Position numbers and translations under genes: made by a program. Positions 1 through 64,000 of a stretch of 64,000 nucleotides of DNA are shown here, piece by piece. How positions within the stretch are numbered: the first letter of the stretch is position 1; every line of letters begins with the position of its first letter. The stretch comes from Candidatus Altiarchaeota archaeon (GTDB lineage: Archaea; Altiarchaeota; Altiarchaeia; IMC4; SCGC-AAA252-I15): contig JAZDNF010000006.1 of the NCBI GenBank assembly GCA_043800255.1, positions 3,901 to 67,900 of the forward strand, read 5' to 3'. Under the pieces are notes generated by a model. It was given only the letters and a program-made list of their open reading frames with translations. It did not search any database and was not told the DNA's origin.

Positions 1-3000
1 GCGTGTTCACCGTGTCAGAGCTCGTCCTGTTCACGGTCAGGATTCTGTCAACTGCCGAGAACCTCTCGTTCTCCCAGAGGTCGGCGCAGAGGACATTCCA
101 GCGGAAGGTGCCATTCGCCATGTCAGCCAGATAGAACCCGTTAACCTGGTTGTTCAACACGCTAACCGTCGTATTGGTCGCAGCCCACGTTCCGGACATG
201 TTCGTGTACAATGAACAGTTAACGACAGAAGCCTTCTGCGAGGCCCTATACTTTATGAAAAGGTTCCCATCATAGTCTGTCAGGCTGCTGGCAGGCTGCT
301 CCAGGCTGACCTGCACAACATACGGCAGGCTCGTCGTGGTGGTCGCATTTATTGTGGTCGTGGTCGAAGACGTTGTGGTCGTTGTCGTATACCCCGAACA
401 GTTCGCCGTACACGAGGAGGTCATGCCAACGTCAGACCAGGTGTAACGTGTCGTGCAGGTGTTATCGTCTCCAGAGCTTTCAGTATAGTAGTAGTCGTAG
501 ATGTCATACTCCGTGGAACCGCACAGGAAGTTGTTGGATATGTTGTTGTAATCCGAGTAGTAGTTGTATATCCCGTATTTGCTCCATGTGACGTTGTTGT
601 TCAATATCGTGTTGTTGCCTGAACTGTAATAGAGGATGATGCCGTCGCCGTCTGCTATGACGTTGCCTGACACCGTATTCAGGTTCGAGTACGCGAACGC
701 TATATGCCCGGCGGCGACGCCATTCAAGGTAACGCCACTAGTGTTGAAATAATAGTACACCGGACGGCCGTTGACCGTATTACTTGTGCCTATGCTGTGA
801 TTGTAATAGGCGAACGAACCGCCGTCTAACCTCAGATTCCAGTCGTTTTTCGAAAAATTGTTCCCAGACAGATTACAGTTGATAGACGCGTACAGGTATG
901 CTCCCTCCTCACTGTTGTTGTAAACTGTGTTGGCTGTTAGATTGTTATTGTTCGAAGAGTACACGTATATCCCCTCGCCCGTGCTATTGTAGACTGTGTT
1001 GTCTTCCAGCCTGTTGTTGGCTGACGAGGAAAGGCTTATCCCATCATATCCGCTGTGCTCCACCCTGTTGCCTGCCATACTGTTGTTGCTCGAAGTGTCC
1101 GAGTCTATGCCGTCCTCGGGCGACATCGAGATGTTGTTCCCTGAAACGTTGTTGGAGTTCGAATAGTACAGGTACACTCCGTCCGCAGAGCTGTTGCGTA
1201 TGTTATTCGAGAAAACGGTATTGTAGTCGGAGTATATGATCCGAACTCCCATTCTGGCATTATTCATGTCGCTGTTTGAGATCGTGCTATTGTAGGAGTT
1301 CCTGTATATCACAGCCCCGTCAGCGTCGGTCAGATTGTTATTCGTTGCTGTGATGTTGCTGCTGAACGCTATACCCAGGTGGCCTACGTACCTGCCCTGC
1401 AGTACTTGGTTGTTTTGGCCGTAGTAGTATCTGACCTGCTTCCCGTTTACCGTGTTGAAGCGGTCTATGGTATGATTGTAGTCGCTGGAAGCGGATGATT
1501 CGACATACAGGCCGGCGCTTCCGCTGTCCTCGAGGGCATTGTACGAGAGAGTCCCTAAAGACGCGCCATACAGGTAGATGCCATAGGCGCCTGAGTTCCG
1601 GATAGTGTTATTCAACAGCGTCACATGGTCTGCGGAAACGTATATCCCATCGGTGTCTGAATTTTCCACGATGTTAAAGCTCGCGTCCGTATAATCTGCG
1701 GACGACAGGTATATTCCCCTGTTGTTGTACCTCAGCGTATTGTTTGAGACGTTGTTCCACTCGCCGTAGTAGATGTAGACCCCGTTCTGCGAGTTGTTCT
1801 CCACGATGTTGTTCTGTATTGTGTTGTTATTGCCTGCGTAGACTGAGATTCCATCATCGAAGGACGAATTCCTGATAGTGTTATGCCGTATCGTGTTGTT
1901 GTTCGAATAGTAGGTGTATATTCCATTGTAAAGCGAGTCCCTGATCGTGTTGTTATTCACCTGGGAATTGTTCGCATAATACAGGATTACGCCATAGTAG
2001 TTGCCTGAGACGTTGTTCCTCTCTATCACGGCATTTCCTGAGCTGATGTAGATTCCATAACCTGAGTAGCTTCCTGCGCTATACCCTACGCCGCTTATCG
2101 TCGAATCCCTTATCGTCAGCGCAGAGCCTGGCATCGCCCTAAACGTATACGCTATCGACGAATTCGATGACCGTATTGTGGAGTTCGTGAAATTCATGGC
2201 AGCCCCGTTCTCGACCGTGATTCCAAACTGGCCGTCCGACGTCCCGTTCAGCACGAGGGTACAGTTTACGGCGGTGAGGCTGTTGCCAGACGTCGCGAGG
2301 ATGCTCCCAGCCATGGTGACAGTCTCATCAGTGCAGTTCGAACTGCCGGACACAACACCCTGCGTCCGCCAGTCGCCTGAGGGAACATTCAGCGTGAAAT
2401 TCACATAAACCGTCTGGTTCGCAACCCCTGTGATCTGCACATTGTTATCGTATGTCTGGTACACGCCGTTAACGAAGACAAGCCACTGCGTTGGCGTGGT
2501 CGGGTAATCAAGTTGCACGGTATATGTTCCGGTATTTAACTGAGTTAACGTGTAGTTGCCTGCCGAGCCCGCAGTTGCGGAGCTTATCGTCGTCGAGCCT
2601 GACAGCAGACTGAGATTCGCGCCCTCGATGGGGTCGCCGTTGGCGTCGAGCACAAGTCCGATGACACTGCCGCTCCTCGGCAGTGTGAAGTTACGATAGG
2701 CAGTCTGGCCGGGAATCACGTACACAGACTCTGTTATGTTCAGAAGCTCCAAACCTGCTGGCGGATTGACCTGGATGTTGTACGTGTTGTTGGCGGCGTT
2801 TGGATAATAGGGATAGGTGTCGTTGTCCAATCCTGTGAGGAGGAAGCTGCCGTTCGCCTCTCCTGTGAACTTCGGGTCCTCGGATGTGACGCCAAGGAAA
2901 TAGTACAGCGTGTGGAGCAGGGGATACGGCACCGGATCCCCATTGTAGTCGAAAACGTACCCTGATATTGAACCCTTCCTCGCAAGCGTGAAATTGACCG

Positions 3001-6000
3001 TGACAGTCTGGCCTGAGGATATCGTGAAGTTGTTACTCGACCAGTTCAGGTTCGCAGACGCTGCTGGGGTGACGGTTATGTTGTTGTCCCCGTCAGCCAG
3101 CCCTATTATTATGTAACTGCCGTTCGCGCTGCTGGAGCCGTAAACTGTCAAGGCGCCAAACACCGACACTGACACATTCGCTGCCGGGTTCCCATCCTCA
3201 TCAAGTATGAAACCAGTGACTGTGGCACCCTGTGACAGGCTCAAATTCGCGTTAGAAGCCTGGGTTCCGTTCACATACACTGTGGTTGAATTCCTCCGGA
3301 AGTTTCCGCCGGACGGGGGATGGGCAGTTACAGTGTAATTGCTGGTTACAAGGCCTGTAATGTTATAATCGCCGCTCGCATTCGTGTATGCTGTCTTACT
3401 AGCGCTTCCTGATGCGGTGACCAATGAACCGTTCACCCCAGAACCGTTGGCGTAGGTTATCCTCCCATAAATCGAGCCGCCTGGATTGAACTGCGTGTAA
3501 TTGTAGGATGATGTGTTGTACAGGTTGTACAATTCGACAGTCTCTCCGCTGCTGTTGACGTACATCGTCAGCCTCGACAGCGCATAGTATGTGTTCCTGC
3601 CCTCCTCCCTGAGGGTCAGACCGTCAAACGGCAGCCTCAGCCAGCTGGTTCCAGCTGACAGGGTGGAGTGGTTGGCTGCTGTAGCAACTCCTGTGCCGTT
3701 CTCATCGGAAACCAATGCAGTTATGTAATAATTGCCATACAGACCGATTGTTAACGCCACGTCAATGTTCAAGTAATCGAAGAACCCATCTCCGTTAGAG
3801 TCTGAGCCGCTGTTGAGGTATGTGCCGTTCGGGTAGCTATCATGGGGCGAGAACTGCGTGTAAGAGTAGTTTGACGTGATATGGACGCTGCCGTATTCTG
3901 CCACGAGGTTGTTGTTGCCGTCCGATACCAGAAGCGTTAGGTTGTAGGGTCCGTTGGTCATCCTGGCGTAGATGTCGCCGCCGCTGAATCCAAGCTGTAT
4001 GCTCCTAAATGTCGCGGAACCTAGGGAGGAAGTGCTGGCCCGCGCCAACAATGTCCCGGTTGAGCTGTAAAGCCTCCCTTCGAAGGAGTATGTGTCGCTT
4101 AATACCGATGTGAAATTCAATGTCACGTTCAGGTACTGATACTTCGAGCTTACGAGGTTCGACAGTGCGCTGGAGTAGTTGACGGAGAAGAACTCTGCAG
4201 CATAGGCATCAAATTGGGTGTAATTGTAGGATGAAGTGCTGTAGACATATCTTGCGACTGTGCTGCTCCCAAGGGATGTGAGAACGTAACCGTCCTTGAG
4301 CTCAAGGGTTATGTTGTAGGGCCCGTTGAGTGTGGCGTTCCTGATGTCCTTGCACTTGAAGCTCAGTTGCAGCTGCTGCACGCTTAATGATGAGTTTGTG
4401 CTGTTGTCTGACGTCGCTATCACGTCGCCCGAAGAGTTTGTGATTGCCCCAAGCACGGTATACTCTTCTCCAATGGTAGTGTTAACGCTCAGATTCAGTA
4501 TCAGATAATCGTACAGGCTGTTGTTGTTCGCATCTATGGCATATGCTGTTACGTTGGAGTTGAATCCCACGCTGTTGCTGTCGAAGTCAGTGTAATTGTA
4601 CGATGATGTCCGGATTCTGGACGGATAAGCGTATACCTGTAAGCTACCGTTTGAGATGTCATACACTGTCAGGCTCATATTGTAGGGGCCGTTCACGCCG
4701 CCGGCGCGTATCGCCTGCCCGGAGAAGTTCAATGAGACGTTCAGTATGCCGGAAGCAGAGTAGACTTGTGTTGACGTTGAGTCGGTAACGTTTCCAGTAG
4801 TGTCATACAGTATCCCCTGCACGCTGTAATTGCCCTGCACCGAGATGTTCAACCCGAGGTACATGCTGAGGAGGTCGTATTTTGTGTTGGAATTGTTGTC
4901 CACCCCGCTGTCAGACTCAGCGCCAGTGTAGAATACGCTAGGATATGAGAAGCTGGTGTAGTTGTATGCTGATGTGTTGTAACCGCTTGTGAAGGCTGCG
5001 GAATTCGTGCCGTTCTGATAGTCCAAATAGGCTTGGGTGAGCTGCAGTGTCCCGTTCAGCATGTTGCTGTAGATGCACGTGCCTGAGAACATGAGGGAGA
5101 GGCTCTGGACTCCAGTAGTTAATGACAGGTCAGAGCTTGCATAGCAGTAGCTTGAGTTCCTGCCGTCATAGAGGAAGCCTGAGAAAGTGTAGTTGCCTGC
5201 CACTGTGACGTTCGCCTGCGCGGTAACGTTCAATGCCTCCCCGATGCCGTCCGAGTTGCTGTCAATTCTGGAGTCCGAAAAGGCTCCAGTAAAGCCTGAA
5301 ACCGATGCGACACTCTTCAACGGCGGCGAGCTTCCGGCGCCCCAAGGCCACCACCACCATGAATCGAAACCATGCCGCCTGAAAATTGTCTTGTACTGGT
5401 ATGATGTGGCTAAGCTTGCGCTGTTGGCCGCCCTGTAGGCGTCGTATACGTTTTCTGCCGTCTGGATATTGCCCCTCTTCAGCGCCGAGATGGTGCTGTC
5501 TGCGCCAAAGTCATTATACACTCCGCACAGTTGGAAGTCCCACACTGGGCCCCGGTATTCATGGGAGTTGGTGACGTTGTCCCCGTCCGTGTCCTCCAGG
5601 TTCGAGATGTCAAGATCCCAACCCCAATTATTATAGTGTGTGGAGCCTCTCGCGATGCATGATGCATAACTCGCCCAGTTCTCTTCAACAGGTTCGTATT
5701 TGTTCTTCCAGTCCCCTGTCTGCGATATGTGGTGGCCGTACTCGTGCTCGACGTCGTCTGTCGTGTCCCTGTCATGCCACATGGTGATGTGGGGGATAAG
5801 CGCGCAGGATGTTGGAACCCCACCGCAGGCGGCATTATCGTTGTTGTTCACCTCAACAAAGATGGTCTCCTTCGTCTCCATGTTCCGGTTCTTGAAATAA
5901 TTGTAGATTCCTATCAGCCTTTCCAAGGCTGAGATCGAGTCATGGACTGCGTATGTGATGTCCCTGCCCAGGAAATCAGCATTCTTCTTTAATGTGCCGG

Positions 6001-7831
6001 AATTGCCAGTCGCCCAGTACGCAACAGCGTTGGCTCTCTTGGCGAACGCAACCCCCCACTGGCTGTCATCGTACATCTCGAACACTATCTTCTCCATGTC
6101 CCTCTCAGGCGACCATTTTACTAGGGAGAGTGTCCTGAACTGCTTGTCTTCGACCATGAACTCCATGTTCGTGCTGAAACAGTAATCGCCCTGCTTGTCT
6201 GTGAAAGTGTCCATGTGATAAATCCAGGCCGCTGCATCGTTCTGCTGCTCGTATCTTACGTTAACGTTCGCGAAACCCGAGCCGTCGTTCTTCTTCACCG
6301 TGCCGCATATCCTGTGGCTTTCGGCATCGTTGTTGTTCTCCTTCAACTCCCTGATATTGTTGTCAGGGTCGACCTGGACTTTTATCACATCCAGGAAGTC
6401 AGGGTCGTTCTCGCCGCCGCGCCACGTCCCATACCAGCTTATGGTCGTCTGGGCCGAGCCATGCGCGGCAATGGAAGCTATAGTCTTCGTTTCGGCCCCG
6501 TACGCCCCAAAGGGCGCTTTTTTCGAAATCTTGACGTTAACGTTCCTTGCGGTGACGTTCCCCTCGTTCCTTACCGTGACTGTGACTGTTATCGGACCAG
6601 ACCGCTTGGCAGGCTTGGATAGGGTTATGTCCTTGTCCGTGACATTGAGATCAGGCTCTCCGACTGTTATCTCGACCTCGTCCATCTTCTCGTAGCTGTT
6701 GACTGTAGGCCAGCACGCGAAGCCTGAGTTGCAGGAGCGTCCGACGACCCTCACAGTGTAGGCGTCGTCTGTCTGCTGCGGAGGCTCTGGTATCTCGGTG
6801 GAGAATGTTCGAGTATAGGTTGCAAGACTATGGTAAAATGATGCGCTGTAAAGCATCCTCCAGTCTGACTCAGAAGGGTATTTGCCATATGCCCTGAAAT
6901 AGAATGTCGGGCAGTAGAACGTTGTAGTGTAAGTGTAACTGATCGTTACGCTATCGCCCGGAGTCGCTGAGCTGGGGCCGCTTGCCGACAGGTAGCTTAT
7001 ATGATAGCCTGCCGCAATGTTGGCTGCGACACTTTTCTCGGTCAGAACAACCCTGCCGCCCCTGTCTTCCACATACTGGAGAAAGGAATCCAGAACGGAG
7101 AGTCTCTCGTAATTCGACCCTGCTATGGAAGGATGCACTACAACCGCTCTGGCCTCTTTTATCTCCTTCTGGTCGAATTCCGCCTTTAGGAACTGGAGGA
7201 AATCCTCGGGAGTGAAGCCCAGGTTGCCTAGTATGACTTTGTCGTCAAGCGGTACCTCGCCAAATAATGTTTTCGCCTCTGCTATCGGCACCACAGTGAC
7301 GCCGTCGAATTCTATTGGATACACTATCCTGCCGCGCCTGACGCAGTACTCGCACTTGAACCCGGAATCAACAGGATGGAATCCTGTCTCGGAGCTGACG
7401 CCCAGAATCCTCAAAGCATCGAGGAGACTTAGGATGTCAGTATAACTGGACTCGTATGACACTGACTTGTAGTGTAGCCGCCCGACATCTGCCGGAGCTA
7501 GTATCTCTTTCAGAAGGTTTAAAGTGCTGTTGAGACTCTCGACTTTCCCGTCAAGAGAGTAGCTCAACATGTCGTCAGAACCCAGAACTGCAATCTGATG
7601 GCCTCTTTCATGTAGGTCTAACACAGTCTCAGGATACGCCAGCATAAGTTCATCGGTCATATAGACTGTGACAATCCAGCCGCGGTCCTCTATCGGCTTC
7701 AGGACACTGTCAAGAAGGCGCAAATCCTGCTCAGTCTGCACGTCAACCTGGAGGATGACATACTTCTGCTCCTGAGCGCTGACGCTGCTGATAAGGCAGA
7801 ATAATGCGACGAACAGTATACCCCTCTTCAT
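1..7831 (-). CDS. Giant secreted multidomain surface protein, 3'-truncated (C-terminus lies beyond position 1; >2610 aa in window). It has a signal peptide, an HExxH zinc-metallopeptidase motif, about five tandem ~120-aa repeat domains, CarboxypepD_reg/Ig-like domains, and right-handed parallel beta-helix (PbH1-type) repeats.
   Basis: Manual minus-strand translation. ATG at 7831 gives MKRGILFVALFCLISSVSAQEQ..., a signal peptide. The frame (coordinate mod 3 = 1) is open at spot checks: ~5729-5746 encodes DDVEHEYGHHISQ, ~1870-1960 encodes NNTIRDSLYNGIYTYYSNNNTIRHNTIRNS, and 58..2 encodes SAVDRILTVNRTSSDTVNT with no stop reached at position 1. Only short ORFs exist in the other frames. The gene is absent from the ORF track because it runs off the edge. 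Confidence 0.8.
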   Translation of the reverse strand, partial: MKRGILFVALFCLISSVSAQEQKYVILQVDVQTEQDLRLLDSVLKPIEDRGWIVTVYMTDELMLAYPETVLDLHERGHQIAVLGSDDMLSYSLDGKVESLNSTLNLLKEILAPADVGRLHYKSVSYESSYTDILSLLDALRILGVSSETGFHPVDSGFKCEYCVRRGRIVYPIEFDGVTVVPIAEAKTLFGEVPLDDKVILGNLGFTPEDFLQFLKAEFDQKEIKEARAVVVHPSIAGSNYERLSVLDSFLQYVEDRGGRVVLTEKSVAANIAAGYHISYLSASGPSSATPGDSVTISYTYTTTFYCPTFYFRAYGKYPSESDWRMLYSASFYHSLATYTRTFSTEIPEPPQQTDDAYTVRVVGRSCNSGFACWPTVNSYEKMDEVEITVGEPDLNVTDKDITLSKPAKRSGPITVTVTVRNEGNVTARNVNVKISKKAPFGAYGAETKTIASIAAHGSAQTTISWYGTWRGGENDPDFLDVIKVQVDPDNNIRELKENNNDAESHRICGTVKKNDGSGFANVNVRYEQQNDAAAWIYHMDTFTDKQGDYCFSTNMEFMVEDKQFRTLSLVKWSPERDMEKIVFEMYDDSQWGVAFAKRANAVAYWATGNSGTLKKNADFLGRDITYAVHDSISALERLIGIYNYFKNRNMETKETIFVEVNNNDNAACGGVPTSCALIPHITMWHDRDTTDDVEHEYGHHISQTGDWKNKYEPVEENWASYASCIARGSTHYNNWGWDLDISNLEDTDGDNVTNSHEYRGPVWDFQLCGVYNDFGADSTISALKRGNIQTAENVYDAYRAANSASLATSYQYKTIFRRHGFDSWWWWPWGAGSSPPLKSVASVSGFTGAFSDSRIDSNSDGIGEALNVTAQANVTVAGNYTFSGFLYDGRNSSYCYASSDLSLTTGVQSLSLMFSGTCIYSNMLNGTLQLTQAYLDYQNGTNSAAFTSGYNTSAYNYTSFSYPSVFYTGAESDSGVDNNSNTKYDLLSMYLGLNISVQGNYSVQGILYDTTGNVTDSTSTQVYSASGILNVSLNFSGQAIRAGGVNGPYNMSLTVYDISNGSLQVYAYPSRIRTSSYNYTDFDSNSVGFNSNVTAYAIDANNNSLYDYLILNLSVNTTIGEEYTVLGAITNSSGDVIATSDNSTNSSLSVQQLQLSFKCKDIRNATLNGPYNITLELKDGYVLTSLGSSTVARYVYSTSSYNYTQFDAYAAEFFSVNYSSALSNLVSSKYQYLNVTLNFTSVLSDTYSFEGRLYSSTGTLLARASTSSLGSATFRSIQLGFSGGDIYARMTNGPYNLTLLVSDGNNNLVAEYGSVHITSNYSYTQFSPHDSYPNGTYLNSGSDSNGDGFFDYLNIDVALTIGLYGNYYITALVSDENGTGVATAANHSTLSAGTSWLRLPFDGLTLREEGRNTYYALSRLTMYVNSSGETVELYNLYNTSSYNYTQFNPGGSIYGRITYANGSGVNGSLVTASGSASKTAYTNASGDYNITGLVTSNYTVTAHPPSGGNFRRNSTTVYVNGTQASNANLSLSQGATVTGFILDEDGNPAANVSVSVFGALTVYGSSSANGSYIIIGLADGDNNITVTPAASANLNWSSNNFTISSGQTVTVNFTLARKGSISGYVFDYNGDPVPYPLLHTLYYFLGVTSEDPKFTGEANGSFLLTGLDNDTYPYYPNAANNTYNIQVNPPAGLELLNITESVYVIPGQTAYRNFTLPRSGSVIGLVLDANGDPIEGANLSLLSGSTTISSATAGSAGNYTLTQLNTGTYTVQLDYPTTPTQWLVFVNGVYQTYDNNVQITGVANQTVYVNFTLNVPSGDWRTQGVVSGSSNCTDETVTMAGSILATSGNSLTAVNCTLVLNGTSDGQFGITVENGAAMNFTNSTIRSSNSSIAYTFRAMPGSALTIRDSTISGVGYSAGSYSGYGIYISSGNAVIERNNVSGNYYGVILYYANNSQVNNNTIRDSLYNGIYTYYSNNNTIRHNTIRNSSFDDGISVYAGNNNTIQNNIVENNSQNGVYIYYGEWNNVSNNTLRYNNRGIYLSSADYTDASFNIVENSDTDGIYVSADHVTLLNNTIRNSGAYGIYLYGASLGTLSYNALEDSGSAGLYVESSASSDYNHTIDRFNTVNGKQVRYYYGQNNQVLQGRYVGHLGIAFSSNITATNNNLTDADGAVIYRNSYNSTISNSDMNNARMGVRIIYSDYNTVFSNNIRNSSADGVYLYYSNSNNVSGNNISMSPEDGIDSDTSSNNSMAGNRVEHSGYDGISLSSSANNRLEDNTVYNSTGEGIYVYSSNNNNLTANTVYNNSEEGAYLYASINCNLSGNNFSKNDWNLRLDGGSFAYYNHSIGTSNTVNGRPVYYYFNTSGVTLNGVAAGHIAFAYSNLNTVSGNVIADGDGIILYYSSGNNTILNNNVTWSKYGIYNYYSDYNNISNNFLCGSTEYDIYDYYYTESSGDDNTCTTRYTWSDVGMTSSCTANCSGYTTTTTTSSTTTTINATTTTSLPYVVQVSLEQPASSLTDYDGNLFIKYRASQKASVVNCSLYTNMSGTWAATNTTVSVLNNQVNGFYLADMANGTFRWNVLCADLWENERFSAVDRILTVNRTSSDTVNT
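3300..5100 (-). repeat. Intragenic tandem repeat, period ~365 bp (~122 aa), about 5 copies, inside the giant surface-protein gene.
   Basis: Recurring DNA motif tgtaattgtaggatgatgt and variants at ~3496, ~3858, ~4218, ~4591 and ~4957 on the plus strand. These encode the repeated peptide motif (T/S)SYNYT(Q/D)F on the minus strand. Confidence 0.6.
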
Positions 7832-7871
7832 GATACCCCAACCCAAGTAGATTAAAGCTGTTACAATTATT

Positions 7872-7893
7872 CTGTCGAAAAGTATAAAAATAC
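7872..7893 (-). promoter_or_regulatory. Putative archaeal BRE/TATA box for the giant surface-protein gene.
   Basis: The minus strand reads gtaTTTTTATActtt about 45-55 nt upstream of ATG 7831, within an AT-rich intergenic spacer. Confidence 0.4.
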
Positions 7894-7923
7894 ACGTTAA
7901 GGGCGCGGCAGATGGTATGCGCG

Positions 7924-8466
7924 TCAGTCGATGACAAAAAACGGGGACTTGTATCCCCTATACTCCCTTCTCATGTACCTGTCCAAGTCGATCAGCCACT
8001 GCGCCAGCATAATCTCTGACTTATGCACGTCCTCTAACTTACCTCTCACACCGAGCTCATAATAGGATCTCTTGCCCATGTCTTTTCCCTCCCGTATGAA
8101 GAACCCCCCCTTCTGCATGTCTGGTGGGACCCCCTCCATAACCTCCTCAACCGGAACGCCCCGTATACCCTCCAAGCGGTACCTCAGCACAGCCTCGTCA
8201 CCCTCCCGCTCAAAGACCACCCGCTCGCTGCTGTTAGGGTCATTATACAAGAACCTCGGAACCCTCTTAGCAATGTAAGAGGGAATCTGATACCTGTACG
8301 GTTTACCGGGTGTGACGACTCTCGGAGGCTCATCCAGCAAGGGGGAGGGTAAAACCGGTCCCGAACCCTTGCGTATGAGGATGGTCTTGACCTCGACTAA
8401 TTTGCCGTCTAACGTCTCAACAAAGTCTCCAACATAGGGTTTCTTCGACTCCGGAGTCTTGTGCAT
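7924..8466 (-). CDS. Conserved hypothetical protein (180 aa), function unknown.
   Basis: Complete ORF in the track with no antisense competitor. Compact spacing to the downstream aEF-1beta gene. No recognisable motif. Confidence 0.5.
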   Translation of the reverse strand: MHKTPESKKPYVGDFVETLDGKLVEVKTILIRKGSGPVLPSPLLDEPPRVVTPGKPYRYQIPSYIAKRVPRFLYNDPNSSERVVFEREGDEAVLRYRLEGIRGVPVEEVMEGVPPDMQKGGFFIREGKDMGKRSYYELGVRGKLEDVHKSEIMLAQWLIDLDRYMRREYRGYKSPFFVID

Positions 8467-8497
8467 AGGATAGAATAGGGAACCAAGAAAGAAATAC

Positions 8498-8770
8498 TTA
8501 CAGCCTGTTGACGTCGATTACCGTCACTTCAGCGACACCAGGTATGTTAGAAATCTCCTTCTCCAGCTTGTCAGTGCCGCCTTTAGAATCATCCAATAGT
8601 ATCGTGACCTCAAGAGAGCTTAACCCGAAAGCTATCGGCTTAATCTCAGAACTGTGGAATTTCCCAACCCGGTTGACGAGTGGAATGACCTTCTCCCTGA
8701 TCTTTCCCAAGTCGGTTTTGACGCCTTCAGGCATCAGATTAAGCTTGGCAACTACGTTATAGTCGGTCAT
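8498..8770 (-). CDS. Translation elongation factor 1-beta (aEF-1beta).
   Basis: 90 aa, MTDYNVVAKLNLMPEGVKTDLGKIREKV...GVAEVTVIDVNRL, typical archaeal EF-1beta length and sequence pattern. 4-nt overlap with the upstream L10e gene. Confidence 0.85.
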   Translation of the reverse strand: MTDYNVVAKLNLMPEGVKTDLGKIREKVIPLVNRVGKFHSSEIKPIAFGLSSLEVTILLDDSKGGTDKLEKEISNIPGVAEVTVIDVNRL

Positions 8771-9303
8771 TTCTTGATGTCAGAAACCTCGATCCTCATG
8801 TTAGCCGGGAGCTTGTGCATCGCGCCCCTGAGAGCCTTCCTAGCGCTCATGATCATCTGGTCGTCCTTGTTAACGTATACGGTCATTATAGGCTGACCAG
8901 GATATATTCTGGCAGCCCTCCCCATCGGCTTCCCGAATGATTTGCGCATGCCGTCCTGGACCCTGTCGGCGCCTGCGCCGGTCGCCATAACGTTCTCCCG
9001 TATCACATGATGGGGGAACACGTTAATCTTGAAGTAGTAGTTTGACACTCCAATCACCTTTTCAAGAATCCTCTGGGCGGATATCCTCGCAGCATCCAGT
9101 GAGTTGTGCCGTATTATTATGCGCCCCTTGGGGATGATAGACAGCTTAACATTGAAGTCACCCTTCGAGTTGCCCATATCGTAGGTGTTCAGTTTCGGAG
9201 TTGGGATGCCCGTTATGAAAGAGTCCCCAGGGTTGTCTGAAGTCCTAGTGTACGCTGGACTGTCCCACCTATAGCATTTCGCCGGTCGTAAACCTTTAGC
9301 CAT
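8767..9303 (-). CDS. rpl10e: 50S ribosomal protein L10e (uL16 family).
   Basis: MAKGLRPAKCYRW...; 178 aa; matches the conserved L10e N-terminus and length. Confidence 0.9.
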   Translation of the reverse strand: MAKGLRPAKCYRWDSPAYTRTSDNPGDSFITGIPTPKLNTYDMGNSKGDFNVKLSIIPKGRIIIRHNSLDAARISAQRILEKVIGVSNYYFKINVFPHHVIRENVMATGAGADRVQDGMRKSFGKPMGRAARIYPGQPIMTVYVNKDDQMIMSARKALRGAMHKLPANMRIEVSDIKK

Positions 9304-9341
9304 TCTAGATGTTCTATTAATACAGATTCAATGCTTAAAAA

Positions 9342-10169
9342 CTATGATACCAGCCTCTCAATGGGCAGAACCAGTATGTCCTTGCACCCTATCATCTTCA
9401 GCTTTTTGATGGTTGCGAACACCTTGTCCTCGTCGACCACAGAGTGGACTGCCACGAAGTTCCCGTCAGCCAAGTCCATGACCGTGGGACTCTGCATACC
9501 AGGGATTATCTTCTCGACCTTGGCCAGGTTCTTCCGGGGGACGTTTACCATTAGGTACCTCTTGCTCTGTGCGTTTATGACGCTGGAAAGCGAGACCGCC
9601 ATGTTATCGTTCCTGTAGCTTTTGTTGGATATGAGAACAGCCTCGCTGTCCATTATCGTGTCGATTATCTTCAGATTGTTCAACTCCAGAGTGGTTCCAG
9701 TGCTGACTAAATCCACTATCATGTCGGCAACTCCGAGATAGGGTGTGACCTCCGTCGCCCCTGACACCGTCACAATCTCCACCTTCTTGCCAAGCTGCTT
9801 GAAGTATTTCGCAGTCAGCTTCGGGAACTCAGTCGCGACCTTGACTCCGACTTTGACGTCCTTCGGCGACCTCAACCCAAGATTCTTCGGAGCCGCCAGA
9901 ACAAGACGAGTCCTGCCGAAACCCAGCTTCAAGGAAACCCTGACGTCAGCCCCAGTCTCCTCCACCAAATCCAGTCCAGTTATTCCAAGTTCCGCGGCAC
10001 CGTCCCTGACGAGCTCAGGAATGTCCTGAGTCCTCACAAACAGCACCTCGATGTCCTTGTACCGTGAGACCAGCTTCCTGCTGGAGTCCACCCTAATGCC
10101 GGCCTTGTTCAAAAGCTCGACCACCGGCCCGTTCAGCCTACCCTTATTCGGAACCGCGATTTTGACCAT
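9342..10169 (-). CDS. hisG: ATP phosphoribosyltransferase (long form).
   Basis: 275 aa, MVKIAVPNKGRL...GITGLDLVEETGADV...LVSTGTTLELNNLK, a HisG signature pattern. Confidence 0.9.
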   Translation of the reverse strand: MVKIAVPNKGRLNGPVVELLNKAGIRVDSSRKLVSRYKDIEVLFVRTQDIPELVRDGAAELGITGLDLVEETGADVRVSLKLGFGRTRLVLAAPKNLGLRSPKDVKVGVKVATEFPKLTAKYFKQLGKKVEIVTVSGATEVTPYLGVADMIVDLVSTGTTLELNNLKIIDTIMDSEAVLISNKSYRNDNMAVSLSSVINAQSKRYLMVNVPRKNLAKVEKIIPGMQSPTVMDLADGNFVAVHSVVDEDKVFATIKKLKMIGCKDILVLPIERLVS

Positions 10170-10241
10170 CTTCGTTCTTAATCAAAAGTATTATTCGAAT
10201 AAATAGCCAGTATTTTATGATAAAATGCCCCATAGTAACAC

Positions 10242-12773
10242 ATGAGCCAGGGGAACGGGGAAAAGGTGAAAAGCAGGCCTACAACCCCGAAAAAACAAGA
10301 ACAACCTGAAGTCAAAAGCATAGAGCCGAAAAGAATAGAGACGACACAGGACCCTAAGTTCGCATACTCTGAAATCAACGGCATCAAAGTCTTCGGCCCA
10401 AACCCTGTGGAAACCGATGAGAAAGGAGATTTTGTCCACAATTCCACAGTATTCCCCGACGACGGCGTAATAGTGACCTCTCCCAGGATGCACGCCTACC
10501 AAATCCTTAGATATGCGGATTTCCTAGCAGGACAGAGCGGACGACGTCCAGAAGAGGAGGAGAGTAGATTCGCAAACCAGACAGTAAGATGCTTCACGAG
10601 AGGCAAGAAGTATTATATCAGGGTAGAAGAGGAAACTCCGGAGTCGATAGGAAAGTATGCAGCAGCAGCCGAATTATTAGAGAATTTCGTCGAGCCGACA
10701 TCCATAAAGTTCACGGAAATCAGGGATCAGTCGGTTAGAGAGCAATTCAAACGGAGGGGAAAGTACCATCTCGTCGCCCCGGAGCCGATGACAGACGAGG
10801 CTATCAGAGACTACACTGGACACGCTTACGTTCACCTGAATACGGCAAACAGGTACTATCACATGGACTCTGGCGAGCGGCTTCTGACTCCGTCAGAGTT
10901 TGAAAAGATCAGGAGAGACGTAGGAGACAGGGAGAAATTCCTGGGCAGACTCCATGAGATTGTGCAACTAAACGCCGATAAAAAATTACACGAACGGGGA
11001 GAGGTTGAACTTTACAACGTGGACGAACACAGATTCAGCATCCAAAAGGACATCAAAGGGTTTCTTGATATTGCTGAAAAAATCGATGAAACCGGATGGG
11101 ATAAAAGCGACATAAGAACGAAATTCGAATCCCTCGTCGACAGGTTCAGAAATGCCACAAACCCGGAGGACAGGAAAGACAGCATCAACAGCGCAGGATG
11201 GCGTAACAGGATGTACGCCAAACTCAAGGGAATGCCCGGCGAGGAATACCCGACCATGCGCCTTACTCCCGCCCTTTTCATGTACCTAGAATGGTATCCT
11301 GGAGCCGAGATTAAGGACAATAAGATGACATACGACCCAAAGGTCAAACCCGTTGCAAGGGAGATTATAGAACACTTCCATGGCAGATTCCCAAACCTCG
11401 AATACGTCAACATAGGACGCATAAAACACAAACTCGTGGAAGAGACGAAGGTCAGAAGGCCTGGCAGGGAAGTATACCTTGTAATGTTGAGAAACAAGGG
11501 GGAGAAGGAGGAGAGAGCCTTCGAAGTGAGAGAGCAGAAAGTCGATGTGAAATCGATAATCGGCGGATTCCTGAAGGAGGGCAGGATAACCGAAGAAGAC
11601 ATCAGAAACGAAACAGAACAGTATAAACAGTGCCTGAAGGAAGCGCAAAAGAAGTCGCTGGCTTATAAGAACTACGTAAACAACAGGATCATAATCAACA
11701 ACATGCTGGGCATGAGAATGCAAACGCCAGAGCCGTTAAGCCTTGAGAACAGCGAAGAGTACTTTATCTGGAAGTTCATACCAGGCATCGAAACCTCAAG
11801 CATCCCGTCAGTCTACTTCGGAGACAAGAGCTGCGTAACGGAGTCTGCAGTTCAGATGGGAAGGGTTGCCGCAATAAACATGATAACCGGCAGGCGCATG
11901 TTCGACATGGGCACAGAAGTCGCGTCGTTCTCGAAAAGGTTTCTCTCACGCGGACAAAAGCCGGGCGAGATCATGATCGTCGAGCCGGTTACAACGCTCG
12001 AGGAATTAGACAAAAGATTAGACGACCCCGCAAACACGGAGATATACGCCCAAAGCCTCAAAAGAATCCTTTCAAAAGCCGGCGGCGAAGGTCTCGGCGA
12101 CAGAGAGTTCGACGAGATAAAAGGAGCGTTCTACTCGTCCCTTGGGAGAACGTATAATACCATCCGCAACAATTACCTGAAGAATCGTGACGAGTGGAGG
12201 AACCTGTTCGCAAATGTCGAGAAGGACGAGTATGACATACACAACAAATGGCTGAAAGTCCTCGACAGGCTTGAAAAGCACGACGACCCTAGAACTATTA
12301 CAAGAGCGACAGAACAGTGCCTGCAGGAGATCGAGGACATCAGAAAAGTAGAAGCCGGCGAAGGACTCAAGTGGGAGAAGATAGAGAGAGGATACGGGAT
12401 GACGGGAAAACTCGTCAACCAGGCCGGCTTGCACGGCAGACCAGCCAAGACGGTCGCGGCGGCGGTGAAACACTACAAGAACGCTGACAAAAGCCTTGAC
12501 GTGCAAGTCTACGACGACCGTGCTGGAAACTTCGTACCGGCAGAAAGCGTGATAAGTCTCCTCCTCATGGCAGCCACCAAGGGCACGGACCTGCATTTTC
12601 ACGCAACCTGCGACGACGAGAGGATAGCGAAGAGAGTCTTGAACGACATCGGCCACATGATCAACGTCGGGTTCCACGAAACCATGAACGAAAAAGGTTA
12701 CCCGCAATTCAACAGTGAAAAATTGGAGGAAGAGCTAGGCTACCAGCCAGGGGTTTTGAGGATAAAATCGTAG
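10242..12773 (+). CDS. 843-aa protein whose ~720-aa N-terminal region is of unknown function, fused to a C-terminal HPr-like phosphocarrier domain.
   Basis: The C-terminal ~90 aa read GKLVNQAGLHGRPAKTVAAAVKHYKNADKSLDVQVYDDRAGNFVPAESVISLLLMAATKGTDLHFHATCDDERIAKRVLNDIGHMINVGF. This matches the HPr fold pattern including the active-site GLH(A/G)RPA motif, with the His codon at ~12432. The N-terminal region has no P-loop and only weak resemblance to AceK-like atypical kinase motifs (VMLRNKGEKEERAFEVREQKV; AAINMITGRRMFDMG). Confidence 0.75.
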   Translation: MSQGNGEKVKSRPTTPKKQEQPEVKSIEPKRIETTQDPKFAYSEINGIKVFGPNPVETDEKGDFVHNSTVFPDDGVIVTSPRMHAYQILRYADFLAGQSGRRPEEEESRFANQTVRCFTRGKKYYIRVEEETPESIGKYAAAAELLENFVEPTSIKFTEIRDQSVREQFKRRGKYHLVAPEPMTDEAIRDYTGHAYVHLNTANRYYHMDSGERLLTPSEFEKIRRDVGDREKFLGRLHEIVQLNADKKLHERGEVELYNVDEHRFSIQKDIKGFLDIAEKIDETGWDKSDIRTKFESLVDRFRNATNPEDRKDSINSAGWRNRMYAKLKGMPGEEYPTMRLTPALFMYLEWYPGAEIKDNKMTYDPKVKPVAREIIEHFHGRFPNLEYVNIGRIKHKLVEETKVRRPGREVYLVMLRNKGEKEERAFEVREQKVDVKSIIGGFLKEGRITEEDIRNETEQYKQCLKEAQKKSLAYKNYVNNRIIINNMLGMRMQTPEPLSLENSEEYFIWKFIPGIETSSIPSVYFGDKSCVTESAVQMGRVAAINMITGRRMFDMGTEVASFSKRFLSRGQKPGEIMIVEPVTTLEELDKRLDDPANTEIYAQSLKRILSKAGGEGLGDREFDEIKGAFYSSLGRTYNTIRNNYLKNRDEWRNLFANVEKDEYDIHNKWLKVLDRLEKHDDPRTITRATEQCLQEIEDIRKVEAGEGLKWEKIERGYGMTGKLVNQAGLHGRPAKTVAAAVKHYKNADKSLDVQVYDDRAGNFVPAESVISLLLMAATKGTDLHFHATCDDERIAKRVLNDIGHMINVGFHETMNEKGYPQFNSEKLEEELGYQPGVLRIKS

Positions 12774-12778
12774 GTTCG

Positions 12779-13894
12779 TCATTTCAAGGCCTTCAACAGA
12801 TCAGCAGAATCATACCTTAATAGGATGTCCCTGTTCCTGCCCCGCTCACCCGTCTTATAGGAAGTGTCTATCAGCTTGTAATGCTCCAGCTTCTGGATGA
12901 TCTGATTGTACTTTTTTATGCCGATTCTCGTGTCCCTGTTGAAGGCTTCGTAGATTTCGCCTGACGACTTTATGTCTGAGGAGGCTATCAGACGCAGAAG
13001 CTCCCCCTCCTCAGCATCCAATGCCCCGACGACCTTCTTAAGGCCGAGCAGCCTGGAACCCTTCTCAAACGCCTCCTCAACATGCTCCTTCGTAACCTTC
13101 TTCGAAGCCTTCGACTCCGCGAGGTATGCGCTCCTCCTCAGCAGGTCTATGCCAACCCTCAGATCACCCTGCGAGAACGTCTTCTCAACGACAATGTCCA
13201 GCACATTCTCGGATACCACGCCAGGATAGAAGCCGAACTTAGCTCGGTTGAGGAGTATCTCCCTGATCTCACTCACAGTATAAGGCTGGAAGAAAATCTC
13301 CTGCGGATTATAAACCGACTTCGTCTTCACATCCAACTGAGACATGTATTTTTCGTCTATCATGATCCCGATTATGCCGACCTTGTCGAAACCGTAGGAG
13401 CTGTGCGCCTTCAACAAGTCCAAGAGAACGCTGTCAACGTTCTTCTCCAAGAACAGGTTGTCGAACTCGTCCAATGCGACAGCCAGCGTCTTCTTCTCCG
13501 AAGTCAATTTCCTGAAAACCCTCTCCTTCACGGACTCCAGAGGCTTGCCGGTGTCAGGAGGACTGTGACCGAACACCTTCTCATGTATCTTAGAGAATAT
13601 GGAAAAGCGGGTGTGACAGTCCTCACAGTTGATGTAAACGGGAAGAAGCCGGGAAGTCTCCTCAGCGACCTGATTGAACAAGTATTTGATGGCAGTAGTC
13701 TTCCCCGTGCCCGGAGGCCCGTGGAGCAACGTATTCAAAGGGCTCACACCCCTCAGACCAGGCTTCAACGCAAGACTCAACCCCCCCAACTGGTCATCCC
13801 TGTGGATGAAATCCTCAGGAACATAGGACGGCGTGAAAACCTCCTCATCCTTGAAGAGCGTCTCATCCGACATGAGGAGTTTAGCCTTTTTCAC
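12779..13894 (-). CDS. cdc6: Orc1/Cdc6 replication initiator (AAA+ ATPase with winged helix).
   Basis: 371 aa with Walker A GPPGTGKT, Walker B LDEFD, and a C-terminal winged-helix region. Confidence 0.9.
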   Translation of the reverse strand: MKKAKLLMSDETLFKDEEVFTPSYVPEDFIHRDDQLGGLSLALKPGLRGVSPLNTLLHGPPGTGKTTAIKYLFNQVAEETSRLLPVYINCEDCHTRFSIFSKIHEKVFGHSPPDTGKPLESVKERVFRKLTSEKKTLAVALDEFDNLFLEKNVDSVLLDLLKAHSSYGFDKVGIIGIMIDEKYMSQLDVKTKSVYNPQEIFFQPYTVSEIREILLNRAKFGFYPGVVSENVLDIVVEKTFSQGDLRVGIDLLRRSAYLAESKASKKVTKEHVEEAFEKGSRLLGLKKVVGALDAEEGELLRLIASSDIKSSGEIYEAFNRDTRIGIKKYNQIIQKLEHYKLIDTSYKTGERGRNRDILLRYDSADLLKALK

Positions 13895-14249
13895 CTTAGA
13901 TATTGGGGGGTGGCATTATTTAACAGGGCGCAAGTTAAAAAAAAAGGTTAGGGTATGAGGGACTAGTGTATTAGGGTTACACTCAACCATTTCGGTCTGA
14001 AGCCGAGGTTTCTTTTGACGTAGAGGCTGTGGTAGTCCTTAAGCCGCACGTCCAAATTCTGGTCCTTTACCCGTCCTATACAAGGTGCCTTTTGTATCAT
14101 TTTGTCCTTCATACCCTTGATCCAAGTGGATTGTGAGAACCCCAACCACCCGGGAGGCATTATAGTCTTCGATTGGGCAGTATATACTGCTTGGGTGAGA
14201 GAGCGGGGGAAAAGTAATCTGCGGACATATTACCCAATAATGAGTAGTT

Positions 14250-14275
14250 ACAAAAAATCGAGTATTTTTAAACCA
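14250..14275 (+). promoter_or_regulatory. Putative archaeal TATA box upstream of the riboflavin operon.
   Basis: cgagTATTTTTAAAcc lies ~30-45 nt upstream of the ribB ATG at 14301. Confidence 0.4.
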
Positions 14276-14300
14276 TCAGGCGCACATATATTACCCTATC

Positions 14301-15427
<1,127 letters not shown>

Positions 15428-15442
15428 ATGAGGTGATATGAT

Positions 15443-15856
15443 ATGGAAAAAATAAACATGGGGATTGTTGCGGCAGAGTTCAACTATGACATAACCTATG
15501 CGATGGTCGAACTCGCCAAAGAGCACGCCGCATTCTTGGGGGCGAACGTCGTGGACATAAAGAAAGTTCCCGGAGTGTTTGACATGCCGTTGGTCGTCAA
15601 GCAGATGCTCAAGAGGAAGAACATAGACTGCGTCGTAACCCTCGGAGCAGTCATAGAAGGGCAGACGGAGCACGACGAGATTGTCATGCAACACGCTTCG
15701 AGGAAGATAGCAGACCTGGCTTTGGAGTATGAGAAGCCGACCGCGTTGGGCATTGCAGGACCCGGTATGTCAAGGCTTGAAGCCCACAAGAGGGTCGAGT
15801 ACGCGAAACGCGCCGTAGAAGCAGCAATCAAGACATGCAAAGTGCTGAGAGCATAG
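15443..15856 (+). CDS. ribH: 6,7-dimethyl-8-ribityllumazine synthase.
   Basis: 137 aa, ...GIVAAEFNYDIT...VVTLGAVIEGQTEHDEIV... lumazine synthase pattern. Confidence 0.9.
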   Translation: MEKINMGIVAAEFNYDITYAMVELAKEHAAFLGANVVDIKKVPGVFDMPLVVKQMLKRKNIDCVVTLGAVIEGQTEHDEIVMQHASRKIADLALEYEKPTALGIAGPGMSRLEAHKRVEYAKRAVEAAIKTCKVLRA

Positions 15857-15886
15857 TATTCTACCGCCAGCTTCCGTAATATTAAC

Positions 15887-16474
15887 GTGGAAGCCCAGAT
15901 GGGGAAGGACGCCTTCAGAAGGCGGTGGGACGACTACCTGAAGAACGAAGTCCCGAAGCTCATGGAGGAGGGCGTAAGAGACGGTAAACTTGACAAGGTC
16001 ACGTATCCCTCCATCGTTCTCGACGCGAGCGCACTCCAGATAGAGAGTCTGAACCTCCCTTCCGAGGAGGAAACGGCCGTAAAAGCGATAAACGCCAGGG
16101 AAGTCCAGTACGCCTCGCTGATAAAAAAGCTCGGCAGAGGCGAAAAACTTACCGAAAAAGATTCCACGAGATTCTACGACACATTCCGTGCAGATGTTTC
16201 CGAGATGAGACAAGACCTGAAACTCTCGGACATAAACCTCAGGAGAGATGAGGACACGAAATTAAACCAGTTTCTCAAAACAGACCTCACGAAAATCCAC
16301 GAACAGGGTACTCTGACAGGAGAGACCATCATGTCAGCGTTGAAATTCAACAGACTCCACCTCAGAGCCAGACTGGGCGATGAGAAGTTCAGGGAATATC
16401 TTGAGCTTGACAGGATAGCGAGAGACAGCCTCAGAAAAGAGAGCATGAAAAAAGCGCCGCCAGAGCTGAACTGA
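15887..16474 (+). CDS. Hypothetical protein (195 aa, predicted helical) embedded in the riboflavin cluster.
   Basis: Complete ORF between ribH and the pyrimidine reductase gene. No recognisable motif. Confidence 0.5.
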   Translation: MEAQMGKDAFRRRWDDYLKNEVPKLMEEGVRDGKLDKVTYPSIVLDASALQIESLNLPSEEETAVKAINAREVQYASLIKKLGRGEKLTEKDSTRFYDTFRADVSEMRQDLKLSDINLRRDEDTKLNQFLKTDLTKIHEQGTLTGETIMSALKFNRLHLRARLGDEKFREYLELDRIARDSLRKESMKKAPPELN

Positions 16475-16518
16475 ACCGTTTAAATACAGCTAATAGAATA
16501 TGTAACCGGTGGGTCAGG

Positions 16519-17148
16519 TTGGAACCGTACGTCATACTGAATTCTGCGATAAGCTTGGACGGCAAGATAGGCGGCAAAGCCAAGCAGATGGTCTTCTCCA
16601 ACAGGCTTGACACGTATAGGGTGAAGCAGCTGAGGGGGTCTGTTGACGCTGTCATGGTCGGCATAGAGACCATAAAGGCCGACAATCCTGAAATCTTGGT
16701 TAAAACCTCCGAGGGGAAGGAGCCTGTCAAGGTTATCATAGACCCGAAAGCAGAAATCCCGTTGGACGCGAACATACTCAAGGAGGACGCGCCCATAATA
16801 GTGGTGACTTCGAAGTCTGCAATTGGAAATAGGGTCGAGAGGATAAAAAACGCCGGCAAAAATGTTGAAGTAATGCAGATCGGCAGGGACGCAGTAAACC
16901 TCCGCGAGATGCTCTGGAGGCTCTATGAGATGCGCATCAGGAAAGTCCTGCTGGAAGGAGGCAGGAGCCTCGCGAGGAAGATGCTCAACGAAGGCTTCGT
17001 CAACGAGATGTTCCTCACAGTCGCCCCCAGGCTGATAGGAGACGGCATCGGATTCTTTCAGGGGGATGTTGACAAGGACATCGACCTCAAGCTTGAGGGA
17101 ATCCTGCAGTACGGAGACCTCGTAGTATTACATTATACCGTAAAATAA
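16519..17148 (+). CDS. 2,5-diamino-6-ribosylamino-4(3H)-pyrimidinone 5'-phosphate reductase (RibD reductase-domain / ArfC-like).
   Basis: 209 aa, ...YVILNSAISLDGKIG...VDAVMVG..TIKADNP.L...VLLEGGRSL..., the dihydrofolate-reductase-like RibD C-terminal-domain pattern. Confidence 0.8.
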   Translation: MEPYVILNSAISLDGKIGGKAKQMVFSNRLDTYRVKQLRGSVDAVMVGIETIKADNPEILVKTSEGKEPVKVIIDPKAEIPLDANILKEDAPIIVVTSKSAIGNRVERIKNAGKNVEVMQIGRDAVNLREMLWRLYEMRIRKVLLEGGRSLARKMLNEGFVNEMFLTVAPRLIGDGIGFFQGDVDKDIDLKLEGILQYGDLVVLHYTVK

Positions 17149-17150
17149 GC

Positions 17151-18401
17151 CTACTTCTCTCCAGGGTACATCTCCAGAAGCTCTAATGCGTAATCTCCCA
17201 GTTCCGAGCGCACCTGCCCGCCCGGGTTGTCTTTTCTCACTATATGCCTGAGACATCTTCTGGCTGACTCTTTGCTATTCTTGTCGTAGAATTCCTCGTC
17301 ATCAGCCGGCTTGTTCGCCAGATGATAGGGAGTCCTGCCTGCGAGACGGTCTTCGAACTTTCTGATCACTTTTTCTGTGATGATGTCAGGCCGCCGGTCT
17401 ACTATGCCGTTGAACAGCGTCACCATGTCAGATCGGGTAGAGGCTGACAGCAGGTCGCTTACTATGGCGCCCGCAAGATTCTCCATGAAATCCTCAGTAA
17501 GCAACTGGGGACGTGTAGCCGCGACCCCAGTGATATTCTTCAGCATGTGAGTGTACATCCAGCTGTACTGTTCGTTGGTTATGCTCCTGTCAAAGTCTGT
17601 CTTCCGGAAAAACTCGACCGAGTTTCCAGCTGCCCTGGCGACATAGTGTATTTTTTTGGCGAAAGCTCCCATTGGATGCTTCTCCTTTGTGACAATGTCC
17701 CAGAGGTTCTCATCCCTTTTAGAGATTGTAGCACTGGGCAGTATCTCAACCCCATTTTTGTCAAGCGCCTTGTAGACTTCACGGTTCACGTGCTTTAGTT
17801 TGGGGTCGGCGTCGTTCCCTTCCGGAGAGTCCAACAGTTTCCGATACTCTGCCCCAAGAGTCAGCCTCTTCACCATAGTGCCGAACTCGTCAGACGCCAG
17901 GCCCAGTCCCCTGGTGAAGCCGCCTAACGCTTTGACCGCCCGTTCCTTGGGGGTATCATCCGTCTGTATCACGCTTGCCAGCGCCTTCCCAGCGTACTTG
18001 TAAGTGTCATGGTCGGTTTCGATTATGTTATCGTCTCTTATCATCTCAGAGAGGTCTTTTATCGCCAGGTCAGCCCACTTTGACCTCTGAGCAGGCGTCT
18101 TGAAAACTATCCGGCTCAATGCAAAACCAACATAGGATTTCGCCTCCTTGCCTGCGTTGTACTTCCGAAGGGTGTCAACCAGCAGCTTGTATGCCGGCTG
18201 CGCAATCTCATCCGGCCCGTCTATAACGTATTTATCGAGCTTCTTGCAGGCAGAATCCATCTTCTGAGTGTCATCGCCTTCCAGGATGCCCTTAGCCTCA
18301 GCGATAGTTGATAAAGCCTCCATCAGAAAAGGCTCCCTCAACAGGGGGAGCTTGTCAGAGCCGCCACCCTCCAAGTTCAGCTTGACGATTTTAGTGGTCA
18401 T
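17151..18401 (-). CDS. Hypothetical all-alpha protein (416 aa). Its N-terminal 19 aa are identical or near-identical to those of the adjacent paralog.
   Basis: Starts MTTKIVKLNLEGGGSDKLP. 4-nt overlap with the upstream gene. Last gene of a minus-strand operon. Confidence 0.6.
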   Translation of the reverse strand: MTTKIVKLNLEGGGSDKLPLLREPFLMEALSTIAEAKGILEGDDTQKMDSACKKLDKYVIDGPDEIAQPAYKLLVDTLRKYNAGKEAKSYVGFALSRIVFKTPAQRSKWADLAIKDLSEMIRDDNIIETDHDTYKYAGKALASVIQTDDTPKERAVKALGGFTRGLGLASDEFGTMVKRLTLGAEYRKLLDSPEGNDADPKLKHVNREVYKALDKNGVEILPSATISKRDENLWDIVTKEKHPMGAFAKKIHYVARAAGNSVEFFRKTDFDRSITNEQYSWMYTHMLKNITGVAATRPQLLTEDFMENLAGAIVSDLLSASTRSDMVTLFNGIVDRRPDIITEKVIRKFEDRLAGRTPYHLANKPADDEEFYDKNSKESARRCLRHIVRKDNPGGQVRSELGDYALELLEMYPGEK

Positions 18402-19057
18402 TTTGGTCTGGGCCAGATTTTATTCTTGCGATGAAATATCCTAACATCCTCACTTAGGTTAGGCGCCAATTGGAACCTTTTCCCGCCAAGATGTATCTCG
18501 CCTGAGTGAGCATTAGATCCCACATTCATTCCAGCGTCACCATCCACCATCACGGTTGCGCCGTCCAGCTCGCTGCCTAGGCCGTTTTCTGCGCTGCCGT
18601 GTATCGTCACCTTCCCGGACTTCGCACCAAACGCGGCGTAATTCCCGACATCCCCCAGTATCGTAACCTCCTTCTGATTGTCCAAGCAGCTGCAAAGGTA
18701 GTTCAGTTTTGGCAGGCGGGCCACATCCAACACAATATTATTGTCCGGACAGTTGTTGATAAGGGCGCTCAGGAACATTCCAGCCTGAAACTGGAAGTAG
18801 ACTTCAGTATCAGAGTACGAAGGCAATATCACATCGATAAACCTTTGCATTGCATTAGCGTCGACAGAGACGCCAGAGGCGGCTTCTGAAGCATATAGGT
18901 AGTTGAAGTGCCCTGAAACCTGAGAGGTAAAACAGGATTGATGGTATTTCTCGTCCAACATCCCGAGAAGCCTCTCATCCACCCGGTTATCTCTCAACTT
19001 CGGCAGCCTGTCAGAGCCGCCACCCTCCAAGTTCAATTTCACAATCTTAGTGGTCAT
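18398..19057 (-). CDS. GXGXXG beta-helix domain protein (glutamate synthase domain-3 / FwdC-like).
   Basis: 219 aa. N-terminus is MTTKIVKLNLEGGGSDRLP. The C-terminal half reads GDVGNYAAFGAKSGKVTIHGSAENGLGSELDGATVMVDGDAGMNVGSNAHSGEIHLGG, a GXGXXG repeat pattern. Confidence 0.7.
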   Translation of the reverse strand: MTTKIVKLNLEGGGSDRLPKLRDNRVDERLLGMLDEKYHQSCFTSQVSGHFNYLYASEAASGVSVDANAMQRFIDVILPSYSDTEVYFQFQAGMFLSALINNCPDNNIVLDVARLPKLNYLCSCLDNQKEVTILGDVGNYAAFGAKSGKVTIHGSAENGLGSELDGATVMVDGDAGMNVGSNAHSGEIHLGGKRFQLAPNLSEDVRIFHRKNKIWPRPK

Positions 19058-19099
19058 TTGAGTTCTTGGGGTAGATGGTGATTTTGAAATTCCAGCTCT

Positions 19100-19858
19100 T
19101 CACATTATATCGTCGAATAGTTTTTTCGCATTGTTGATGTAGTTGAGATCGTGTTTTATTATATCAGACACTGTCTCCCTGCGCTTTTCATCTGTTATGG
19201 TTTCCGCTTTCTTCAGCCCGTTTTTGAGAATCCGCATCGCCTTCTCGCCTCTCCCAGAGGGTATGGAACGCCCCAGAGGCGGTTTGGACTCGTCGACCAG
19301 TGAGTTGGCGAGCGCTGCCCCCGCCCACTTGTTAGTCTCGTATGTGAAGGCTTCGCCTGTGAGAGCATCCTCGAGGACGTCAAAAACGGATTTAACAATG
19401 TCCTCCCTGTCGCCGGGCGCCAAGACTATGACCTTCCTAAGCCCCTGGGATGCAGCCTGCTTGGCGTCGCTGTCAGTTTCACTGTCGGTTAGAGCCTCGG
19501 TCAGAAGAGCCATACCAGCATTAGCCCTCTTCCAGTCCGGGTCTTTGATTACAACATCTGCGACAGCGTCGGCAGCCTTCAGCTTGTCAGACAGCGTTGC
19601 CTTTGGATTGAATAGGAGTTCCCCTTTTGTGCCAGCCAGTTCAGGCTCCTTTAGGGGAGGCATCTCCGCGGCATCCTTCTGGGGTTTCTTCTCCTGAGGA
19701 GGCATACTGTAGGGTTGCTTCTTCGCCTCCTTCGTCTCCCCCGTGCGGAGGTCAACGGTAAACCTTCTCGGAAGCTGTTTTTCTCTAACCATTTGTCGGT
19801 TTTTTGAGGTAGGTTTCTTTGGGGCCTGCCGCCTGTTTTCCGTTAACGTATACTCCAA
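19100..19858 (-). CDS. Hypothetical protein (252 aa, HEAT-like helical). The true start may be the internal Met near 19792.
   Basis: Complete ORF. Its 5' end overlaps the bactofilin gene by 74 nt in a different frame; if Met23 is the start the overlap is 8 nt. Lys/Pro-rich N-terminal region. Confidence 0.5.
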   Translation of the reverse strand: MEYTLTENRRQAPKKPTSKNRQMVREKQLPRRFTVDLRTGETKEAKKQPYSMPPQEKKPQKDAAEMPPLKEPELAGTKGELLFNPKATLSDKLKAADAVADVVIKDPDWKRANAGMALLTEALTDSETDSDAKQAASQGLRKVIVLAPGDREDIVKSVFDVLEDALTGEAFTYETNKWAGAALANSLVDESKPPLGRSIPSGRGEKAMRILKNGLKKAETITDEKRRETVSDIIKHDLNYINNAKKLFDDIM

Positions 19859-20366
19859 CCTTTGAAGTTGCTCCCTCCTTTGACAGGACGTCGCCCTTCT
19901 CAGCCTCTATCCTATCCTCTGCGGAAACCCTGCCAGACCATGATATGACGCTCATCCTGGCTGACACCTTGTTGGCTGAGATGTCGCCTTCAGCCTGGAT
20001 CTCGCCCCTGGAGGAGGTGATATTCCCTTTCGCCTTTATGCCAGCCCCCCTTGAATGGATGTCGCCTTCGACGTTTATGCTGCCGTCGGCTGTTATCTCA
20101 CCAGCAGCTATGACAGAGTAAGCCTTGAAGTTCTCATGGGGGATGTGAAGTTTACCGTCCGATATAACCGTCTTGGCAGACGCTGATGAGTCCAGGTACA
20201 GGTTCTCGCCCGGCTCTCCTCTGACGACACTATTGTTTCCGCGCACCACAGTATAGGCTTCGCCGCCCACGTCTATGGTCTCCTTCCCGTCAACAACCTT
20301 GATCTCCTCAACATATTCCGTATCTTCCCGCCTTTTGGTTCTTTCAATGCTGCTCATGTTGATCAC
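19785..20366 (-). CDS. Bactofilin-like beta-helical cytoskeletal protein (DUF583 family).
   Basis: 193 aa. The core reads ITADGSINVEGDIHSRGAGIKAKGNITSSRGEIQAEGDISANKVSARMSVISWSGRVSAED, matching the bactofilin winding repeat (G.I..G.I/V). Confidence 0.7.
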   Translation of the reverse strand: MINMSSIERTKRREDTEYVEEIKVVDGKETIDVGGEAYTVVRGNNSVVRGEPGENLYLDSSASAKTVISDGKLHIPHENFKAYSVIAAGEITADGSINVEGDIHSRGAGIKAKGNITSSRGEIQAEGDISANKVSARMSVISWSGRVSAEDRIEAEKGDVLSKEGATSKVGVYVNGKQAAGPKETYLKKPTNG

Positions 20367-20437
20367 ATTCTGATATGAATTCGTTTAGCATCCTTAAAGC
20401 CTCAGGCTTCATGCAGTCATCCCTGAAACCATAGTTT

Positions 20438-22753
20438 TTAATGGAGGATTGATTTGATGTCATCGTCTGATAGCATTTCCACACCGGTTATTCCAAGGCG
20501 CTCCGCCAGAGTTTTTAGGATGTCCCTTGCACCGTAGCTTTTGATTGCCGACTCATCAATGCCGCCGCCCATCTGGTTCACGACATCCTTTAGGATTCCG
20601 CGTATTGTTAAGCTGTTCTTGTTCAGGTCCTCCACCGGAACATTGCCTATGCCCCCGTGTTTTTTCGACAGGCTCCTGGCAGCTTCAAGCCTTACCGGCC
20701 TCCGGATGTCATCAACCAGCCTCAACGCCTCAGGCTCCCTGCTCAGTCTCTCGCATATCTGCTTTTCTATGACAGCATCAACTCCTTTCGTCCCCAGCCC
20801 GAATTTCTGATGCTCATCAGCCACCTTCTTTCTTAGAGACCTCTGGGACATGGTTGGGTCCGCATCAAGGGCGTCAAAGTATAGCATTGCGATCTGCTTG
20901 TTCCTCTCCCAGTCAGGCTGCCTGTAAAGAGTGTCAAACAGCTTCCCCCTTGTTTCTGCCGGTTGACTGGCGAGAATCTCCCTGAACTCTTTAGGACTTA
21001 CTGGCTGAATTTCACCCCACTCCACCAGATAGCCGTTAACCTTCTCAGCAACCAGCGGCTGCTCGCTTAAACGTTTGTATGCCCCTGAGATTGCGTCCAC
21101 AATGGTCTGTTTGCCCCGCTTGAACTCATCAGCCAACTGTTTGAGTTCAACCCCGCCAGTTAGGTGCCGTCTCATGGTCTCACGATCCCTTTCAGAGCCT
21201 ATGTCAGATTTTTCAGAAGTTAGCGGGTTATTTCTAGGCACCTTGGATATGAACCACCCTAGGTCTGCCTGCGGGACATGCGAGAGCACTTCCCTGACAG
21301 TTTCTGCAGACACCTTGGGGATAGACTTCAGCCTCCCTGATTCTGCAAGCAGCTCTGAGACAGCATGCGGCCTTTTGCGGAGACGCTCTATGGAGTTCGT
21401 AACCGCCTTCTCGGACACGTGGGAGTCGTACTCTTTCATCCTGTTGATGTCCGGGCAGGAGTACGCTTCCCTGAAATGCAGCCTCATTATCTCGATGTCC
21501 CTGTCCCTGTTCCCGGTCTTCGGCAGACCGGACATTATCTCGTTGAACTTCTCATCGCTTGTGCTCCTCAGAACCCATCTCACCGCTTCATTAGTGATTT
21601 CAGGGTTCTCTATGCGCTGTCTGAACCCGTTTAGCTCCCTGATAACATGCAGGTTCCCTCTAAGCCCTTCTATAACAGCTGCAGACAATGTGATGGGTCT
21701 ATTCTTTCCCACGCCGAACCGCTCAGAAAGCTCTGCTACTGTGCTGTCGTCTTCCTGATCGAAGTAAGCGCTCAACAGCTCCCGCTCCTTCGGATCAGAG
21801 GGGTATGCGGTTGACTGGCTTAGTATGCGCTCCCTATCGGTTGAGGATATCAGACGCAGAATTTTTCGGGTATCCTCGACAGAAGGCATTTGCAATTTAA
21901 TTCTGGCTCCCGGGCCAGGTATGGAGTTTTCAATGTGCTCTCTCAGATCGGAGTTTTTCAGGACATTCTTGATCGCCTTTGTCTCGCGGCCGTCAAGAGT
22001 TCCTTGCGCCAATCCCAATTTGGAGGCTGCCTGCGCTCTTGTGATGGACCTCGCACCAAAGCGCAGTCTCAGTATATCAGAATCAGATTTAGGGACTCCT
22101 CTCCGAAAGCAGTCAGCCAGAAAGTTATCAAATTTGTCACCTGGCATCTGCTCCAGCAAAGACCTGTAATAGTCCACTTCCTCCCCGGAGGGCATCAGAC
22201 CGAGTTTCTCGAACGCCCTTGACTCTACCCTGACAATCTCTTTAATGCTGGTGTCCGTCAGCTCCCTGATCCTTTTGTCGCCGTGGCCTTCCTTGAAACG
22301 CAGTGACAGTATGTTCCTCTCCTCGTCGGTCAGAGCCTTGGAGCCGATAAGCGTGGCCTTCTCAGCAGGATCCATCGACTTCAACATCTTATGTACTTCC
22401 CTGTATGAGATTTTCCTTTTGTGATAGGGAATGACGTCAGGTTTCTTCGGGGGGCTTATGGACAATCCGACAACGCCCTCAGAGGTTATCGCGTACGCGT
22501 CTGACTGTCCCAACTCAGAGGACAGGAACTTTTTCTTTCTCTGCGGGGGAACGTCTGCGCGTTTGACCTCAGAGACTTCCAGGCGCCTGCCCTTCCCGCT
22601 GAGGTCGCCCAGCTTTTTGACGCTTATCTCCTTAAGCTCGTCTCCGTCGCGCAGGTAGACTTTCGCGTTCTCAGAATGAAGCTTTCTCAATAGCTGTTCC
22701 TTCAGCACCGGAATCTGGTCGTCGCTTATGTCTGCAACCTTTATTTTCGCCAT
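20438..22753 (-). CDS. 771-aa protein containing about five tandem sigma-70 region-4 / LuxR-like HTH repeats.
   Basis: Repeats include EERNILSLRFKEGHGDKRIRELTDTSIKEIVRVESRAFEKLG, SDILRLRFGARSITRAQAASKLGLAQGT, RDIEIMRLHFREAY...VSEKAVTNSIERLRKRP, RETMRRHLTGGVELKQLADEFKRGKQTIVDAISGAYKRL and NKQIAMLYFDALDADPTMSQRSLRKKV. Each resembles the sigma70_r4 pattern (..ILxLRF....T..EIA..LG.S...V......A..KLR). Confidence 0.65.
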   Translation of the reverse strand: MAKIKVADISDDQIPVLKEQLLRKLHSENAKVYLRDGDELKEISVKKLGDLSGKGRRLEVSEVKRADVPPQRKKKFLSSELGQSDAYAITSEGVVGLSISPPKKPDVIPYHKRKISYREVHKMLKSMDPAEKATLIGSKALTDEERNILSLRFKEGHGDKRIRELTDTSIKEIVRVESRAFEKLGLMPSGEEVDYYRSLLEQMPGDKFDNFLADCFRRGVPKSDSDILRLRFGARSITRAQAASKLGLAQGTLDGRETKAIKNVLKNSDLREHIENSIPGPGARIKLQMPSVEDTRKILRLISSTDRERILSQSTAYPSDPKERELLSAYFDQEDDSTVAELSERFGVGKNRPITLSAAVIEGLRGNLHVIRELNGFRQRIENPEITNEAVRWVLRSTSDEKFNEIMSGLPKTGNRDRDIEIMRLHFREAYSCPDINRMKEYDSHVSEKAVTNSIERLRKRPHAVSELLAESGRLKSIPKVSAETVREVLSHVPQADLGWFISKVPRNNPLTSEKSDIGSERDRETMRRHLTGGVELKQLADEFKRGKQTIVDAISGAYKRLSEQPLVAEKVNGYLVEWGEIQPVSPKEFREILASQPAETRGKLFDTLYRQPDWERNKQIAMLYFDALDADPTMSQRSLRKKVADEHQKFGLGTKGVDAVIEKQICERLSREPEALRLVDDIRRPVRLEAARSLSKKHGGIGNVPVEDLNKNSLTIRGILKDVVNQMGGGIDESAIKSYGARDILKTLAERLGITGVEMLSDDDIKSILH

Positions 22754-22762
22754 GATTTAGAG

Positions 22763-24514
22763 TCACAATTCTGCAATGAACTTGCTGGCCCTCCCGCTTT
22801 TCTCCAGGCTGTCGAATACCGACTCTAGGTGACCCCTAACCCTCTGTGAGAGGTCCTTATTATCATGCGCTTTAAGAAGGTCTCGTATCGCGGGCACTGC
22901 AATGCCGCCAGAAGCGAATTTCGCAAGCGTTTCCAAGCCTGATGTGGCAGCCATCTTCTCCCTGTCGGAGGTTCTGCCGCTGTTAAGGTCTTCCGCGAAA
23001 TCTTCGCGCGCCTGCTCCATGCGGGACCTTGCCACAGCCGACGTGTTCATCCCCTTGAAGCCTGCCTCGATTGTCCTGCGGACTTTCTCAGGGAGGCTCT
23101 TATCACGCTGTAATCCGATAACGTCCTTGACAGCTTGTACTCCGACGTCCTGGGAGGAGAATTTGATCACATTCACGAGGCCTGCAAGAAGCCACTGTTT
23201 CAGTTCGATCAGCTGGTCGCCTGTGACCCCCTCCGGTTCGTCTCTTATCGCTGACACCATGTCGTCGTGGGTCTTATCTATCATCCCAGGAGGCTTGTTT
23301 TTCAAGTCATACAGTAGACCATAATGCGCCCAGTATTTTGTCCCGTAGTCTCTGCCGTTTCTCAGGGCATCAGACAACGCCTGATAGGCCTTATCCTGTA
23401 ATCCCTCAGGCCCATGGGATGCAATAGCTGACAGACTGCCTGCAGCCATGTACTGGCTTGTCAATCCAGGCACGTCAGTGCCGAAGTCCGAGCCTTCGGC
23501 ATTCAGTAGGCCGTCCCTGAAGACGTCCAGAAGATTGGAGGTTACCTTCTCGGGGTATCTCCTTAGTATGCTCTGCAGTCTTTGGTCGACGTGTTTTCCG
23601 GCAAGAACCGGCAGGTTCCCGCTCACGGCTGATTTGGACAGCAACAGAAGCTGGCCGGTTGTGATTGATGATCCGTTGTAGAGTATGGAATCCACCACTT
23701 CAGCAGCAGCATATCTGACGTCCTTGGAGGAATCTCCTGAGAAAGCGTCCAGAAGCCTCTCGCATATGTGTGTTCCGATTTTCTCATGCCCGCTCACCGC
23801 CAGTTGGGCGACATTATCCCTCAGATCGTCTTTGTAGTTTCGTGTTCGTCTATCCCTCCCCTCGAGACTCCTACTCTTCGTCAGCCCGTCAATCAGAGTG
23901 TCGGCTACACCAACGGTTAGGATATTGTGGAATTCAGGCCTCTTGTAAACCGACTTCAAAGCCCTGTGGATTACCCAAGAGTTTGATTTGTCCCTCGCGA
24001 ACTCGTTCGCCAATATCTGAACCTCGTCAGAGGTGACGAGTTCAGGATGCCTCCACATCGAATCCGCAAGATTGGAGGCGCATGCGTCCCGCGCCTCTCC
24101 GTTACCCCACTTTGCGACCGCGTCCGACATCATCCTGCGCGCCCTGACTGACCTGTCTTTTGGAGCGTTTACTAGAATGCGCCTTAGCGCTTCTCCTGAC
24201 TCGTGCTTCGAAAAGTCCGGCGAGTCAGCGCTTCTGAGAACCTCTTCAAGCACTCCGAAGGCTTGGTCAACGGTGTCAGCATGTTCCTTCGGAGCCCTGA
24301 TTATGATCTGCGACAGGCCCTTGGCAGCATTCACTTTGGGCATCTGCTGATAAGGCCTTTGGCTGTATTCTCCCTCCCCGAAGAGGGCGTCCCTGAAGTC
24401 TCTTATGTTCTCGCTTAATGCTGGTTTCAGGGGGATTGCTCGTACCTTGTCCTTCTCCCCGTCAGGCGCTTTTTGCAGGCTGAAACCGTCTTTTTGGATT
24501 TCCTCGATAGACAT
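22763..24514 (-). CDS. Hypothetical HEAT/ARM-like helical repeat protein (583 aa); first gene of the operon.
   Basis: Complete ORF, 9-nt spacer to the downstream gene, helical repeat character. Confidence 0.55.
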   Translation of the reverse strand: MSIEEIQKDGFSLQKAPDGEKDKVRAIPLKPALSENIRDFRDALFGEGEYSQRPYQQMPKVNAAKGLSQIIIRAPKEHADTVDQAFGVLEEVLRSADSPDFSKHESGEALRRILVNAPKDRSVRARRMMSDAVAKWGNGEARDACASNLADSMWRHPELVTSDEVQILANEFARDKSNSWVIHRALKSVYKRPEFHNILTVGVADTLIDGLTKSRSLEGRDRRTRNYKDDLRDNVAQLAVSGHEKIGTHICERLLDAFSGDSSKDVRYAAAEVVDSILYNGSSITTGQLLLLSKSAVSGNLPVLAGKHVDQRLQSILRRYPEKVTSNLLDVFRDGLLNAEGSDFGTDVPGLTSQYMAAGSLSAIASHGPEGLQDKAYQALSDALRNGRDYGTKYWAHYGLLYDLKNKPPGMIDKTHDDMVSAIRDEPEGVTGDQLIELKQWLLAGLVNVIKFSSQDVGVQAVKDVIGLQRDKSLPEKVRRTIEAGFKGMNTSAVARSRMEQAREDFAEDLNSGRTSDREKMAATSGLETLAKFASGGIAVPAIRDLLKAHDNKDLSQRVRGHLESVFDSLEKSGRASKFIAEL

Positions 24515-24633
24515 TGTACATGATTTTAAGGAGTTCTGGGATAAATACGCTCACTCCCTGCTTTTCGCCCGCACCAAGTCCAACATAGATTTATTTAAAT
24601 CAAATTCCAATATCCTTCTGAGGTGAGGTCATA

Positions 24634-25863
24634 ATGGCCAAGGATCAGACTAGAATAGTGTTTGTCTTAACTGTCTTCGTTATGAGCGTCTTATATTCCG
24701 CATCTGCGAAGTCCCTCGTCGAGTGGGATACTGACGCCAGAGAGAGGTACAATAATGCGAAGAACGAGTATCTGCGGGTGAGTAATGCTTACAGGGAGGC
24801 GATGCAGGACTGGATCACGGCGAAGAACGCCTACCAGCAGAACAAGAGCAAGGGGAACACGGAGAACGCCCTTGAAAGTTGGAAGAACCACCTGCTTGCG
24901 GCAGACCAGAGGCTTGTGGCCTACCTCGAGGCTCTGAAAGCTTACGCCGAAGGCGAGCCGACTTTGGATGAAACAGAAAGGCAGGAGATAATCTCTGAAG
25001 TGGAGGGTTACATCAACTGGCTGGAGCAGAAGCAGCCTGAGATCGAGGCTGCGACCACAAGGCAGGAGCTGCAGGACATCACAACGACTGTCAGAGAGGA
25101 ATGGAATAGTATAAAACCTGCAACCAGGAGGATAATCGGGCAGATGATGAACGCGAAAGTCTTATGGGTTATAAACAAGGCGGAGAACGTTTCAGCAAAG
25201 GCTGAGGAAGCGATAGACAAGCTCGACGCGGCTGGGGAGGACACAACCGAGCTGGAGTCGCTGCTTGCAGACTTCAACGCGAAATTGGACCTGGCCAGGG
25301 AGAAGCATGATGCCGCCAGCGCAAAGTACGCTGAAAGCAGAAATGCTGGAGAAGTGGACAGCCTGCTTAGAGAGGCTGACGCTCTGGTTAGGGAGGCTAA
25401 CGGTTACCTGAAGGAAGCGTACACGACGCTGAAGCAGCTGGTGAAGGAGATACGGGAGTCCGCTTCAGGGAAGGTGAGAGTCCGCGGCACGGGGAAACTG
25501 TGGGCTGCTGGAGACGGGGAGGCCACAATCTCAGGAAATGCCACAGTCGAGTTGACCGGGGAGGACGGAGAGCTTGAGCTGCACGACAAAGGAGGGGACA
25601 TGATTGAGACGGTGACCGGCTTCGGAGACAGGAGAGTGACCGGGCAGATAATAAGGTACAGTGGATCCGGCACAGCAACAGTCTCGGGGAGCGACATCGT
25701 CGTCAAACTGGAAGCCTCGAATGTCGACCTGTACGCTGAAGGCACAGGCAAAGCCAAACTGAAGGGAACTGGAACGTATAAGACGTGCGGGACTGGCGCG
25801 TGCGCTGAAGGCGCGTGGACTTCCGCCGGCGTTGACGTGACCATCTCAGCGAACGTAGGATGA
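24634..25863 (+). CDS. Secreted coiled-coil protein with a Gly/Thr-rich beta C-terminal region (409 aa).
   Basis: N-terminal signal/anchor IVFVLTVFVMSVLYSASA, a long helical region, then GTGK.../GSGTATVSG repeats. Confidence 0.6.
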   Translation: MAKDQTRIVFVLTVFVMSVLYSASAKSLVEWDTDARERYNNAKNEYLRVSNAYREAMQDWITAKNAYQQNKSKGNTENALESWKNHLLAADQRLVAYLEALKAYAEGEPTLDETERQEIISEVEGYINWLEQKQPEIEAATTRQELQDITTTVREEWNSIKPATRRIIGQMMNAKVLWVINKAENVSAKAEEAIDKLDAAGEDTTELESLLADFNAKLDLAREKHDAASAKYAESRNAGEVDSLLREADALVREANGYLKEAYTTLKQLVKEIRESASGKVRVRGTGKLWAAGDGEATISGNATVELTGEDGELELHDKGGDMIETVTGFGDRRVTGQIIRYSGSGTATVSGSDIVVKLEASNVDLYAEGTGKAKLKGTGTYKTCGTGACAEGAWTSAGVDVTISANVG

Positions 25864-26240
25864 AAAACAGGATACTGATAATTGGGATAATAGCGCTGCT
25901 TGTCTTGTCCAGCCCAGGATGCCTCAGAAAATTGAGAGGCGGACAGAGAGCCACCACAATCGTGCCAACGACCATAGCAGAGACTCAACAGGCTGCCCCA
26001 ACAGACGAGGAAGCCTCCGAAGCAGAGCCGATAGCTGACATAACCTCTGAAGAATCCAAGCTGACGCCTCCGGACGTTGACTTAGACTTAGACCTCGAGC
26101 CAACAACGACTGTTGAAACCACCATCCCAGAGGTAATGTCAGACGAAGACCTGGCAGAACTTGATACCATCATAAACAACATCAACACCATAGAAACAGA
26201 ACTGTACGCAGGCGACCTGGACCTGGACATCAGCCTGTGA
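25860..26240 (+). CDS. Small acidic secreted lipoprotein-like protein (126 aa).
   Basis: Signal peptide MKNRILIIGIIALLVLSSPGC, then a D/E/T-rich region. 4-nt overlap with the upstream gene. Confidence 0.5.
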   Translation: MKNRILIIGIIALLVLSSPGCLRKLRGGQRATTIVPTTIAETQQAAPTDEEASEAEPIADITSEESKLTPPDVDLDLDLEPTTTVETTIPEVMSDEDLAELDTIINNINTIETELYAGDLDLDISL

Positions 26241-26351
26241 GCCCCCATTAGTTCCCTTCTTAGGGGACTAGGGCGAGCCACAGGCCGCACCAAGATAACG
26301 GGGGATTGAGAGCAAGGGAATCAGTAAGAAGTCTGGGATTGTCTCTTGCAG

Positions 26352-26374
26352 TCATTGCTCGTCTTTGTGATATA
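26352..26374. repeat. Direct repeat copy 1 (tcattgctcgtctttgtgatata).
   Basis: 22/23 identity to 27269-27291. The match extends ~12 nt further (tctcttgcag versus tctctggcag) across a 6-nt indel. Confidence 0.6.
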
Positions 26375-26432
26375 ACCTTAAAAAAGAGGATATGATAGTA
26401 TTCCTAGATCTATTTGAGGCATAGTGTTGGTT
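26352..26432 (-). pseudogene. Truncated remnant of a relE-like toxin gene 3' end.
   Basis: The minus strand encodes ...NTIISSFLRLYHKDEQ*, bounded by an upstream in-frame stop. This matches the C-terminus of the intact RelE at 27269-27517 (...KIIFLDLYHKDEQ*). The terminal 23 nt are a 22/23 match. Confidence 0.4.
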
Positions 26433-26460
26433 TTATTTTAGCATTTCGATATTTGATGTA

Positions 26461-26955
26461 ATGTCAAACGCTGGCCCCGTTATTCTGTATTTGGATAATA
26501 CCGAGCTTTACGGCTCCTTGAAGAAAGCGATAAAACACTATCTAACTGGAGGTACTGGAGGTGTACGATCTAAGTTTCTGGATTATCTAAAGAAGTTGCA
26601 GGATTCGGGGGGTGTCGTTGTATTAACTTCTGAGCTCGCTGAATTTGAAGCTATTAGACGACTGCTCACGGATTTCCCAGAATTGACGTTTAACAAGGCT
26701 CTTGAAGCTTGGATGGAGTTGAGGGGAAGGTATGATATTCGTTCAATAGATCTCCGAGACTGTAAGACAATAAATCTTGACCTTAAATTCTTCCAGAAAA
26801 CAGGATTCGACTATAAAGATGGGATGCATTATTCAGTGGCAAAAAAATATGGGGCTTTTATTGTGACTGGAGATGGGAAATTTGGAGAAACGGCAGAGCA
26901 GGTATACAAGGGTAAAGTACTAAGAAGAGGGGACGTATATCAAAAATTCAAGTAA
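26461..26955 (+). CDS. PIN-domain protein (VapC-like nuclease fold), 164 aa.
   Basis: The N-terminal Asp sits in ILYLDNTELYG. C-terminal AFIVTGDGKF resembles the PIN TxDxxF motif. AT-rich codon usage. Confidence 0.55.
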   Translation: MSNAGPVILYLDNTELYGSLKKAIKHYLTGGTGGVRSKFLDYLKKLQDSGGVVVLTSELAEFEAIRRLLTDFPELTFNKALEAWMELRGRYDIRSIDLRDCKTINLDLKFFQKTGFDYKDGMHYSVAKKYGAFIVTGDGKFGETAEQVYKGKVLRRGDVYQKFK

Positions 26956-27268
26956 TTATTTAGATTTCTTAATGATTTTAGCTAAATCTTTTGCTATGGT
27001 ATCTAGATTAACCCTGTTAGACACTCCTTTTACCTCAGTTACAGGAATCCGAAAACCATTAACTTTCAGGGTTTTTTTCACCGCATGGATTTGCATAATA
27101 GCTCACCCGTATACAATATAATAGAGGATATAGAACTTAAAAAAGGGCCATTTTTGTTTATTCTACTCAAACGTGCATTTACTTCTTAAAACAGCCTTCT
27201 AGGCAGTATACAGTTAGTTTCTGTTTTTCTGGGCAGCGTTTTTCCATGTTTTTCTCTGGCAGGATCAC

Positions 27269-27291
27269 TCATTGCTCGTCTTTGTGGTATA
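27269..27291. repeat. Direct repeat copy 2 (tcattgctcgtctttgtggtata), which is the 3' end of the relE coding sequence.
   Basis: See copy 1. The two copies flank the PIN gene 26461-26955, about 915 bp apart. Confidence 0.6.
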
Positions 27292-27517
27292 GGTCTAGGA
27301 AGATTATTTTGTCCTCTTTTTTGAGGTGCATGTATGACAGGCGGAATGGCGGGATTTTGACTTCCCTGCTGTCCTTTCGGACGTAGCGCATCGGTTTTCC
27401 GACTTCAGGATTGCTGACTATCTTCTTAATCTGCTTTTTGACTCGTTCTTTCAGGTCTCGGTTTTTGATTCTCTTTATTATGTTCTCAAAATGCGGTTCG
27501 TATGCGACAGTTACCAT
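27269..27517 (-). CDS. relE: RelE/ParE-family type II toxin.
   Basis: 82 aa. The C-terminal ...RLSYMHLKKEDKIIFLDLYHKDEQ pattern is typical of RelE/StbE toxins. 7-nt overlap with the upstream antitoxin gene. Confidence 0.7.
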   Translation of the reverse strand: MVTVAYEPHFENIIKRIKNRDLKERVKKQIKKIVSNPEVGKPMRYVRKDSREVKIPPFRLSYMHLKKEDKIIFLDLYHKDEQ

Positions 27518-27780
27518 GTCTCAAGTTCAGCCAGGAATTTGTCGCCGCTAGTCTCCTTGAACTTGCCCTTCTCGTATCTTTCCAACGCCTCCACAGTCCT
27601 TTTCGCGAACTTCAAGTCTTCCATGAAAGTCCCACCCAACTCCCGGACCGGTTTGAGTATGAACTGGCGGTCTTTTTTGATGATGACGAATTTATCGCCC
27701 ACATTGAACCCCTCCCGCATGTCCTGCGGTATCACAACCTGACCCTTGGAACTTAATTTGGTAACGTCCACATTAATCAT
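27511..27780 (-). CDS. AbrB/MazE/SpoVT-family antitoxin.
   Basis: 89 aa. ...LSSKGQVVIPQDMREGFNVGDKFVII is a swapped-hairpin AbrB/MazE motif. Immediately upstream of and overlapping relE. Confidence 0.7.
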   Translation of the reverse strand: MINVDVTKLSSKGQVVIPQDMREGFNVGDKFVIIKKDRQFILKPVRELGGTFMEDLKFAKRTVEALERYEKGKFKETSGDKFLAELETW

Positions 27781-28096
27781 CTAGATCACCATAATAAGAT
27801 TCGTCTTACCAATATATAAACCAACATTCTGGGCAAAAAACCCACCAATAGTCGCGGAAGCGGGGAGTTGCCCCTTCAGTTTTCCGTTGGAGAAGCAGAG
27901 TTTCCTGCGTCGCCCGCTCTCCCGCACATCCAAGTGTAGTGTAATACAGTAAAAACATCACAAACAACGGAAAAATAGGGGGCTGTGCGAGCAATATGGA
28001 CAGGTAAATGCATAGTTGGCCCATATTTTATTGCGGGTAAAGCCGGTAGACCAATATACCTTGGAGTGAACGTCTCCAGTGTCTGCCGGTACTGTG

Positions 28097-28960
28097 TCAC
28101 TGTTTCTGTCCTCTTTTCCTGACTATTCTTTTCAGTTTTTCTGGAATTTGAAGGTAGTTTTCAGATGTTATTACGCTTCTTCCGCTCTCGTACTCTAGTT
28201 TTTTTCTTGCGTCGCCGGCTATGGTGCCCCCTCGTCTGGCCACTGTTTTGTTTTGGATAAATCCTCTTGCATCCCTTTTACGGGCTATCTCCGTCGTTGC
28301 CGCCTCTCCGAGCATGGTGAATATCAGCTCCAGGTCGGTCATATGGTCCCGCAGGTTCTCGCGCTTTAGGCCCTTGTATTTCAGGTATTGACTGGGGGTC
28401 ATGCCGAAGGTGGCGTCCGATATCTCAGCCGTCAATATGGCGAATTCTGTGTCTTGTTTAACTCCCCTCTTGTTCCATTCTCCGGTAAGTTCGTCTCTTA
28501 CGGCGATACCTCTCACTCTTTTCTCAATCCAGTCCTCAGAGTAGCCTTTTGCTTGGTAAATCCCTCGCATCCGTCCCATAGCCAGTTCAGGATTCCCTAT
28601 CTCCTGCACTCTCTCGTAGCCGACTTTCGCAAGCCATCTCTTGAAAGGTTCTGCTTTCTTGGAGGGGATAGATTGTATTATCCTGAACATAGACTCTGTG
28701 TTGGCGCAGTCTGTTAGGTATTTTTTGCCGTCTGGTGCGGACAGTTTCAGTTGTACCCAAATTGGGGACAACTGAAGTTGTGCGAATTCCCTCTCTTTGA
28801 CCTTCCCCCAATACTGGCGGGGTGTCGGGCTGTCAGTCAAAACCTGGACGACGTCCACGACCGAGAAATACCATTCCTTATCATGCCAGACCCTACGAAT
28901 CTGTTTGCCCTGAAAAACGACCAACGAATTATCCTCATCCATACCAACCACAAACAACAA
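28097..28960 (-). CDS. Bro-N domain protein (phage antirepressor / DinD-like family).
   Basis: 287 aa. N-terminal VVFQGKQIRRVWHDKEWYFSVVDVVQVLTDS fits the Bro-N pattern. Island context. Confidence 0.65.
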   Translation of the reverse strand: MLFVVGMDEDNSLVVFQGKQIRRVWHDKEWYFSVVDVVQVLTDSPTPRQYWGKVKEREFAQLQLSPIWVQLKLSAPDGKKYLTDCANTESMFRIIQSIPSKKAEPFKRWLAKVGYERVQEIGNPELAMGRMRGIYQAKGYSEDWIEKRVRGIAVRDELTGEWNKRGVKQDTEFAILTAEISDATFGMTPSQYLKYKGLKRENLRDHMTDLELIFTMLGEAATTEIARKRDARGFIQNKTVARRGGTIAGDARKKLEYESGRSVITSENYLQIPEKLKRIVRKRGQKQ

Positions 28961-29014
28961 TACATATTAACTCTAGAAAGCCCTTAAAAACACCGCGAGC
29001 AACGGAAAAATAGA

Positions 29015-29713
29015 TCATGCTCCCACCTCTACGATTTTAGCCCCCGTAATCCTCGAAAGTTGGTTCGCAAGAGTTTTATTCTTCACGTAAATCATTGGTG
29101 GGTACAGTTCTTCTGAGGATACTCCATCTATTGAAGATGGCCTACAAACAAATAGTAATGTGTCAATGTCTGAATTTCTGAATAGAGTCTTTGAAACGAT
29201 ATCCTTGTTTGAGATAAAAGAATAAAACCTTTTTAGTGTGGCTATTATGCAATCATAAAAGATGACACCCCATAATTGGTTATCCGAATCTTTTCCCCTC
29301 CGTTTAGAGTTGATATGTTTGATGCACCTATTTATTTTAGAGAGGGCTTCTTTTTCGTTTTTTGGCAGGTTCAATGGTAACGACGAACTATGAACGTTCC
29401 TCTTAAGAGACGTATTGATTGAAGTAATCTCAACATCTACTCCTTTGTCTTTAATTTCATAATCCGGGACTTTATTAGACTTGTTCTCTTGAATCCGAGT
29501 TAAATCTCCTAATGGACTTAGTACCTTCTTAACATAGCGTTCGAGTTGCGGCGTAACCACATTTGTTCTGATAAAATCTTGATACGAGATAATACCATTG
29601 CTCGACACATTCTTACCATCCATACAGGGCCCATAGTATATTTTCATCAGGCCTTCAATATCCTGTGGAGGGTCATAACTCGCCTTATCCATGATTCTCC
29701 TCAACAATCCCAA
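29015..29713 (-). CDS. Hypothetical protein (232 aa), island-encoded.
   Basis: Complete AT-rich ORF with no motif recognised. Confidence 0.45.
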   Translation of the reverse strand: MGLLRRIMDKASYDPPQDIEGLMKIYYGPCMDGKNVSSNGIISYQDFIRTNVVTPQLERYVKKVLSPLGDLTRIQENKSNKVPDYEIKDKGVDVEITSINTSLKRNVHSSSLPLNLPKNEKEALSKINRCIKHINSKRRGKDSDNQLWGVIFYDCIIATLKRFYSFISNKDIVSKTLFRNSDIDTLLFVCRPSSIDGVSSEELYPPMIYVKNKTLANQLSRITGAKIVEVGA

Positions 29714-29771
29714 TCTCTCCGTCTAACTTCTTTTCGTACCAATCAAGAGGAAATATGTGGAACATAATGTT

Positions 29772-30659
29772 TTATGTACTATCTGTTTGTTTTTGAGAAT
29801 TGATTTCATCGATCAACATTTTTTCGAATGAGAGGTGAAACTCTAATGTTCGGGAAAATGTTTTGTCCATCCAATCTAACGTTTTTACAGAAGTATACTC
29901 ATCACCTTTTCTCAGAAAAGGTTTATTCGGAATCCTATGACACCATGTTTTTTCAGCAGGATTGCCAGTAATTGAAAATATCGTTTCTGAATGAGAATGA
30001 AAAGACATTCGTTTTCTTCCATGAGCCACATAACGTCTAAGCTCATTTAGTTTGGGTGTACTGAGTATCTCGATTATGTCACCATACTCTTTTTGCGTCC
30101 GTGAATATTTTTGTAGTTCTTTTTCATAGTCCGTGACTGGCTTCTGAGGCGTAAAAATCCAGTTATAAGATTCTACCAGAAGGTACTCTTCGAAGGAGGG
30201 AGCTATCTGCGTTGTCCCTTTGTTTTTTAGTTGCTTAAATAGATTACCAAAACCAAATTCAGGGTCGTACTTCCTGCGGAGGGTTATCCTAAATAATTTT
30301 GCTAATGAATCTAAACTGCCGCGTAGGGATAAAATAAAAGCATCAAGTTCAAACTCCAGAAGAACGTGGAACTTGGATTTCTCAGTTATTTTTTCATCTG
30401 AAGAATATGCCATGGAGTAAACTGAATGCATCTTCTGAAAAAGAAAATAGTGAAAACATGCACTTTCAAGAGAATGTGAAAGGCCAGATATTAGTTCCTC
30501 GAATAGGTGTTTATCGTCTGCAAGGATGCTCTTCTCAAGTTCTTTATCTAAATGTTTACTTCTTTCGAAAAAATCACCGAATTTTCCATTAAAAAAAGAT
30601 AAAAACTCTTTCTCAGAAAAATCAAGATTCAATCCATTATCCTGTTCCATCTTCGACAA
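29772..30659 (-). CDS. Hypothetical protein (295 aa). It lies directly downstream of, and overlaps by 23 nt, the Type IIG R-M gene.
   Basis: Complete ORF. The overlap suggests translational coupling with the upstream R-M gene. Confidence 0.45.
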   Translation of the reverse strand: MSKMEQDNGLNLDFSEKEFLSFFNGKFGDFFERSKHLDKELEKSILADDKHLFEELISGLSHSLESACFHYFLFQKMHSVYSMAYSSDEKITEKSKFHVLLEFELDAFILSLRGSLDSLAKLFRITLRRKYDPEFGFGNLFKQLKNKGTTQIAPSFEEYLLVESYNWIFTPQKPVTDYEKELQKYSRTQKEYGDIIEILSTPKLNELRRYVAHGRKRMSFHSHSETIFSITGNPAEKTWCHRIPNKPFLRKGDEYTSVKTLDWMDKTFSRTLEFHLSFEKMLIDEINSQKQTDST

Positions 30660-33606
30660 TTTTTATTTCGTCTTCCGTTAGGCCATATAGCTTATACACG
30701 AGCGAGTTTATCTCATTATCTGTGGCCTCAATCTGCCGCTCCAAAACAGACCTCTCCTGAGGAGTTTTAACACCAGCCAAATGATTATGCAAACCCAACA
30801 TACGAGAAACCAAAGAAACAACATCATCATGCTGTTTCTTCTCAAGAGGATTTGAAAAGTCTATTCGTCTTATTGAGATTTTTGATATGCTATTCCAGAA
30901 ATATTCGTATATCCCTCCACTTTTTAATTTTCCTATGCTCTTGAATCTGTATGTTAAAAGTTTTGAATTCAACAAACCTAGTAAGTATAGCAGATCTTCT
31001 GGTTGATTGTTTTCGAATAATACAGTCGTATCTGTTAAGCCTATAAATTCATTAGCATAATCTATTGCAAAACGATTATATTTTGCAAGATATGGGCACA
31101 TTATTTTTTTTCTGTCATAATGTTCTTTATGGAGGGGCCATGTATACTTCCACCATTCACAGTCCCCACGTTTGTATGCTGCTCGTGCTTTTAATTCACT
31201 TGAATTTTCAAGGAGATGTTTTTGAACAGCATTGGGAAGATTATCAAATTTAATAACATCTTCTAAATATAACAAATAGTCTCCTCGATCTTTAATGAAG
31301 AATCGTTGGATATCTGAGTTTGATGCCCGGTTATAATAGTTTCCCTTTTTTACACCCCAACTAATTATCTTATCTGACGTTATTTTTCCAAAAACATTAT
31401 TCCTACCCGTTTGCATACCTTGACCAATAATAAGGATTTGCCCTAATTTCTCTCCCTCGTTATCGATTTTCTCGTTCAATAATGCGTTGTCCTCTGAAAC
31501 GAAAGACCATGGCTCTGAAGTTAAGTTAGATTGTCCTATTCTTATCTTTTGAAAAATAGAAAAATTCTGAATTTGTCTACTTAAATTTGATGTTAGTAGT
31601 TCATCTCCTAACAATTTGTATACATCGATCTTTCCATTTTTCGAGCTTGATTGTAGGTTGATTATACAGGTTGTAATACCTACTCGGGGGAATATAGGGT
31701 AATTCTGAAAATCAATTATCTCAGAAATTCTTGAATTTTCAAGGATATAACCCCTCAATTTATCTGCTTTGTATGCTTCAAGGAATGCTCTTGAAACAAT
31801 AAAGCTGATATAATCTTGAGACAGCTGTAGTGCTTTTCCAATAAAGTAGAAAAGTATATCCGTTTTATCATTGTAGATTTCAGGATAACCCTTTTTTATG
31901 GCTTTCAATCTAGGGTCTTTTTTACCCCACGTATCATCAATGTTCAAATACGGCGGATTCCCTATCACTGCATCAAACTTGAAGGGGAATTCTTTTTTCC
32001 AGTTGAATGTGTTTATCCGGAGCGTTTCTTCTTCGGTGAATATTTTGGTCTGGCCTGTGTAGAAGTCGGGGCCGATGAGGCTGTTCCCGCATTTGATGTT
32101 ATTGTCCAGGTCGGGCAGTACGCGGCCTCCGAGGCGTTTCTGGGGTTCCCTGTGCTCGTCCTCCAAGACTTTCAAAAGTAGATTAAGCTTTGCGACCTCG
32201 ACGGCCTGCTCGTCAATATCAACACCGTATATGTTGTTCAAGAGTATCCGTTTCTTCTCGCCCAATGTCAGATACCATTGTCCGCCTTTGCCCTGATAGA
32301 CGGCATCCTTGTTTTTGCCGGGATCGTGACTTACGTACCAGTCCCTATGATAATCTAAAAGCTTCTGATACGCTCCAATCAAAAACGAACCTGAACCGCA
32401 CGCTGGGTCGAGAACTTTCAGTTTCTCAACCTGCTTGGGAGATTTGCCCTCAATAAGCCTTCCGACAGTATTTTGAACGATATAGTCTACGATGTATTTT
32501 GGCGTGTAATAGACGCCGCCGGCCTTCTTCACCTCTGGCTTTTCCTCGACTTTGGCGCGATGGCCTTCGGTAAGGCGTATTACTTTCCCTAGGAACTGCT
32601 CGTAGACGTTGCCGAGGATGTCAGCCCCGATGACTGAGAACTCATAAGGGCAATTCGGGTAATACAGGTTCTTGATCATGTCCCTGAAGACTTTATCATC
32701 AATCTTCAGGTTCGGGCAGACGTAATCCGGGAAAGACGTCCGTCCCTTTTCCTCTTTGAAATAGAATATCCCAGAATTGTATTTCTCATCAGCTTTTTCG
32801 AAAAGCCTCAGCAAATGGGTGTAAATGTCCTCCTTCTCCGATATCTCCTGAAGCTGTTCGTATGGTTCTATCCCCCGATCCTCGCATATTCTCAAGAATA
32901 TTATCCGGTCTATGGTCTTCTGGACTGCATAATTTATCTCACGAACAGAGTATTTTGGATTCCTCAATGCGATGTTCTTTGCCAGCTCATCCCTCCACCT
33001 CTCAATCTCCTTCAGGAATTCGTCATCCACCTCGGATGTGCCTTTTTTGCCCTTGACAGATTCAGCATACTGGTCGAACAAGCCGTGCTCTATCGAAGTC
33101 TTGGCGAAAATATTTGCTATCTCATCCCAACGGGTCGCATACTCGTCATAGCGTACGTACAATATCCTCCCAACACTGGCAGAGTCGTTTGGCAAGGGTT
33201 TCTTACGGCAATCATATACTGCAAACTCTTCGAAATCGGTTAGAACAGCGAGAGGCAGTTTCGCGCTCCAGGAATATCTCCGAATCTGATATGCCGGGCT
33301 GACATCGCCCTTGATGTTCACAGAAGGCTTTTTAGTCTCGAGGAAAAATTTTCGTGTCCCGCCGATACGGAAAGAATAATCCGGAGCCTTGATGTTCTGA
33401 CCTATTCTAATCGCATCCTCGTGGATCACATCCTTGTAGGCTTCAGCGATTCCCTTAACATTACGAACATCCCAACCCAATTCCTCAAAAAAGGGATTGA
33501 TGAATTCCTCCCTCAATTGAGTTTCATTATAAGCAGCGCTCAAATATGATTTCTTGTTCCACTCAAATCTCTCAACCAACTCAACAATCTTCTCCGGCGC
33601 AGCCAT
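30637..33606 (-). CDS. Type IIG restriction-modification enzyme: fused endonuclease, gamma-class N6-adenine DNA methyltransferase and target-recognition domain (Eco57I/MmeI-like).
   Basis: 989 aa. The N-terminus has a restriction-enzyme-like motif (...ETQLREEFINPFFEELGWDV...). MTase motif I is LDPACGSGSFL and motif IV is VIGNPPYLNI. A long C-terminal TRD-like region follows. Confidence 0.85.
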   Translation of the reverse strand: MAAPEKIVELVERFEWNKKSYLSAAYNETQLREEFINPFFEELGWDVRNVKGIAEAYKDVIHEDAIRIGQNIKAPDYSFRIGGTRKFFLETKKPSVNIKGDVSPAYQIRRYSWSAKLPLAVLTDFEEFAVYDCRKKPLPNDSASVGRILYVRYDEYATRWDEIANIFAKTSIEHGLFDQYAESVKGKKGTSEVDDEFLKEIERWRDELAKNIALRNPKYSVREINYAVQKTIDRIIFLRICEDRGIEPYEQLQEISEKEDIYTHLLRLFEKADEKYNSGIFYFKEEKGRTSFPDYVCPNLKIDDKVFRDMIKNLYYPNCPYEFSVIGADILGNVYEQFLGKVIRLTEGHRAKVEEKPEVKKAGGVYYTPKYIVDYIVQNTVGRLIEGKSPKQVEKLKVLDPACGSGSFLIGAYQKLLDYHRDWYVSHDPGKNKDAVYQGKGGQWYLTLGEKKRILLNNIYGVDIDEQAVEVAKLNLLLKVLEDEHREPQKRLGGRVLPDLDNNIKCGNSLIGPDFYTGQTKIFTEEETLRINTFNWKKEFPFKFDAVIGNPPYLNIDDTWGKKDPRLKAIKKGYPEIYNDKTDILFYFIGKALQLSQDYISFIVSRAFLEAYKADKLRGYILENSRISEIIDFQNYPIFPRVGITTCIINLQSSSKNGKIDVYKLLGDELLTSNLSRQIQNFSIFQKIRIGQSNLTSEPWSFVSEDNALLNEKIDNEGEKLGQILIIGQGMQTGRNNVFGKITSDKIISWGVKKGNYYNRASNSDIQRFFIKDRGDYLLYLEDVIKFDNLPNAVQKHLLENSSELKARAAYKRGDCEWWKYTWPLHKEHYDRKKIMCPYLAKYNRFAIDYANEFIGLTDTTVLFENNQPEDLLYLLGLLNSKLLTYRFKSIGKLKSGGIYEYFWNSISKISIRRIDFSNPLEKKQHDDVVSLVSRMLGLHNHLAGVKTPQERSVLERQIEATDNEINSLVYKLYGLTEDEIKIVEDGTG

Positions 33607-33681
33607 CTCTACAAGTTATTATCGAATAACAAGATTAAATCGTTAATAGTCCTGATTTTCCAATCTACTCCGTTTCCTATT

Positions 33682-34899
33682 TTATTCGTCGTCTTTGATT
33701 TTGCTGAGGGTTAAGCGTGTGGTTTCTTCGGGGGTGGCGTATTTTCTGAGGATTTCCTCCAGTTCCTGGGGGAATTCGTGCTTTTCAAGTTTTCCGGCCA
33801 GTCCCATTATGTTTAGGGTGCTTACGTCATCCCAGAAGCCGTCTTTTTTCAGTATCTCCTCTAGTTTCTGCCTTTCCTTTGTGTTCGCGGCGGGAAATTT
33901 GAGAGCCTCTTTCACTGCAACGCGCACCCGCTTATCGGAGCCGTAGATGTACTCTACCCCCTCCTTTTTAGCGTATGCTACTAAGGCTTCAGCAAGCTGA
34001 GCATACTCCTCCTCAAACCAGGCCTTGAACTCCTGCTCCCTGACCTTCAGTTCGGCGTACTTGTTGGCTAAGACGACCCCCTCCTCAGCCATGTATTTGT
34101 TTAACGGCAGCTGCCGGGTTTTAACTTGATGTTTCTTGATTTTGCAATACTCTTGGAAGGCACACCAGGCACATAGACCGGATTCTATGGCGGGGAAATT
34201 GTCGTCGGTGGTCGCCTGTTCTATGCTTTGTATGATACCTAAAAATTCTGTTTTAAGGTCTTCCAGGTGCTGGCTCGTCCGTTTGGATCTGAGTTCCTTG
34301 TCGAATACTAGGTAATGCCATACTAAGTCAACTTCCTCTACATCGTCCCACATCTGGCGAATGCCTATCTCGTAGAGGGCTAGTTGTTGATCCCTGTTCT
34401 TCTTATCCTGGGTTGGAAGATGTTGGCTTGTCTTGTAATCGTGTATTTCATAAATTCCATCACCGACAGTATCCAGGCGGTCTATGTAGCCGATAAAATT
34501 ATACTGGTTATCGCCTAGCAGGTCTACGGTAACCATCATCTCAGTTTCGAGGGTCTTCCCTTTCTCAAAGGGTTTATAGCGGTTATAGTAGTCCACCAGA
34601 CACTTTTCGCCGACAATCCGGTAATGCTCTTGTGTCAAACCCTCCTTGTTGACGACGACGTCAGGGTTTATGTATCTCACCCAGGAGTCGTTATAACCTC
34701 CTAAAAGTTCGTCAACAGAAGCGATTTTCCCGTGATTGCGATCTATATAGAACTTCTCCAAAGCCTCATGAACCCGCTTGCCCATGAAAGCCTCAATACC
34801 CTCAAAAGCCTCGACGTCCAGCTTATCGATATACTGAAACTTAAATGCCAGAGGACAATTCTCGAAACATTGTAGACGAGAATACGAGTACCTCATCAT
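33682..34899 (-). CDS. PD-(D/E)XK RecB-family / Cas4-like nuclease with a Cys cluster.
   Basis: 405 aa. The N-terminal YSYSRLQCFENCPLAFKFQYI matches the Cas4/RecB-nuclease N-terminal motif. The later CAWCAFQEYC provides three more Cys, giving a 4Cys Fe-S-like arrangement. Confidence 0.7.
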   Translation of the reverse strand: MMRYSYSRLQCFENCPLAFKFQYIDKLDVEAFEGIEAFMGKRVHEALEKFYIDRNHGKIASVDELLGGYNDSWVRYINPDVVVNKEGLTQEHYRIVGEKCLVDYYNRYKPFEKGKTLETEMMVTVDLLGDNQYNFIGYIDRLDTVGDGIYEIHDYKTSQHLPTQDKKNRDQQLALYEIGIRQMWDDVEEVDLVWHYLVFDKELRSKRTSQHLEDLKTEFLGIIQSIEQATTDDNFPAIESGLCAWCAFQEYCKIKKHQVKTRQLPLNKYMAEEGVVLANKYAELKVREQEFKAWFEEEYAQLAEALVAYAKKEGVEYIYGSDKRVRVAVKEALKFPAANTKERQKLEEILKKDGFWDDVSTLNIMGLAGKLEKHEFPQELEEILRKYATPEETTRLTLSKIKDDE

Positions 34900-34980
34900 A
34901 TAGAATAGTGGATTATTTAGTTAAAGGTGGGGGGAGCATTGGAAAAATAGTCTAACCAATACAAGCCCCTATGTTTAGAT

Positions 34981-35100
34981 TAGTTGATGCATTGTGAACA
35001 GGTGATGCATAGTGTATCAACTAAGCCCTAGTTAGGATATCAATCAGGTGATATTGGTTCCTGTCTTAGGGAGTGATAAGAATCAGCTACTTCACAGGCG
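34981..35100. repeat. ~110-bp element A. It has a perfect 8-bp inverted repeat (tagttgat...atcaacta, 27-nt loop) followed by the conserved 27-mer agtgatAagaatcagctactTcacAggc.
   Basis: Homologous with indels to element B at 37681-37790. The 27-mer is a 24/27 match. Intergenic. Confidence 0.6.
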
Positions 35101-35169
35101 CTTGGAATGGGAGAAGTGGGCTTGGGAGCGTGATGGTGTGCCTGCTCGCGTACCCGTCCAATGAATCAT

Positions 35170-36276
35170 CTATTTGTTTTCAGCTACTTTTATCCAGCGG
35201 TCCAGGTAGTCAATTTTTATGACTTGTTGAAGTTTTTTGTTTTTGACCAGCACTTGTTTTAAATCTCCGATCAGGTCTGCTTTTTTATTGTATTCCTTAA
35301 CCTCTTTTGAGCGTGCGGCAAGGTAATGGTTTATCTGGGCTTCTCTTTCGTCTTGATTATTGCAGTATCCGCAGTCGCATTTCATAAGCTCTGGTGCATT
35401 CTTTTTTATGTAGTCAAGTTCTGAGCCTGAAAACCTATTCTTCAATCCTGGGACGTAGAAGCGCGAGTATTGTCTCTGGCCGAAGCCGGGAGATGCGCGT
35501 CTTAGTCTGTCTCCTGAGTCTGCACCGTGAACAATGGCGTGTATGTTGACGTTTGGTAATAAGAGGTCGAAGAAACTGCTATATGTTGAGATTATCGGCT
35601 TACCTGTCTGGGATAACCCGTTTAGTATGTCTTTGTATCCGCTTAGGTATTCCGTTGATGCGGAGTAGACATCGAATTCTATTGCGGAAAAGCAGAAGCC
35701 GTCGGCGTCTGATTTGGCGTAGGCATTGCATATTTGGGCTGCTGCTCTTTTATTGATGAGTAAGTCTATGGTCAAAGCCAAGCCAGCATATACTTTTTTC
35801 TTAGGATATAGTTCTTTTGCGTCTTTTATGAAATTGAGGTTATGCTGTTGTGCTGGGCAGTTTTCTTCGTCTATGAATCCATAAGGTGCTATGAGAAATT
35901 CCGGGTCCACTGTTTTAGTTACCTCATCTAGGGGGTCTTCGGATAGTGCCTCGTTAATCCTGTTCTCCTGGAAGGTAAGGAATTTTCTAACAAAATCTTT
36001 TCGTCGTTTCTTATCTGATGGTATCTGCCGTATTTCATCCTCCACATCCAGCTTTGACACGTACCTAGCATGTGACCTCTTGTCCGAAACAAGATCGTAT
36101 AAGTGGGGGTCTACGACGAAAGACTTGCCGGTTTTTAGAAGAATCTGGGAGAAAGCATTGTTGTAATACTCCAGGTTTGGGCTGTCAATTACGTAGCCGT
36201 CAAAGTGATCCTTTACTTTTTCTGTGAACTTTCCTTCTTGAGCATTGTATCTGACGTAAAACTTCATTTTTGCCAC
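35170..36276 (-). CDS. TGT-fold (tRNA-guanine transglycosylase / DpdA-like) protein lacking a PUA domain, 368 aa.
   Basis: ...IVHGADSGDRLRRASPGFGQ...ELMKCDCGYCNNQDEREAQINHYL. The CxCxxC...H spacing resembles the TGT/ArcTGT/DpdA zinc site, and DS..RRG resembles the TGT catalytic segment. This is pattern-level similarity only. Confidence 0.45.
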   Translation of the reverse strand: MAKMKFYVRYNAQEGKFTEKVKDHFDGYVIDSPNLEYYNNAFSQILLKTGKSFVVDPHLYDLVSDKRSHARYVSKLDVEDEIRQIPSDKKRRKDFVRKFLTFQENRINEALSEDPLDEVTKTVDPEFLIAPYGFIDEENCPAQQHNLNFIKDAKELYPKKKVYAGLALTIDLLINKRAAAQICNAYAKSDADGFCFSAIEFDVYSASTEYLSGYKDILNGLSQTGKPIISTYSSFFDLLLPNVNIHAIVHGADSGDRLRRASPGFGQRQYSRFYVPGLKNRFSGSELDYIKKNAPELMKCDCGYCNNQDEREAQINHYLAARSKEVKEYNKKADLIGDLKQVLVKNKKLQQVIKIDYLDRWIKVAENK

Positions 36277-36640
36277 GCTTCAAGGGTGACGATAGCCTTG
36301 ACTTGCTAATTACTTTACATTCGCCTTTTTTTATACTCAATATTCCGACTCCAAGCTCCCTGAAGGTGCCTACGTCGAGTCTGGCAGCCAGATTATGGGG
36401 TATTGCAACGTAATTGTAATGGCAGTATGATGTGTTCAAAGCTGCCTGCCTAAGTGCCCTACGCCAGTCTGAGACCTTAACTTCAACGGAGGTTAAACGC
36501 CCCGTAGACTTCCGTTTGAAGACCAGATCCATGCTTTTCCGGTAGCTTTTCTCCGGATGGGTTCTGACCTCCTCAAATGGCTCAAAACCGTCATCGAATG
36601 TGTCCAGAATAGGACCATAGAGGGAAAGCTCAGAGGCCAT
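36200..36640 (-). CDS. Small PD-(D/E)XK nuclease-fold protein (Hjc-like), 146 aa.
   Basis: ...SMDLVFKRKSTGRLTSVEVKVSD... resembles the Hjc D-x(n)-E-V-K catalytic motif (VDLVA...IEVKVTK). Its 3' end overlaps the TGT-like gene by ~77 nt. Confidence 0.5.
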   Translation of the reverse strand: MASELSLYGPILDTFDDGFEPFEEVRTHPEKSYRKSMDLVFKRKSTGRLTSVEVKVSDWRRALRQAALNTSYCHYNYVAIPHNLAARLDVGTFRELGVGILSIKKGECKVISKSRLSSPLKRGKNEVLRQIQCSRRKVHRKSKGSL

Positions 36641-36673
36641 TATCTTTAATTAATTGAGCCCCTAATTATTAAT

Positions 36674-37219
36674 ATGACCGTACAGAAGAATTTGAAGCCA
36701 ATCTTACTATTGTTCCTGCTCTCGAAGCTGAGCGAAAAGGGTGAGCGTAAGGTAGATAATCTGCGTTCCATGAAGCTCCTATTTCTGATACAAAAAGAGG
36801 GTGAAAAGCAGGTAGAAAAAGGATTCAACTTCGTACCATACAAATACGGCCCATATAGTGAAGACTACTTCGATACCTCAATATACCTGTCAGAGAAAGG
36901 TTTAATCGACGTGGAGACCGATGTTTCAGGAGACATCAAAGCAGTTAAAATCAAACCCGAGGGGAGTGAAAAAGTCGCAACCCTTCAAACGGCATATTCA
37001 GACATAGCATCGAGCGTCTCAAAGATAGTATCCGAATACGCAAACCTAAGCACCGACCTTCTGCTATTGTACATCTACTCGAAATATGCGGACTTCACCA
37101 TACGTTCCGAGATAAAGGACAAGATACTATCCATAGCAAAGGCCAACTTTAGCATATTACAGTCTAAGGCAAAACAATTCAACTTTTCCGAAGGAGAACT
37201 CAATTTAGTGGGGATTTAA
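36674..37219 (+). CDS. Panacea-domain (DUF4065 / SocA-like antitoxin) protein, 181 aa.
   Basis: ...MKLLFLIQKEG...FVPYKYGPYSEDYFD... fits the Panacea pattern. Directly precedes a PIN gene. Confidence 0.5.
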   Translation: MTVQKNLKPILLLFLLSKLSEKGERKVDNLRSMKLLFLIQKEGEKQVEKGFNFVPYKYGPYSEDYFDTSIYLSEKGLIDVETDVSGDIKAVKIKPEGSEKVATLQTAYSDIASSVSKIVSEYANLSTDLLLLYIYSKYADFTIRSEIKDKILSIAKANFSILQSKAKQFNFSEGELNLVGI

Positions 37220-37654
37220 GTGCTACGCATAATCGCGGATACAAACATCATACTATCAGGGTTATTCTTCGATAAAAACCCCGAGAAACTGTTACTGCTA
37301 GCCATAAACGGCGACCTAAAACTCATAATCCCCGAACTTGTCATAACAGAGGTAAACGAAAAAATAGAGGGAAAATTCTCAAAACAAGAAAACCTGGGGG
37401 CAGCAAGGGACTTTTGGTTCGTACTCCAAAAAGCATTCCGCGAAACAAAAGAGGACATACTCTCCGATAAGACTACTCCCATAGACTGTCCTGACTCCGA
37501 TGACACTAAGATTCTGGAATATGCAACCAAGATTAAGCCAGATTACGTCATATCAGGAAACCAACACGTACTCGACATCAAAGACCCTCCCTGTCAGATA
37601 ACCAAACTAAGAGCCTTTTTAGAAAAAGAATTTCCAGGAATCCTGGAGGATTAA
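37220..37654 (+). CDS. PIN-domain protein (VapC-like), 144 aa.
   Basis: LRIIADTNIILSG contains the first Asp. ITEVNEK and DSDDTKILEYA supply further acidic residues. The C-terminal VISGNQHVLD is a degenerate TxD motif. Confidence 0.55.
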   Translation: MLRIIADTNIILSGLFFDKNPEKLLLLAINGDLKLIIPELVITEVNEKIEGKFSKQENLGAARDFWFVLQKAFRETKEDILSDKTTPIDCPDSDDTKILEYATKIKPDYVISGNQHVLDIKDPPCQITKLRAFLEKEFPGILED

Positions 37655-37680
37655 TCCTTCCAGAGACCTAAAAAAATGCA

Positions 37681-37790
37681 CGTTGATAACATGGTGTGTT
37701 AGCCAATACAAGGGGTTATCAAAATCAGCAGAGACAAAGGGAATTTGGTGTTTGAGTCAAGCAGTGATGAGAATCAGCTACTCCACGGCT
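37681..37790. repeat. ~110-bp element B. It has a perfect 8-bp inverted repeat (ttgataac...gttatcaa, 23-nt loop) followed by the 27-mer agtgatGagaatcagctactCcacGgc.
   Basis: Pairs with element A (34981-35100). Together they delimit a ~2.7-kb cassette (35.1-37.75 kb). Element B ends ~8 nt from the stop of the bactofilin gene at 37798. Confidence 0.6.
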
Positions 37791-37797
37791 ATGGTCG

Positions 37798-38484
37798 TTA
37801 CTTGAGTCTGTTGGTGAGGGTTTGTCCGGGGCCTGCTTTTCTCTGGTTTTCTCTGAATCTGATGCGGCCCTGAAGTGAGAGGATGTCCTTGTAAGCGTAG
37901 ACTTCATCTGTTGCAGAGACTATGTCGTCTTTGGCGCGGATTCCGCCGCTCTTGGAGATGATAGGCCCTCTGGCCCGCATCACGCCGGATTTGGACTCTA
38001 TGTCCCCGTTGGCTGTGATGCTCCCATCCCAGGCGATGAGACTGTCGCCTGATGTTATGGAACCTCCGGCTGCTATGTCGCCCTTGAATGAGTTTATGGC
38101 CCCGCTGTGAGAGTATATGTCTCCGCCGGCCCGTATCGGGCCATTGTCAGCGTTTATGTCCCTCTCAGCCCGTATGCTGCCGACCGCGTCTATGCCGCCG
38201 TCAGCTTCTATCCTGCTCTTCGCCCTGAAATCAGGATTCGATATTATGAGCCTGCCTCCGGTCTTCAGGCGCTCAATCTGGGAGCAGGACTCGGCCAGGA
38301 TGAAATTCTCATCCCCGCCCCTGACGGCAACCTGATTTCCCACCAGGACTGTGTAATCAATGCCTTCGAGAGTGACCTTCCCATTGGAAACAGGGCATTG
38401 CCTGCCTCCGACCGTTAACTCAGCCAGAGGTTTGATGTCCTCAAGCCCGCCCCTCTCTCCCGCACAGTAGACCTTCTGGACCAT
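37798..38484 (-). CDS. Bactofilin-like beta-helical protein (second paralog), 228 aa.
   Basis: ...GGIDAVGSIRAERDINADNGPIRAGGDIYSHSGAINSFKGDIAAGGSITSGDSLIAWDGSITANGDIESKSGVMRARGPII, a bactofilin-type winding repeat. Confidence 0.7.
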   Translation of the reverse strand: MVQKVYCAGERGGLEDIKPLAELTVGGRQCPVSNGKVTLEGIDYTVLVGNQVAVRGGDENFILAESCSQIERLKTGGRLIISNPDFRAKSRIEADGGIDAVGSIRAERDINADNGPIRAGGDIYSHSGAINSFKGDIAAGGSITSGDSLIAWDGSITANGDIESKSGVMRARGPIISKSGGIRAKDDIVSATDEVYAYKDILSLQGRIRFRENQRKAGPGQTLTNRLK

Positions 38485-38570
38485 AGTCTAAATTAAAGAA
38501 TAATATACGCATCCCCTGAATAAAAGAGGCTTCCGCAAGACTTTTAACGAGGGGCATCTAATAGTATTGA

Positions 38571-39713
38571 ATGCTTTCTAGGGTTTTGGTTGCGGGTTTG
38601 AACTGCCGTCCTGTGGCAGTCTCAGCCAAAAAGTTCATACCAGAAGTTTATGTCGTAGACTACTTCGGCGACGTTGACCTGAAACGGGCTGCCGACGGCG
38701 TCTACTCCATAGGCAAAGAGTACTCGCTGGACAGGCTGCTCAAGCGAACGAAGAAGGTCATAGGGAGGGTGAAACCTGAGGGAGTGCTGCTGACCTCAGA
38801 ATTAGGATGCAACCCAGACACCGTCAGAGAGGTGGGATACTCCTGCAAGATAATTGGGAACGGCTTCGAGCAGGTCAACTCAGTCAGAGAGTGGAAAGGC
38901 TTCTTCCACACGCTTGACAAACTGGGCATAAAACATCCGAAGACGATTCTGGTGGACAAGATAATGAACGTCGAATGGGCGTGCAAGACTATAGGGTTCC
39001 CGCTGGTGACGAAGCCATTGCACGGCTCCTCAGGACAGGGAGTCAGGCTCATCCACTCCCTGAAGGAGGCCCTTACAGAGTTCGACAAATACAAGAGGAT
39101 ACTCATCCAAGAGTACGTCAGAGGCGTGAACGCCAGCGTCTCCGTGATTTCAACAGGAGCTGATGCGACTGCAGTCTCCTTGAACGAGCAGCTCCTAGGC
39201 AAGAATGAATTCGGACAGGAGAACCAGTTCGGATACTGCGGGAACATAGTGCCATTGGAAAGCAGACTCGAGAGGAAGGCCAGAGAAGACGCCGAGACAA
39301 TATGCAGGGAGTTCAAGCTGGTCGGGAGCGTCGGAATCGACATGGTCCTGGCAGACCAGCCGTATGTGATAGAAGTGAACCCCAGATTCCACGACACGCT
39401 CGAATGCATCGAAAGGGCATACGACATTAACCTCGTCAAAGCCCACATTGAAGCAATCGGCGGGATCCTGCCAACGGTAGGGAAATCTGGAAAAACCTAC
39501 GCGAAGAGCATACTTTTTGCGGACGGCAGGCTGAAGATAGCAGGCAACCTGGAGAACGTTGAGGGCGCGGCAGACATAATGAGAGAGGGAGCGATCGTCG
39601 AAAGAGGCAACCCGGTGTGCAGCGCCATAGCAGAGGGGAAGGACAGGGACGCAGCGCTTTCAAGCCTGAACGACAAGATAATCACATTAAAAAAATGCTT
39701 CAGAAGGATTTAA
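38571..39713 (+). CDS. ATP-grasp superfamily ligase (archaeal RimK/MfnD/MptN-like).
   Basis: 380 aa. ...PLVTKPLHGSSGQGVRL..., ...LIQEYVRG..., ...IDMVLADQPYVIEVNPRF... are ATP-grasp motifs. Confidence 0.65.
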   Translation: MLSRVLVAGLNCRPVAVSAKKFIPEVYVVDYFGDVDLKRAADGVYSIGKEYSLDRLLKRTKKVIGRVKPEGVLLTSELGCNPDTVREVGYSCKIIGNGFEQVNSVREWKGFFHTLDKLGIKHPKTILVDKIMNVEWACKTIGFPLVTKPLHGSSGQGVRLIHSLKEALTEFDKYKRILIQEYVRGVNASVSVISTGADATAVSLNEQLLGKNEFGQENQFGYCGNIVPLESRLERKAREDAETICREFKLVGSVGIDMVLADQPYVIEVNPRFHDTLECIERAYDINLVKAHIEAIGGILPTVGKSGKTYAKSILFADGRLKIAGNLENVEGAADIMREGAIVERGNPVCSAIAEGKDRDAALSSLNDKIITLKKCFRRI

Positions 39714-39714
39714 C

Positions 39715-41055
39715 ATGCTTCTGCCGATAATAGCGTACCTTATGCTGCTGCTTGGCATAGGCATCTACTACAGCAGGATAAGAAGCCTTGACGAGTTCAT
39801 AATCGCCGGCAAAAACCTGGGCTTCTACGTTCTGGTAACTTCAATAGCTGCCACATTCTACGGCGCTGCGGCAGTGTTGGGCGGGGCGGAGCTGGCATAC
39901 TACTTCGGATTGGGAGCATTGTGGTTCATGGTACCATTCTACATAGGGAACCTGCTGGTCATACCATTCCTGGACAAGATCGAGAAATCCGGGGCTAAGA
40001 CCCTGCCGGATTTCCTGGGAAAATACTATGACAGCAGGATCGTAGTCCTGTCCTCCCTGCTGCTTGTAGTTTTATGCCTGGTGCCTTCCGAGATTCTGGC
40101 CATAGGGAAAATAATGAATGTTCTGATGCCCTACTCCACGGAAGGCTGGATGATAGCAATCACAGCGGTCGTGATACTGTACACCCTGCTCGGCGGGATG
40201 CGGTCGGTAGCGCACTCTGACATGATACAGTTCACTATCATGGCATTGTCTTTCGCGATTCTGCTGCCGTACGCGCTCAAATACAGCCCGGATTTCCTAT
40301 CCAACGTCCCGGGCGAAAACCTCGACCCTCTGGCATATTTCAGGATGCTCCCCCAGGACGCGATAAGATGGACCATACTATTGCTTTTCCTGCCGATAAC
40401 AAGCTCGCCCCTCTACATGAGGTTCTTCGCATCCCTGAAGAAAGTCGACAGGAAGAAGGCGCTGGCCGGCACAGTAATGATATATTTTGCGATTGACATG
40501 ATACTGCTGTCCAGTGGCATGATAGCCTACGCCAACTCAGAAAAGCTGGGAATAACAGAGGAGAACGCCGACATATCGCTGCTGATACTGGGCCTGAATG
40601 CGCTGCCGAAAGGCCTAACGGCGGTGTTCATAGTAGGTCTGCTGGCTGTCATGATGAGCACCGCCGATTCCTGGCTGCACGCTGGCGCCTCAAGCCTCGC
40701 CTATGACATACTGAAGAGAAGACAAGCCAATAGTGAAAGCAGCCTCATAATGGCATCCAGGCTTTTCATAATAGTGCTGGGAGTGGGAAGCCTGCTGATA
40801 GCCCTCTACTTTTTCGACATAATCGAAGCCCTGAGCGCGCTGCTGACAGTATGGATTTCAGGAGTCCTCGTGCCGACGATGGCAGCCCTGCTGTCTGTCA
40901 GAATGTCAAGCAGGGCGGCAGCCCTTTCGATGATATTAGGTACGTCAGCCTCGGTCCTTTGGACGGTAACGCCCATAATGCCGGTGGACCCGCTCTTTGT
41001 CGGCATTTTTTTCTCGCTCGCCGGCGCATTACTTGGAAGAAAACAGCGTATTTAA
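39715..41055 (+). CDS. Sodium:solute symporter (SSS) family transporter.
   Basis: 446 aa, multi-TM. N-terminal ...YYSRIRSLDEFIIAGKNLGFYVLVTSIAATFYGAAAVLGGAELAY is typical of SSS family transporters. Confidence 0.75.
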   Translation: MLLPIIAYLMLLLGIGIYYSRIRSLDEFIIAGKNLGFYVLVTSIAATFYGAAAVLGGAELAYYFGLGALWFMVPFYIGNLLVIPFLDKIEKSGAKTLPDFLGKYYDSRIVVLSSLLLVVLCLVPSEILAIGKIMNVLMPYSTEGWMIAITAVVILYTLLGGMRSVAHSDMIQFTIMALSFAILLPYALKYSPDFLSNVPGENLDPLAYFRMLPQDAIRWTILLLFLPITSSPLYMRFFASLKKVDRKKALAGTVMIYFAIDMILLSSGMIAYANSEKLGITEENADISLLILGLNALPKGLTAVFIVGLLAVMMSTADSWLHAGASSLAYDILKRRQANSESSLIMASRLFIIVLGVGSLLIALYFFDIIEALSALLTVWISGVLVPTMAALLSVRMSSRAAALSMILGTSASVLWTVTPIMPVDPLFVGIFFSLAGALLGRKQRI

Positions 41056-41082
41056 TCTGCAAGGATTAATTGTCTATCTGAC

Positions 41083-42048
41083 ATGAAAGAGCTGATGATA
41101 TCATTAGCGGTTATCCTGCTCGTAACAGGCACCGTAGACGCCCAGATAAGGCAAAAAACGAGCATGGACGTCAACGTCACAGGCACAGAATCGGGGATGC
41201 TCTGCGCCGGCGAGCAGATAAAGGTGAGCGTGACAGACAGGCACAAGGGCACGAAGTTGGATGGAGCTGACATTGACGTGTACTACAGCAGCACCAAGAT
41301 ACTGAACCTGGAGTCAGACGAGAGGGGAGAGGCGCACTTCGTCCCGGAAAAAGCAGGCACATACAGGGTAACAGCCGAGAGAAGCAGATACTATGACAAT
41401 GAGGTGAGCTTCTACGTTGAACAGTGCATTCCAACCACAACTACAAGCATTTTCGCCTGCCCGCTCGTGAGCGTCAACCCCGATCTTGAGACGGATTGCA
41501 TCGAAAGCGGGGGCACCGTTGTCGCGGAAACAACGCCCGACGGCTGCAAGCAGCCGCCGAAATGCCACTGCAATGGAGCTGTCTCAGAGAACTGGACCTG
41601 CCAGACGGAAACTACGACGACAGTTACCACCACCATAAGCCAGAGGCAGGTCGCAAACGACCTCTTCAACAGTTCGATGGGATACTATGATGCAGGAGAC
41701 TACAACAAGACTAGGGAGCAGATCACGCTAGCATGCGACATATACCGGAACATAAGCGACCTCCCCGCGCTTGAAGAGTGCGAGAAAGTGTTGGACAACC
41801 TGCCTATGATGTTCGAGACGCCTGAGAACGACACGCCGAAAACCACGCTCACCACCATAATGAGAGAACCGGAGAAGCGGGAGAAGAAGAATACTATAGG
41901 ATTGGTACTCGCCATCGTACTGTCGCTGTTCATAATCATCATACTCGGCTCGATGATGGCAGGCGGGAAGCCGAAATCCAGCAGCCTCGGCGGGCAGTTC
42001 AGGAACATCATAAGACTCGGCGGGAAGTCAAAGCTTGAGGAAATCTGA
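41083..42048 (+). CDS. Membrane-anchored surface protein (321 aa): signal peptide, CarboxypepD_reg/Ig-like domain, Cys-rich and Thr-rich regions, and a C-terminal TM anchor.
   Basis: MKELMISLAVILLVTGTVDAQ signal peptide. ...GTYRVTAERSRYYDNEVSFYV... A C-terminal hydrophobic segment is followed by a basic tail. Confidence 0.55.
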   Translation: MKELMISLAVILLVTGTVDAQIRQKTSMDVNVTGTESGMLCAGEQIKVSVTDRHKGTKLDGADIDVYYSSTKILNLESDERGEAHFVPEKAGTYRVTAERSRYYDNEVSFYVEQCIPTTTTSIFACPLVSVNPDLETDCIESGGTVVAETTPDGCKQPPKCHCNGAVSENWTCQTETTTTVTTTISQRQVANDLFNSSMGYYDAGDYNKTREQITLACDIYRNISDLPALEECEKVLDNLPMMFETPENDTPKTTLTTIMREPEKREKKNTIGLVLAIVLSLFIIIILGSMMAGGKPKSSSLGGQFRNIIRLGGKSKLEEI

Positions 42049-42052
42049 GGAG

Positions 42053-43531
42053 ATGGCACAGACGCCGGAGATAAAACTCCCAGGAGACACGTCAAATGTC
42101 GTGATGCGGTTCGCCCCGAACCCGAACGGCCCTCCGACGATAGGCCACGCGAGGGGGATAACGGTAAACGACCATCTCGTCAGAAAATATGATGGACAAT
42201 TCATTCTCAGGTTCGACGACACAGACCCGAAGCTGAAGAAGCCGCTTCTTGAAGCGTACGACTGGTACGTGGAGGATATTAGATGGCTGGGCGCCGAACC
42301 GGACAGGATTATAATAGCATCCGATAGGATGCCAGAATACTATAAAGCGGCTGAGGAGCTCATCAGGATGGGGAAAGCGTACGCCTGCTCATGCCCGAAG
42401 GAGGATTTCAAAAAGCTCAAGGACGCCGGCAGGGAGTGCCAGTGCAGGCCTAAAAGCGCGGAAGAAAACCTTGAAGCCTGGAAGGGGATGCTCAAAGGCG
42501 ACTACGATGAGGGGGGCATCGTGCTCAGGATAAAAACGGACTTGGAAGGCGACGACCCTGCCATAAGGGACTGGGTGGCGTTCAGGATAGTGAAGGAAAG
42601 GCATCCGAGGGTGGGAGACAAGTACATGGTATGGCCTATGCTCGACTTCGAGTCAGCCATAGAAGACCGCCTGCAGGGCGTGACTCACATCATAAGAGGC
42701 AAAGACCTGATAGACTCTGAGAAGAGGCAGAAGTTCGTATACGATTACATGAACTGGAAGTACCCCATAACCCTCCACTGGGGCAGGATAAGATTGGAGG
42801 ATTTCGGCAAGTTCAGCACCAGCGCAATATCGAAGTCAATCGCGGAGGGCGCGTACTCCGGCTGGGATGACGTCAGGCTCCCGACACTAAGAGCCTTCAG
42901 GAGGAGGGGGATAACGGCTGAAGCCATCATAAGGACGATGCTGGCTTTAGGGCTGTCCGAGAGCGACATCAGCCTCAGCATGGAAAACGTCTACGCAGAG
43001 AACAGGAAGATACTCGACCCCCTGGCAGGCAGATACTTCTTTGTCGAGGATGACGGCTTCACCGTCTCAACCGAGGGCACCCCTGGAAAGACCGTAAGGC
43101 TGCCGCTGAACCCAAACAGGAAGTTCGATGGAACAAGGGACATGGCCTTAGAAGTCAAAGACAACAGGACAGTATGCTGCATACCCAGCCAGGATGCGAT
43201 GTCCCTCAAGGAGGGGGAGGTGATAAAGCTGATAGGCCAGTATGATGTCACTATCATGGAAGTTGACATTGAAGGCAAGCTCATCAGGGCGGAGTACACA
43301 AACAGCAAGGGAGGGAAAAAACTCCATTGGACGTTTCCGCCCGGGCAGAAGGCTGGCGGAGGTAGCGTCCGTGCTGAGATTCTCATGCCGGACGGCACTA
43401 AGAAGGAAGGATACGCCGAGCACTCCTGCGTTCACCTCAACGTTGGCGATATCGTCCAGTTCGAGAGGCTGGGCTTCTGCAGGCTAGACTCAAAAGAGCC
43501 GGCGCTCACATTCTGCTTCGGCCACAGCTGA
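42053..43531 (+). CDS. gltX: Glutamyl-tRNA synthetase (archaeal / non-discriminating type).
   Basis: HIGH-class motif PNPNGPPTIGHARG, KMSKS-like KFSTS, and an archaeal GluRS zinc/anticodon-binding C-terminal region. GGAG lies just upstream of ATG 42053. The track's 42035 start uses an upstream TTG. Confidence 0.9.
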   Translation: MAQTPEIKLPGDTSNVVMRFAPNPNGPPTIGHARGITVNDHLVRKYDGQFILRFDDTDPKLKKPLLEAYDWYVEDIRWLGAEPDRIIIASDRMPEYYKAAEELIRMGKAYACSCPKEDFKKLKDAGRECQCRPKSAEENLEAWKGMLKGDYDEGGIVLRIKTDLEGDDPAIRDWVAFRIVKERHPRVGDKYMVWPMLDFESAIEDRLQGVTHIIRGKDLIDSEKRQKFVYDYMNWKYPITLHWGRIRLEDFGKFSTSAISKSIAEGAYSGWDDVRLPTLRAFRRRGITAEAIIRTMLALGLSESDISLSMENVYAENRKILDPLAGRYFFVEDDGFTVSTEGTPGKTVRLPLNPNRKFDGTRDMALEVKDNRTVCCIPSQDAMSLKEGEVIKLIGQYDVTIMEVDIEGKLIRAEYTNSKGGKKLHWTFPPGQKAGGGSVRAEILMPDGTKKEGYAEHSCVHLNVGDIVQFERLGFCRLDSKEPALTFCFGHS

Positions 43532-45946
43532 TCAGAGGTAAATGCCGCGCAGGGTTCCTGAATCATCCTCCTGCGATATCACGTTGCCTGATTTCAGAGT
43601 GTACAGCACCTTGAGTTCGAAAATGTATGGATGATCAATGCCACCCTTCGGGCACGACAACACGACCGGGAACAGGGCTCCAGACATTATCGGGCCCCTC
43701 GCATAGCCCTGACAGTCTCCGGCAAACTGCACTCCAGAAACGTTCCAGTCCTCCCTGCTCGAGAAGCTGAGCTCGAATGTGCCGTTCCCGTAGGGCATCA
43801 TCGTCGCGAGAACCGGGATTATCTTATCAAAGCCTGATGACCTCAGCGAAACGTCAACGCAGTCGAGGCTCTCGTTCCAGTGGTTCCTGACCTTCCTGAC
43901 GCACTTACTCTCAACACACAGGTTATAGTAGTTGGACCTCACCACCATGTCGTTCACGCACAGGTAGGGGCCGTAGTAGTCCCCCGGGCAGTCCGAATGT
44001 TTCACGCACTCGACTATGCGGCCGCCGGAGTCCCTTAAGGTGACATATACCGTGTCTTCCAGGAACGTGGTATTCTCGTCCAATATCCTGACATTGTATG
44101 CCCCGGTTATGAGGCCGCTTATTTCGCCGCTGAACGGAATCTCAGAGGCGCACAGTATGCAGGTCCCATTGGCAGCCTGCGCCGTTATTCTAACAGTGAG
44201 GTTCTCGTTCTCGGCGTATAACATCGAAGTCAGCGTGTAGCAGGGCATCTCAGCCTCCAACGCCCCGTTAAAGATTATTTTACCGTCTGCCGAGCTTATG
44301 TTCCCCGCCTTTTCCCTGTCGCATTTCCCCAACCCCGGCAGAAACCTCAGCACAGGCTCCTCGGTCAGCACGATTATTGATGTCGTAGTGGTCGATGAAG
44401 TCGACGTAACCGTTGACAGAGTCGATGTGACCGAAGTTGACGTTATAGTCGCCGGCGGCTGGACGCCGTACACTCTAAGCCCAAGGTCATATTCGTAACC
44501 CAAACTGCCGAGGGACATCCACTCGCCTCCCAGGTTGATCCAGCCTCTGCCATACACTGGACGGCCATAGTCTGCGCCAATCCAACTGCCATTGACTTCA
44601 GGCCTGAGGACGATGAAAAAGTCGCCTGAGCGCAGCTCATAAGCCAGGTCAACGTTAGCCCATCCCAAACCAGAGGGAGCAGCAATCACAGGCTTCGCAA
44701 GAGGCACTCCAGGTTTGCCGTCTGCTCCCACGCCGTAGAGGATGACCTCAACCTCTGACGGATTTTCCATGACATGGAATCTAACACCCTTTATGGTGAA
44801 CGGATATCTTGCGGGCGTGAACCTGACGCCCAACATGCCAGAGCCGCCTGAGAAGCCAACCTTGCCCTCGAAGCCGGAGTCGTCGTAGGATAGCTCAACA
44901 GCATCATCCTGAAGGCAGCAGCAGTGTTTCCTGTCGGGGTTGGATGTCGTGCAATCCCAATCCCCCCTTGAATCGCGGACCCACACGCCGTCCGCTATCA
45001 CGCACCCTCCATCAGCATAGCATCTAGATTCGGTGGAACCGTATCTGTCCCTGCATAGTTGGTAGCAATTCTGCTCGTAGACCATTAACGAGGTCAGAAG
45101 AACAGTTGAGGTCGACGTGGATGACGTCGTGGTCGATGATGATGTCGTAGAGGATGACGTCGTGGAAGACGTCGAGGACGTTGACGTCGATGATGTAACA
45201 GGCACTGACGAGGTTGATGTCGTCGAGGATACAACCGTGCTCGAAGACGTTGACGTGCTCGTACTTGAGGATGTCGTAGTGCTTATGCTCGAAGAGCTTG
45301 TAGTGCTGGTTGACGAAGTCGTCGACGTGGTAGTCGACACGTGTACGGTGGTTGTTGTCGGCGGCACAGGCTGCATCCCGACAACCTGGATGCCCAGGTC
45401 ATACTGGTAGCCGATGTCCTTGAGCTGCGCCCAGCTGCCGTTCATGTCAACCCACCCTCTGAGCTCATGGGGAGCATCCTGGTCGCTCCCAAGCCAGCTC
45501 TCGTTGGCTCCCAACTGGGTCATGCCCACGTAGAAGCTCCCGGAAGTTATGACATAAACCAATTCTGCAGTATGCCATCCTCTGCCAGCAGGCTCTGCTG
45601 CGAACGGCCGTATCATGTCGGAGCCTGGCGCCTCATAGTAGCCGTCGTCGTCCATCAGGCGGACTATGAACTGCCGGGGATTGTCTGCGATATGATACCT
45701 GACTTCCTCAATCGTGAACGGATACCTCTGGGGCGTGAACTTAACGGCTAAGGTTGCGTTAGCGGCTGTGAACGCCATCTTGCCTTCGAAGGAGCCGTCA
45801 TCATAGTACAGTCCAACGGTTTCGAGCCCAGAGCCGGCGTCCAACGATGTTGAAGTGCCGGCAGGGACGTTCCCATTCTCAACGCAGCCTGCGATGGAAG
45901 CCAGCGTAAAAACCAGTAAAACGGACAGGAGATTAAACCTCTGCAT
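43532..45946 (-). CDS. Secreted lipoprotein-like surface protein (804 aa) with two homologous ~200-aa domains, Ser/Thr-rich linkers, and Cys-rich C-terminal domains.
   Basis: Signal peptide with lipobox-like ASIAGC. GSFEGKMAFTAANATLAVKFTPQRYPFTIEEVRYHI is duplicated as SGFEGKVGFSGGSGMLGVRFTPARYPFTIKGVRFHV. Two long S/T tracts separate the domains. Confidence 0.65.
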   Translation of the reverse strand: MQRFNLLSVLLVFTLASIAGCVENGNVPAGTSTSLDAGSGLETVGLYYDDGSFEGKMAFTAANATLAVKFTPQRYPFTIEEVRYHIADNPRQFIVRLMDDDGYYEAPGSDMIRPFAAEPAGRGWHTAELVYVITSGSFYVGMTQLGANESWLGSDQDAPHELRGWVDMNGSWAQLKDIGYQYDLGIQVVGMQPVPPTTTTVHVSTTTSTTSSTSTTSSSSISTTTSSSTSTSTSSSTVVSSTTSTSSVPVTSSTSTSSTSSTTSSSTTSSSTTTSSTSTSTVLLTSLMVYEQNCYQLCRDRYGSTESRCYADGGCVIADGVWVRDSRGDWDCTTSNPDRKHCCCLQDDAVELSYDDSGFEGKVGFSGGSGMLGVRFTPARYPFTIKGVRFHVMENPSEVEVILYGVGADGKPGVPLAKPVIAAPSGLGWANVDLAYELRSGDFFIVLRPEVNGSWIGADYGRPVYGRGWINLGGEWMSLGSLGYEYDLGLRVYGVQPPATITSTSVTSTLSTVTSTSSTTTTSIIVLTEEPVLRFLPGLGKCDREKAGNISSADGKIIFNGALEAEMPCYTLTSMLYAENENLTVRITAQAANGTCILCASEIPFSGEISGLITGAYNVRILDENTTFLEDTVYVTLRDSGGRIVECVKHSDCPGDYYGPYLCVNDMVVRSNYYNLCVESKCVRKVRNHWNESLDCVDVSLRSSGFDKIIPVLATMMPYGNGTFELSFSSREDWNVSGVQFAGDCQGYARGPIMSGALFPVVLSCPKGGIDHPYIFELKVLYTLKSGNVISQEDDSGTLRGIYL
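45100..45360. repeat. Low-complexity (GAYGWCGT)n-like coding repeat encoding a Ser/Thr-rich linker. A second, shorter tract lies near 44380-44460.
   Basis: Runs such as gatgacgtcgtggtcgatgatgatgtcgtagaggatgacgtcgtggaagacgtcgaggacgttgacgtcgatgatg on the plus strand. Confidence 0.55.
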
Positions 45947-45973
45947 GTTAGATATTCAGTTTAAAAAGAAAAA

Positions 45974-46408
45974 TCACCATATGTTGAAGAGGGTTATGCC
46001 ATCGACTTTAACGCCTCTGCCGGAGGTGTAGGACAGGACTCCCTTGAGCTTCACGTCCTTTCCTAAGTCTTCATTGTGGAGTTCTGCCGTGAGTTCGCCG
46101 CACTCTTCCGTCGGCGGAGACGGCGGGTTGATGACAGATATCTCGTCAAATGCTGTATAATGCCTGTTCAGTTCGTCGAAGACGTGAACCGTCAGCCGCA
46201 CGTCCCTTATGGCGGCAGGGCCGCCATTGCAGACGTCAGCGGAGCAGATGACATCAGGAGGATGCAGGTAACAGTCGAATTTTTTCATATAAGGCTCGGA
46301 GACCGCGGGCATGTTTGCAGAGTAGGTTCCACGAGAAAAAAGCGCCAGTATTAATATGACAAGAGACAATACTACAACCGCGGGCACAACGTATTTCCTT
46401 GAGTCCAT
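45974..46408 (-). CDS. Small membrane-anchored hypothetical protein (144 aa).
   Basis: N-terminal TM helix VVPAVVVLSLVILILALF, then a Cys-containing extracellular domain. Confidence 0.45.
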   Translation of the reverse strand: MDSRKYVVPAVVVLSLVILILALFSRGTYSANMPAVSEPYMKKFDCYLHPPDVICSADVCNGGPAAIRDVRLTVHVFDELNRHYTAFDEISVINPPSPPTEECGELTAELHNEDLGKDVKLKGVLSYTSGRGVKVDGITLFNIW

Positions 46409-46496
46409 GATAGTAAATCGCTATTTTTATTTATTAATGATAATATCAATATCTTATTTCGTTTGATGATCCGATGACTTCATGGAGGTGACGTTT

Positions 46497-46856
46497 ATGG
46501 GTTATGTTAAGTTCGAGGCTCCGGCCGACCTTGTTGAGAAGGCGCTTGACGCGCTCGAGGCAGCCAGAGACGGCGGAAAAGTGAGGAAAGGCACCAACGA
46601 GGTGACCAAGGCAGTAGAACGCGGGAACGCCAAGCTTGTTCTGATAGGCAGCGATGTTGAGCCCCCTGAGATCGTCATGCACCTGCCTATGCTGTGCGAC
46701 GAGAAGGAGATACCCTACATCTACGTCAAGAAGGCCGAGATAGGTGATGCCGTCGGCATACACGTGCCAACCGCTGCCGCAGTAATAGTGGAGGAGAGCA
46801 AGAACAAGGACATGCTCTCGGACATTATTGAAAAGCTTAAGGAGATCAGAAAATAA
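46497..46856 (+). CDS. rpl7ae: 50S ribosomal protein L7Ae (eL8 / K-turn binding).
   Basis: [43 protein letters not shown]... GGAGGTG lies 6-12 nt upstream of ATG 46497. The track's 46482 start is an upstream in-frame ATG. Confidence 0.9.
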
Positions 46857-46857
46857 C

Positions 46858-47046
46858 ATGGTAGACGCAGAAGTCGTTAAGATAATCGGCAGGACAGGCA
46901 TCTACGGGGAGGTAATCCAGGTGATGTGCAAGGTCCTCGAAGGGGAGAACACTGGCAGAGTAATCAGGAGAAACGTCAGAACCCCCGTCAAGGAGGGCGA
47001 CATACTGGACCTCAGGGAGACTGAGAGGGAGTCCAAACCGCTGTAA
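46858..47046 (+). CDS. rps28e: 30S ribosomal protein S28e.
   Basis: 62 aa, MVDAEVVKIIGRTGIYGEVIQVMCKVLEGENTGRVIRRNVRTPVKEGDILDL. Coordinates taken from the track; the track's 46828 start is an upstream TTG. Confidence 0.9.
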   Translation: MVDAEVVKIIGRTGIYGEVIQVMCKVLEGENTGRVIRRNVRTPVKEGDILDLRETERESKPL

Positions 47047-47047
47047 G

Positions 47048-47422
47048 ATGGAAAAGTGCGAATTTTGCGGTGGCGGAATCCAGCCTGGAACAGGCAGCAT
47101 TTTCGTGACCGTCAAAGGCAAGGCCTATCATTTCTGCTCCAACAAGTGCGAGAAGAACATGCTCAAGCTCAAGAGGAAGCCTAGGAAGACGAAGTGGACT
47201 GCAGAGTACAGGAAGGAGAAGGCCATACGGGTTAAATCACTGAAGGACGCTGAGAGGCCTGCTGAGAAGGCGGTCAAGGAGGAGAAGGCCGAAGACGTTA
47301 AGAAGGAGGAGAAGCCTGCTGAGAAAGCCCATAAGAAGCCTGAGAAGGAAGAGACTAAGACAGACAAGAAGGTCAAAAAGACCAAAACAAAGAAGGCTAA
47401 AAAGGAAGGCAGTAGAAAATGA
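47048..47422 (+). CDS. rpl24e: 50S ribosomal protein L24e with a Lys-rich C-terminal extension.
   Basis: MEKCEFCGGGIQPGTGSIFVTVKGKAYHFCSNKCEKNM... zinc ribbon, then a KE-rich tail. Confidence 0.9.
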   Translation: MEKCEFCGGGIQPGTGSIFVTVKGKAYHFCSNKCEKNMLKLKRKPRKTKWTAEYRKEKAIRVKSLKDAERPAEKAVKEEKAEDVKKEEKPAEKAHKKPEKEETKTDKKVKKTKTKKAKKEGSRK

Positions 47423-47865
47423 AGACGCTGTTTATCGTAAAACCGTGGGCAGTGCAGAGAGGCCTCGTCGGTGAGATAGTGGCAAGGTTCGAGAGACACG
47501 GCCTCAGGATTTCCGGGCTGAAGGTCGTGTCCGTCACCAAGAAACAGGCTGAGCGCCTCTATTCTGTTCACAAGGGAAAACCATTCTACAAGTCCCTGAT
47601 AGACCACATAACCTCGTCCCCAGTCGTTGTCGGCGTCTTGGACACGGACGTGCTGGACACGGACGCGGCAATCGCCCTCGTGAGGAAGGTTGTCGGCGCG
47701 ACAGACCCTGCCAAAGCCCAGATGGGCACGATAAGGGGCGACTTCGGGATGAGGATAGACCGGAACGTCATACACGCGTCAGACTCAAAAAAATCGGCAG
47801 AATACGAGCTTCCCATATTCTTCAAAAAAAGCGAGCTCGTAACCTACAAGAAGGTGACCTTATAA
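47419..47865 (+). CDS. ndk: Nucleoside diphosphate kinase.
   Basis: ...TLFIVKPWAVQRGLVGEIVARFERHGL...GTIRGDFG...NVIHASDS..., the NDK signature. Confidence 0.9.
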   Translation: MKTLFIVKPWAVQRGLVGEIVARFERHGLRISGLKVVSVTKKQAERLYSVHKGKPFYKSLIDHITSSPVVVGVLDTDVLDTDAAIALVRKVVGATDPAKAQMGTIRGDFGMRIDRNVIHASDSKKSAEYELPIFFKKSELVTYKKVTL

Positions 47866-47866
47866 G

Positions 47867-48280
47867 ATGACAACAGTCTATGACACACCAGGAGGAAAGC
47901 TGATAAGCAAGGCGGCTGAGGACCTCAAAGGGAAGATAAAAAAGCCGGCTTGGGCTGACTCCGTGAAAACCGGACCGAACAGGATGAGGATGCCTGACAG
48001 CCCCGACTGGTACTACCACAGGACGGCTTCCGTCCTGAGGAAGATATACCTGAAAGGCCCCATCGGCGTCCAGAAGCTCAGGGTCATGTACGGCTCGAAG
48101 AAGAGCAGAGGGCACAAGCCTGAGGAATTCAGGAAATCAGGCGGCAAAGCCATAAGGTCAGTGCTGATAGAATTGGACAAGCTAGGATTCACCGAAAAGT
48201 TCGAGAGAAATGGGAGAAGGATAACGTCCAAGGGCAGGTCGTACCTGGACAAGATGGCATCCAGCCTAAAAAATGGGTGA
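47867..48280 (+). CDS. rps19e: 30S ribosomal protein S19e.
   Basis: 137 aa, MTTVYDTPGGKLISKAAEDLK...PDWYYHRTASVLRKIYL... S19e pattern. Confidence 0.9.
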   Translation: MTTVYDTPGGKLISKAAEDLKGKIKKPAWADSVKTGPNRMRMPDSPDWYYHRTASVLRKIYLKGPIGVQKLRVMYGSKKSRGHKPEEFRKSGGKAIRSVLIELDKLGFTEKFERNGRRITSKGRSYLDKMASSLKNG

Positions 48281-48599
48281 TATTGAGGAGCTGAGGAGAC
48301 GGAGGCTGCAGCAGCTCACGCGGCAGCAGTCTCAGGAGCAGCTTCAACAGGATCTCCAGCAGAGGGAGATGGAGCGGCAGATAAAGCTGATTGTTGACAA
48401 GATTCTGACGCCTCAGGCTAAGGAGCGCCTAGGCAACATAAGAGCAGCCCGCCCGGAGTATGCCCGCCAGATTGAGATACTCATGATACAGCTCGCCCAG
48501 AACGGCAGGCTCCCGAAGCAGATTGACGACATTCAGCTGAAGGAGATCCTGAAGCAGATCTCTGAGAAGAAGCGAGACACGAAAATCTCGTTCAGATGA
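48273..48599 (+). CDS. DNA-binding protein of the PDCD5/TFAR19 family.
   Basis: 108 aa, ...RRRRLQQL...ILTPQAKERLGNIRAARPEYARQIEILMIQLAQNGRLP..., a conserved archaeal PDCD5-like pattern. It sits immediately after the S19e gene, as is typical in Euryarchaeota. Confidence 0.75.
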   Translation: MGDIEELRRRRLQQLTRQQSQEQLQQDLQQREMERQIKLIVDKILTPQAKERLGNIRAARPEYARQIEILMIQLAQNGRLPKQIDDIQLKEILKQISEKKRDTKISFR

Positions 48600-49198
48600 T
48601 AAAGACCCTCATATTCGACCTGGGAGGTGTCCTCTTTTCCAACGGCACCGGAGCCGCCGTCAAACTGATAAGCGAGGGATACAGTATAGACGAGGATAAG
48701 GTTTCCTCAGTCCTCAGGGGGGAACTTGGCAACAGCTACAGGCGCGGTGAGTTAAACTTCGATGAATTCTGGGAGAAAGCTAAAAGCGCATGGAATTGTG
48801 ACGCCGACCCTGATGAGCTGGCTAGGATATGGGACGGATGCTTCGTAATCAACGACTCTGTTTCTGACATCATAGGCAGATTGAATCGGGAAGGCTATGA
48901 GCTCCTTTACCTGTCCAACAACAGAGTAGGCACCGTCAGCTTCCTGGAAGGCAGGTACGATTTCCTGCGCATGTTCAAAGACGGTGTATTCTCCTTCGAT
49001 GTCGGTTTCATAAAACCTGACCCCCGAATCTACAGGGCGCTGTTGGAGAAGACCTCCAGCAGGCCGGAAGAGTGCGTATTCATAGACGACAAAGCAGAGA
49101 ACCTGAAACCTGCCGAAAAACTGGGGATGAGAACAATACACTTCGGAGAGGATACGGATATCACAGACGAGTTAAACAGACTTGGAGTAGGCCTCTAA
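48596..49198 (+). CDS. HAD-superfamily hydrolase.
   Basis: Motif I FDLGGVLF; a later FIDD motif; 200 aa. Confidence 0.75.
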   Translation: MIKTLIFDLGGVLFSNGTGAAVKLISEGYSIDEDKVSSVLRGELGNSYRRGELNFDEFWEKAKSAWNCDADPDELARIWDGCFVINDSVSDIIGRLNREGYELLYLSNNRVGTVSFLEGRYDFLRMFKDGVFSFDVGFIKPDPRIYRALLEKTSSRPEECVFIDDKAENLKPAEKLGMRTIHFGEDTDITDELNRLGVGL

Positions 49199-49200
49199 GA

Positions 49201-50367
49201 TCAGAGTTCTCCTAATTCTTTGTCGAGCTCTTCTTCCTCAAGCGCGGGCTCTTCAGCAGCCCCTTCCTTTTTCTCAGGCTCCTCGAACTCATAGCCTAGT
49301 TCGCCTAGGAGCTCCTCGCCTTCATCGCCTTTCTTCTTCCATCTCTTAGAAGCCACTATAGCACCACCAAATATGCAGACGCCGAGGATTATCACAGCCC
49401 AGTTGGACCTCGTGAAGGGCCCGATCTTGCCCTTCTGTATTGTCTCAAGCTCCTCGTTGACTGATGCCACTTCCTGAGTCAAGAGCATGTTCTCGCCCTC
49501 CAGAACCTTTATCTGAGCCTTGAACTGGTCGATCTGCTGCTCAAGCCTCAACTTCTCAAGCTTCAGCTCTCCGATGAGTATTTCAACCTCCGGGTTTGAG
49601 ACGTTCTCTGTGGTAGGGATTACGGTTATGCTCAGCCAGTCGACTATGTTGAGGCCGAACTGCAGATTATCGTATTTGTCGATGTACTTGTCTGTGAGCA
49701 TGTCAATGTCAGACAATGTGAAGACGAGGCCGTTCCCGAAGATGGCGGCTCCTGCTATGGGGGGCATGCTCCCAGACGTGAAAGATAATGTGTCAGAGTA
49801 TGTGTCCTGGTCGCCGGTCGCTATGGCGTAGGAGTTTCCGGAGAGCTTCAGGCCGTGTCCCTTGTAGAAGCCCAGCTGAGACACGCCTTGTATCGTAACC
49901 CTGGACGTCGGCACCAGATTGAACCGGTCAACTATGAAATTCTGTATCTGCTCTTCGGGTATGGTATCTGTTGAATCTATGAGTATGCCGTCGTCCATTA
50001 TCATGCCGAATGGGCTCATAATCTGGTTCGCGTTAGCAGGCTCGCCGCCGAGTATGAAGACGCCGCCCCCTTTTGTGAGCACGAACCATAGGACTGCGGA
50101 AAGTTCCTCGGTTTTCAGGGGCTTCCCAGGGTGGATTATCAGGATGTCATATTCCGCCAGCCGGTCCTCTGATAGCTCACCCCGCGTCATCGACGCCATC
50201 TCATACCCCTTGTCAGAGAGGCGGGCGGCAAACTTTGAAAGTCCGCTGCTTATCTTATAGGTTTCGGGCGTGCTTACCTCGTAGAAGAGTATTCTTGCAG
50301 CTGATGAGGATGATGACAGGATAATCGATACAATGATCGTAAAGTGTAAAATATGCCTTATCTTCAC
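49201..50367 (-). CDS. Secreted / membrane-anchored protein (388 aa) with a coiled-coil, a C-terminal TM helix and an acidic cytoplasmic tail.
   Basis: Signal peptide; ...LEKLRLEQQIDQFKAQIKVLEGENMLLTQEVASVNEELE coiled coil; TM AVIILGVCIFGGAIVA; acidic EE-rich tail. Confidence 0.5.
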   Translation of the reverse strand: MKIRHILHFTIIVSIILSSSSSAARILFYEVSTPETYKISSGLSKFAARLSDKGYEMASMTRGELSEDRLAEYDILIIHPGKPLKTEELSAVLWFVLTKGGGVFILGGEPANANQIMSPFGMIMDDGILIDSTDTIPEEQIQNFIVDRFNLVPTSRVTIQGVSQLGFYKGHGLKLSGNSYAIATGDQDTYSDTLSFTSGSMPPIAGAAIFGNGLVFTLSDIDMLTDKYIDKYDNLQFGLNIVDWLSITVIPTTENVSNPEVEILIGELKLEKLRLEQQIDQFKAQIKVLEGENMLLTQEVASVNEELETIQKGKIGPFTRSNWAVIILGVCIFGGAIVASKRWKKKGDEGEELLGELGYEFEEPEKKEGAAEEPALEEEELDKELGEL

Positions 50368-50497
50368 TTTTTATCCCTTAAATATTGCGGTTGGACAATA
50401 AAAGTCGTATATGGACGCCCAACCATCCGTTCTCAGCCTGCTGAAATTCACAAGAATACACGCTGTCATGGGCAGAGCAGGCCTAGGTAGGACGTCT

Positions 50498-51175
50498 TCA
50501 CCCCAGTGACAGCTTCACGTGGCTGATGCTGGGGCCAGCAGGATCTATAACTACGGCATTGCCGTGGGAGAGCATCCCGACATTCAACACCCTCGTCTTC
50601 CCTATGAGGTCATCCTTGCCTGCTGACTCGTGTATGTGAGACGAGACATTAGCTATCGGCTGCTTATCCTCCAGGAATTTCCTCAATGCGGAGGACCCGA
50701 CGTGGGCTCCGCCAGGTATCATATCGCATTTAGTGTCTTTCGGCGGGAAATGCGTTAACACTATCGTCTTACCTGCTTTCGACTTATCCCAGACGCTGTC
50801 AAGCTTCTCCCGTATCTCATTCTCAGACAGCTCGAATGGCGTTCCGAAAGGCGTTGAATTGCTGCCGCCGAGCCCTATGAACCTTATTCCGTCAATCGTG
50901 ACCGCCTTCTCGTGGAAGTTCACCCCGTTTTTTTCGAAGATGTCTATCACAAACTTTTGGTCGCAGTTTCCTGGGAGAGCGTAGACTTTCGCATCCTCTT
51001 TCAGCAGGTCGATGGCGTATTCGACGTCTATCTTGTTCTCTTTGGGGTCCTTGAAGCCGACGCTGTAGTCGCCCAGAAGGAAAACACATCCTATGCCGTC
51101 GTCTACGACGTAGTCTCTGACTTTTATGAGAGTCTTCTGGTCACCGTGAATGTCCGACACGCATATGATTTTCAT
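50498..51175 (-). CDS. Calcineurin-like metallophosphoesterase.
   Basis: MKIICVSDIHGD...VFLLGDY...LPGNCD...GGSN... metallophosphatase motifs. Confidence 0.8.
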   Translation of the reverse strand: MKIICVSDIHGDQKTLIKVRDYVVDDGIGCVFLLGDYSVGFKDPKENKIDVEYAIDLLKEDAKVYALPGNCDQKFVIDIFEKNGVNFHEKAVTIDGIRFIGLGGSNSTPFGTPFELSENEIREKLDSVWDKSKAGKTIVLTHFPPKDTKCDMIPGGAHVGSSALRKFLEDKQPIANVSSHIHESAGKDDLIGKTRVLNVGMLSHGNAVVIDPAGPSISHVKLSLG

Positions 51176-51209
51176 CGTATTTTACTATTTGATGGAAAAT
51201 TAATAAACC

Positions 51210-51983
51210 ATGGCATCGCTGACTTTCCTCGGGACCGGCGGCGGAAGGTATGTGATACTCTCCCAAAGGAGGCACTCCGGCGGAATCTGGCTCGACCTTG
51301 GTAAAAGAATCATAGTGGACCCAGGGCCCGGGGCCCTAGTGAGGGCTATAGAGGGGGGGAAGGATCCCATGAAACTGGATGCTGTCCTCGTCTCCCACAA
51401 CCACCTAGACCACTACAATGACGCTGAGGTCATGATAGAGGCGATGACGCACGGCCTCAAGAGGAGGAGAGGCTTCTTCGCAGCCCCTGAGAGCGCGCTA
51501 GCGTATATTTCAGAATATCATAGGGAGTCCGCGGACGTGAGAAGCGTCAGAGCCGGCGATGTTTTCGCAGTTGGCGATATTACAGCCGAGGCTCTGCCGA
51601 CGGCAGGCCACGCCGACGGCATCGGCTTCAGGTTCAAGACAGGAGACGTCGACATCGTCTACTCCTCAGACACCGGATTCTCGCAGGAGCTTGCCAGCTC
51701 TTACAGAGGAGCGAAGACCCTGATACTGAACGTCATCTTCCCCTCGGGGAAGCCGATAAAATCCCACCTCAACACCGACTCAGCCATAGAGGTTGTGAAG
51801 ACAGCAAAACCAGAACTGTGCGTCATCACCCACTTCGGCATCACCATGCTCAACGCAGACCCGGAAAAACAGGCAGCCAGGATACAGGCTGAAACAGGCA
51901 TAAAGACCATAGCAGCAACAGACGGGATGACAATAGACTTAGAACACCCCACAGAGGAACAGCACAAACTGGAAGGCTTTTAG
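51210..51983 (+). CDS. Metallo-beta-lactamase fold hydrolase.
   Basis: VLVSHNHLDHYND is the HxHxDH motif. A later TAGHADG supplies a further His. Confidence 0.8.
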   Translation: MASLTFLGTGGGRYVILSQRRHSGGIWLDLGKRIIVDPGPGALVRAIEGGKDPMKLDAVLVSHNHLDHYNDAEVMIEAMTHGLKRRRGFFAAPESALAYISEYHRESADVRSVRAGDVFAVGDITAEALPTAGHADGIGFRFKTGDVDIVYSSDTGFSQELASSYRGAKTLILNVIFPSGKPIKSHLNTDSAIEVVKTAKPELCVITHFGITMLNADPEKQAARIQAETGIKTIAATDGMTIDLEHPTEEQHKLEGF

Positions 51984-52008
51984 ACTTCCTCCTTCCTAAT
52001 AGTAACTG

Positions 52009-53025
52009 ATGGTTGAGACCAAGACTTCTGGAAAGTATGAAAGCCTTCGAGATATAAGAGATAGGTTCAGGAATCTGCCAGAACCTAAGACTACCGATCA
52101 GAGGATAAGCAAAGTAGCAGCTGATATCTCTGAGACGTTAGTAAGGGGCCTGGAGGGGAAATCCGGTGAGGAAATCGCCAGAATCCTGAAAGTCTGGGAG
52201 CAGCCGGGGTTCAAGAACTGGATTGGAACCAACCCTGAACTTCTCTTAACCCGTTACCTGGTCGGGGAAAACTGGGAGAAATACTCGCATAATCTGAAGA
52301 ATATTATGACAGGAGTCCAAGGCGGCGTATGGATGATACAAGAGCTTTCAAGTCCGGGCTCAAAGTATGCGGAAAAACAGACTCCAGAGGAGAGGCTGAG
52401 GAGGGTGAACGATACTGCAAACGATGTGATGCAGTTTGTCGGCGATGTTTGGACCGTAGTCCAGTCGATGAACATTGCGATGGCCGCGGGAAAGACAACG
52501 CGCAAAGAGGACGTCAACGTCAATGAGCTCCTGAAGAGGCCTTACAAAGCGTCCATACACTCTGCCCTCATACAGGAGGACCGGCTGGAACCTAGATGGA
52601 AGCTGGATAAGGAACTGCCAAAAATCAGAACAGACCCGACACTCTTAGAGGCTGTGCTGATTAACGTCTTCATGAACTCAGCGCATGCTATGGAGAACAC
52701 GAAAGAGAAGAAGCTTCATATGAAAACCTCCAGGGAGGGAAATTTCGCGAAGATTGAGATCAAAGACTCAGGGTACGGGTTCAACCCTGAAGAGAAGGTC
52801 AACCAAGAGGGCGAACCAGACCCCAGAGGCAAACAGACGAAAAAAGAGTGGATTATGGGACTCTTTAACACCACCAAAGGGCCCAGAGGCACCGGCATGG
52901 GACTGTTTATTTCCAACAGCGTGATAACAACCCTCGGCGGCACATTCGACATAAACAGCGAAGGCAAAGGAAAAGGCGCGACAGTAACGATAAAACTGCC
53001 AGTAACACAGACTACTCGACAGTAA
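52009..53025 (+). CDS. Histidine-kinase-like ATPase (HATPase_c) protein with a novel soluble N-terminal region.
   Basis: N box ...VLINVFMNSAHAM; G1 IKDSGYGF; G2 GTGMGLFIS. No TM segments. No clear H-box. Confidence 0.6.
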   Translation: MVETKTSGKYESLRDIRDRFRNLPEPKTTDQRISKVAADISETLVRGLEGKSGEEIARILKVWEQPGFKNWIGTNPELLLTRYLVGENWEKYSHNLKNIMTGVQGGVWMIQELSSPGSKYAEKQTPEERLRRVNDTANDVMQFVGDVWTVVQSMNIAMAAGKTTRKEDVNVNELLKRPYKASIHSALIQEDRLEPRWKLDKELPKIRTDPTLLEAVLINVFMNSAHAMENTKEKKLHMKTSREGNFAKIEIKDSGYGFNPEEKVNQEGEPDPRGKQTKKEWIMGLFNTTKGPRGTGMGLFISNSVITTLGGTFDINSEGKGKGATVTIKLPVTQTTRQ

Positions 53026-53034
53026 CGCTCTTCG

Positions 53035-54300
53035 CTAGGTTCTTTTCTCGAACTCTTTGTTTACTAGGTCAACCATCTTGTCTGGATTGAAATCTCCTTT
53101 GTACCAGGAGCCTGATATGAGGCCTGCGTTTTCCAGTTCTTTTATCTGATTTTTGTATCTATTGTAGTCGCTTGAGTATATCATACATATTACCGTGTTT
53201 GGCCAGCGTTTGTGTATCTCCCTTATCAAGTCAATTCCCGTCTTCTTTCCTGCGAGCTCCACATCCGCAAGCAGTAAGTCCGGGGCTTTTCCACTTTGTT
53301 CTATAAGATCTAGCGCACGCTCCGCGCTCCGATAGCAACCTATATCCTCCTGTTCCCTCTGGCTCTTGTCTTGTGCTTCATTCCCCTTCTGAGGCCGATA
53401 CATCGTTAGATTTTTGATTTTTTCTTCAGCATTGAAAAAGAATAGCTGATGCAAAGGATTGTCTTCTACCACCATCAGAGTCGCAGATTTTATGAGAGGT
53501 TTGGTTGGCTTTAGACTGTCCTTGATGCTGGATGTTGCGTGATATTTGATTACGTTTATGTCTCCTGGCTGACCGAATGCATGCTCGATGTCACATGGCA
53601 CTGGCTCCCCCATCTTTCTCGAGTATTCATCCTCATCTGATATGCTCATCAGCGGAGTATGTTTTTTACGGAATCTCCAAGCTATCTCATCCATTCCCCA
53701 AATTATGTCCGCAAAGTCGACTCTTGACTTACTTAATGCATCCTGCGATACTTTCTTTATGTTCTTCCAGAAGTCAACGTATATCTCCTCGTTTGGGTAT
53801 TTTGTCTTTATCTCTTCAAGAACGTCTGGTTTCTCTATGAATCGCGACCACGCTTGCCCCCGGATAAGCGGCATTACAGTGTGCATTATCTCTTTGGCAT
53901 CCCCAGTTTTGGGCTTGACTTCGTCCTCTATCTGCTGTGCGAAGCATGTGTGCAGTATCGGTCTCCTGATGAGGTTGCCCAAATCGGTTGTTAGAAGAAA
54001 CAAGACATCGTCGCGGGTGAATTCCATGTCAGGGAATCTCTTGTCTCTGAGGAAATCGTATATCATCTCGAATGTTTTGAAACTCTCGGTCTGCTCTTCC
54101 TTCGGGAGGGCGTTCAACTTCTTAAAAAGCGGCTGAAAGAACGCGCCGAACTTCGTACCTCCATGGAAGACCTTTCTAGCCTCAGAAGCGAAAGGATGAC
54201 TGCCGGGCACAATATCATGCGGGAAATCGTGAATTGGGACCTTCTCGTGAATGCTGGGAGTCTCAGGAGCACGAGACTTTTTCTGCTTCTCCTCGACCAT
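53035..54300 (-). CDS. Protein with a C-terminal receiver (REC)-like domain and an unknown N-terminal domain, 421 aa.
   Basis: ...ATLMVVEDNP... then ...PDLLLADVELAGKKTGIDLIREIHKRWPNTVICMIYSSD..., a REC-like acidic pocket and phospho-acceptor Asp pattern with an atypical insertion. Convergent with the HATPase gene. Confidence 0.5.
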   Translation of the reverse strand: MVEEKQKKSRAPETPSIHEKVPIHDFPHDIVPGSHPFASEARKVFHGGTKFGAFFQPLFKKLNALPKEEQTESFKTFEMIYDFLRDKRFPDMEFTRDDVLFLLTTDLGNLIRRPILHTCFAQQIEDEVKPKTGDAKEIMHTVMPLIRGQAWSRFIEKPDVLEEIKTKYPNEEIYVDFWKNIKKVSQDALSKSRVDFADIIWGMDEIAWRFRKKHTPLMSISDEDEYSRKMGEPVPCDIEHAFGQPGDINVIKYHATSSIKDSLKPTKPLIKSATLMVVEDNPLHQLFFFNAEEKIKNLTMYRPQKGNEAQDKSQREQEDIGCYRSAERALDLIEQSGKAPDLLLADVELAGKKTGIDLIREIHKRWPNTVICMIYSSDYNRYKNQIKELENAGLISGSWYKGDFNPDKMVDLVNKEFEKRT

Positions 54301-54339
54301 AGATTATAATAGACTACAGAAGATTAAGTATTGTTCAAC

Positions 54340-56109
54340 CTATTCTACTGTAACGCTCTTCGCCAGGTTGCGTGGTTTGTCCGGGTCTATTCCTTTCAGG
54401 ACTGAGATGTAGTATGCGAACAGGTGCAGGGGGACGATGTTGAGTATTGGCGTGAGGAGGGGATCTGTTTTTGGTATTTTGAAGTCGCCGTTCTCGCCGA
54501 CTGTTATGACAGACGCGCCCCGCGCTTTAACCTCCTGGATGTTGGAAGCCATCTTGTCCTTCAGGTCATCTGAGGAGAGGATGGAAACGACGACAACACC
54601 CTCCTCCAAAAGTGCTAGTGGGCCGTGCTTGAGCTCGCCTGCAGGATAGCCTTCAGCATGAACGTAGGATATCTCCTTCAGCTTCAGAGCACCCTCCAAC
54701 GCGGTCGGAAAGTTCTGCCTTCTGCCGATGAAAAAGAAGGTGTTGGTGTTAGCGTACTTCTCAGCCAGCCTGCGGATGCTGTTCTCGTCAAGAATCCTCT
54801 GAATCTTGTCAGGCAGAGACTTAAGCTCCTCGAAAGGAAGATCAAAACCCTCCCTGTCGATTCTGCCACTCTGGACCGCCAACAGGAAGCCCAACAGGGT
54901 TGCAGCGATCGCCTGCCCGACATAAGCCTTGGTGGATGCGACAGCAATCTCCGGGCCGGAGTAAATGTATGCGACATCGTCAGAAACTCTCGCTATCGTG
55001 GAGCCGACCACGTTCACTATGGATGCGACATAAGCGCCCCTCTTTTTAGACTCCTTGAGAGCTGCGAGTGTGTCAGCCGTCTCCCCCGACTGGGAGATGC
55101 CGACAACCGCGGTCCTTTTGTCGACGGTCTTGATAGTGGAATACCTGAACTCCGAAGCCACCACAGCCTCAGCCCTGATGCCAAGATTCTCGAGGACGTA
55201 TTTTCCAACAAGGCCAGCATGATATGCCGTGCCGCACGCTATCAAATATATCCGATCATAATCCTTAAGCCGCATGGCAATCGCCATAAGCTCCTTCTCG
55301 CCCTTGAGGGCGTTTCTCGCAGCCTGCGGCTCCTCGAAGATCTCCTTGAGCATGAAATGATGGTAGCCTGCCTTCTCGGCTTCAGAGACGTCCCAGCTGA
55401 TTTTCTCAACCTTCTTCTTAATCCTTTTGCCGGACTCCAGAGAATAGAACTCAGCCTTGTCCCTAGTCACGACACCATACTCGAAATCGTCCAAGATTAT
55501 GGACTTCTTGGTCTCGGACATGAACGCTGGAGCGTCCGAGGCGATGAAATTCTCCTTCTGGCCGAGGCCTATCAGGAGAGGAGAATCCTTCCTGGCAACA
55601 AGAATCCTGTCAGGCTCCTCGCTCGAAATCGCCGTGATGGCATAGCTCCCGTTGAGGCGCCTTACTGCACTGGCAAACGCCGTCAGGAAGTCGCCCTCAT
55701 AGTATTCCTCAATCAGGTGGGCTATCACCTCAGTATCGGTCTCGGACTTCAGCTTATGCCCCCGCTCGCTGAGCTCCCGGGTCAGCTCCTGATAGTTTTC
55801 GATGATGCCGTTGTGGGCGACGGCGAATTTCCCGGAACAGTCAGAGTGCGGGTGAGCGTTCACCTGCGACGGAATGCCATGCGTGGCCCAACGGGTGTGA
55901 GCGACGCCGATGTTAGACTTAAGCTGCTCAGGCTTCAGCTTCCTCCTGACGTCATCGACCTTACCCTTGTCCTTCGGGATTTCAATCTTCCCACCAGAGA
56001 CATAGGCAAGGCCTGCACTGTCATAACCGCGATACTCCAGCCTCTTCAGCATGTCAAACAACAGCTCAGGCGCGTTCCGCCCCCCGATATAACCCGCAAT
56101 ACCGCACAT
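54340..56109 (-). CDS. glmS: Glutamine--fructose-6-phosphate aminotransferase.
   Basis: 589 aa. MCGIAGYIG N-terminal nucleophile, and two SIS domains (...GISQSGETADT...), ending ...KSVTVE. Confidence 0.95.
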   Translation of the reverse strand: MCGIAGYIGGRNAPELLFDMLKRLEYRGYDSAGLAYVSGGKIEIPKDKGKVDDVRRKLKPEQLKSNIGVAHTRWATHGIPSQVNAHPHSDCSGKFAVAHNGIIENYQELTRELSERGHKLKSETDTEVIAHLIEEYYEGDFLTAFASAVRRLNGSYAITAISSEEPDRILVARKDSPLLIGLGQKENFIASDAPAFMSETKKSIILDDFEYGVVTRDKAEFYSLESGKRIKKKVEKISWDVSEAEKAGYHHFMLKEIFEEPQAARNALKGEKELMAIAMRLKDYDRIYLIACGTAYHAGLVGKYVLENLGIRAEAVVASEFRYSTIKTVDKRTAVVGISQSGETADTLAALKESKKRGAYVASIVNVVGSTIARVSDDVAYIYSGPEIAVASTKAYVGQAIAATLLGFLLAVQSGRIDREGFDLPFEELKSLPDKIQRILDENSIRRLAEKYANTNTFFFIGRRQNFPTALEGALKLKEISYVHAEGYPAGELKHGPLALLEEGVVVVSILSSDDLKDKMASNIQEVKARGASVITVGENGDFKIPKTDPLLTPILNIVPLHLFAYYISVLKGIDPDKPRNLAKSVTVE

Positions 56110-56146
56110 TCTGGATATAACTAATAATGGAGTATATTAATATACT

Positions 56147-57865
56147 ATGACCATCAAGAGGAGGGGCAGAGGAGTTGACGACCCCGACCAGATGCAGATG
56201 TTCAAGAAGGATGAACTGTTGCCGCCGCCGTTCGACAAAAGCCATGTGGACAGCGCCAGCCTCGCCAAGCTGGGGCTGACTGCGAAGGACGCTGGAGACA
56301 GCAAGCTCATAACGCATCCTCTCTTCTCCAAGAACATGGAGCACTGGCATTTTCAGGTTGACATGGCAGCCAAAGCCGTTGACGAGAATTCTCTGATAAT
56401 ACTGCCGACAGGCCTCGGAAAGACCAACATCGCCGCCTTGGTAGCTGCAAAGAGAATGCAGGAAAAGCCTCACAAGAAGGTCCTGATGCTCGCCCCAACC
56501 ACTGCACTGGTAAACCAGCATGCAGAAACGTTCGGACAGCTCTTCAGCGGCAAAAAGGTTGCGAAAATCATGGGCGGCGTGGAAAACAGGGAAAAAATAT
56601 GGGAGAACAGTGACATCGTCATTGCCACACCCCAGACGATAGAGAACGACCTCGCGGGAGGCAGAATCAAGCTGGATGATGTTTCACTTCTGATCGTGGA
56701 CGAGGCGCATAAGACGAGAGGAGATTACTCATATGTGAACGTCGGAAGACAATACCAGAAAGTCGAAGGCAGCAGGGTGCTGGGCCTGACAGCCTCTCCC
56801 GGAAGCAGCGCCCAGAAGATAAAGGAGATATGCTCCGACCTGGGAATACCGCCAGGCAGCATACAAATCCGCACGGACGAGGACAGGGACGTGAAACCCT
56901 ACATCCAGTTCGTGAACAGACGGGAGATTAAGGTGCCTCTGCCAGACGTCAAAGACATCAGGGAACAGCTGGGCAGCCTCTACGAGGACAGCCTCGACGC
57001 CCTGCAGAAGCAGGTCAAAAAGAGAGGGTACTTGAGCGAATACCTGAAGGGCACGAGGTTCACCGAGAAGGCCGTTGACGAGATTCGGACTGAGGAGATA
57101 ACAAAACTGTTCGAGCAGATTAGCGATAGAAAGGACCGCCTGAAGAGCAGGGGGCTGGACTACACGACCGATGCGAAACAGTCCAACGCAGACCTGACAG
57201 CATGCGCCAAAGTGCTGAAGCTGTCACACGCTCTCAGGACATTGGACACTCACACGCTTTACACAACATACGAGTACCTGAAGCGGATGAAAGGGGATGG
57301 CACGAAAGCCTCGGAGGAGCTGTTCGAAGACAACAGGATGGATGAATCATATACGGCCATCGGCAGCATGGACGCCACCCATCCAAAAGTTCTAGCACTG
57401 CAGGACATTGTCCTGAAGAACAAAGGCAAGAACATACTCGTCTTCACAGAGTACACTGACACCGCGGAGGACATCACAAGAGAGCTGAACGAGTGGAACA
57501 AGGACGTCAAAGCCAGAAAGTTCATAGGACAGCGGGGGATGACGAAAAAAGAGCAGAGGGAAACGCTCGAAGCGTTCAAGAACCGCGAGTTTAATGTCAT
57601 GGTCGCAACCTCTGTCGCGGAGGAAGGCCTCGACATAAGCGCGGTAGACGCTGTCGTGTTCTTCGAGCCTGTCCCTGACGAGAAGAGGACGGTCCAGCGG
57701 GCGGGCAGGACAGGGAGGAGAGCGCCTGGCGAAGTCTACGTCCTCATCACCGAAGGCAGCAGGGACGAGCTCAACTACTGGGACTCGCAGAGGAAGTGGG
57801 ATCGTATGAGGAAGAACGTCGAAATGCTGCAGAAGAAGAGACAGTGGGAGAGCGGCGGACAGTAA
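56147..57865 (+). CDS. Hef/FANCM-type superfamily-2 helicase (helicase domain only; no nuclease domain).
   Basis: Motif I LPTGLGKT, motif II IVDEAHK, motif III LTASPG, motif V TSVAEEGLDI, motif VI QRAGRTGR. Confidence 0.8.
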   Translation: MTIKRRGRGVDDPDQMQMFKKDELLPPPFDKSHVDSASLAKLGLTAKDAGDSKLITHPLFSKNMEHWHFQVDMAAKAVDENSLIILPTGLGKTNIAALVAAKRMQEKPHKKVLMLAPTTALVNQHAETFGQLFSGKKVAKIMGGVENREKIWENSDIVIATPQTIENDLAGGRIKLDDVSLLIVDEAHKTRGDYSYVNVGRQYQKVEGSRVLGLTASPGSSAQKIKEICSDLGIPPGSIQIRTDEDRDVKPYIQFVNRREIKVPLPDVKDIREQLGSLYEDSLDALQKQVKKRGYLSEYLKGTRFTEKAVDEIRTEEITKLFEQISDRKDRLKSRGLDYTTDAKQSNADLTACAKVLKLSHALRTLDTHTLYTTYEYLKRMKGDGTKASEELFEDNRMDESYTAIGSMDATHPKVLALQDIVLKNKGKNILVFTEYTDTAEDITRELNEWNKDVKARKFIGQRGMTKKEQRETLEAFKNREFNVMVATSVAEEGLDISAVDAVVFFEPVPDEKRTVQRAGRTGRRAPGEVYVLITEGSRDELNYWDSQRKWDRMRKNVEMLQKKRQWESGGQ

Positions 57866-57914
57866 ATCTGTCCCTGCTGCTTTTATAAGAAAATTCGAAT
57901 AGTATTAGCACACA

Positions 57915-58967
57915 ATGAATGACAAGTTCACGGGGTGTTGGACTGCGCTGGTCACTCCTTTTAAGGACGACATCGGGGTTGACTGGGAGCAACTTGAAAA
58001 GAACGTTGAATTCCAGGTAGAGCAGGGCCTGACCGGGCTGCTGCCGATGGGCACCACAGGAGAGTCTGCCACCATAACCCACGAGGAGCATGCGAAGGTA
58101 ATCGGGAAGGTCACCGACTGGGCCCATGGAAGGGCCAAGGTTCTGGCAGGCACAGGCTCAAACAGCACGGAGGAGGCAGTCCATGAGACGCGCCTCGCCC
58201 ATGAGATTGGAGTTGACGGAGTTCTCCTGGTAGACTGCTACTATAATAAGCCCTCCTCGATAGAGCTGAGAAAAGAGTACTACAGCATAATAGCCGAAAA
58301 GTTCCCTGAGCTTGACATCGTGCCCTATGTGATACCGGGGAGGAGCGTCACGGCGCTGCTGCCGGAGGACCTTGCGATACTGAGGAGCGAATACAACAAT
58401 ATCGTCGCCGTAAAGGAGGCTACAGGCGACTTCCAAAGGATGCAAAGGACAAGGGAACTGTTGGACGACGACTTCAACATACTGTCAGGAGACGACCCGA
58501 ACACGTACAAGATGATGACAGACCCGAAGATACGGGCTGCGGGAGTGGTATCTGTGATATCCAACATAACGCCAGGCCCGATAGAAAAGTACACCAGACT
58601 CATACTGGACGGGAAAACGGAGGATGCGAAGGCCATAGACGACGCCTTAACGCCATTATTCAACGTCGTGGGCGTCAAGACCGAGGAGGAGATAAAACTC
58701 CCGAACGGCAGGAAGGCGAAAGTGGTTTACAAGTTCCCAAACCCTGTCCCAGTGAAGACGATGATGAACGGCCTGGGCATGCAGGACAGCCCCTGCAAGA
58801 GGCCGATGGGCAGGCTCACGAAGGCAGGCGTCAATATCGTGAGAAACGCGCTGAAGACCGTGTGGGCCAACAACCCGGAGATGCTTGAACCCATAGAGGA
58901 GTTCTACCATGCGAACATCTCCAGGAGACTGGATGATGACGGCGTCTGGAACTCGCTCAGCTACTAG
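57915..58967 (+). CDS. DapA-family lyase (4-hydroxy-tetrahydrodipicolinate synthase / N-acetylneuraminate lyase family).
   Basis: ...LVTPF... and GTTGES motifs; Schiff-base Lys in IVAVKEATGD; 350 aa. Confidence 0.75.
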   Translation: MNDKFTGCWTALVTPFKDDIGVDWEQLEKNVEFQVEQGLTGLLPMGTTGESATITHEEHAKVIGKVTDWAHGRAKVLAGTGSNSTEEAVHETRLAHEIGVDGVLLVDCYYNKPSSIELRKEYYSIIAEKFPELDIVPYVIPGRSVTALLPEDLAILRSEYNNIVAVKEATGDFQRMQRTRELLDDDFNILSGDDPNTYKMMTDPKIRAAGVVSVISNITPGPIEKYTRLILDGKTEDAKAIDDALTPLFNVVGVKTEEEIKLPNGRKAKVVYKFPNPVPVKTMMNGLGMQDSPCKRPMGRLTKAGVNIVRNALKTVWANNPEMLEPIEEFYHANISRRLDDDGVWNSLSY

Positions 58968-59332
58968 TCCTTCGAGATTATGACCTCAAGCAGGACTTCA
59001 TAGTTCTTAGGCTTCAGATTCGGATTGGCTGCCACATGCCAGTCGAAGGGATGGTGATGCTTCTTGAAGAGCACTTTCAGCTCCTCGCCGATTTCGTCGG
59101 CATCCAACAGCTCGCCCGGACAGTAGAATATGACAGAATGCCCTTCGAGGATCGGATGGGAGCCGGCCTCCTTGAGTATGTCATCCCTGACCTCGGAGAA
59201 ATGACTGTGGTGGACTGCAACGTTCCCAACCTTCGAGAACCATCTCCGTACTTCCTCAACGTCCTTGTGAGACTTCAGGTCAGGCATGCCGTCCTTTCTC
59301 GTGGTCAGATACAAGTGAATGTCCATCGCCAT
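58964..59332 (-). CDS. Hypothetical His-rich protein (122 aa).
   Basis: Complete ORF with a 4-nt overlap to the DapA stop region. No motif recognised. Confidence 0.45.
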   Translation of the reverse strand: MAMDIHLYLTTRKDGMPDLKSHKDVEEVRRWFSKVGNVAVHHSHFSEVRDDILKEAGSHPILEGHSVIFYCPGELLDADEIGEELKVLFKKHHHPFDWHVAANPNLKPKNYEVLLEVIISKD

Positions 59333-59336
59333 ATTA

Positions 59337-59603
59337 TCACCTTACGAATTTTATGAGGTATTCCTCGTGAGAGAGGGGCACTATGTCCATGACGTCAACG
59401 CCGTAGTATTCTTTCAACACTTTCCCGAGATCCTGCGTGTCCAGTATCACGGCATTTATGTCCTCCGACTGGTCGAAGCACGCCTTGAACTCGTCATGGT
59501 ACGTCTCAATCCTGAGAACCTTCTTCCTGTACTTCCGGGTCAGGATGTCAGTGAGCTCATCCTCTCCCAGCAGGATGCCCCGGATTTTTCCCTCGATGTT
59601 CAT
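59337..59603 (-). CDS. Hypothetical protein (88 aa).
   Basis: Complete ORF tightly spaced to its neighbours. Confidence 0.45.
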   Translation of the reverse strand: MNIEGKIRGILLGEDELTDILTRKYRKKVLRIETYHDEFKACFDQSEDINAVILDTQDLGKVLKEYYGVDVMDIVPLSHEEYLIKFVR

Positions 59604-59796
59604 CCTACTTTATAACCTTGTGCTCGATCTTCTTAACGCGGTCATCGAGCTTTTTCATATGCAACATGAACCTCTTCTCCATCTTCTCGATGTGAAGATG
59701 GAGGCGGTCGACTTCTTCCTTGAACTTTTCAGCATTGACGGTCAACTTTATCACCTCATGGTTATTGATAAGTATTAGATTAAAAGAATAATTACT

Positions 59797-60651
59797 ATGG
59801 CAGAGGATATTAACCCGAATTTGATTGTCCAGCTGATACGGAGGGCTGAGACCAGGCTCCCGGAGGACGTCACAGGAGCCCTTAAAGCGGCCTTTAGGCG
59901 CGAGAGAGGCGTCGCGAGGCTGCAAATCAGGAACATCCTGGAGAACGTCAAAGTCGCGGAATCTGAGGGCATACCCATGTGCCAGGACACGGGGGCGCCG
60001 GTGTTCTACGTCAGGATAGGCAGAGGCTCCGACTATAGAAAAATCAGGGAGGCCATAGCTGAGGGCACCAGAAAGGCTACCAGGGTCATACCATTGCGGC
60101 AGAACATCGTAGACCCTCTAACAAGGAGGAACACAGGCGACAACACCGGAGAGGGGATGCCTGCAGTGCATGCTGAATTCCACGATGGAGATTACACTGA
60201 AATCGCCGTCCTGATGAAGGGCGCAGGCTCTGAGAACATGAGCAGGCTGGGAATGCTGAACCCCGCGGACGGCATTACGGGGATTGTAGAGTTTGTCGTC
60301 AAAGCTGTTTATGAGGCTGGAGCCAGACCGTGCCCGCCCACCATACTCGGGATTGGGCTGGGCGGGACAGCGGACGATGCCATGCAACTCGCCAAGAAGG
60401 CGCTGCTCGGCAGGATAGACATCAGGAATGAAGACCCTGGGCTTGCGAAGCTTGAGCAGGACATACTGAAGAGGGTGAACAGGCTCGGCATCGGGCCGAT
60501 GGGTCTGGGGGGGAAGACAACAGCATTGGGAGTGAACATTCTGAAGGCAGGCTGCCATACGGCAAGCCTCCCCGTTGGAGTGAACATACAATGCTGGGCC
60601 AACAGGAGGGCTGCTGTGAGAATCCGAAGAGGGAAGGTCAGATGGCTATAG
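59797..60651 (+). CDS. fumA: Class I fumarate hydratase (Fe-S type), alpha subunit.
   Basis: 284 aa. ...GIPMCQDTGAPVFYV... the FumA/TtdA catalytic-subunit pattern. Confidence 0.9.
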   Translation: MAEDINPNLIVQLIRRAETRLPEDVTGALKAAFRRERGVARLQIRNILENVKVAESEGIPMCQDTGAPVFYVRIGRGSDYRKIREAIAEGTRKATRVIPLRQNIVDPLTRRNTGDNTGEGMPAVHAEFHDGDYTEIAVLMKGAGSENMSRLGMLNPADGITGIVEFVVKAVYEAGARPCPPTILGIGLGGTADDAMQLAKKALLGRIDIRNEDPGLAKLEQDILKRVNRLGIGPMGLGGKTTALGVNILKAGCHTASLPVGVNIQCWANRRAAVRIRRGKVRWL

Positions 60652-61193
60652 TAAGGTTGAAGACGCCAATCAGCGAGAAGGAGGTCCGAATGCTGAGAGC
60701 AGGCGACACAGTTTACCTGAGCGGCATCGTCCATACTGCAAGGGACAAAGCCAATAAGAGGATGCTCGAAGAGGGGAAAACGCCAGTCCATCTTGGAGAT
60801 GGCGTGCTCTTCCACTGCGGTCCCCTCGTCAGGAGAAACGGCAGGAGATGGGAGGTTGTAGGTTTAGGCCCGACCACAAGCTCGAGGATGGACAAGTACA
60901 CGCCGCAGCTGATCGTTAGATTCAAGCCCAGGATTATAATAGGGAAGGGAGGCGTGGACGAGAAGTCAGCCTCGGCCTTTAGAAAACACGGCATCGCATA
61001 CCTTTCGATGACAGGCGGCTGCGCAGCCTCGTCGGCGAAGTCGGTAAGGAAGGTGCTGGATGTTAGATGGAAGGAGTTGGGCCTTGCTGAGGCTATGTGG
61101 ACGCTGGAAGTCGAAGAGCTGGGACCTCTGACGGTTGCCATAGACACCAGCGGAGGGAACTTCTACAGGAGACTCAGTAGGCGGCGAGCATAG
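60642..61193 (+). CDS. fumB: Class I fumarate hydratase, beta subunit.
   Basis: MAIVRLKTPISEKEVRMLRAGDTVYLSGIVHTARDKA..., the beta-subunit swivel-domain pattern. GGAAGG SD lies upstream of ATG 60642. The start overlaps the alpha stop. Confidence 0.9.
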   Translation: MAIVRLKTPISEKEVRMLRAGDTVYLSGIVHTARDKANKRMLEEGKTPVHLGDGVLFHCGPLVRRNGRRWEVVGLGPTTSSRMDKYTPQLIVRFKPRIIIGKGGVDEKSASAFRKHGIAYLSMTGGCAASSAKSVRKVLDVRWKELGLAEAMWTLEVEELGPLTVAIDTSGGNFYRRLSRRRA

Positions 61194-61404
61194 GATTCAG
61201 GAAGTGCTTCCAGAGAGTGTAGAGTGAGAGCATCACAATAAAAGCTGCCATCCAGTGGCTTCTGATGCTGTCAGGCAGTATGCCGATATACGTCAAGACT
61301 ATCATCAGGAGAAATACTTTTATGACAGGCCACACCACCTCGAAGAAATAACGCTCAGCCTTAGTCTCATCTGCATCCTGCATTGGCTTGACAATGTCAA
61401 CCAT
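61174..61404 (-). CDS. Small two-TM membrane protein (76 aa), hypothetical.
   Basis: Two hydrophobic helices (VVWPVIKVFLLMIVLTYIGIL; MAAFIVMLSLYTLW). Confidence 0.4.
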   Translation of the reverse strand: MVDIVKPMQDADETKAERYFFEVVWPVIKVFLLMIVLTYIGILPDSIRSHWMAAFIVMLSLYTLWKHFLNPMLAAY

Positions 61405-61424
61405 ACTGTTGACTTATGGAATTC

Positions 61425-61445
61425 TGAAAGTATAAAAACGAGCAT
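61425..61445 (+). promoter_or_regulatory. Putative TATA box for the HD-GYP gene.
   Basis: gaaaGTATAAAAAcg lies ~30 nt upstream of ATG 61472. Confidence 0.4.
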
Positions 61446-61471
61446 TTATTGCAGAAAGCCCCTAATGATAA

Positions 61472-62698
61472 ATGATGGCTGGAGGAGACCAGACTAGGCA
61501 GAAAACACCAGGGAAGGGTGAAATCCCAAAAGATAAAGTGCCTCACATAAAGGAGGACGCTCCGAAAGTAGACCTAAAGGTCGTGCTGGAGACGATAGAC
61601 AGGGTAATGGGAGGGGTGAGCGGCGGCCTCAGCATGGACGAGACTCTTAAGGACATCACAAGCGGGATAAGAAAGGCCACAGGCTCGGAGAGGGCTCAGG
61701 TCAGGTTCATAGACCCTGAATCCGGGAAGGTAACTGAGACGTATTTTGAGGGCATGACGCCGGAACAACAGGCCATATACCGGGAGAGGCACGGCGTAAA
61801 ATCAGAGCTCATGAAAATCCTCGAAAAGGACGGCACAGTCAGCATCAACAACATAGATGAGGCTGTAGAGAGGGGATGGATTGACGGCGAGAGGGAGACG
61901 AGACTTGGAGTGTTCAACGTCGTGAAAGCGAGGGTGGACTACGAGCGGGACGGCAGGAAGATGATAATCGAACTTTCAGGATACAACGCCCCGGGAGGCT
62001 ATCTCCCGGAGCATGAGGCTATCATGAAGGCGCTTGGGAAAGTCGCCGCGATGTCCATAGACAAGGCTGAGACTATTGAGAAGACAATACAGGCCTTGGC
62101 ACGCGCTGTCGACGCAAAAGACAAGTACACCATAGGACACTCGTCAAGGGTCGCGGACTACGCTCTCGCGCTTGGCCAGAGGCTCGGTTGGGATAACGAT
62201 AAACTATCGCTCCTGAAAAAGTCAGCGCTCCTCCACGACATAGGGAAGATTTCAGTCCCGGAAGCCATACTGCACAAGAAAGGCCAGCTTGACGAGAAAG
62301 AGCGGAAGCTGATAACAAGCCACTCCACGGAAGGGGCTAACATACTTAGGGACTTGTACCCTGAGATAGCTGAGGATATAGAACACCACCATGAGTGGTA
62401 CAATGGCGGAGGGTATCCCGGGGGGCTTAAGGGCGGGAGGATCCCGCTCATGTCCAGGATCATATCGGTCGCGGACGCATTCGACGCCCTCGTCTCAGGC
62501 AGACCTTACAGGAATAAAGTGGACCACGAGGAGGCTATGAGCATAATATGGAAAAACGCTGGCACACAATTCGACCCCGGACTCGTTGAGAAGTTCGAGG
62601 ATGCTCTGAAGGACGGGATCAATCTCACAGGATGGAAAGAGTACAGTTACCCTGGCACTGTCAGGATTGACAGAAACTACGTCCGCCCGAAAATTTAA
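61472..62698 (+). CDS. HD-GYP domain phosphohydrolase with an N-terminal GAF-like sensor region.
   Basis: HD motif LLHDIGK. HHHEWYNGGGYPGG is the HD-GYP signature. 408 aa. Confidence 0.8.
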   Translation: MMAGGDQTRQKTPGKGEIPKDKVPHIKEDAPKVDLKVVLETIDRVMGGVSGGLSMDETLKDITSGIRKATGSERAQVRFIDPESGKVTETYFEGMTPEQQAIYRERHGVKSELMKILEKDGTVSINNIDEAVERGWIDGERETRLGVFNVVKARVDYERDGRKMIIELSGYNAPGGYLPEHEAIMKALGKVAAMSIDKAETIEKTIQALARAVDAKDKYTIGHSSRVADYALALGQRLGWDNDKLSLLKKSALLHDIGKISVPEAILHKKGQLDEKERKLITSHSTEGANILRDLYPEIAEDIEHHHEWYNGGGYPGGLKGGRIPLMSRIISVADAFDALVSGRPYRNKVDHEEAMSIIWKNAGTQFDPGLVEKFEDALKDGINLTGWKEYSYPGTVRIDRNYVRPKI

Positions 62699-62736
62699 GC
62701 CCTGCGCATCGGGTTTAGTTTATCTAATACAATAGT

Positions 62737-63303
62737 ATGTTTATGTCAGGCTCATTTAACAGGGAGTTCCTCAGTCCAGGCTTCCTGTTGGAGAACACAA
62801 GGCGGAAGTGGCTGATTCCGAGATTGGATGTTGATGATATCACGAAAATTGACATCGACGCCCTGAAGTCCAATGGGATTAAGGCGATAATATTCGATGT
62901 TGACAACACCCTGTGCCCTCATATGGGAGCAGCTGTTGACCTGAAGCTGAAGGCTTCGTTCGACAGGATTGCTGGGAATTTCAGGTGCTGCCTTCTGACG
63001 AACGCGATGAGGCAGGACAGGAGAGACCAGCTTGAGAGCCTCTTCGGCCTGCCGTCGGCCAACAACAGCAGGAAGAAGCCGCACGTTGAGGCTGTTGAGG
63101 AAGCACTCCGCCTTCTGGGGACGAAACCTGAGGAGACTGCCTTGGTGGGTGACAGACTCATCACAGACATCGTTGGAGCCAACAAGGCCGGGGTCTATTC
63201 TATAAAGGTCAGGCCTGTCAGCTTCTTGAGCGAGCCGCTGCTTCTGAAGCTGGCAAGAGTGTTCGAGGAGATGCTGCTGATAGCATACAAGGCAGCCGGC
63301 TAG
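62737..63303 (+). CDS. HAD-superfamily phosphatase, subfamily IIIA (YqeG-like).
   Basis: AIIFDVDNTL motif I, then ...LLTNA..., then ...VGDRLITDI... Confidence 0.7.
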   Translation: MFMSGSFNREFLSPGFLLENTRRKWLIPRLDVDDITKIDIDALKSNGIKAIIFDVDNTLCPHMGAAVDLKLKASFDRIAGNFRCCLLTNAMRQDRRDQLESLFGLPSANNSRKKPHVEAVEEALRLLGTKPEETALVGDRLITDIVGANKAGVYSIKVRPVSFLSEPLLLKLARVFEEMLLIAYKAAG

Positions 63304-63304
63304 G

Positions 63305-64000
63305 ATGGGATTCTACGACATGGGCAGAAGGGAACGGGCGGATTACGTTCACAATATGAGGGAGGCCCTTCTCGATGACTTCAGGAGGGGGGATGAGTCT
63401 AACATAAGAAGGTATTTCTCAGACGATGACGGCCATGTCAGGCAGAAGGCGTATCTGGCTGCCGGCAGGCTTTATAAGGAGAAGAGGGAACTCAGGGAGA
63501 ACATCCTGAAGACCCTGCATGAGCTTTCCAGCTCGAAAGACGAGAAGGTCAGGCAGACTGTAGTCCACTGTTACAGTGAGATAGGCATGATAACCCCCGA
63601 TGAGGCTGTCAAAGTCTTTGAGACGGCCCTGGCAGACGGAAGCTGGAAGGTCAGGAACTCTGTAGTTGGAAGCCTGAAGGTGATAGGCGAGAAGAACCCT
63701 GATGCTGCCATAGGGTTCGCGAACAGTTTTCTCAGGAACCCTGACCCTAGGATCAGGAAGGCTGTCCTGCACGGCCTCGAGCTTAGGGGGAGAACCCACC
63801 CGCAGGACATCCTGCCAGTGCTTGAGAAGGCGCAGTTCGACAGTGACAGGGAAGTCAGGGAGACTCTGGTTCATGTCCTCTCGCAGATAAGCTACAAGAA
63901 GGGATGCCTTGAGAAGGTTGTCAATGCTTTGAACGGCTGGGAGAACAAGGACATGGTCAAGAAGGCTGTGAAAGAGATTTTAGAAGTCCATAGGAGGTAT
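63305..64000 (+). CDS. HEAT (PBS-lyase-type) repeat protein, 3'-truncated at the window end.
   Basis: Manual translation MGFYDMGRRERADYVHNMREALLDD... has no stop through position 64000. Repeats DGSWKVRNSVVGSLKVIG, DPDPRIRKAVLHGLE and DSDREVRETLVHVLSQI. Absent from the track because it runs off the edge. Confidence 0.65.
   Translation, partial: MGFYDMGRRERADYVHNMREALLDDFRRGDESNIRRYFSDDDGHVRQKAYLAAGRLYKEKRELRENILKTLHELSSSKDEKVRQTVVHCYSEIGMITPDEAVKVFETALADGSWKVRNSVVGSLKVIGEKNPDAAIGFANSFLRNPDPRIRKAVLHGLELRGRTHPQDILPVLEKAQFDSDREVRETLVHVLSQISYKKGCLEKVVNALNGWENKDMVKKAVKEILEVHRRY

Follow-up and report, generated by a model that had tools for sequence, protein, structure and literature searches.

The locus and its coding frame

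The fusion gene described here is a real, single open reading frame (ORF) in an Altiarchaeota genome and lies within a window of 64 kb, by which we mean the whole stretch of DNA that was analyzed. It is a complete coding sequence, running from an ATG start to a stop codon without internal stops or frameshifts over 2.5 kb, and its coordinates, on the + strand, are exactly those given in the original prediction (Table 1). The two flanking genes that had been named, hisG and orc1/cdc6, were also located; since the fusion gene is divergent from the former and convergent with the latter, it has no operon partners. We infer that the TATA-like box upstream of the ATG functions as a promoter, and it suggests that the mRNA is monocistronic and leaderless or near-leaderless. 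Shine-Dalgarno motifs are generally missing ahead of first genes in the window. The GC content at third codon positions is 0.60 and 0.68 in the two halves of the fusion, compared with 0.64 to 0.76 in host genes, and is thus host-like.

Table 1. Coordinates of the fusion gene, its segments, and flanking features in the 64-kb window
Feature	Positions	Strand	Basis or remark
hisG	9342-10169	-	Divergent from the fusion gene, 72-nt spacer
TATA-like A/T-rich box ATTTTATGATAAAAT (putative promoter element)	10212-10226	+	16-30 nt 5' of the ATG; by sequence reading
Fusion gene, complete CDS (843 aa and stop codon)	10242-12773	+	
N-terminal extension, aa 1-44, Lys/Glu/Pro-rich	10242-10373	+	pLDDT, family alignment
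Conserved alpha/beta region, aa 45-375	10374-11366	+	pLDDT about 85-98
Predicted protein-kinase-like (PKL) core, aa 376-600	11367-12041	+	
C-terminal helical region, aa 601-704 (F656, W670, R676)	12042-12353	+	Alignment, pLDDT >90
Linker, aa 705-719	12354-12398	+	3' end with Shine-Dalgarno-like GAGAGGA
HPr-family domain, aa 720-815	12399-12686	+	Pfam PF00381 and PDB HPr/NPr alignments
C-terminal tail, aa 816-843, and stop codon	12687-12773	+	No similarity detected; low pLDDT
orc1/cdc6	12779-13894	-	Convergent with the fusion gene, 5-nt spacer

An HPr-family domain at the C terminus

The appended part of the protein amounts to about 140 residues and consists of a linker of some 15 to 20 residues, the HPr domain, and a tail of 28 residues. 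Judged by its sequence, the domain is a bona fide member of the HPr family in which the equivalents of His15, Arg17, and Ser46 are intact, which bears out what had been read from its signature motif. This assignment is based on several observations. (i) The Pfam family PTS-HPr (PF00381) covers residues 724 to 796 with 32.5 bits (E value of 8.8e-8), above its gathering score of 23; the NCBIfam model TIGR01003 scores 35.1 bits, which is under its stricter cutoff of 47.9. (ii) The motif GLHGRPA occupies residues 729 to 735 and includes the active-site His731 (codon 12432-12434) and Arg733; the His codon, CAC, thus starts where it had been approximately placed, and in alignments with NPr and HPr chains in the PDB and with Escherichia coli HPr, His731 coincides with the His of those proteins. 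(iii) Alignment places Ser769 (codon 12546-12548), in the segment A-E-S-V-I-S-L, at the Ser46 region, KS(I/L)(M/F), of HPr and NPr, and the alignment to the solved structures of both spans the His, Ser46, and helix-C regions. (iv) The closest relative of the domain is a free-standing HPr (P0143; 32% identity), which scores 65.7 bits with the Pfam HPr model and has the segment HY..D.K..LDVQVY in common with the fusion.

These 96 residues resemble HPr and NPr in their HPr profile, their G-L-H-x-R-P-A motif, and their Ser46-type site. The order of secondary structure elements may also agree from helix A onward with that of the open-faced beta-sandwich of HPr (beta-alpha-beta-beta-alpha-beta-alpha): the AlphaFold2 (AF2) model places helix A, beta2, beta3, helix B, beta4, and helix C in the correct order, but at a pLDDT of 50 to 67 only, and draws beta1 as a helix. 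The listed fold matches contain no HPr chain and are dominated by the larger kinase domain, and an AF2 model made from the single sequence (pLDDT of 35) was not informative. Two differences from HPr and NPr are a Gly after the His, where Ala, Thr, or Ser is usual, and the lack of a PTS partner nearby.

The motif GAGAGGA lies 6 to 12 nt 5' of an in-frame ATG, that of Met720. Five of the six Shine-Dalgarno-like motifs in the window precede operon-internal genes; the chance rate of such a motif is about 17%, which makes it weak evidence. The motif and the ATG of Met720 may be a relic from a time when HPr had a gene of its own, or they may serve as a start site within the fusion gene.

The N-terminal part belongs to an unannotated protein family

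The remainder of the protein had been described as an unknown domain of about 720 residues. This holds insofar as the N-terminal part matches no Pfam or NCBIfam family, but the domain is no orphan: residues ~45 to 700 belong to a sizeable, mostly bacterial family (PVC superphylum) of stand-alone proteins of about 650 residues. An exhaustive HMMER search of 1.84 billion representatives retrieved 147 relatives at an E value of <=1e-3, 90 of them at <=1e-10. Only this search brought them to light; word-indexed homologue searches with the whole protein, the family alignment, and the HPr domain alone returned the query itself only. Relatives are present in at least 235 species genomes, mainly of Planctomycetota and Verrucomicrobiota, with a few in Desulfobacterota and archaea, Altiarchaeota among them. 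Of 69 family members, none has a Pfam match.

All other aligned members stop at about residue 704, as seen in the alignment and in the hmmsearch envelope ends. The N-terminal extension (pLDDT below 50 at residues 1 to 23, climbing to about 70 by residue 40) is missing in most members, although something similar is seen in P0004, an archaeal relative. The alpha/beta region that follows, which yielded no fold assignment, contains His84 (codon 10491-10493), which is found in all 69 members within the motif VTxPGIHAxQ, and the invariant W351. Conserved positions in the PKL core are the invariant N390 and G392 in beta1, R430-x-x-K433 in beta3, Y475 and R482 in a long alphaC-like helix, N546, G550, and R551 in the segment AAINMITGR, and D555, G557, and the invariant E559 in FDMGTE; a hinge-like EYFIWKF is also present. 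The two strings quoted in the original prediction, EERAFEVREQKV (residues 423 to 434) and AAINMITGRRMFDMG (residues 543 to 557), sit on two of the most conserved motifs of the family, namely, R430/K433 and AAxN..GR..FDxGxE, respectively.

A motif scan of the 843 residues found no Walker A, PEP-utilizer His, HRD, or DFG motif, confirming that the N-terminal part lacks a P-loop and a PEP-utilizer motif, and this part is neither enzyme I (EI), EIIA, nor HprK. Residues 76 to 171 were also considered as a further phospho-His domain, akin either to HPr or to EI/PEP utilizers, on account of their beta-alpha-beta-beta-alpha-beta-alpha order and of His84 at a helix N-cap (PGIHA versus NGLHA). This idea was unsupported: hhalign gave probabilities below 1% against E. 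coli HPr, the query's own HPr domain, and E. coli EI (about 0.1% for residues 40 to 375 against EI), the protein contains no G-x-TSHAA motif, and a PDB profile search returned nothing relevant.

A kinase-like core with a faint resemblance to AceK

Structure prediction confidently assigns residues 376 to 600 to an atypical protein-kinase-like, bilobal PKL fold. Sequence identity to actin-fragmin kinase (1cja), PI3K/PI4K (Vps34, 2x6f), Bud32, and Rio kinases is 6 to 13%, and Pfam kinase models picked up none of the 69 members, even at an E value of <=10. A faint AceK-like kinase resemblance had been proposed, and this stands as far as the atypical PKL fold and the alignment of motifs are concerned, whereas neither the sequence nor the profile similarity to AceK, the isocitrate dehydrogenase kinase/phosphatase, was significant. 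In both proteins, the PKL domain comes after a large N-terminal region of another kind, and hhalign pairs three family motifs with AceK segments (YFERxY and YIERRM, AAAxNxIVGR and LAAANIFPGD, and vFDDGDEI and VVFYDYDEI, respectively). With hhalign, AceK residues 364 to 482 aligned with the catalytic-loop and DFG-like regions at a probability of 19.5%.

The family departs from PKL enzymes in several respects. In place of the HRD-type Asp/Asn loop it has GR, whose R551 is present in 67 of 69 members and is aligned with the catalytic D457 of AceK, with no conserved Asn after it. The metal-binding motif, DFG in PKL enzymes, would be FDDGDE in the family (F554-D555-(D)-G557-(D)-E559, with Met556 and Thr558 in the query), a correspondence drawn from the 19.5%-probability alignment and secondary structure. 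On the third strand, R430 is conserved in 67 of 69 members and K433 in 58. Finally, the roughly 330 conserved N-terminal residues, including the invariant His, have no counterpart in PKL enzymes. Since the canonical catalytic Asp and Asn are absent from the family, its members may not be kinases of the conventional type.

The fused copy is a singleton with altered conserved sites

Only one of 148 representatives, the Altiarchaeota protein, carries an HPr domain, and the fusion was seen in a single sequence among about 15 billion proteins. It is missing from 93 other family loci, and no HPr or EI gene lies within 6 to 10 kb of the 93 family genes concerned. Two tblastn matches reaching into the HPr region (L018 and L061) proved spurious, as both genes end at the family C terminus. 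The GTDB genomes and JGI metagenomes scanned contained no close relative of the query. HPr is described as free-standing or as fused to EIIA-Fru, EIIA-Man, or EI (PMC2405797). In the multidomain PTS proteins FPr, DhaM, and MTPs, HPr is joined to PTS modules, whereas here the partner is a kinase-like, non-PTS protein; on the sequences compared, such a fusion is unprecedented, and our literature search found no HPr-kinase-like fusion.

The fused copy differs from the family at sites that are at least 83% conserved, with four changes seen in the query only (R510W, A517E, K520S, and D558T), and it has in addition D556M and a 7-residue deletion beside the DFG-like motif. Of 60 highly conserved columns, 49 are kept in the fused copy, while the mean for the family is 56 ± 2.9. 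The archaeal relative P0004, although without an HPr domain, has diverged just as far (48 of 60). Retained in the fused copy are H84, W351, N390, E559, R430, K433, R482, N546, R551, and D555. According to the AceK alignment, the substituted near-invariant residues fall at the active site, and the fused copy may be catalytically impaired. This loss weakens a simple account in which the kinase phosphorylates its own HPr.

PTS components in the window and in archaea

As predicted, Pfam scans and phmmer searches of the 64 kb found no EI, enzyme II (EII), or HPr kinase, nor a second HPr. The Pfam scans, which were the sole search for HprK and EIIB/EIIC, took in 50 of the larger ORFs and left out about nine ORFs of at least 120 residues. 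Searches with phmmer of all six-frame ORFs of at least 50 residues, using E. coli HPr, EI, and Crr, returned no EI, EIIA, or second HPr; their sensitivity is limited, as E. coli HPr missed the window's own HPr domain. PTS proteins have been reported to be absent from Archaea save for a haloarchaeal plasmid cluster, and archaeal PTS components are known from a Haloarcula cluster (PMC2405797). A haloarchaeal HPr model exists in NCBIfam (NF041319). We found no paper that links Altiarchaeota with the PTS.

Possible functions and origin of the fusion

The lack of EI, EII, and HprK nearby, together with the predicted nucleotide-binding kinase-like fold of the partner, makes a self-contained regulatory phospho-switch the most likely explanation, and we give slightly better than even credence to the kinase-like domain and its tethered HPr acting as such a module rather than in sugar transport. 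The mechanism that we infer is as follows. The kinase-like domain would bind ATP and phosphorylate or dephosphorylate the tethered HPr domain, most plausibly at Ser769, in the manner of bacterial HprK/P, or at His731; alternatively, the phosphorylation state of HPr would gate the kinase-like domain. The regulatory phospho-relay proposed originally is likewise hypothetical. Two neighboring genes, the first kinase-like and the second coding for HPr, were probably the source of the fusion, of which the Shine-Dalgarno-like motif and the ATG would remain at Met720. Bacterial HprK/P, the HPr Ser46 kinase/phosphorylase, is a P-loop protein. The query, in contrast, has no Walker A motif, an unrelated predicted PKL fold, and no match of its N-terminal part to Pfam or NCBIfam; the analogy (a nucleotide-dependent enzyme acting on HPr independently of EI) would be mechanistic only.

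In bacteria, HPr~P regulates glycerol kinase and PRD regulators. The HPr domain might be charged in trans by a conventional EI, or by HprK, encoded elsewhere in the genome, in which case the PEP/PTS state would regulate the kinase-like enzyme in a similar way. The three key residues of HPr are all kept, as if a canonical partner still recognized the domain, the window covers 64 kb of a 118.7-kb contig, and the haloarchaeal examples show that PTS components do occur in archaea. Their otherwise reported absence from Archaea, the empty searches of the window, and the missing literature link to Altiarchaeota speak against such charging, which we regard as unlikely. A somewhat smaller chance is given to an accidental fusion in which the PKL half is a decaying pseudo-enzyme or scaffold and HPr the only working product, which might be translated separately from the internal Shine-Dalgarno-like motif and ATG at Met720. 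The altered and deleted conserved sites, the low number of conserved columns kept, the GAGAGGA motif, and the singleton status of the fusion agree with decay; the undisturbed reading frame, the ten retained residues, the similar divergence of the HPr-less P0004, and the chance rate of the motif do not.

An assembly or sequencing artefact, in which two neighboring genes would have been merged in the contig of this metagenome-assembled genome through an indel or the loss of a stop codon, is highly improbable. It is true that one contig only carries the fusion, that a look-up of contigs encoding the protein gave no record, and that the ATG of Met720 lies in an ATGA string, as is often seen where a stop and a start codon overlap. 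However, the frame is continuous, and each of the other two frames is interrupted by several stops in the 80 nt 5' of Met720; with the alternative frames closed across the junction, a single indel would be confined to a very short stretch, and a frameshift was rejected as the source of the fusion. Furthermore, composition is host-like on both sides of the junction, and the NCBI annotation gives the same 843-residue product.

An HPr with an intact active site on a kinase-like protein in an archaeon without nearby PTS genes suggests re-use of HPr as a regulatory phospho-acceptor. The partner may outweigh the fusion, as it exposes a sizeable family described in no database. The fusion offers the first testable hypothesis on the substrate or regulator of the ~650-residue family; this clue is of limited weight, given the single occurrence of the fusion and the degeneracy of the fused copy at conserved sites. 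In the boldest reading, which we hold to be quite improbable, the family would be a new class of nucleotide-dependent enzymes acting on HPr-type phosphocarriers, either an analogue of HprK/P with a PKL fold or an EI-independent means of charging HPr, possibly via His84. Were this so, the Altiarchaeota fusion would be a "Rosetta stone" revealing the substrate of the family, and a new partner would come to light for those HPr/NPr proteins of Planctomycetota and Verrucomicrobiota that serve regulation and not transport.

Genomic context of the family

The contexts of 15 loci and the clustering of neighbors in 80 loci revealed lineage-specific synteny only and no conserved operon partner of the family. 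Signaling genes beside some members (HK/RR/Hpt at L001, HATPase_c_2 and STAS at L011, and a PAS sensor at L012) were counted in favor of the regulatory reading; HK-RR hybrids occur near the family gene in 12 of the 80 loci. An ATP-grasp and Mur-ligase-like pair, as read from sequence motifs, lies near the family gene in seven to nine loci, and a phosphoglucomutase-like protein is encoded near it in Opitutia and related loci.

HPr domain of the fusion protein

The open reading frame (ORF) encoding the fusion, here called the query, starts with ATG, is uninterrupted, and specifies 843 aa. An HMM search bore out the proposed C-terminal HPr domain: the Pfam family PTS-HPr (PF00381) matched aa 724 to 796 with 32.5 bits (E value, 8.8e-8), above the gathering score of 23. 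All NCBIfam matches were of the HPr type, namely, TIGR01003 (35.1 bits, below the cutoff of 47.9), the HPr domains of FPr, the haloarchaeal HPr model, and NPr. The expected signature GLHGRPA is located at aa 729 to 735, with CAC as the codon for His731. Using phmmer, aa 721 to 803 aligned with NPr and HPr chains of the PDB over the His15 motif, the Ser46 region (A-E-S769-V-I-S-L in the query), and the start of helix C. An identical NCBI entry, on a contig of 118.7 kb, is named 'MAG: HPr family phosphocarrier protein [Candidatus Altiarchaeota archaeon]'. A free 126-aa HPr (P0143; Pfam, 65.7 bits) matches query aa 723 to 813; it is 32% identical to the HPr domain and has the distinctive segment 'HY..D.K..LDVQVY' in common with it, so a genuine HPr lineage is the source of the appended domain. 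As judged from its sequence, the protein is a covalent fusion of two parts, an HPr-family domain whose phosphorylation-site residues are intact and a member of a so far undescribed family of protein-kinase-like (PKL) fold; we are highly confident of the identity of both.

Gene neighborhood and search for PTS genes

The query gene lies, as originally described, between hisG, which is divergent (72-nt spacer), and orc1/cdc6, which is convergent (5-nt spacer), and is therefore monocistronic. It is surrounded by housekeeping genes of archaeal type (EF-1beta, L10e, and hisG upstream; orc1/cdc6 downstream, with a riboflavin operon beyond), and a TATA-like box is found 16 to 30 nt upstream of the ATG. 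Pfam scans of 50 of the larger ORFs in the window (~9 ORFs of at least 120 aa lay outside this set) revealed no PTS families. Among all six-frame ORFs of at least 50 aa, phmmer with E. coli EI, HPr, and Crr found no enzyme I, EIIA, or second HPr, the reach of this search being limited because E. coli HPr missed the window's own HPr domain; the N-terminal family HMM found no second family copy in the same set. By these sequence searches, no PTS genes were detected in the archaeal genome region around the fusion, within the 64-kb window, in line with the original observation that it holds no EI, EII, or HprK genes. The sole other phospho-signaling genes found in the window encode a HATPase_c histidine-kinase-like protein and, convergent with it, a 421-aa protein with a weak receiver domain.

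Coordinates of the features discussed (positions in the window unless a family locus is named)
Position	Strand	Feature
10242-12773	+	Query ORF
10491-10493		His84 codon
12432		His731 codon
52009-53025	+	Histidine-kinase-like protein
53035-54300	-	Weak-receiver-domain protein
2-7831	-	Giant secreted protein, continuing past the window start
17151-26240		Eight consecutive ORFs
20438-22753		771-aa protein
~26000-38000		Low-GC island
26461-26955		PIN-domain ORF
28097-28960		Bro-N protein
30637-33606		989-aa Eco57I/MmeI-type restriction-methylase fusion
33682-34899		PD-(D/E)XK/Cas4-like nuclease
L014, 6444-9266		Long Altiarchaeota paralogue
L015, 6262-9111		Long Altiarchaeota paralogue

The N-terminal family and its fold

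For the N-terminal ~700 aa of the query, no Pfam or NCBIfam match was obtained, and a word-indexed homologue search returned the query alone. However, exhaustive phmmer against 1.84 billion cluster representatives retrieved 147 relatives with an E value of ≤1e-3, 90 of them with ≤1e-10 (best relative, 2.4e-65 and 31% identity); the domain, initially described as unknown, thus belongs to a family. Nearly all relatives are stand-alone proteins of ~630 to 700 aa that align to query aa ~45 to 695 and are named only 'hypothetical protein' in the source databases. None of 69 aligned members had a consistent Pfam family match, even at an E value of ≤10, and the family profile found nothing relevant among PDB sequences. 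Structural fold matches included SMG1, Vps34, and other PI3K/PI4K enzymes, aminoglycoside and macrolide phosphotransferases, WaaP, and Rio1/2. Foldseek concurred (Vps34, Bud32, PknS, HipA, COQ8A, and CK1; probabilities up to 1.00), and the faint atypical-kinase resemblance noted earlier is thereby substantiated as a PKL fold. Predicted secondary structure and conserved motifs place the kinase-like core at about aa 380 to 600, after a conserved ~330-aa region and before a helical C terminus.

His84, Trp351, Asn390, and Glu559 are invariant in the family alignment, and ~40 further positions are nearly so. No HRD or DFG motif was found in a motif search of the query. In the alignment with AceK (hhalign, 19.5% probability), the position of the catalytic Asp457 is occupied in the family by Arg551 (67 of 69 members), with no conserved Asn after it, and the metal-site motif is F-D-D-G-D-E; the family may thus comprise atypical PKL enzymes or, possibly, pseudokinase-like enzymes with a different chemistry. 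His84, present in 69/69 members, forms a helix N-cap after a beta-strand, within the motif VTxPGIHAxQ. Its likeness to the HPr active site is superficial and was unsupported by profile comparison with HPr and EI.

The query keeps the four invariant residues as well as Arg430, Lys433, Arg482, Asn546, Gly550, Arg551, Phe554, Asp555, and Gly557. It is alone among the 69 members in having Trp510 (Arg in 66), Glu517 (Ala in 58), Ser520 (Lys in 57), and Thr558 (Asp in 62); Met556 replaces an Asp found in 48, and a 7-residue hairpin between Arg551 and Phe554 is missing. Since 49 of 60 highly conserved columns are kept (family mean, 56 ± 2.9) and an archaeal relative without HPr (P0004) keeps 48, the kinase-like half is divergent yet not obviously decaying; its residues suggest that it is possibly impaired or respecialized.

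Distribution and genomic context of the family

When every GTDB species was represented by one genome and scanned with the single conserved peptide pattern FD[DM]GDE, relatives emerged in 235 species. The best 80 of these were mostly Planctomycetota (Pirellulales, Planctomycetaceae, Thermoguttaceae, and Phycisphaerales) and Verrucomicrobiota/Opitutia, Kiritimatiellae, and Lentisphaerae, with a few Syntrophobacteraceae, Gemmatimonadales, Acidobacteriota, and Eisenbacteria and one Woesearchaeota archaeon. Altiarchaeota MAGs encode longer paralogues of 940 to 960 aa (P0051 and P0162), with internal insertions and no Pfam match. Both are monocistronic among housekeeping genes (PolD genes for one; an AsnC-family regulator and Asd for the other), and the C terminus of one, from Altiarchaeales, is extended by 120 unrelated residues.

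No conserved operon partner was found in the locus contexts examined. Recurrent, nonuniversal neighbors include two-component proteins (an HK/RR/Hpt cluster in L001 and HK-RR hybrids in 12/80 loci), an anti-sigma-kinase-type HATPase_c_2 protein with a STAS protein (L011), a large PAS sensor (L012), and HSP20 (L004 and L006), in one case with Lon; they are compatible with a role in signaling or stress. Directly upstream of the family gene (~1 to 2.5 kb), nine loci (L024, L042, L043, L045, L046, L050, L059, L070, and L076), mainly from Verrucomicrobiota/PVC-group MAGs, carry a divergent gene for an apparent ~317-aa ATP-grasp-like protein, accompanied in seven by one for a ~450-aa, seemingly Mur-ligase-like protein with a GTSGKTT motif. 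This lineage-specific synteny might hint at a substrate pathway.

A singleton architecture and its possible function

Among 148 representatives, the HPr motif occurs only in the query, and the sole other HPr match is the free P0143. Around 93 family loci, neither HPr nor EI was found within the 6 to 10 kb fetched on each side, and no family member there has a C-terminal HPr extension, the sole tail being the unrelated one of the Altiarchaeales paralogue; two tblastn matches apparently reaching residue ~800 were spurious. Searches of the GTDB genomes and JGI metagenomes yielded nothing closely related to the fusion. On these grounds, the architecture is a singleton. It is unlikely to have arisen as an artefact, be it an assembly chimera or a simple shift of frame: the frame is open throughout, both other frames contain several stops just upstream of Met720, and GC3 (N-terminal part, 0.60; HPr part, 0.68) falls in or close to the range of the host, 0.64 to 0.76.

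The two halves would act on each other, most economically as a regulatory switch independent of enzyme I: either the tethered HPr would be phosphorylated or dephosphorylated by the kinase-like domain, at Ser769 or His731, or this domain would be gated by the HPr phosphorylation state. We propose such cis-acting regulation tentatively. An enzyme I encoded elsewhere could charge the fused HPr in trans, which we judge rather improbable. More doubtful still is a pseudo-enzyme or accidental fusion, with HPr perhaps translated separately from Met720. The linker ends with GAGAGGA, 6 to 12 nt before the in-frame ATG of Met720, 11 codons ahead of His731, which is weakly compatible with descent from two separate genes or with an internal start; SD-like motifs in the window mainly precede operon-internal genes (5/6 cases; background, 17%).

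Whereas HprK/P, the known HPr-specific kinase, is a P-loop enzyme, the query has neither Walker A nor PEP-utilizer His motifs, as originally noted, and the likeness of the proposed cis-acting switch to HprK/P would be functional only. A fusion of HPr to a kinase-like domain did not come up in our literature search. In the literature consulted, the partners of HPr fusions are EIIA-Fru, EIIA-Man, and EI, and PTS proteins were, in the survey concerned, absent from Archaea except for a Haloarcula plasmid cluster (PMC2405797). The fusion is a new domain architecture that combines two known types of fold, and through it an unannotated PKL-fold family has come to light; the fusion is useful as a clue, yet single and somewhat degenerate, and with its mechanism a proposal we consider it moderately interesting.

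Other features of the window

The giant protein at the window start exceeds 2610 aa, has the signal peptide MKRGILFVALFCLISSVSA, is rich in Ser, Asn, Thr, and Tyr, and matches five Beta_helix/NosD stretches, three CarboxypepD_reg domains, and one CARDB domain in Pfam; in this Altiarchaeota lineage, it probably serves at the cell surface or in adhesion. The low-GC island (GC, 0.35 to 0.47, versus ~0.52 elsewhere) includes, besides the genes tabulated, several ORFs without matches and is likely a mobile or defense island. The eight consecutive sizeable ORFs (126 to 771 aa) have no Pfam match except for a Sigma70_r4-type HTH within the 771-aa protein.

Follow-up and report, generated by a model that had tools for sequence, protein, structure and literature searches.

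A cluster of six soluble, repeat-built proteins in a Candidatus Altiarchaeota genome: a possible lineage-specific cytoplasmic scaffold

The window analyzed here, a 64,000-nt stretch of an uncultured archaeal genome, contains a compact run of six minus-strand genes, which we denote g1 to g6 in their order along that strand: g1 (22763..24514, 583 aa, V1921_02590), g2 (20438..22753, 771 aa, V1921_02585), g3 (19785..20357, 190 aa, V1921_02580), g4 (19100..19792, 230 aa, V1921_02575), g5 (18398..19057, 219 aa, V1921_02570), and g6 (17151..18401, 416 aa, V1921_02565). The NCBI annotation of the source MAG (Candidatus Altiarchaeota) also calls these six ORFs (V1921_02590 to 02565), including a g1 product of identical length and a g4 product of 230 aa; we place the start of g3 at an ATG rather than the GTG at 20366, and that of g4 at an ATG rather than the TTG at 19858. 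The tight packing reported in the first-pass annotation of this DNA is borne out, with successive spacers or overlaps from g1 to g6 of 9, 80, -8, 42, and -4 nt; the g4 ATG sits inside the end of g3 (an 8-nt overlap), and the g5 stop and g6 start overlap as ATGA. At 190-771 aa, all six ORFs are long, with no interruption; their codon usage is coding-like (GC1>GC2<GC3) and close to that of the genome backbone, although the fit lies among the lower backbone values, and GC3 is likewise backbone-like at 0.60-0.64. The six genes are real. Upstream of g1, the 119-nt divergent intergenic region (24515..24633) holds A/T-rich TATA-like motifs, one of which, tatttat, precedes the g1 ATG by ~30 nt, and, as read from the sequence, is a putative archaeal promoter; internal promoters could also occur within the 80-nt and 42-nt gaps.

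The cluster encodes six soluble, non-enzymatic, repeat-built proteins. None of the products carries a transmembrane segment, and g2 is the sole basic product (pI 9.1, versus 5.7-6.7 for the other five). Searches of Pfam, NCBIfam, PADLOC, and PHROGs detected neither enzymatic nor defence nor phage domains among the six products, in agreement with the earlier remark that no housekeeping enzyme is present, and Pfam and NCBIfam gave no effector domain, whether nuclease, NTPase, integrase, or other. PADLOC-DB gave no match for any product at E<=0.1, and the PHROGs matches were at noise level (E>=0.02). Nor could the cluster be matched to a described system in Pfam, NCBIfam, PADLOC, PHROGs, or the PDB, as had been suspected.

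In the largest product, g2, residues 1-113 form an N-terminal region and residues 681-771 a C-terminal module; between them, residues 114-680 (nt 20714-22414) are made up of six ~95-aa units in tandem. Every such unit consists of a helical hairpin followed by a sigma-70 region-4-like helix-turn-helix (HTH), and the two-helix hairpin ('xVRxxLxxxP') is conserved before every HTH copy; g2 displays the helix plus HTH with long recognition helix that characterizes the sigma-4 fold. With the cut-off at 24.1 bits, the full-length protein matches Pfam Sigma70_r4 (PF04545) in three stretches at 38.8 bits (E 6.5e-10); taken by itself, unit 1 reaches 21.1 bits, and three of the six units match at E<=1. 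The sigma-70 region-4-like repeats of the first-pass annotation are therefore sustained by the profile match, but their number within the 771 aa is six, not five. A bacterial sigma factor was considered and rejected, as Pfam and NCBIfam gave no match to Sigma70_r2 or r3 and the host is an archaeon. Compared with the HTHs of sigma-70 region 4 and ECF sigma-4, LuxR/GerE, Tfx, YlxM, and KorA, g2 differs in its six tandem copies, and to the region 4-type proteins it adds the hairpin before each copy as well as a rare C-terminal module. Sigma-4/LuxR-type HTHs bind DNA, and sigma-4 domains are also able to bind proteins such as anti-sigma factors and the RNAP flap. Two of the units, U3 and U5, have an acidic or neutral character, and the window showed no array of DNA repeats that could offer six binding sites. 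When g2 was searched exhaustively with HMMER against 1.84 billion representative proteins, only four weak, partial matches emerged. The units are recognizably related to those of distant bacterial proteins, and two distant relatives of g2, P0005 (with a receiver domain) and P0006 (with an XRE HTH), look regulatory.

Three further products, g1, g4, and g6, are probably alpha-helical repeat proteins and have in common a repeated helix-turn-helix motif ('A..aL..ii..aP ... a..vLeeaL'). When g1 was compared by phmmer with all window ORFs, the only non-self matches were g4 (E 1.1e-5) and g6 (E 0.043); the three are weak paralogs of one another. The earlier description of HEAT-like proteins finds weak support: g1 matches HEAT_2 (PF13646) at residues 250-273 with E 0.0055, at 17.4 bits against a cut-off of 27.7, and HEAT (PF02985) at 12.7 bits against 23.5, so that the gathering score is not reached; g4 and g6 have no match to the HEAT profiles, and g4 has no Pfam match at all. 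The repeated motif and the sub-threshold HEAT_2 match of g1 recall alpha-solenoid scaffolds of the HEAT/PBS-lyase type; unlike these, none of the three scores at a gathering threshold, and the PDB contains neither a sequence match for g1 nor a relative of the profile of the shared module. The g1 protein is soluble, with no transmembrane segment and a pI of 6.5. In g4 the repeat domain follows ~75 N-terminal residues rich in K, P, and E, and in g6 it follows a short peptide shared with g5. ARM/HEAT solenoids commonly bind extended peptides.

This peptide spans residues 1-23 of both g5 (nt 18989-19057) and g6 (nt 18333-18401), and forms a conserved amphipathic strand followed by GGG. At the DNA level it appears as a 70-nt direct repeat at the two gene starts (18334-18403 and 18990-19059, 84% identical), which upholds the earlier claim of an N-terminal peptide common to the 219- and 416-aa proteins. 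The first 23 codons differ by eight synonymous and four non-synonymous changes (omega 0.10, binomial p 0.0018), and the peptide is thus under purifying selection. Residues ~108-214 of g5 (nt 18416-18736) comprise GXGXG/FwdC-type coils, with a middle domain lying between these and the shared peptide. The coils align to solved GXGXG coils, matching PDB FmdC/FwdC chains with E 2e-9 to 3e-7, and g5 matches NCBIfam FwdC (NF042910) with E 9.7e-10; this local similarity, read from sequence comparison, is significant, and the GXGXXG beta-helix type proposed for g5 is supported at E 1e-9 to 2e-9, though far under the family cut-offs. Specifically, g5 scores 37.9 bits against a cut-off of 340 for NF042910, 35.5 against 130.65 for TIGR03122, and 15.4 against 32.5 for Pfam GXGXG (PF01493), and membership of the FwdC/FmdC/GXGXG family was rejected because the scores do not reach these full-length cut-offs. 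Relative to FwdC/FmdC and the glutamate-synthase domain-3 GXGXG beta-helix, g5 has only ~105 coil residues and an unrelated N-terminal half, and no formylmethanofuran dehydrogenase (fwd/fmd) subunit gene was matched among the window genes scanned.

The first-pass annotation had identified g3 as a bactofilin. Like bactofilins (PF04519; BacA, TtBac, and the halofilins HalA/HalB; defined in PMC11459167), g3 is small, with central short-strand repeats of the beta-solenoid kind flanked by non-repeat tails. The repeat is of 13 residues (6+7) over residues ~80-170 (nt 19848-20120; periodicity z 4.3), and g3 is probably a beta-solenoid; this unit length is neither proof nor exclusion of a triangular helix. 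A paralog, g3' (37798..38484, minus strand, 228 aa), lies outside the operon (phmmer E 4e-19; BLASTP 34% identity over 154 aa, E 3e-17), with stronger 13-residue periodicity (z 8.0) and a native-like GC3 of 0.66; because it stands alone, proteins of this type are not dependent on the operon. The bactofilin label failed in profile searches, the outcome that the first-pass annotation had itself named as refuting it, and the profile-profile and PDB searches likewise gave no support. Neither g3 (at E<=1) nor g3' (at E<=0.1) matches PF04519, whereas real plasmid bactofilins score 6.8e-20 to 3e-24 with the same tool; hhalign of a g3+g3' profile against five annotated bactofilins gave a probability of 0.2% over 13 columns; and no bactofilin chain occurs among the PDB sequence matches. 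At the sequence level, g3 is not detectably a bactofilin. Its closest similarities, all below cut-offs and at best marginal, are instead to the beta-solenoid of FapA (DUF342; PF03961, 18.2 bits against 31, E 0.002) and the C-terminal beta-helix of MinC (NF001819, 18.1 bits against 273, E 0.0014; hhalign with E. coli MinC-CTD, probability 5%, E 0.007, 39 columns), but no MinD/MinE or flagellar context surrounds g3, and g3' matches FapA at only E 0.09. A word search of proteins with g3 returned g3 itself as the sole match, and the single-sequence AF2 model of g3 reached a pLDDT of only 34.

The surroundings of the cluster bear on how it is interpreted. As noted earlier, an orc1/cdc6 gene (12779-13894) lies nearby, 3.3 kb from the cluster; the suggested link to chromosome organization does not extend beyond this proximity. 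A five-gene plus-strand block, four of whose genes function in riboflavin synthesis, separates the two in the opposite orientation, and no origin-like or ORB-like repeat array was seen upstream of orc1/cdc6 (13850-14320). On the other side, ~2 kb away, begins a low-GC island (26.3-37.7 kb) encoding PIN, ParE, and Bro-N proteins, a type IIG restriction-modification enzyme, a PD-(D/E)XK/Cas4-like nuclease, and a DarG-like macrodomain, with g3' on its far side; the GC3 of the cluster is unlike that of the island. Clustering at 90% identity leaves every product of the six as a singleton, each annotated as hypothetical; homologs of g2 and g3 are essentially lacking among the proteins searched, and the only relative that emerged does not preserve the gene order around ribD_C. 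IMG/VR contained no relatives of g1, g3, or g5, and PLSDB none of g3', the sole member searched there. The cluster is lineage-specific, seen so far in just one Altiarchaeota MAG, and because no homologous operon occurs in any collection searched, functional linkage of the six genes lacks comparative support.

We tentatively favor, with low confidence, a lineage-specific cytoplasmic scaffold complex built around a polyvalent nucleic-acid-binding protein. The six products would be co-expressed and assemble into one complex, in which the six HTH units of g2 may bind nucleic acid, probably DNA, in a multivalent fashion; the helical-repeat proteins g1, g4, and g6 could act as adaptors, and g5 and g6 might be recruited to a common partner through their N-terminal peptide, which could either bind within the groove of a solenoid or add a strand to a beta-solenoid. 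Counted for this reading were the gene packing with its two start/stop overlaps, near-native codon usage, the g1/g4/g6 paralogy, selection on the g5/g6 peptide, the basicity of g2, the lack of transmembrane segments and of enzymatic, defence, or phage domains, the GXGXG coils of g5, and the periodicity of g3; counted against it were the lack of a homologous operon, the solitary g3', the sub-threshold HEAT scores, the low g3 pLDDT, the capacity of sigma-4 domains to bind proteins, the acidic or neutral U3 and U5, and the lack of a six-site DNA array. A bolder version appears unlikely: an enzyme-free nucleoprotein scaffold of an Altiarchaeota lineage, not described before, and new archaeal chromatin or cytoskeletal organizer, in which the hexavalent sigma-4-type protein organizes DNA and alpha-solenoid adaptors recruit beta-solenoid modules through an N-terminal 'docking tag' common to two otherwise unrelated proteins. 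If the six products do form one complex, it would represent a scaffold of a new type, non-enzymatic and associated with DNA, in an archaeal phylum that is deep-branching and uncultured, with the first described protein of six tandem sigma-4-like HTH units and a short N-terminal tag recruiting two different proteins to a common partner, and would show sigma-4-type domains at work far outside the initiation of bacterial transcription. At present this is a single-genome ORFan cluster, useful in practice mainly as a clearly bounded subject for structure prediction, metatranscriptomics, and heterologous reconstitution.

Several alternatives compete with the scaffold complex. Bactofilins work with PadC and ParB in Myxococcus (the BacNOP-PadC-ParABS system), and g3, too, is clustered with a gene for a putative DNA-binding protein. 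The first-pass annotation envisaged an archaeal analogue, tied to orc1/cdc6, in which g3 would polymerize and g2 tether DNA to the filament. The beta-solenoid-like short-strand repeat of g3, the basic multi-HTH character of g2, and the proximity of orc1/cdc6 favor such a model, and HHpred is needed for divergent archaeal bactofilin domains, which BLAST can miss (PMC11459167); yet we consider it highly improbable, given the missing PF04519 matches of g3 and g3' (1e-20 to 1e-24 for real bactofilins), the negative hhalign and PDB results, the marginal preference for FapA/MinC, the intervening plus-strand block with no ORB-like array, and the absence of any ParA/ParB/PadC-like gene here. Bactofilin should not be assigned by eye from beta-solenoid-like repeats. 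It is also improbable that the genes encode no single machine, with g2 a lineage-specific transcription regulator (of Tfx/LuxR/sigma-4 type) of its neighbours and the other five unrelated, fast-evolving repeat proteins sharing its operon. The sigma-4/Tfx-like matches of g2 and its regulatory-looking distant relatives are consistent with this, as is the precedent of Tfx, an archaeal DNA-binding regulator encoded beside fmdECB, whose FmdC is a GXGXG protein (PMC3087415); but the Tfx match of g2 is only E 0.016 (NCBIfam), six tandem HTHs in 771 aa would be an unusual regulator architecture, g5 falls far below the FwdC cut-offs with no dehydrogenase subunit among the genes scanned, and paralogy together with the shared peptide ties together four of the other five genes.

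An accessory module outside core cell biology that originated in a mobile element or defence island, such as an undescribed defence or anti-defence system or what is left of an integrated element, has a similarly low probability. The genes of the nearby low-GC island, the orphan distribution, the low-end codon fit, and the unconserved ribD_C synteny point in this direction, against which stand the backbone-like rather than island-like GC3 and codon usage, the PADLOC, PHROGs, IMG/VR, and PLSDB results, and six products with no effector domain. Finally, it is very unlikely that some or all of the ORFs are annotation-level ORFans, sequences that are evolutionarily young or in decay and serve no selected function: their singleton, hypothetical status and the near lack of homologs for g2 and g3 would fit, but the reading frames are long with genome-like composition, the Sigma70_r4 match exceeds its gathering score and the FwdC coils reach E 1e-9, g3 and g3' have stayed 34% identical over 154 aa, the g5/g6 peptide is constrained, and the units of g2 retain a recognizable relationship to those of distant bacterial proteins.

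Six co-directional minus-strand genes, g1 to g6, form a compact cluster encoding soluble, non-enzymatic repeat proteins, which matches no known system, as the first-pass annotation had held, and carries an HTH protein of an extremely rare family. In order, these are g1 (22763-24514; 583 aa), g2 (20438-22753; 771 aa), g3 (19785-20357; 190 aa), g4 (19100-19792; 230 aa), g5 (18398-19057; 219 aa), and g6 (17151-18401; 416 aa), which NCBI annotates as hypothetical proteins numbered in sequence, V1921_02590 to V1921_02565, on a 118.7-kb contig of a 'Candidatus Altiarchaeota archaeon' MAG. Both ORF calls and the NCBI annotation agree with the close packing described originally, but the longest-ORF starts then chosen for g3 (GTG, 20366) and g4 (TTG, 19858) are probably wrong; ATG codons at 20357 and 19792 yield the 190-aa and 230-aa products annotated by NCBI. 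Spacers measure 9 nt (g1-g2), 80 nt (g2-g3) and 42 nt (g4-g5), while g3 and g4 overlap by 8 nt and g5 and g6 by ATGA. The pattern GC1>GC2<GC3 holds in all six genes (GC3 0.60-0.64), and by codon fit they fall at the lower edge of the backbone range, clearly apart from the adjacent low-GC island. Therefore, ORFs, spacing, GC pattern and codon fit together show that the genes are real and near-native, and arranged like an operon. TM segments and enzymatic domains are absent from all six products, and none matches PADLOC or PHROGs, consistent with the earlier remark that no housekeeping enzyme is present. The original observation was thus largely right; its headline, 'bactofilin-associated', was not.

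That headline depended on g3, for which no PF04519 match was found. Sub-threshold matches occurred to FapA (18.2 bits against a cut-off of 31) and MinC (E 0.0014), and a PDB sequence search with g3 matched nothing. As a positive control, real plasmid bactofilin genes annotated 'polymer-forming cytoskeletal protein' were run with the same tool, and matched PF04519 at 7e-20 to 3e-24. Aligned by hhalign, the g3-family profile gave a probability of 0.2% over 13 columns with the control bactofilin alignment, and 5% (E 0.007) over 39 columns in the C-terminal beta-helix of E. coli MinC. The window also encodes a paralog of g3 outside the cluster, g3′ (37798-38484, minus strand; 228 aa), with 34% identity over 154 aa (E 3e-17); it reaches FapA at E 0.09 and, as for g3, has no bactofilin match. 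At the level of sequence and profile, g3 is therefore rejected as a bactofilin, being no detectable member of that family. A 13-residue (6+7) repeat, 'sG.I.a.gdI.s.', is present in g3 (z = 4.3) and clearer in g3′ (z = 8.0); it fits a beta-solenoid of short strands, and g3 is probably a beta-solenoid protein. Single-sequence AF2 modeling of g3 returned a pLDDT of 34. A superfamily-level relationship to bactofilins may exist, because very divergent bactofilin domains have been recognised only with HHpred (PMC11459167).

The assignment of sigma-70 region-4-like HTH repeats to g2 was upheld by Pfam Sigma70_r4 (38.8 bits, above the cut-off of 24.1), but their number is six rather than five. The units, delineated by eye and with MAFFT, are ~95 aa each, start near residues 114, 192, 289, 384, 479 and 584, and have a two-helix element, 'xVRxxLxxxP...', ahead of the HTH; three of them match PF04545 when taken alone. 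Scored one at a time in a leave-one-out test, with an HMM of the remaining ten units (five of g2 and five of a pair of distant proteins), all six reached 11.9-46 bits, whereas 200 shuffles gave no more than 9 bits. AF2 modeling of unit 5 with the 11-unit alignment reached a pLDDT of 76.6, and Foldseek matches for the unit had non-significant E-values. With a pI of 9.1 and net charge of +12, g2 alone is basic (pI 5.7-6.7 for the other five products). Its C-terminal ~90 residues (681-771; nt 20441-20713) constitute a separate, rare module, 'GG[IL]GNVP..L....L[ST]L.GI......GG', matched by no Pfam family. Two copies occur in a deltaproteobacterial multidomain protein of 3140 aa (P0003), and one in an XRE-HTH protein of 301 aa known from bacterial metagenomes (P0006). 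Among archaeal DNA-binding proteins, the gene for Tfx adjoins fmdECB in Methanothermobacter (PMC3087415), and g2 weakly matches the Tfx NCBIfam family (E 0.016). The pairing of g2 with the FwdC-like g5 faintly recalls this arrangement; neither similarity is strong enough to carry an argument.

The beta-helical g5 had been described as a GXGXXG protein of the FwdC type. Its C-terminal ~105 residues indeed align, at E 2e-9 to 3e-7, with GXGXG coils in FmdC/FwdC chains of solved structure, and NCBIfam FwdC models are matched at E about 1e-9, yet with scores an order of magnitude under the family cut-offs; g5 possesses GXGXG-type coils without being FwdC. Also proposed was a common N-terminal peptide in g5 and g6, and it is confirmed by 84% identity between two 70-nt stretches. 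The shared sequence, MTTKIVKLNLEGGGSD(K/R)LP(L/K)LR(E/D), occurs in no other ORF of the window, and includes KIVKLNLE, with the alternation of an amphipathic beta-strand, followed by GGG. Over the first 23 codons, g5 and g6 differ by eight synonymous and four non-synonymous changes (dS 0.81, dN 0.08, omega 0.10; binomial p 0.0018), a substitution pattern that therefore shows an old duplication and purifying selection on the peptide. Its reading as a double-glycine leader or an encapsulation peptide was set aside: by eye, the consensus fits poorly, and neither a C39 peptidase/ABC exporter nor a shell gene lies in or beside the cluster.

Products g1, g4 and g6 are related to one another: phmmer against all window ORFs returned, besides self, only their mutual matches (g1-g4, E 1e-5; g4-g6, 4e-3 to 9e-3; g1-g6, 2e-3 to 4e-2), and a module of about 90 residues is common to all three. 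The 'HEAT-like' label goes back to a single sub-threshold HEAT_2 match, in g1. A PDB search with a profile of the module found nothing.

Relatives of the cluster are scarce. A full HMMER search with g2 against 1.84 billion cluster representatives (E<=1e-3) yielded four matches besides g2 itself, all weak and partial. Two of them (P0004, and P0005 from an Omnitrophota MAG) contain two or three g2-homologous units each, on contigs of 3.4-3.6 kb that provide no gene context; a third, P0006, lies in ordinary bacterial chromosome. Word-index searches with g2 and g3 gave self matches only. At 90% identity, g4, g5 and g6 are singleton clusters, and that of g1 (P0008; L003-L007) has one other member, its representative. 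Because this representative is a 48-aa fragment from gut-metagenome phage contigs, we regard the membership as a clustering artefact rather than a real relative. Scanning GTDB representatives with the neighbouring RibD_C revealed one distant Altiarchaeota relative (41% identity), in which gene order differs and g1-g6 homologs are absent. No match came from metagenomes (scanned with g6 and the g2-unit alignment), from IMG/VR (scanned with g1, g5 and the g3 family) or from PLSDB (tblastn with g3′). So far, the cluster appears unique to this MAG, as judged from full-sensitivity HMMER for g2 and less sensitive searches for g1, g4, g5 and g6.

What is observed is internal paralogy of g1, g4 and g6, a selected N-peptide in g5 and g6, and a basic, hexavalent sigma-4-type protein, g2. 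We tentatively infer that the six products could form a joint cytoplasmic scaffold, in which g2 would provide multivalent nucleic-acid binding, the probable helical-repeat proteins g1, g4 and g6 would serve as adaptors, and the g5/g6 N-peptide would act as a docking tag. ARM/HEAT proteins bind extended peptides; the tag might be held in a solenoid groove, or added as a strand to a beta-solenoid. Any functional claim for the cluster is speculative, as it draws on sequence data from a single genome and no conserved gene context was found.

It is unlikely that g2, with its HTH units, is a stand-alone regulator among unrelated neighbours, and an accessory or defence-island module is likewise improbable, PADLOC and PHROGs lending no support to a defence or phage origin. 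The codon statistics described here are those of near-native genes, and we consider non-functional ORFans very unlikely. Least credible is the bactofilin-based role in chromosome organisation suggested by the first-pass annotation from the proximity of orc1/cdc6 (12779-13894). The distance was correct (3.3 kb), but five oppositely oriented genes intervene, four of them housekeeping, and the intergenic region adjoining orc1/cdc6 contains neither an ORB-like repeat array nor a marked AT-rich stretch. No DNA target arrays or origin repeats were found near the cluster, upstream of orc1/cdc6 (13850-14320), or in tandem window-wide.

The intervening genes form a riboflavin block (14301-17148, plus strand), downstream of the cluster and convergent with it, with orc1/cdc6 beyond: ribB, archaeal-type riboflavin synthase, ribH, an ORF with no Pfam match (15887-16474, plus strand) and RibD_C. 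This compact operon ends 2 nt from the g6 stop codon and includes two adjacent DMRL_synthase-fold genes (14963-15856, plus strand): one of 154 aa, probably the archaeal-type riboflavin synthase, followed by ribH with 137 aa. Beside orc1/cdc6, an 843-aa ORF (10242-12773, plus strand) has a C-terminal PTS HPr domain as its sole Pfam match (E 9e-8); such a domain joined to a large uncharacterised protein is unusual for an archaeon. The window contains no tRNA or Rfam family.

Upstream of g1 and divergent from it, two secreted or lipoprotein-like ORFs (24634-26240, plus strand), neither with a family match, are probably cell-surface proteins: one of 409 aa, coiled-coil-like in its middle, with an N-terminal signal/TM segment and a C-terminus that is both beta-rich and G/T-rich, and an acidic one of 126 aa with a lipobox-like 'SSPGC' signal. 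Beyond these extends the low-GC island (~26300-37700; GC 0.33-0.48 compared to about 0.52), with defence or mobile-element content: PIN (26461-26955), ParE toxin (27269-27517), Bro-N (28097-28960), a type IIG Eco57I/MmeI-like restriction-modification enzyme (30637-33606), a PD-(D/E)XK/Cas4-like nuclease (33682-34899) and a DarG-like macrodomain (36674-37219). No integrase family was detected among the island ORFs scanned. The solitary g3′ lies at the island's far edge, where GC is native; provided that the island was inserted recently, g3′ would once have been within about 2 kb of the cluster's divergent neighbours. Finally, an 804-aa ORF (43532-45946, minus strand) with neither Pfam nor NCBIfam match includes, at 45107-45189, about 5.5 imperfect copies of a short tandem DNA repeat with a period of 15.

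Follow-up and report, generated by a model that had tools for sequence, protein, structure and literature searches.

Within the 64 kb window, by which we mean the whole stretch of DNA that was analysed, from an uncultured Altiarchaeota archaeon, there is an operon of six genes on the minus strand. Two adjacent genes of this operon, A and B, encode proteins that start with nearly the same N-terminal tail, and the last six residues of the tail fit the motif [LIMV]P.L[KR][DE]. The genes and features are as follows.

22763 to 24514, minus strand: first gene of the operon, a 583-aa HEAT-like protein (HEAT_2, E = 0.0055)
20438 to 22753, minus strand: a 771-aa protein with Sigma70_r4-like HTH matches (Pfam Sigma70_r4, 6.5e-10)
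19785 to 20366, minus strand: a 193-aa beta-solenoid-like protein without the motif, with weak matches to FapA (E = 0.002) and to NCBIfam MinC (E = 0.0014)
19100 to 19858, minus strand: a 252-aa alpha protein with MPPLKE at residues 66-71 (nt 19663-19646; motif scan)
18398 to 19057, minus strand: gene A, 219 aa, with the tail (residues 1-23), a four-helix domain (24-102) and a FwdC/GltS-type GXGXG beta-helix (107-215)
18989 to 19057, minus strand: codons 1-23 of gene A, the shared tail MTTKIVKLNLEGGGSDRLPKLRD (translation check, pairwise DNA and codon comparison, AF2 pLDDT)
19009 to 19035, minus strand: copy in A (codons 8-17) of a 27-nt identical block (exact match)
17151 to 18401, minus strand: gene B, 416 aa, with the tail and an all-alpha, HEAT-like orphan body (AF2, homology searches)
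18333 to 18401, minus strand: codons 1-23 of gene B, the shared tail MTTKIVKLNLEGGGSDKLPLLRE (DNA and codon comparison, BLASTP, translation check, AF2 pLDDT)
18353 to 18379, minus strand: copy in B of the 27-nt identical block (exact match)

The start of B overlaps the stop of A via ATGA. A sequence-only reading of this DNA had pointed out that the two genes begin with the same 19 residues. That is so, with the single mismatch R17K (A/B), and the shared run is longer: it covers 23 codons with the A/B consensus MTTKIVKLNLEGGGSD[R/K]LP[K/L]LR[D/E], which BLASTP aligns with 20/23 identities and an E-value of 8e-10 for the pair. The same reading had described the two genes as paralogs with unrelated remainders. 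The second half of that description is correct and the first is wrong: the tail is all that they have in common, BLASTP finds no significant similarity past residue 23, and the bodies, a GXGXG beta-helix in A and an all-alpha fold in B, are unrelated. The tail is hydrophilic and Gly-rich, and genes A and B carry its only two copies in the window, at the protein and at the DNA level.

The AF2 model of A has a pLDDT of 87 overall and less than 50 in residues 1-23, with helix 1 starting at residue 24. The model of B is all-helical and of low confidence, with a pLDDT of less than 50 in residues 1-22 and a first helix that also starts at residue 24. In these models the tail runs from the start codon exactly to the predicted first helix, and it is probably disordered when unbound, for which a pLDDT <50 is only an indication and B's model is poor overall.

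The body of A belongs to the GXGXG beta-helix superfamily (PF01493, the FwdC/GltS C-terminal domain). It had been put forward as a GXGXXG beta-helix; the right-handed beta-helix stands, and the motif is instead the GXGXG of Pfam PF01493. Gene A is not a true FwdC/FmdC: it scores only 35.5 and 37.9 bits where the equivalog cut-offs are 130.65 and 340, and the 36 window proteins that were scanned, from the operon and both flanks, include no fwd gene. A has the fold and the motif of the FwdC/FhcC/glutamate synthase C-terminal domain, and it differs from these proteins in having an additional N-terminal four-helix domain and the tail, and no other fwd or glt gene nearby. In solved FwdC and GltS complexes, the GXGXG domain is a protein-protein scaffold.

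Gene B has no Pfam match, and among 5.8e9 clusters it retrieves a self match alone. An exhaustive phmmer search with B reports B itself and one weak HEAT-like repeat protein, P0012 (E = 8e-6). Within the operon, B is weakly similar to the 252-aa and the 583-aa proteins; it does not resemble the genes that follow P0009 in L005. The databases searched contain no close relative of either A or B, and the proteins of the operon are orphans.

The pattern of substitutions between the two copies can tell us whether the peptide itself is conserved. Over the first 57 nt there are 8 differences, 7 synonymous and 1 non-synonymous; the earlier count was about 9, and its description of them as nearly all synonymous is accurate. 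Over all 69 nt there are 12 differences. Counted by codon, 8 codons changed synonymously and 3 changed their residue, codon 20 at two positions; the Nei-Gojobori counts are Sd 8 and Nd 4. For the 19 codons the Nei-Gojobori method gives dS 0.86, dN 0.023 and omega 0.027 (Fisher p = 9e-5), and for the 23 codons omega 0.10 (p = 5e-4). When the observed differences are placed at random, residue changes as few as those observed have p = 2e-4 (19 codons) and 5e-4 (23 codons). The tail peptide has evolved under purifying selection, as the sequence-only reading had proposed, and synonymous sites in the flanks have neared saturation. That reading had also named beforehand what would speak against it, a conversion tract reaching into non-coding DNA. 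There is no such tract: the onset of the similarity is exactly the ATG, and because the 60 nt 5′ of each ATG are unrelated between A and B, the similarity is confined to coding DNA.

Synonymous changes are not evenly spread, though. Codons 4-8 all differ and codons 9-16 (27 nt) are identical, an unevenness with a permutation p = 0.02; perfect identity over 27 nt has p = 2e-4 if synonymous sites are saturated. This block has only 2 copies in the window, where 0 are expected by chance, and it includes an SD-like GGAGG. The identical core hints at local gene conversion or at a constraint on the nucleotides, either of which may inflate the apparent conservation of the peptide in the core. Could the peptide then have no function at all, and the similarity be due to recurrent gene conversion between neighbors, or to a 5′ coding nucleotide element such as a translation initiation or coupling site, or an RNA or protein target? 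The adjacency of A and B and the properties of the core go in that direction, but we find this very unlikely. On either side of the core, in codons 2-8 and 17-23, there are 8 synonymous codon changes and only 3 residue changes, which indicates a constraint at the coding level, beyond what conversion can produce. Furthermore, a similarity that starts precisely at the start codon speaks against this explanation, the two copies have no RNA fold in common and none of unusual stability (z = -1.3 and 0.0), Rfam has no match, and SD sequences occur in 9/55 genes here and are absent from most.

Selection on the peptide would also be expected if the tail acted for each protein separately, with no common partner, either as a determinant of stability or degradation, or by folding back to inhibit or cap the body that it is attached to. 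The tail is a flexible terminal segment, as such roles would have it, and co-regulated turnover of two operon products would likewise select identical tails. On the other hand, it is improbable that both proteins offer the same intramolecular docking surface because the bodies of A and B differ in fold, and the tail is not packed on the body in the model of A, which is a confident one. We consider separate action unlikely.

The end of the tail fits a short motif that recurs elsewhere in the operon. The motif [LIMV]P.L[KR][DE] has 4 occurrences in the 19,930 aa of window ORFs, all of them in the operon and none beyond residue 71 of its protein. By shuffling, the probability of at least the two matches seen outside A and B is 8e-4, for a motif that was defined after seeing the sequences. 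One of these two is the MPPLKE of the 252-aa protein: in a BLASTP alignment (E = 0.001) of B residues 18-151, which include LPLLRE, with residues 66-193 of the 252-aa protein, MPPLKE is opposite LPLLRE. The other is IPVLKE at residues 14-19 (nt 22714-22697; motif scan) of the 771-aa protein, whose N-terminus reads MAKIKVADISDDQIPVLKEQ. As a third full copy of the tail this N-terminus does not hold up, with an alignment score of 31 that is within the background of other ORF N-termini, and we retain only its short [LIMV]P.L[KR][DE] part. The 583-aa protein has a relaxed form of the motif, IPLKP, at residues 27-31 (nt 24436-24422).

The 193-aa protein had been taken for a bactofilin. It has no PF04519 match at E ≤ 0.1, only the weak FapA/MinC-like beta-solenoid matches, and no sequence match in the PDB; it is a candidate scaffold or receptor for the tail. 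A defence-system or phage origin of the operon was considered and set aside, with no PADLOC or PHROGs matches, and the GC content of the operon is that of the genome.

Gene A has relatives in DPANN archaea. A family HMM built from 25 members of the DPANN GXGXG family matches A with an E-value of 1.9e-36, from residue 29 (position 43 of an ORF that begins 14 residues before the ATG) through the C-terminus. Three features of the family are present in A: the helical domain with ..FLSALIN.., the beta-helix and the C-terminal GEIHL...IFH+ motif, including the family-invariant residues L96 S97 A98 L99 I100, G186 E187 I188, I207 and H209. In Micrarchaeota, where GXGXG paralogs occur in tandem, we observe 134 ORFs in which a GXGXG body follows an N-terminal motif (N-motif), and the same N-motif is present on 8 ORFs of one unrelated family of ~260 aa. 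Five of these 8 ORFs adjoin GXGXG genes, 2 are ~1 kb off and 1 is ~9 kb off on the same contig. In the MAG Sv348, GXGXG ORFs and the ~260-aa family are 70-83% identical over 30 aa, with pS (0.24-0.73) larger than pN (0.12-0.23) in all but one pair. The Micrarchaeota N-motif is an island of conservation (0.56 vs. 0.25 in the flanks).

Like the tail, the DPANN N-motif precedes the helical domain in this protein family, is common to an unrelated neighboring family and has pN generally below pS; it is also conserved among paralogs. The differences are that the Micrarchaeota motif is ~30-35 aa long (..LA.A.RFGRYKPE.E..VRK.EV) and has many tandem copies per genome, against a single copy here, and that the gene families neighboring the Micrarchaeota arrays are not those of the Altiarchaeota operon. 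The 64 kb window has a single member of the GXGXG family, so there is no tandem array, and no relative of AAA_5 or VWA.

Are the tail and the N-motif related? The HMM of the N-motif (..LA.A.[RK]FG[RK][YF]KPE.E..VR..[ED]V) gives A a score of -1.9 bits (E = 11), and B is not in its list of matches. MAFFT lines up the tail with the N-motif of A's relatives, yet the motif HMM gives the alignment no support, and against 139 family N-termini the best local alignment of the tail is no better than that of shuffled peptides (P = 0.8). An N-terminus from Aenigmatarchaeota (MVELKLP...GGLSDKF) that looked like a bridge between the two was dropped, as neither the HMM nor the shuffle test is supportive. As the two sequences are not significantly similar, the parallel with Micrarchaeota is one of architecture and not of homology.

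The GXGXG genes of DPANN loci are flanked by a MoxR-like AAA_5 ATPase on one side and a VWA protein on the other, and in several DPANN lineages the arrays have these two as neighbors. MoxR-like AAA+/VWA machines typically act on client proteins. A literature search found nothing relevant on GXGXG, FwdC or MoxR in DPANN. This gene order fits another explanation, that the tail is a sorting, export or processing signal read by a translocation, unfolding or proteolytic machine (e.g. an AAA+ ATPase). It might then be cleaved off, or might bring A and B to a destination such as the cell surface, a partner cell or a compartment, with no stable tethering. The N-terminal position, the flexible segment and the Gly-rich stretch are in line with it, and so are the many paralogs in the small genomes of Micrarchaeota, sets that resemble effector repertoires. 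However, the tail does not have the hydrophobic core of a Sec, Tat or class III (prepilin-like) signal peptide, nor a twin-arginine or lipobox feature. The six operon proteins have no membrane-spanning or signal-like hydrophobic segment, and in A and B the maximum of the Kyte-Doolittle 19-residue window is 0.85-0.87 and far from the N-terminus. The absence from the window of any AAA_5 or VWA protein also weighs against it, and so does the scan of the genes around the operon, in which no shell, secretion or peptidase gene turned up. We think that a sorting signal is an unlikely answer as well.

A short terminal peptide that is common to unrelated proteins has known precedents; bacteria fill encapsulins and microcompartments by means of such peptides. 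Encapsulin cargo-loading peptides and microcompartment encapsulation peptides are short terminal sequences (about 10-20 aa) which, with a flexible linker, bring unrelated proteins to one partner surface. As in our case, the peptide is common to structurally unrelated proteins of one gene cluster, and we take the tail sequence to fit neither the encapsulin nor the BMC peptide consensus. The encapsulin case has been reviewed (PMC8346489). No Pfam family of an encapsulin (HK97-fold) or BMC shell (BMC-H/BMC-P) protein appears among 36 of the 57 likely window ORFs, which beside the operon cover ~10 kb upstream (7.9-17 kb), ~20 kb downstream (24.6-46 kb) and two genes at 54-58 kb.

Different subunits also plug into a common acceptor in dockerin-cohesin pairs and through the donor-strand or beta-augmentation tails of chaperone-usher pilins and of archaeal thread and bundling pili. 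Donor-strand tails have alternating hydrophobic residues in the terminal segment, and TKIVKLNL shows such a pattern; but donor-strand subunits are secreted and their acceptor groove is in a homologous fold, and A and B have no signal peptide. Dockerins are folded domains of ~70 aa, unlike a tail of 23 residues. As for the tail itself elsewhere, a back-translated pattern for KLNLEGGG[S]D has 0 matches in GTDB representative genomes and 0 in viral contigs, and the sole match in JGI metagenomes, KLNFEGGGWD, is a chance one inside a Gly-rich eukaryote-like protein.

The best explanation, to which we give about an even chance of being right, is that the tail is a portable, probably disordered N-terminal docking or address tag that gives A and B a common partner, most likely encoded in the operon. 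The tail would have three parts: a strand-prone TKIVKLNL, a glycine-rich hinge EGGGSD, and the [LIMV]P.L[KR][DE] motif abutting the first helix. It would place the same handle on two soluble and structurally unrelated proteins, a FwdC/GltS-type beta-helix and a HEAT-like alpha-solenoid, both of which would therefore be able to dock to the same partner or assembly. We infer that the partner is most likely another product of the six-gene operon, and that the tail may bind, for instance, as an added strand on a beta-solenoid or within the groove of an alpha-solenoid. The tail may have been copied from a B-like alpha-solenoid gene onto A, displacing the N-motif that A's relatives have. The proposal of a shared targeting, tethering or interaction tag agrees with the selection on the peptide, with a disordered-looking tail that ends at the folded body, and with the Micrarchaeota parallel; binding itself stays a candidate function. 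On our best reading, a docking tail here is a variation on the known principle of a short terminal peptide common to unrelated proteins.

A broader proposal, which is doubtful at present, has the tail as a lineage-specific address label in an assembly or sorting system of Altiarchaeota and DPANN that is still undescribed, one in which interchangeable N-terminal tags recruit GXGXG proteins and their unrelated neighbors to one machine or scaffold. In DPANN the machine may be the adjacent MoxR-like AAA+/VWA pair, and here the GXGXG protein would have been re-addressed, its ancestral tag swapped for a local one.

Comparable address systems are hardly known in archaea. The 23 residues described here are a candidate tag with sharp boundaries, clearly marked by selection, from a phylum whose cell biology has hardly been approached by experiment. 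They also pointed us to a wider undescribed phenomenon, that of the dozens of tandem FwdC-like beta-helix paralogs per small Micrarchaeota genome with their conserved N-motif. Should the tails prove to be docking tags, they could show what a large orphan gene family does, and they could also supply orthogonal tags for engineering.

The last two genes of a six-gene operon, A and B, encode proteins that begin with the same short peptide. In GC content the operon does not stand out from the genome; its genes lie on one strand with small gaps or overlaps, and its products have no matches to defence or phage families.

24514 to 17151, minus strand: operon; products, in order, of 583, 771, 193, 252, 219 (A) and 416 (B) amino acids
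19057 to 18398, minus strand: gene A
18401 to 17151, minus strand: gene B, overlapping A by ATGA

The two N-termini read MTTKIVKLNLEGGGSD[R/K]LP[K/L]LR[D/E], with 20 of 23 residues identical, and there is no significant alignment between A and B outside this 23-residue tail. Thus the common start of 19 residues described in the sequence-only reading is real, and longer than was thought. Its statement that the DNA differences are nearly all synonymous is also correct: we count 8 differences in the first 19 codons, 7 of them synonymous and one changing a residue (R17K), and 12 across all 23, with 8 synonymous codons and 3 residues changed. By the Nei-Gojobori method, the 19 codons have dS 0.86, dN 0.023 and omega 0.027 (Fisher p = 9e-5), which agrees with the purifying selection on the peptide proposed there, and the 23 codons have omega 0.10 (p = 5e-4). 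When an equal number of substitutions is placed at random, residue changes this few arise with p = 2e-4. The 60 nt ahead of each ATG show no relation to one another, and we reject a conversion tract running into non-coding DNA, which that reading had named as a way to be wrong. An assembly artefact is rejected as well, because the two copies differ. From the codon pattern, the unrelated upstream DNA and the substitution statistics together, we conclude that the stretch is coding, has had time to accumulate many silent changes, and is constrained as a peptide.

The silent changes are unevenly placed (permutation test p = 0.02). Codons 4-8 all differ, and codons 9-16 (27 nt) are identical between A and B, an identity with p = 2e-4 from genome codon usage if synonymous sites are saturated. 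A small patch of later gene conversion, or a constraint on the nucleotides, may account for the identical 27 nt. The 5′ regions of A and B do not share an RNA fold, and neither folds with unusual stability; an Rfam search with them gave no match. That the tail is conserved mainly at the DNA level is the least likely explanation, because the flanks of the 27-nt core, taken on their own, still have a codon pattern of coding-level constraint.

The tail occurs in only two copies in the window and is known from a single genome. Its core pattern is absent from the representative genomes and viral contigs searched; a single metagenome match was discarded as chance.

What follows the tail is very different in the two proteins. 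An HMM made from 25 relatives detects A at E 1.9e-36, and A also matches FwdC models and the FwdC chains of solved structures far under family cut-offs. Its AlphaFold2 model, from a 10-sequence alignment (pLDDT 87), has four helices (24-102) and then a beta-helix (107-215), with residues 1-23 scoring <50. For B, there is no Pfam family and no relative among 5.8 billion clusters, and an exhaustive phmmer comparison with 1.84 billion representatives returned only B itself and a weak, repeat-level match to one HEAT-like repeat protein. Modelled from the B sequence alone, the protein is all-helical at low overall confidence (pLDDT 49), with residues 1-22 scoring <50 and the first helix starting at residue 24. 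Since both models have low-scoring N-termini and then a helix from residue 24, in each of two unrelated folds the common stretch is predicted to be exactly the flexible tail ahead of the folded region.

B shows weak similarity (E about 1e-3) to two other operon proteins, those of 252 and 583 aa, and part of the tail may be shared more widely. The final six residues of the tail, LPKLRD in A and LPLLRE in B, fit the pattern [LIMV]P.L[KR][DE]. The likely window proteins, about 19,930 aa together, contain 4 matches to it, each in a protein of this operon and within its first 71 residues: at position 18 of A and of B, 14 of the 771-aa protein and 66 of the 252-aa protein. A relaxed form occurs at position 27 of the 583-aa protein. 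Two matches besides A and B have a shuffling P(>=2) of 8e-4 for a motif defined after seeing the sequences, and this recurrence is suggestive only. As LPLLRE of B falls within the region aligning with its 252-aa paralog, and the relatives of A have another motif, we infer that the alpha-solenoid genes are the original home of the tail, or of no less than its C-terminal third, and that a copy was transferred to A in place of A's ancestral tail.

The surroundings of the tail genes have several other features. The 771-aa protein has Sigma70_r4 matches in two stretches and weaker HTH-family matches, in ~90-aa HTH units apparently repeated by eye, and no match among solved structures.

20438-22753, minus strand: the 771-aa protein
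14301-17148, plus strand: riboflavin cluster (DHBP synthase, two DMRL-synthase-fold genes, RibD_C reductase), broken by a 195-aa ORF without family (15887-16474), and tail-to-tail with B, 2 nt from its stop codon
2-7846, minus strand: giant ORF (at least 2,615 aa) that continues past the window start, with right-handed beta-helix/NosD, CARDB and CarboxypepD_reg domains; probably a huge surface protein
10242-13894, region: 843-aa protein with a C-terminal PTS-HPr-like domain (724-796), rare for archaea, adjoining an Orc1/Cdc6 gene (12779-13894)
~26000-38000: island of low GC (0.35-0.47 vs about 0.52) with PIN-domain proteins (26461-26955, 37220-37654), a Bro-N protein (28097-28960), a fused Eco57I/MmeI-like restriction-modification enzyme (30637-33606) and a PD-(D/E)XK nuclease (33682-34899); probably a defence or mobile region gained horizontally

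A has nine database homologs, 25-35% identical to it in the best local alignment, which keep among themselves an N-terminal motif (N-motif) different from the tail. We collected their contigs and 31 loci from GTDB representative genomes, mostly of Micrarchaeota, with one locus each from Aenigmatarchaeota and Nanoarchaeota. The FwdC-like GXGXG family is present in L001, L002/L003, L006 and L007-L037, in tandem arrays of up to 11 paralogs (for instance L013 1876-10364 and L011 2131-6984), with several arrays per genome or MAG; a literature search found no description of it. Scanning all ORFs with separate HMMs for N-motif and body, we found 134 ORFs positive for both. The consensus, ..LA.A.RFGRYKPE.E..VRK.EV, is an island of conservation flanked by poorly conserved segments. 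One member in L001 (minus strand) is split into an N-motif-only ORF (15009-15224, 71 aa) and a body-only ORF (14274-14984), probably a frameshifted pseudogene inside the array.

Several DPANN loci have a recurrent gene triad of MoxR-like AAA_5 ATPase, GXGXG protein and VWA protein (L032 6184-12033; L036 8091-12066; also L007, L022, L035 and L016), with an HExxH motif seen by eye in the VWA proteins of L016 and L032. In the window we detected no relative of this ATPase or of the VWA protein. P0009, a relative of A (L005 1357-2049), is the only one with the C-terminal IWP of A. It ends ...IWPEGGGSE*, its stop overlapping the ATG of the following gene (ATGA), which echoes the end of A (...IWPRPK*) and the start of B; the genes downstream of P0009 and of A are not similar.

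The same scan found 8 ORFs in which the N-motif precedes a different body of ~260 aa (..SYLRQRREMLRSMTPEQ..EFHKDLN..IVPN..DRILTET..WTGT.VIYE.PD..), which has no Pfam or PDB match.

L011 6199-6984: ~260-aa family, copy 1
L019 5421-6206: copy 2
L016 1850-2650: copy 3
L013 973-1872: copy 4
L010 7997-8566: copy 5
L024 8563-7475: copy 6
L034 844-1683: copy 7
L037 799-335: copy 8

Five of these lie directly next to GXGXG genes, either beside a lone copy or in an array, where they stand first, in the middle or last; on the same contig as a family gene, two others are about 1 kb and one about 9 kb away. In MAG Sv348, the N-motifs of ~260-aa proteins are 70-83% identical over 30 aa to those of same-genome GXGXG paralogs, nearer than to other-genome copies, and pS (0.24-0.73) exceeds pN (0.12-0.23) in all but one pair; this same-genome closeness is not seen in the three other MAGs with the family. 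With the N-motif on both families, the arrangement recurs in another archaeal phylum: a conserved N-terminal tail before a helical domain, common to an unrelated family encoded nearby. The Altiarchaeota tail and the N-motif have no significant similarity, and the parallel is one of architecture, not demonstrable homology.

What could such a tail do? It is most parsimoniously read as a portable tail for docking or addressing, by which different bodies are brought to one putative partner. The TKIVKLNL segment has an alternating pattern as in an edge strand, EGGGSD would serve as the hinge, and the [LIMV]P.L[KR][DE] element abuts the first helix. The sequence-only reading also went from selection on the peptide, which stands, to a tag function, which is interpretation. 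Hydrophobic segments are absent from all six operon proteins, which excludes classical secretion signals, and neither the operon nor the scanned part of its flanks has a gene for a shell protein, for secretion or for an ATPase. The tail may instead be the signal by which a sorting or unfolding machine recognises the proteins, or may act separately within each protein. For a docking tail, the candidate partners, by inference only, are the 193-aa beta-solenoid, which is without the motif, and the large HEAT-like protein; profile searches give no support to the earlier bactofilin label of the former. In its logic the tail is like encapsulin and microcompartment targeting peptides, and like strand-donating tails. 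We see it as a variant of a known principle that here is carried by orphan genes, and behind it stands a larger, undescribed gene family of DPANN archaea.
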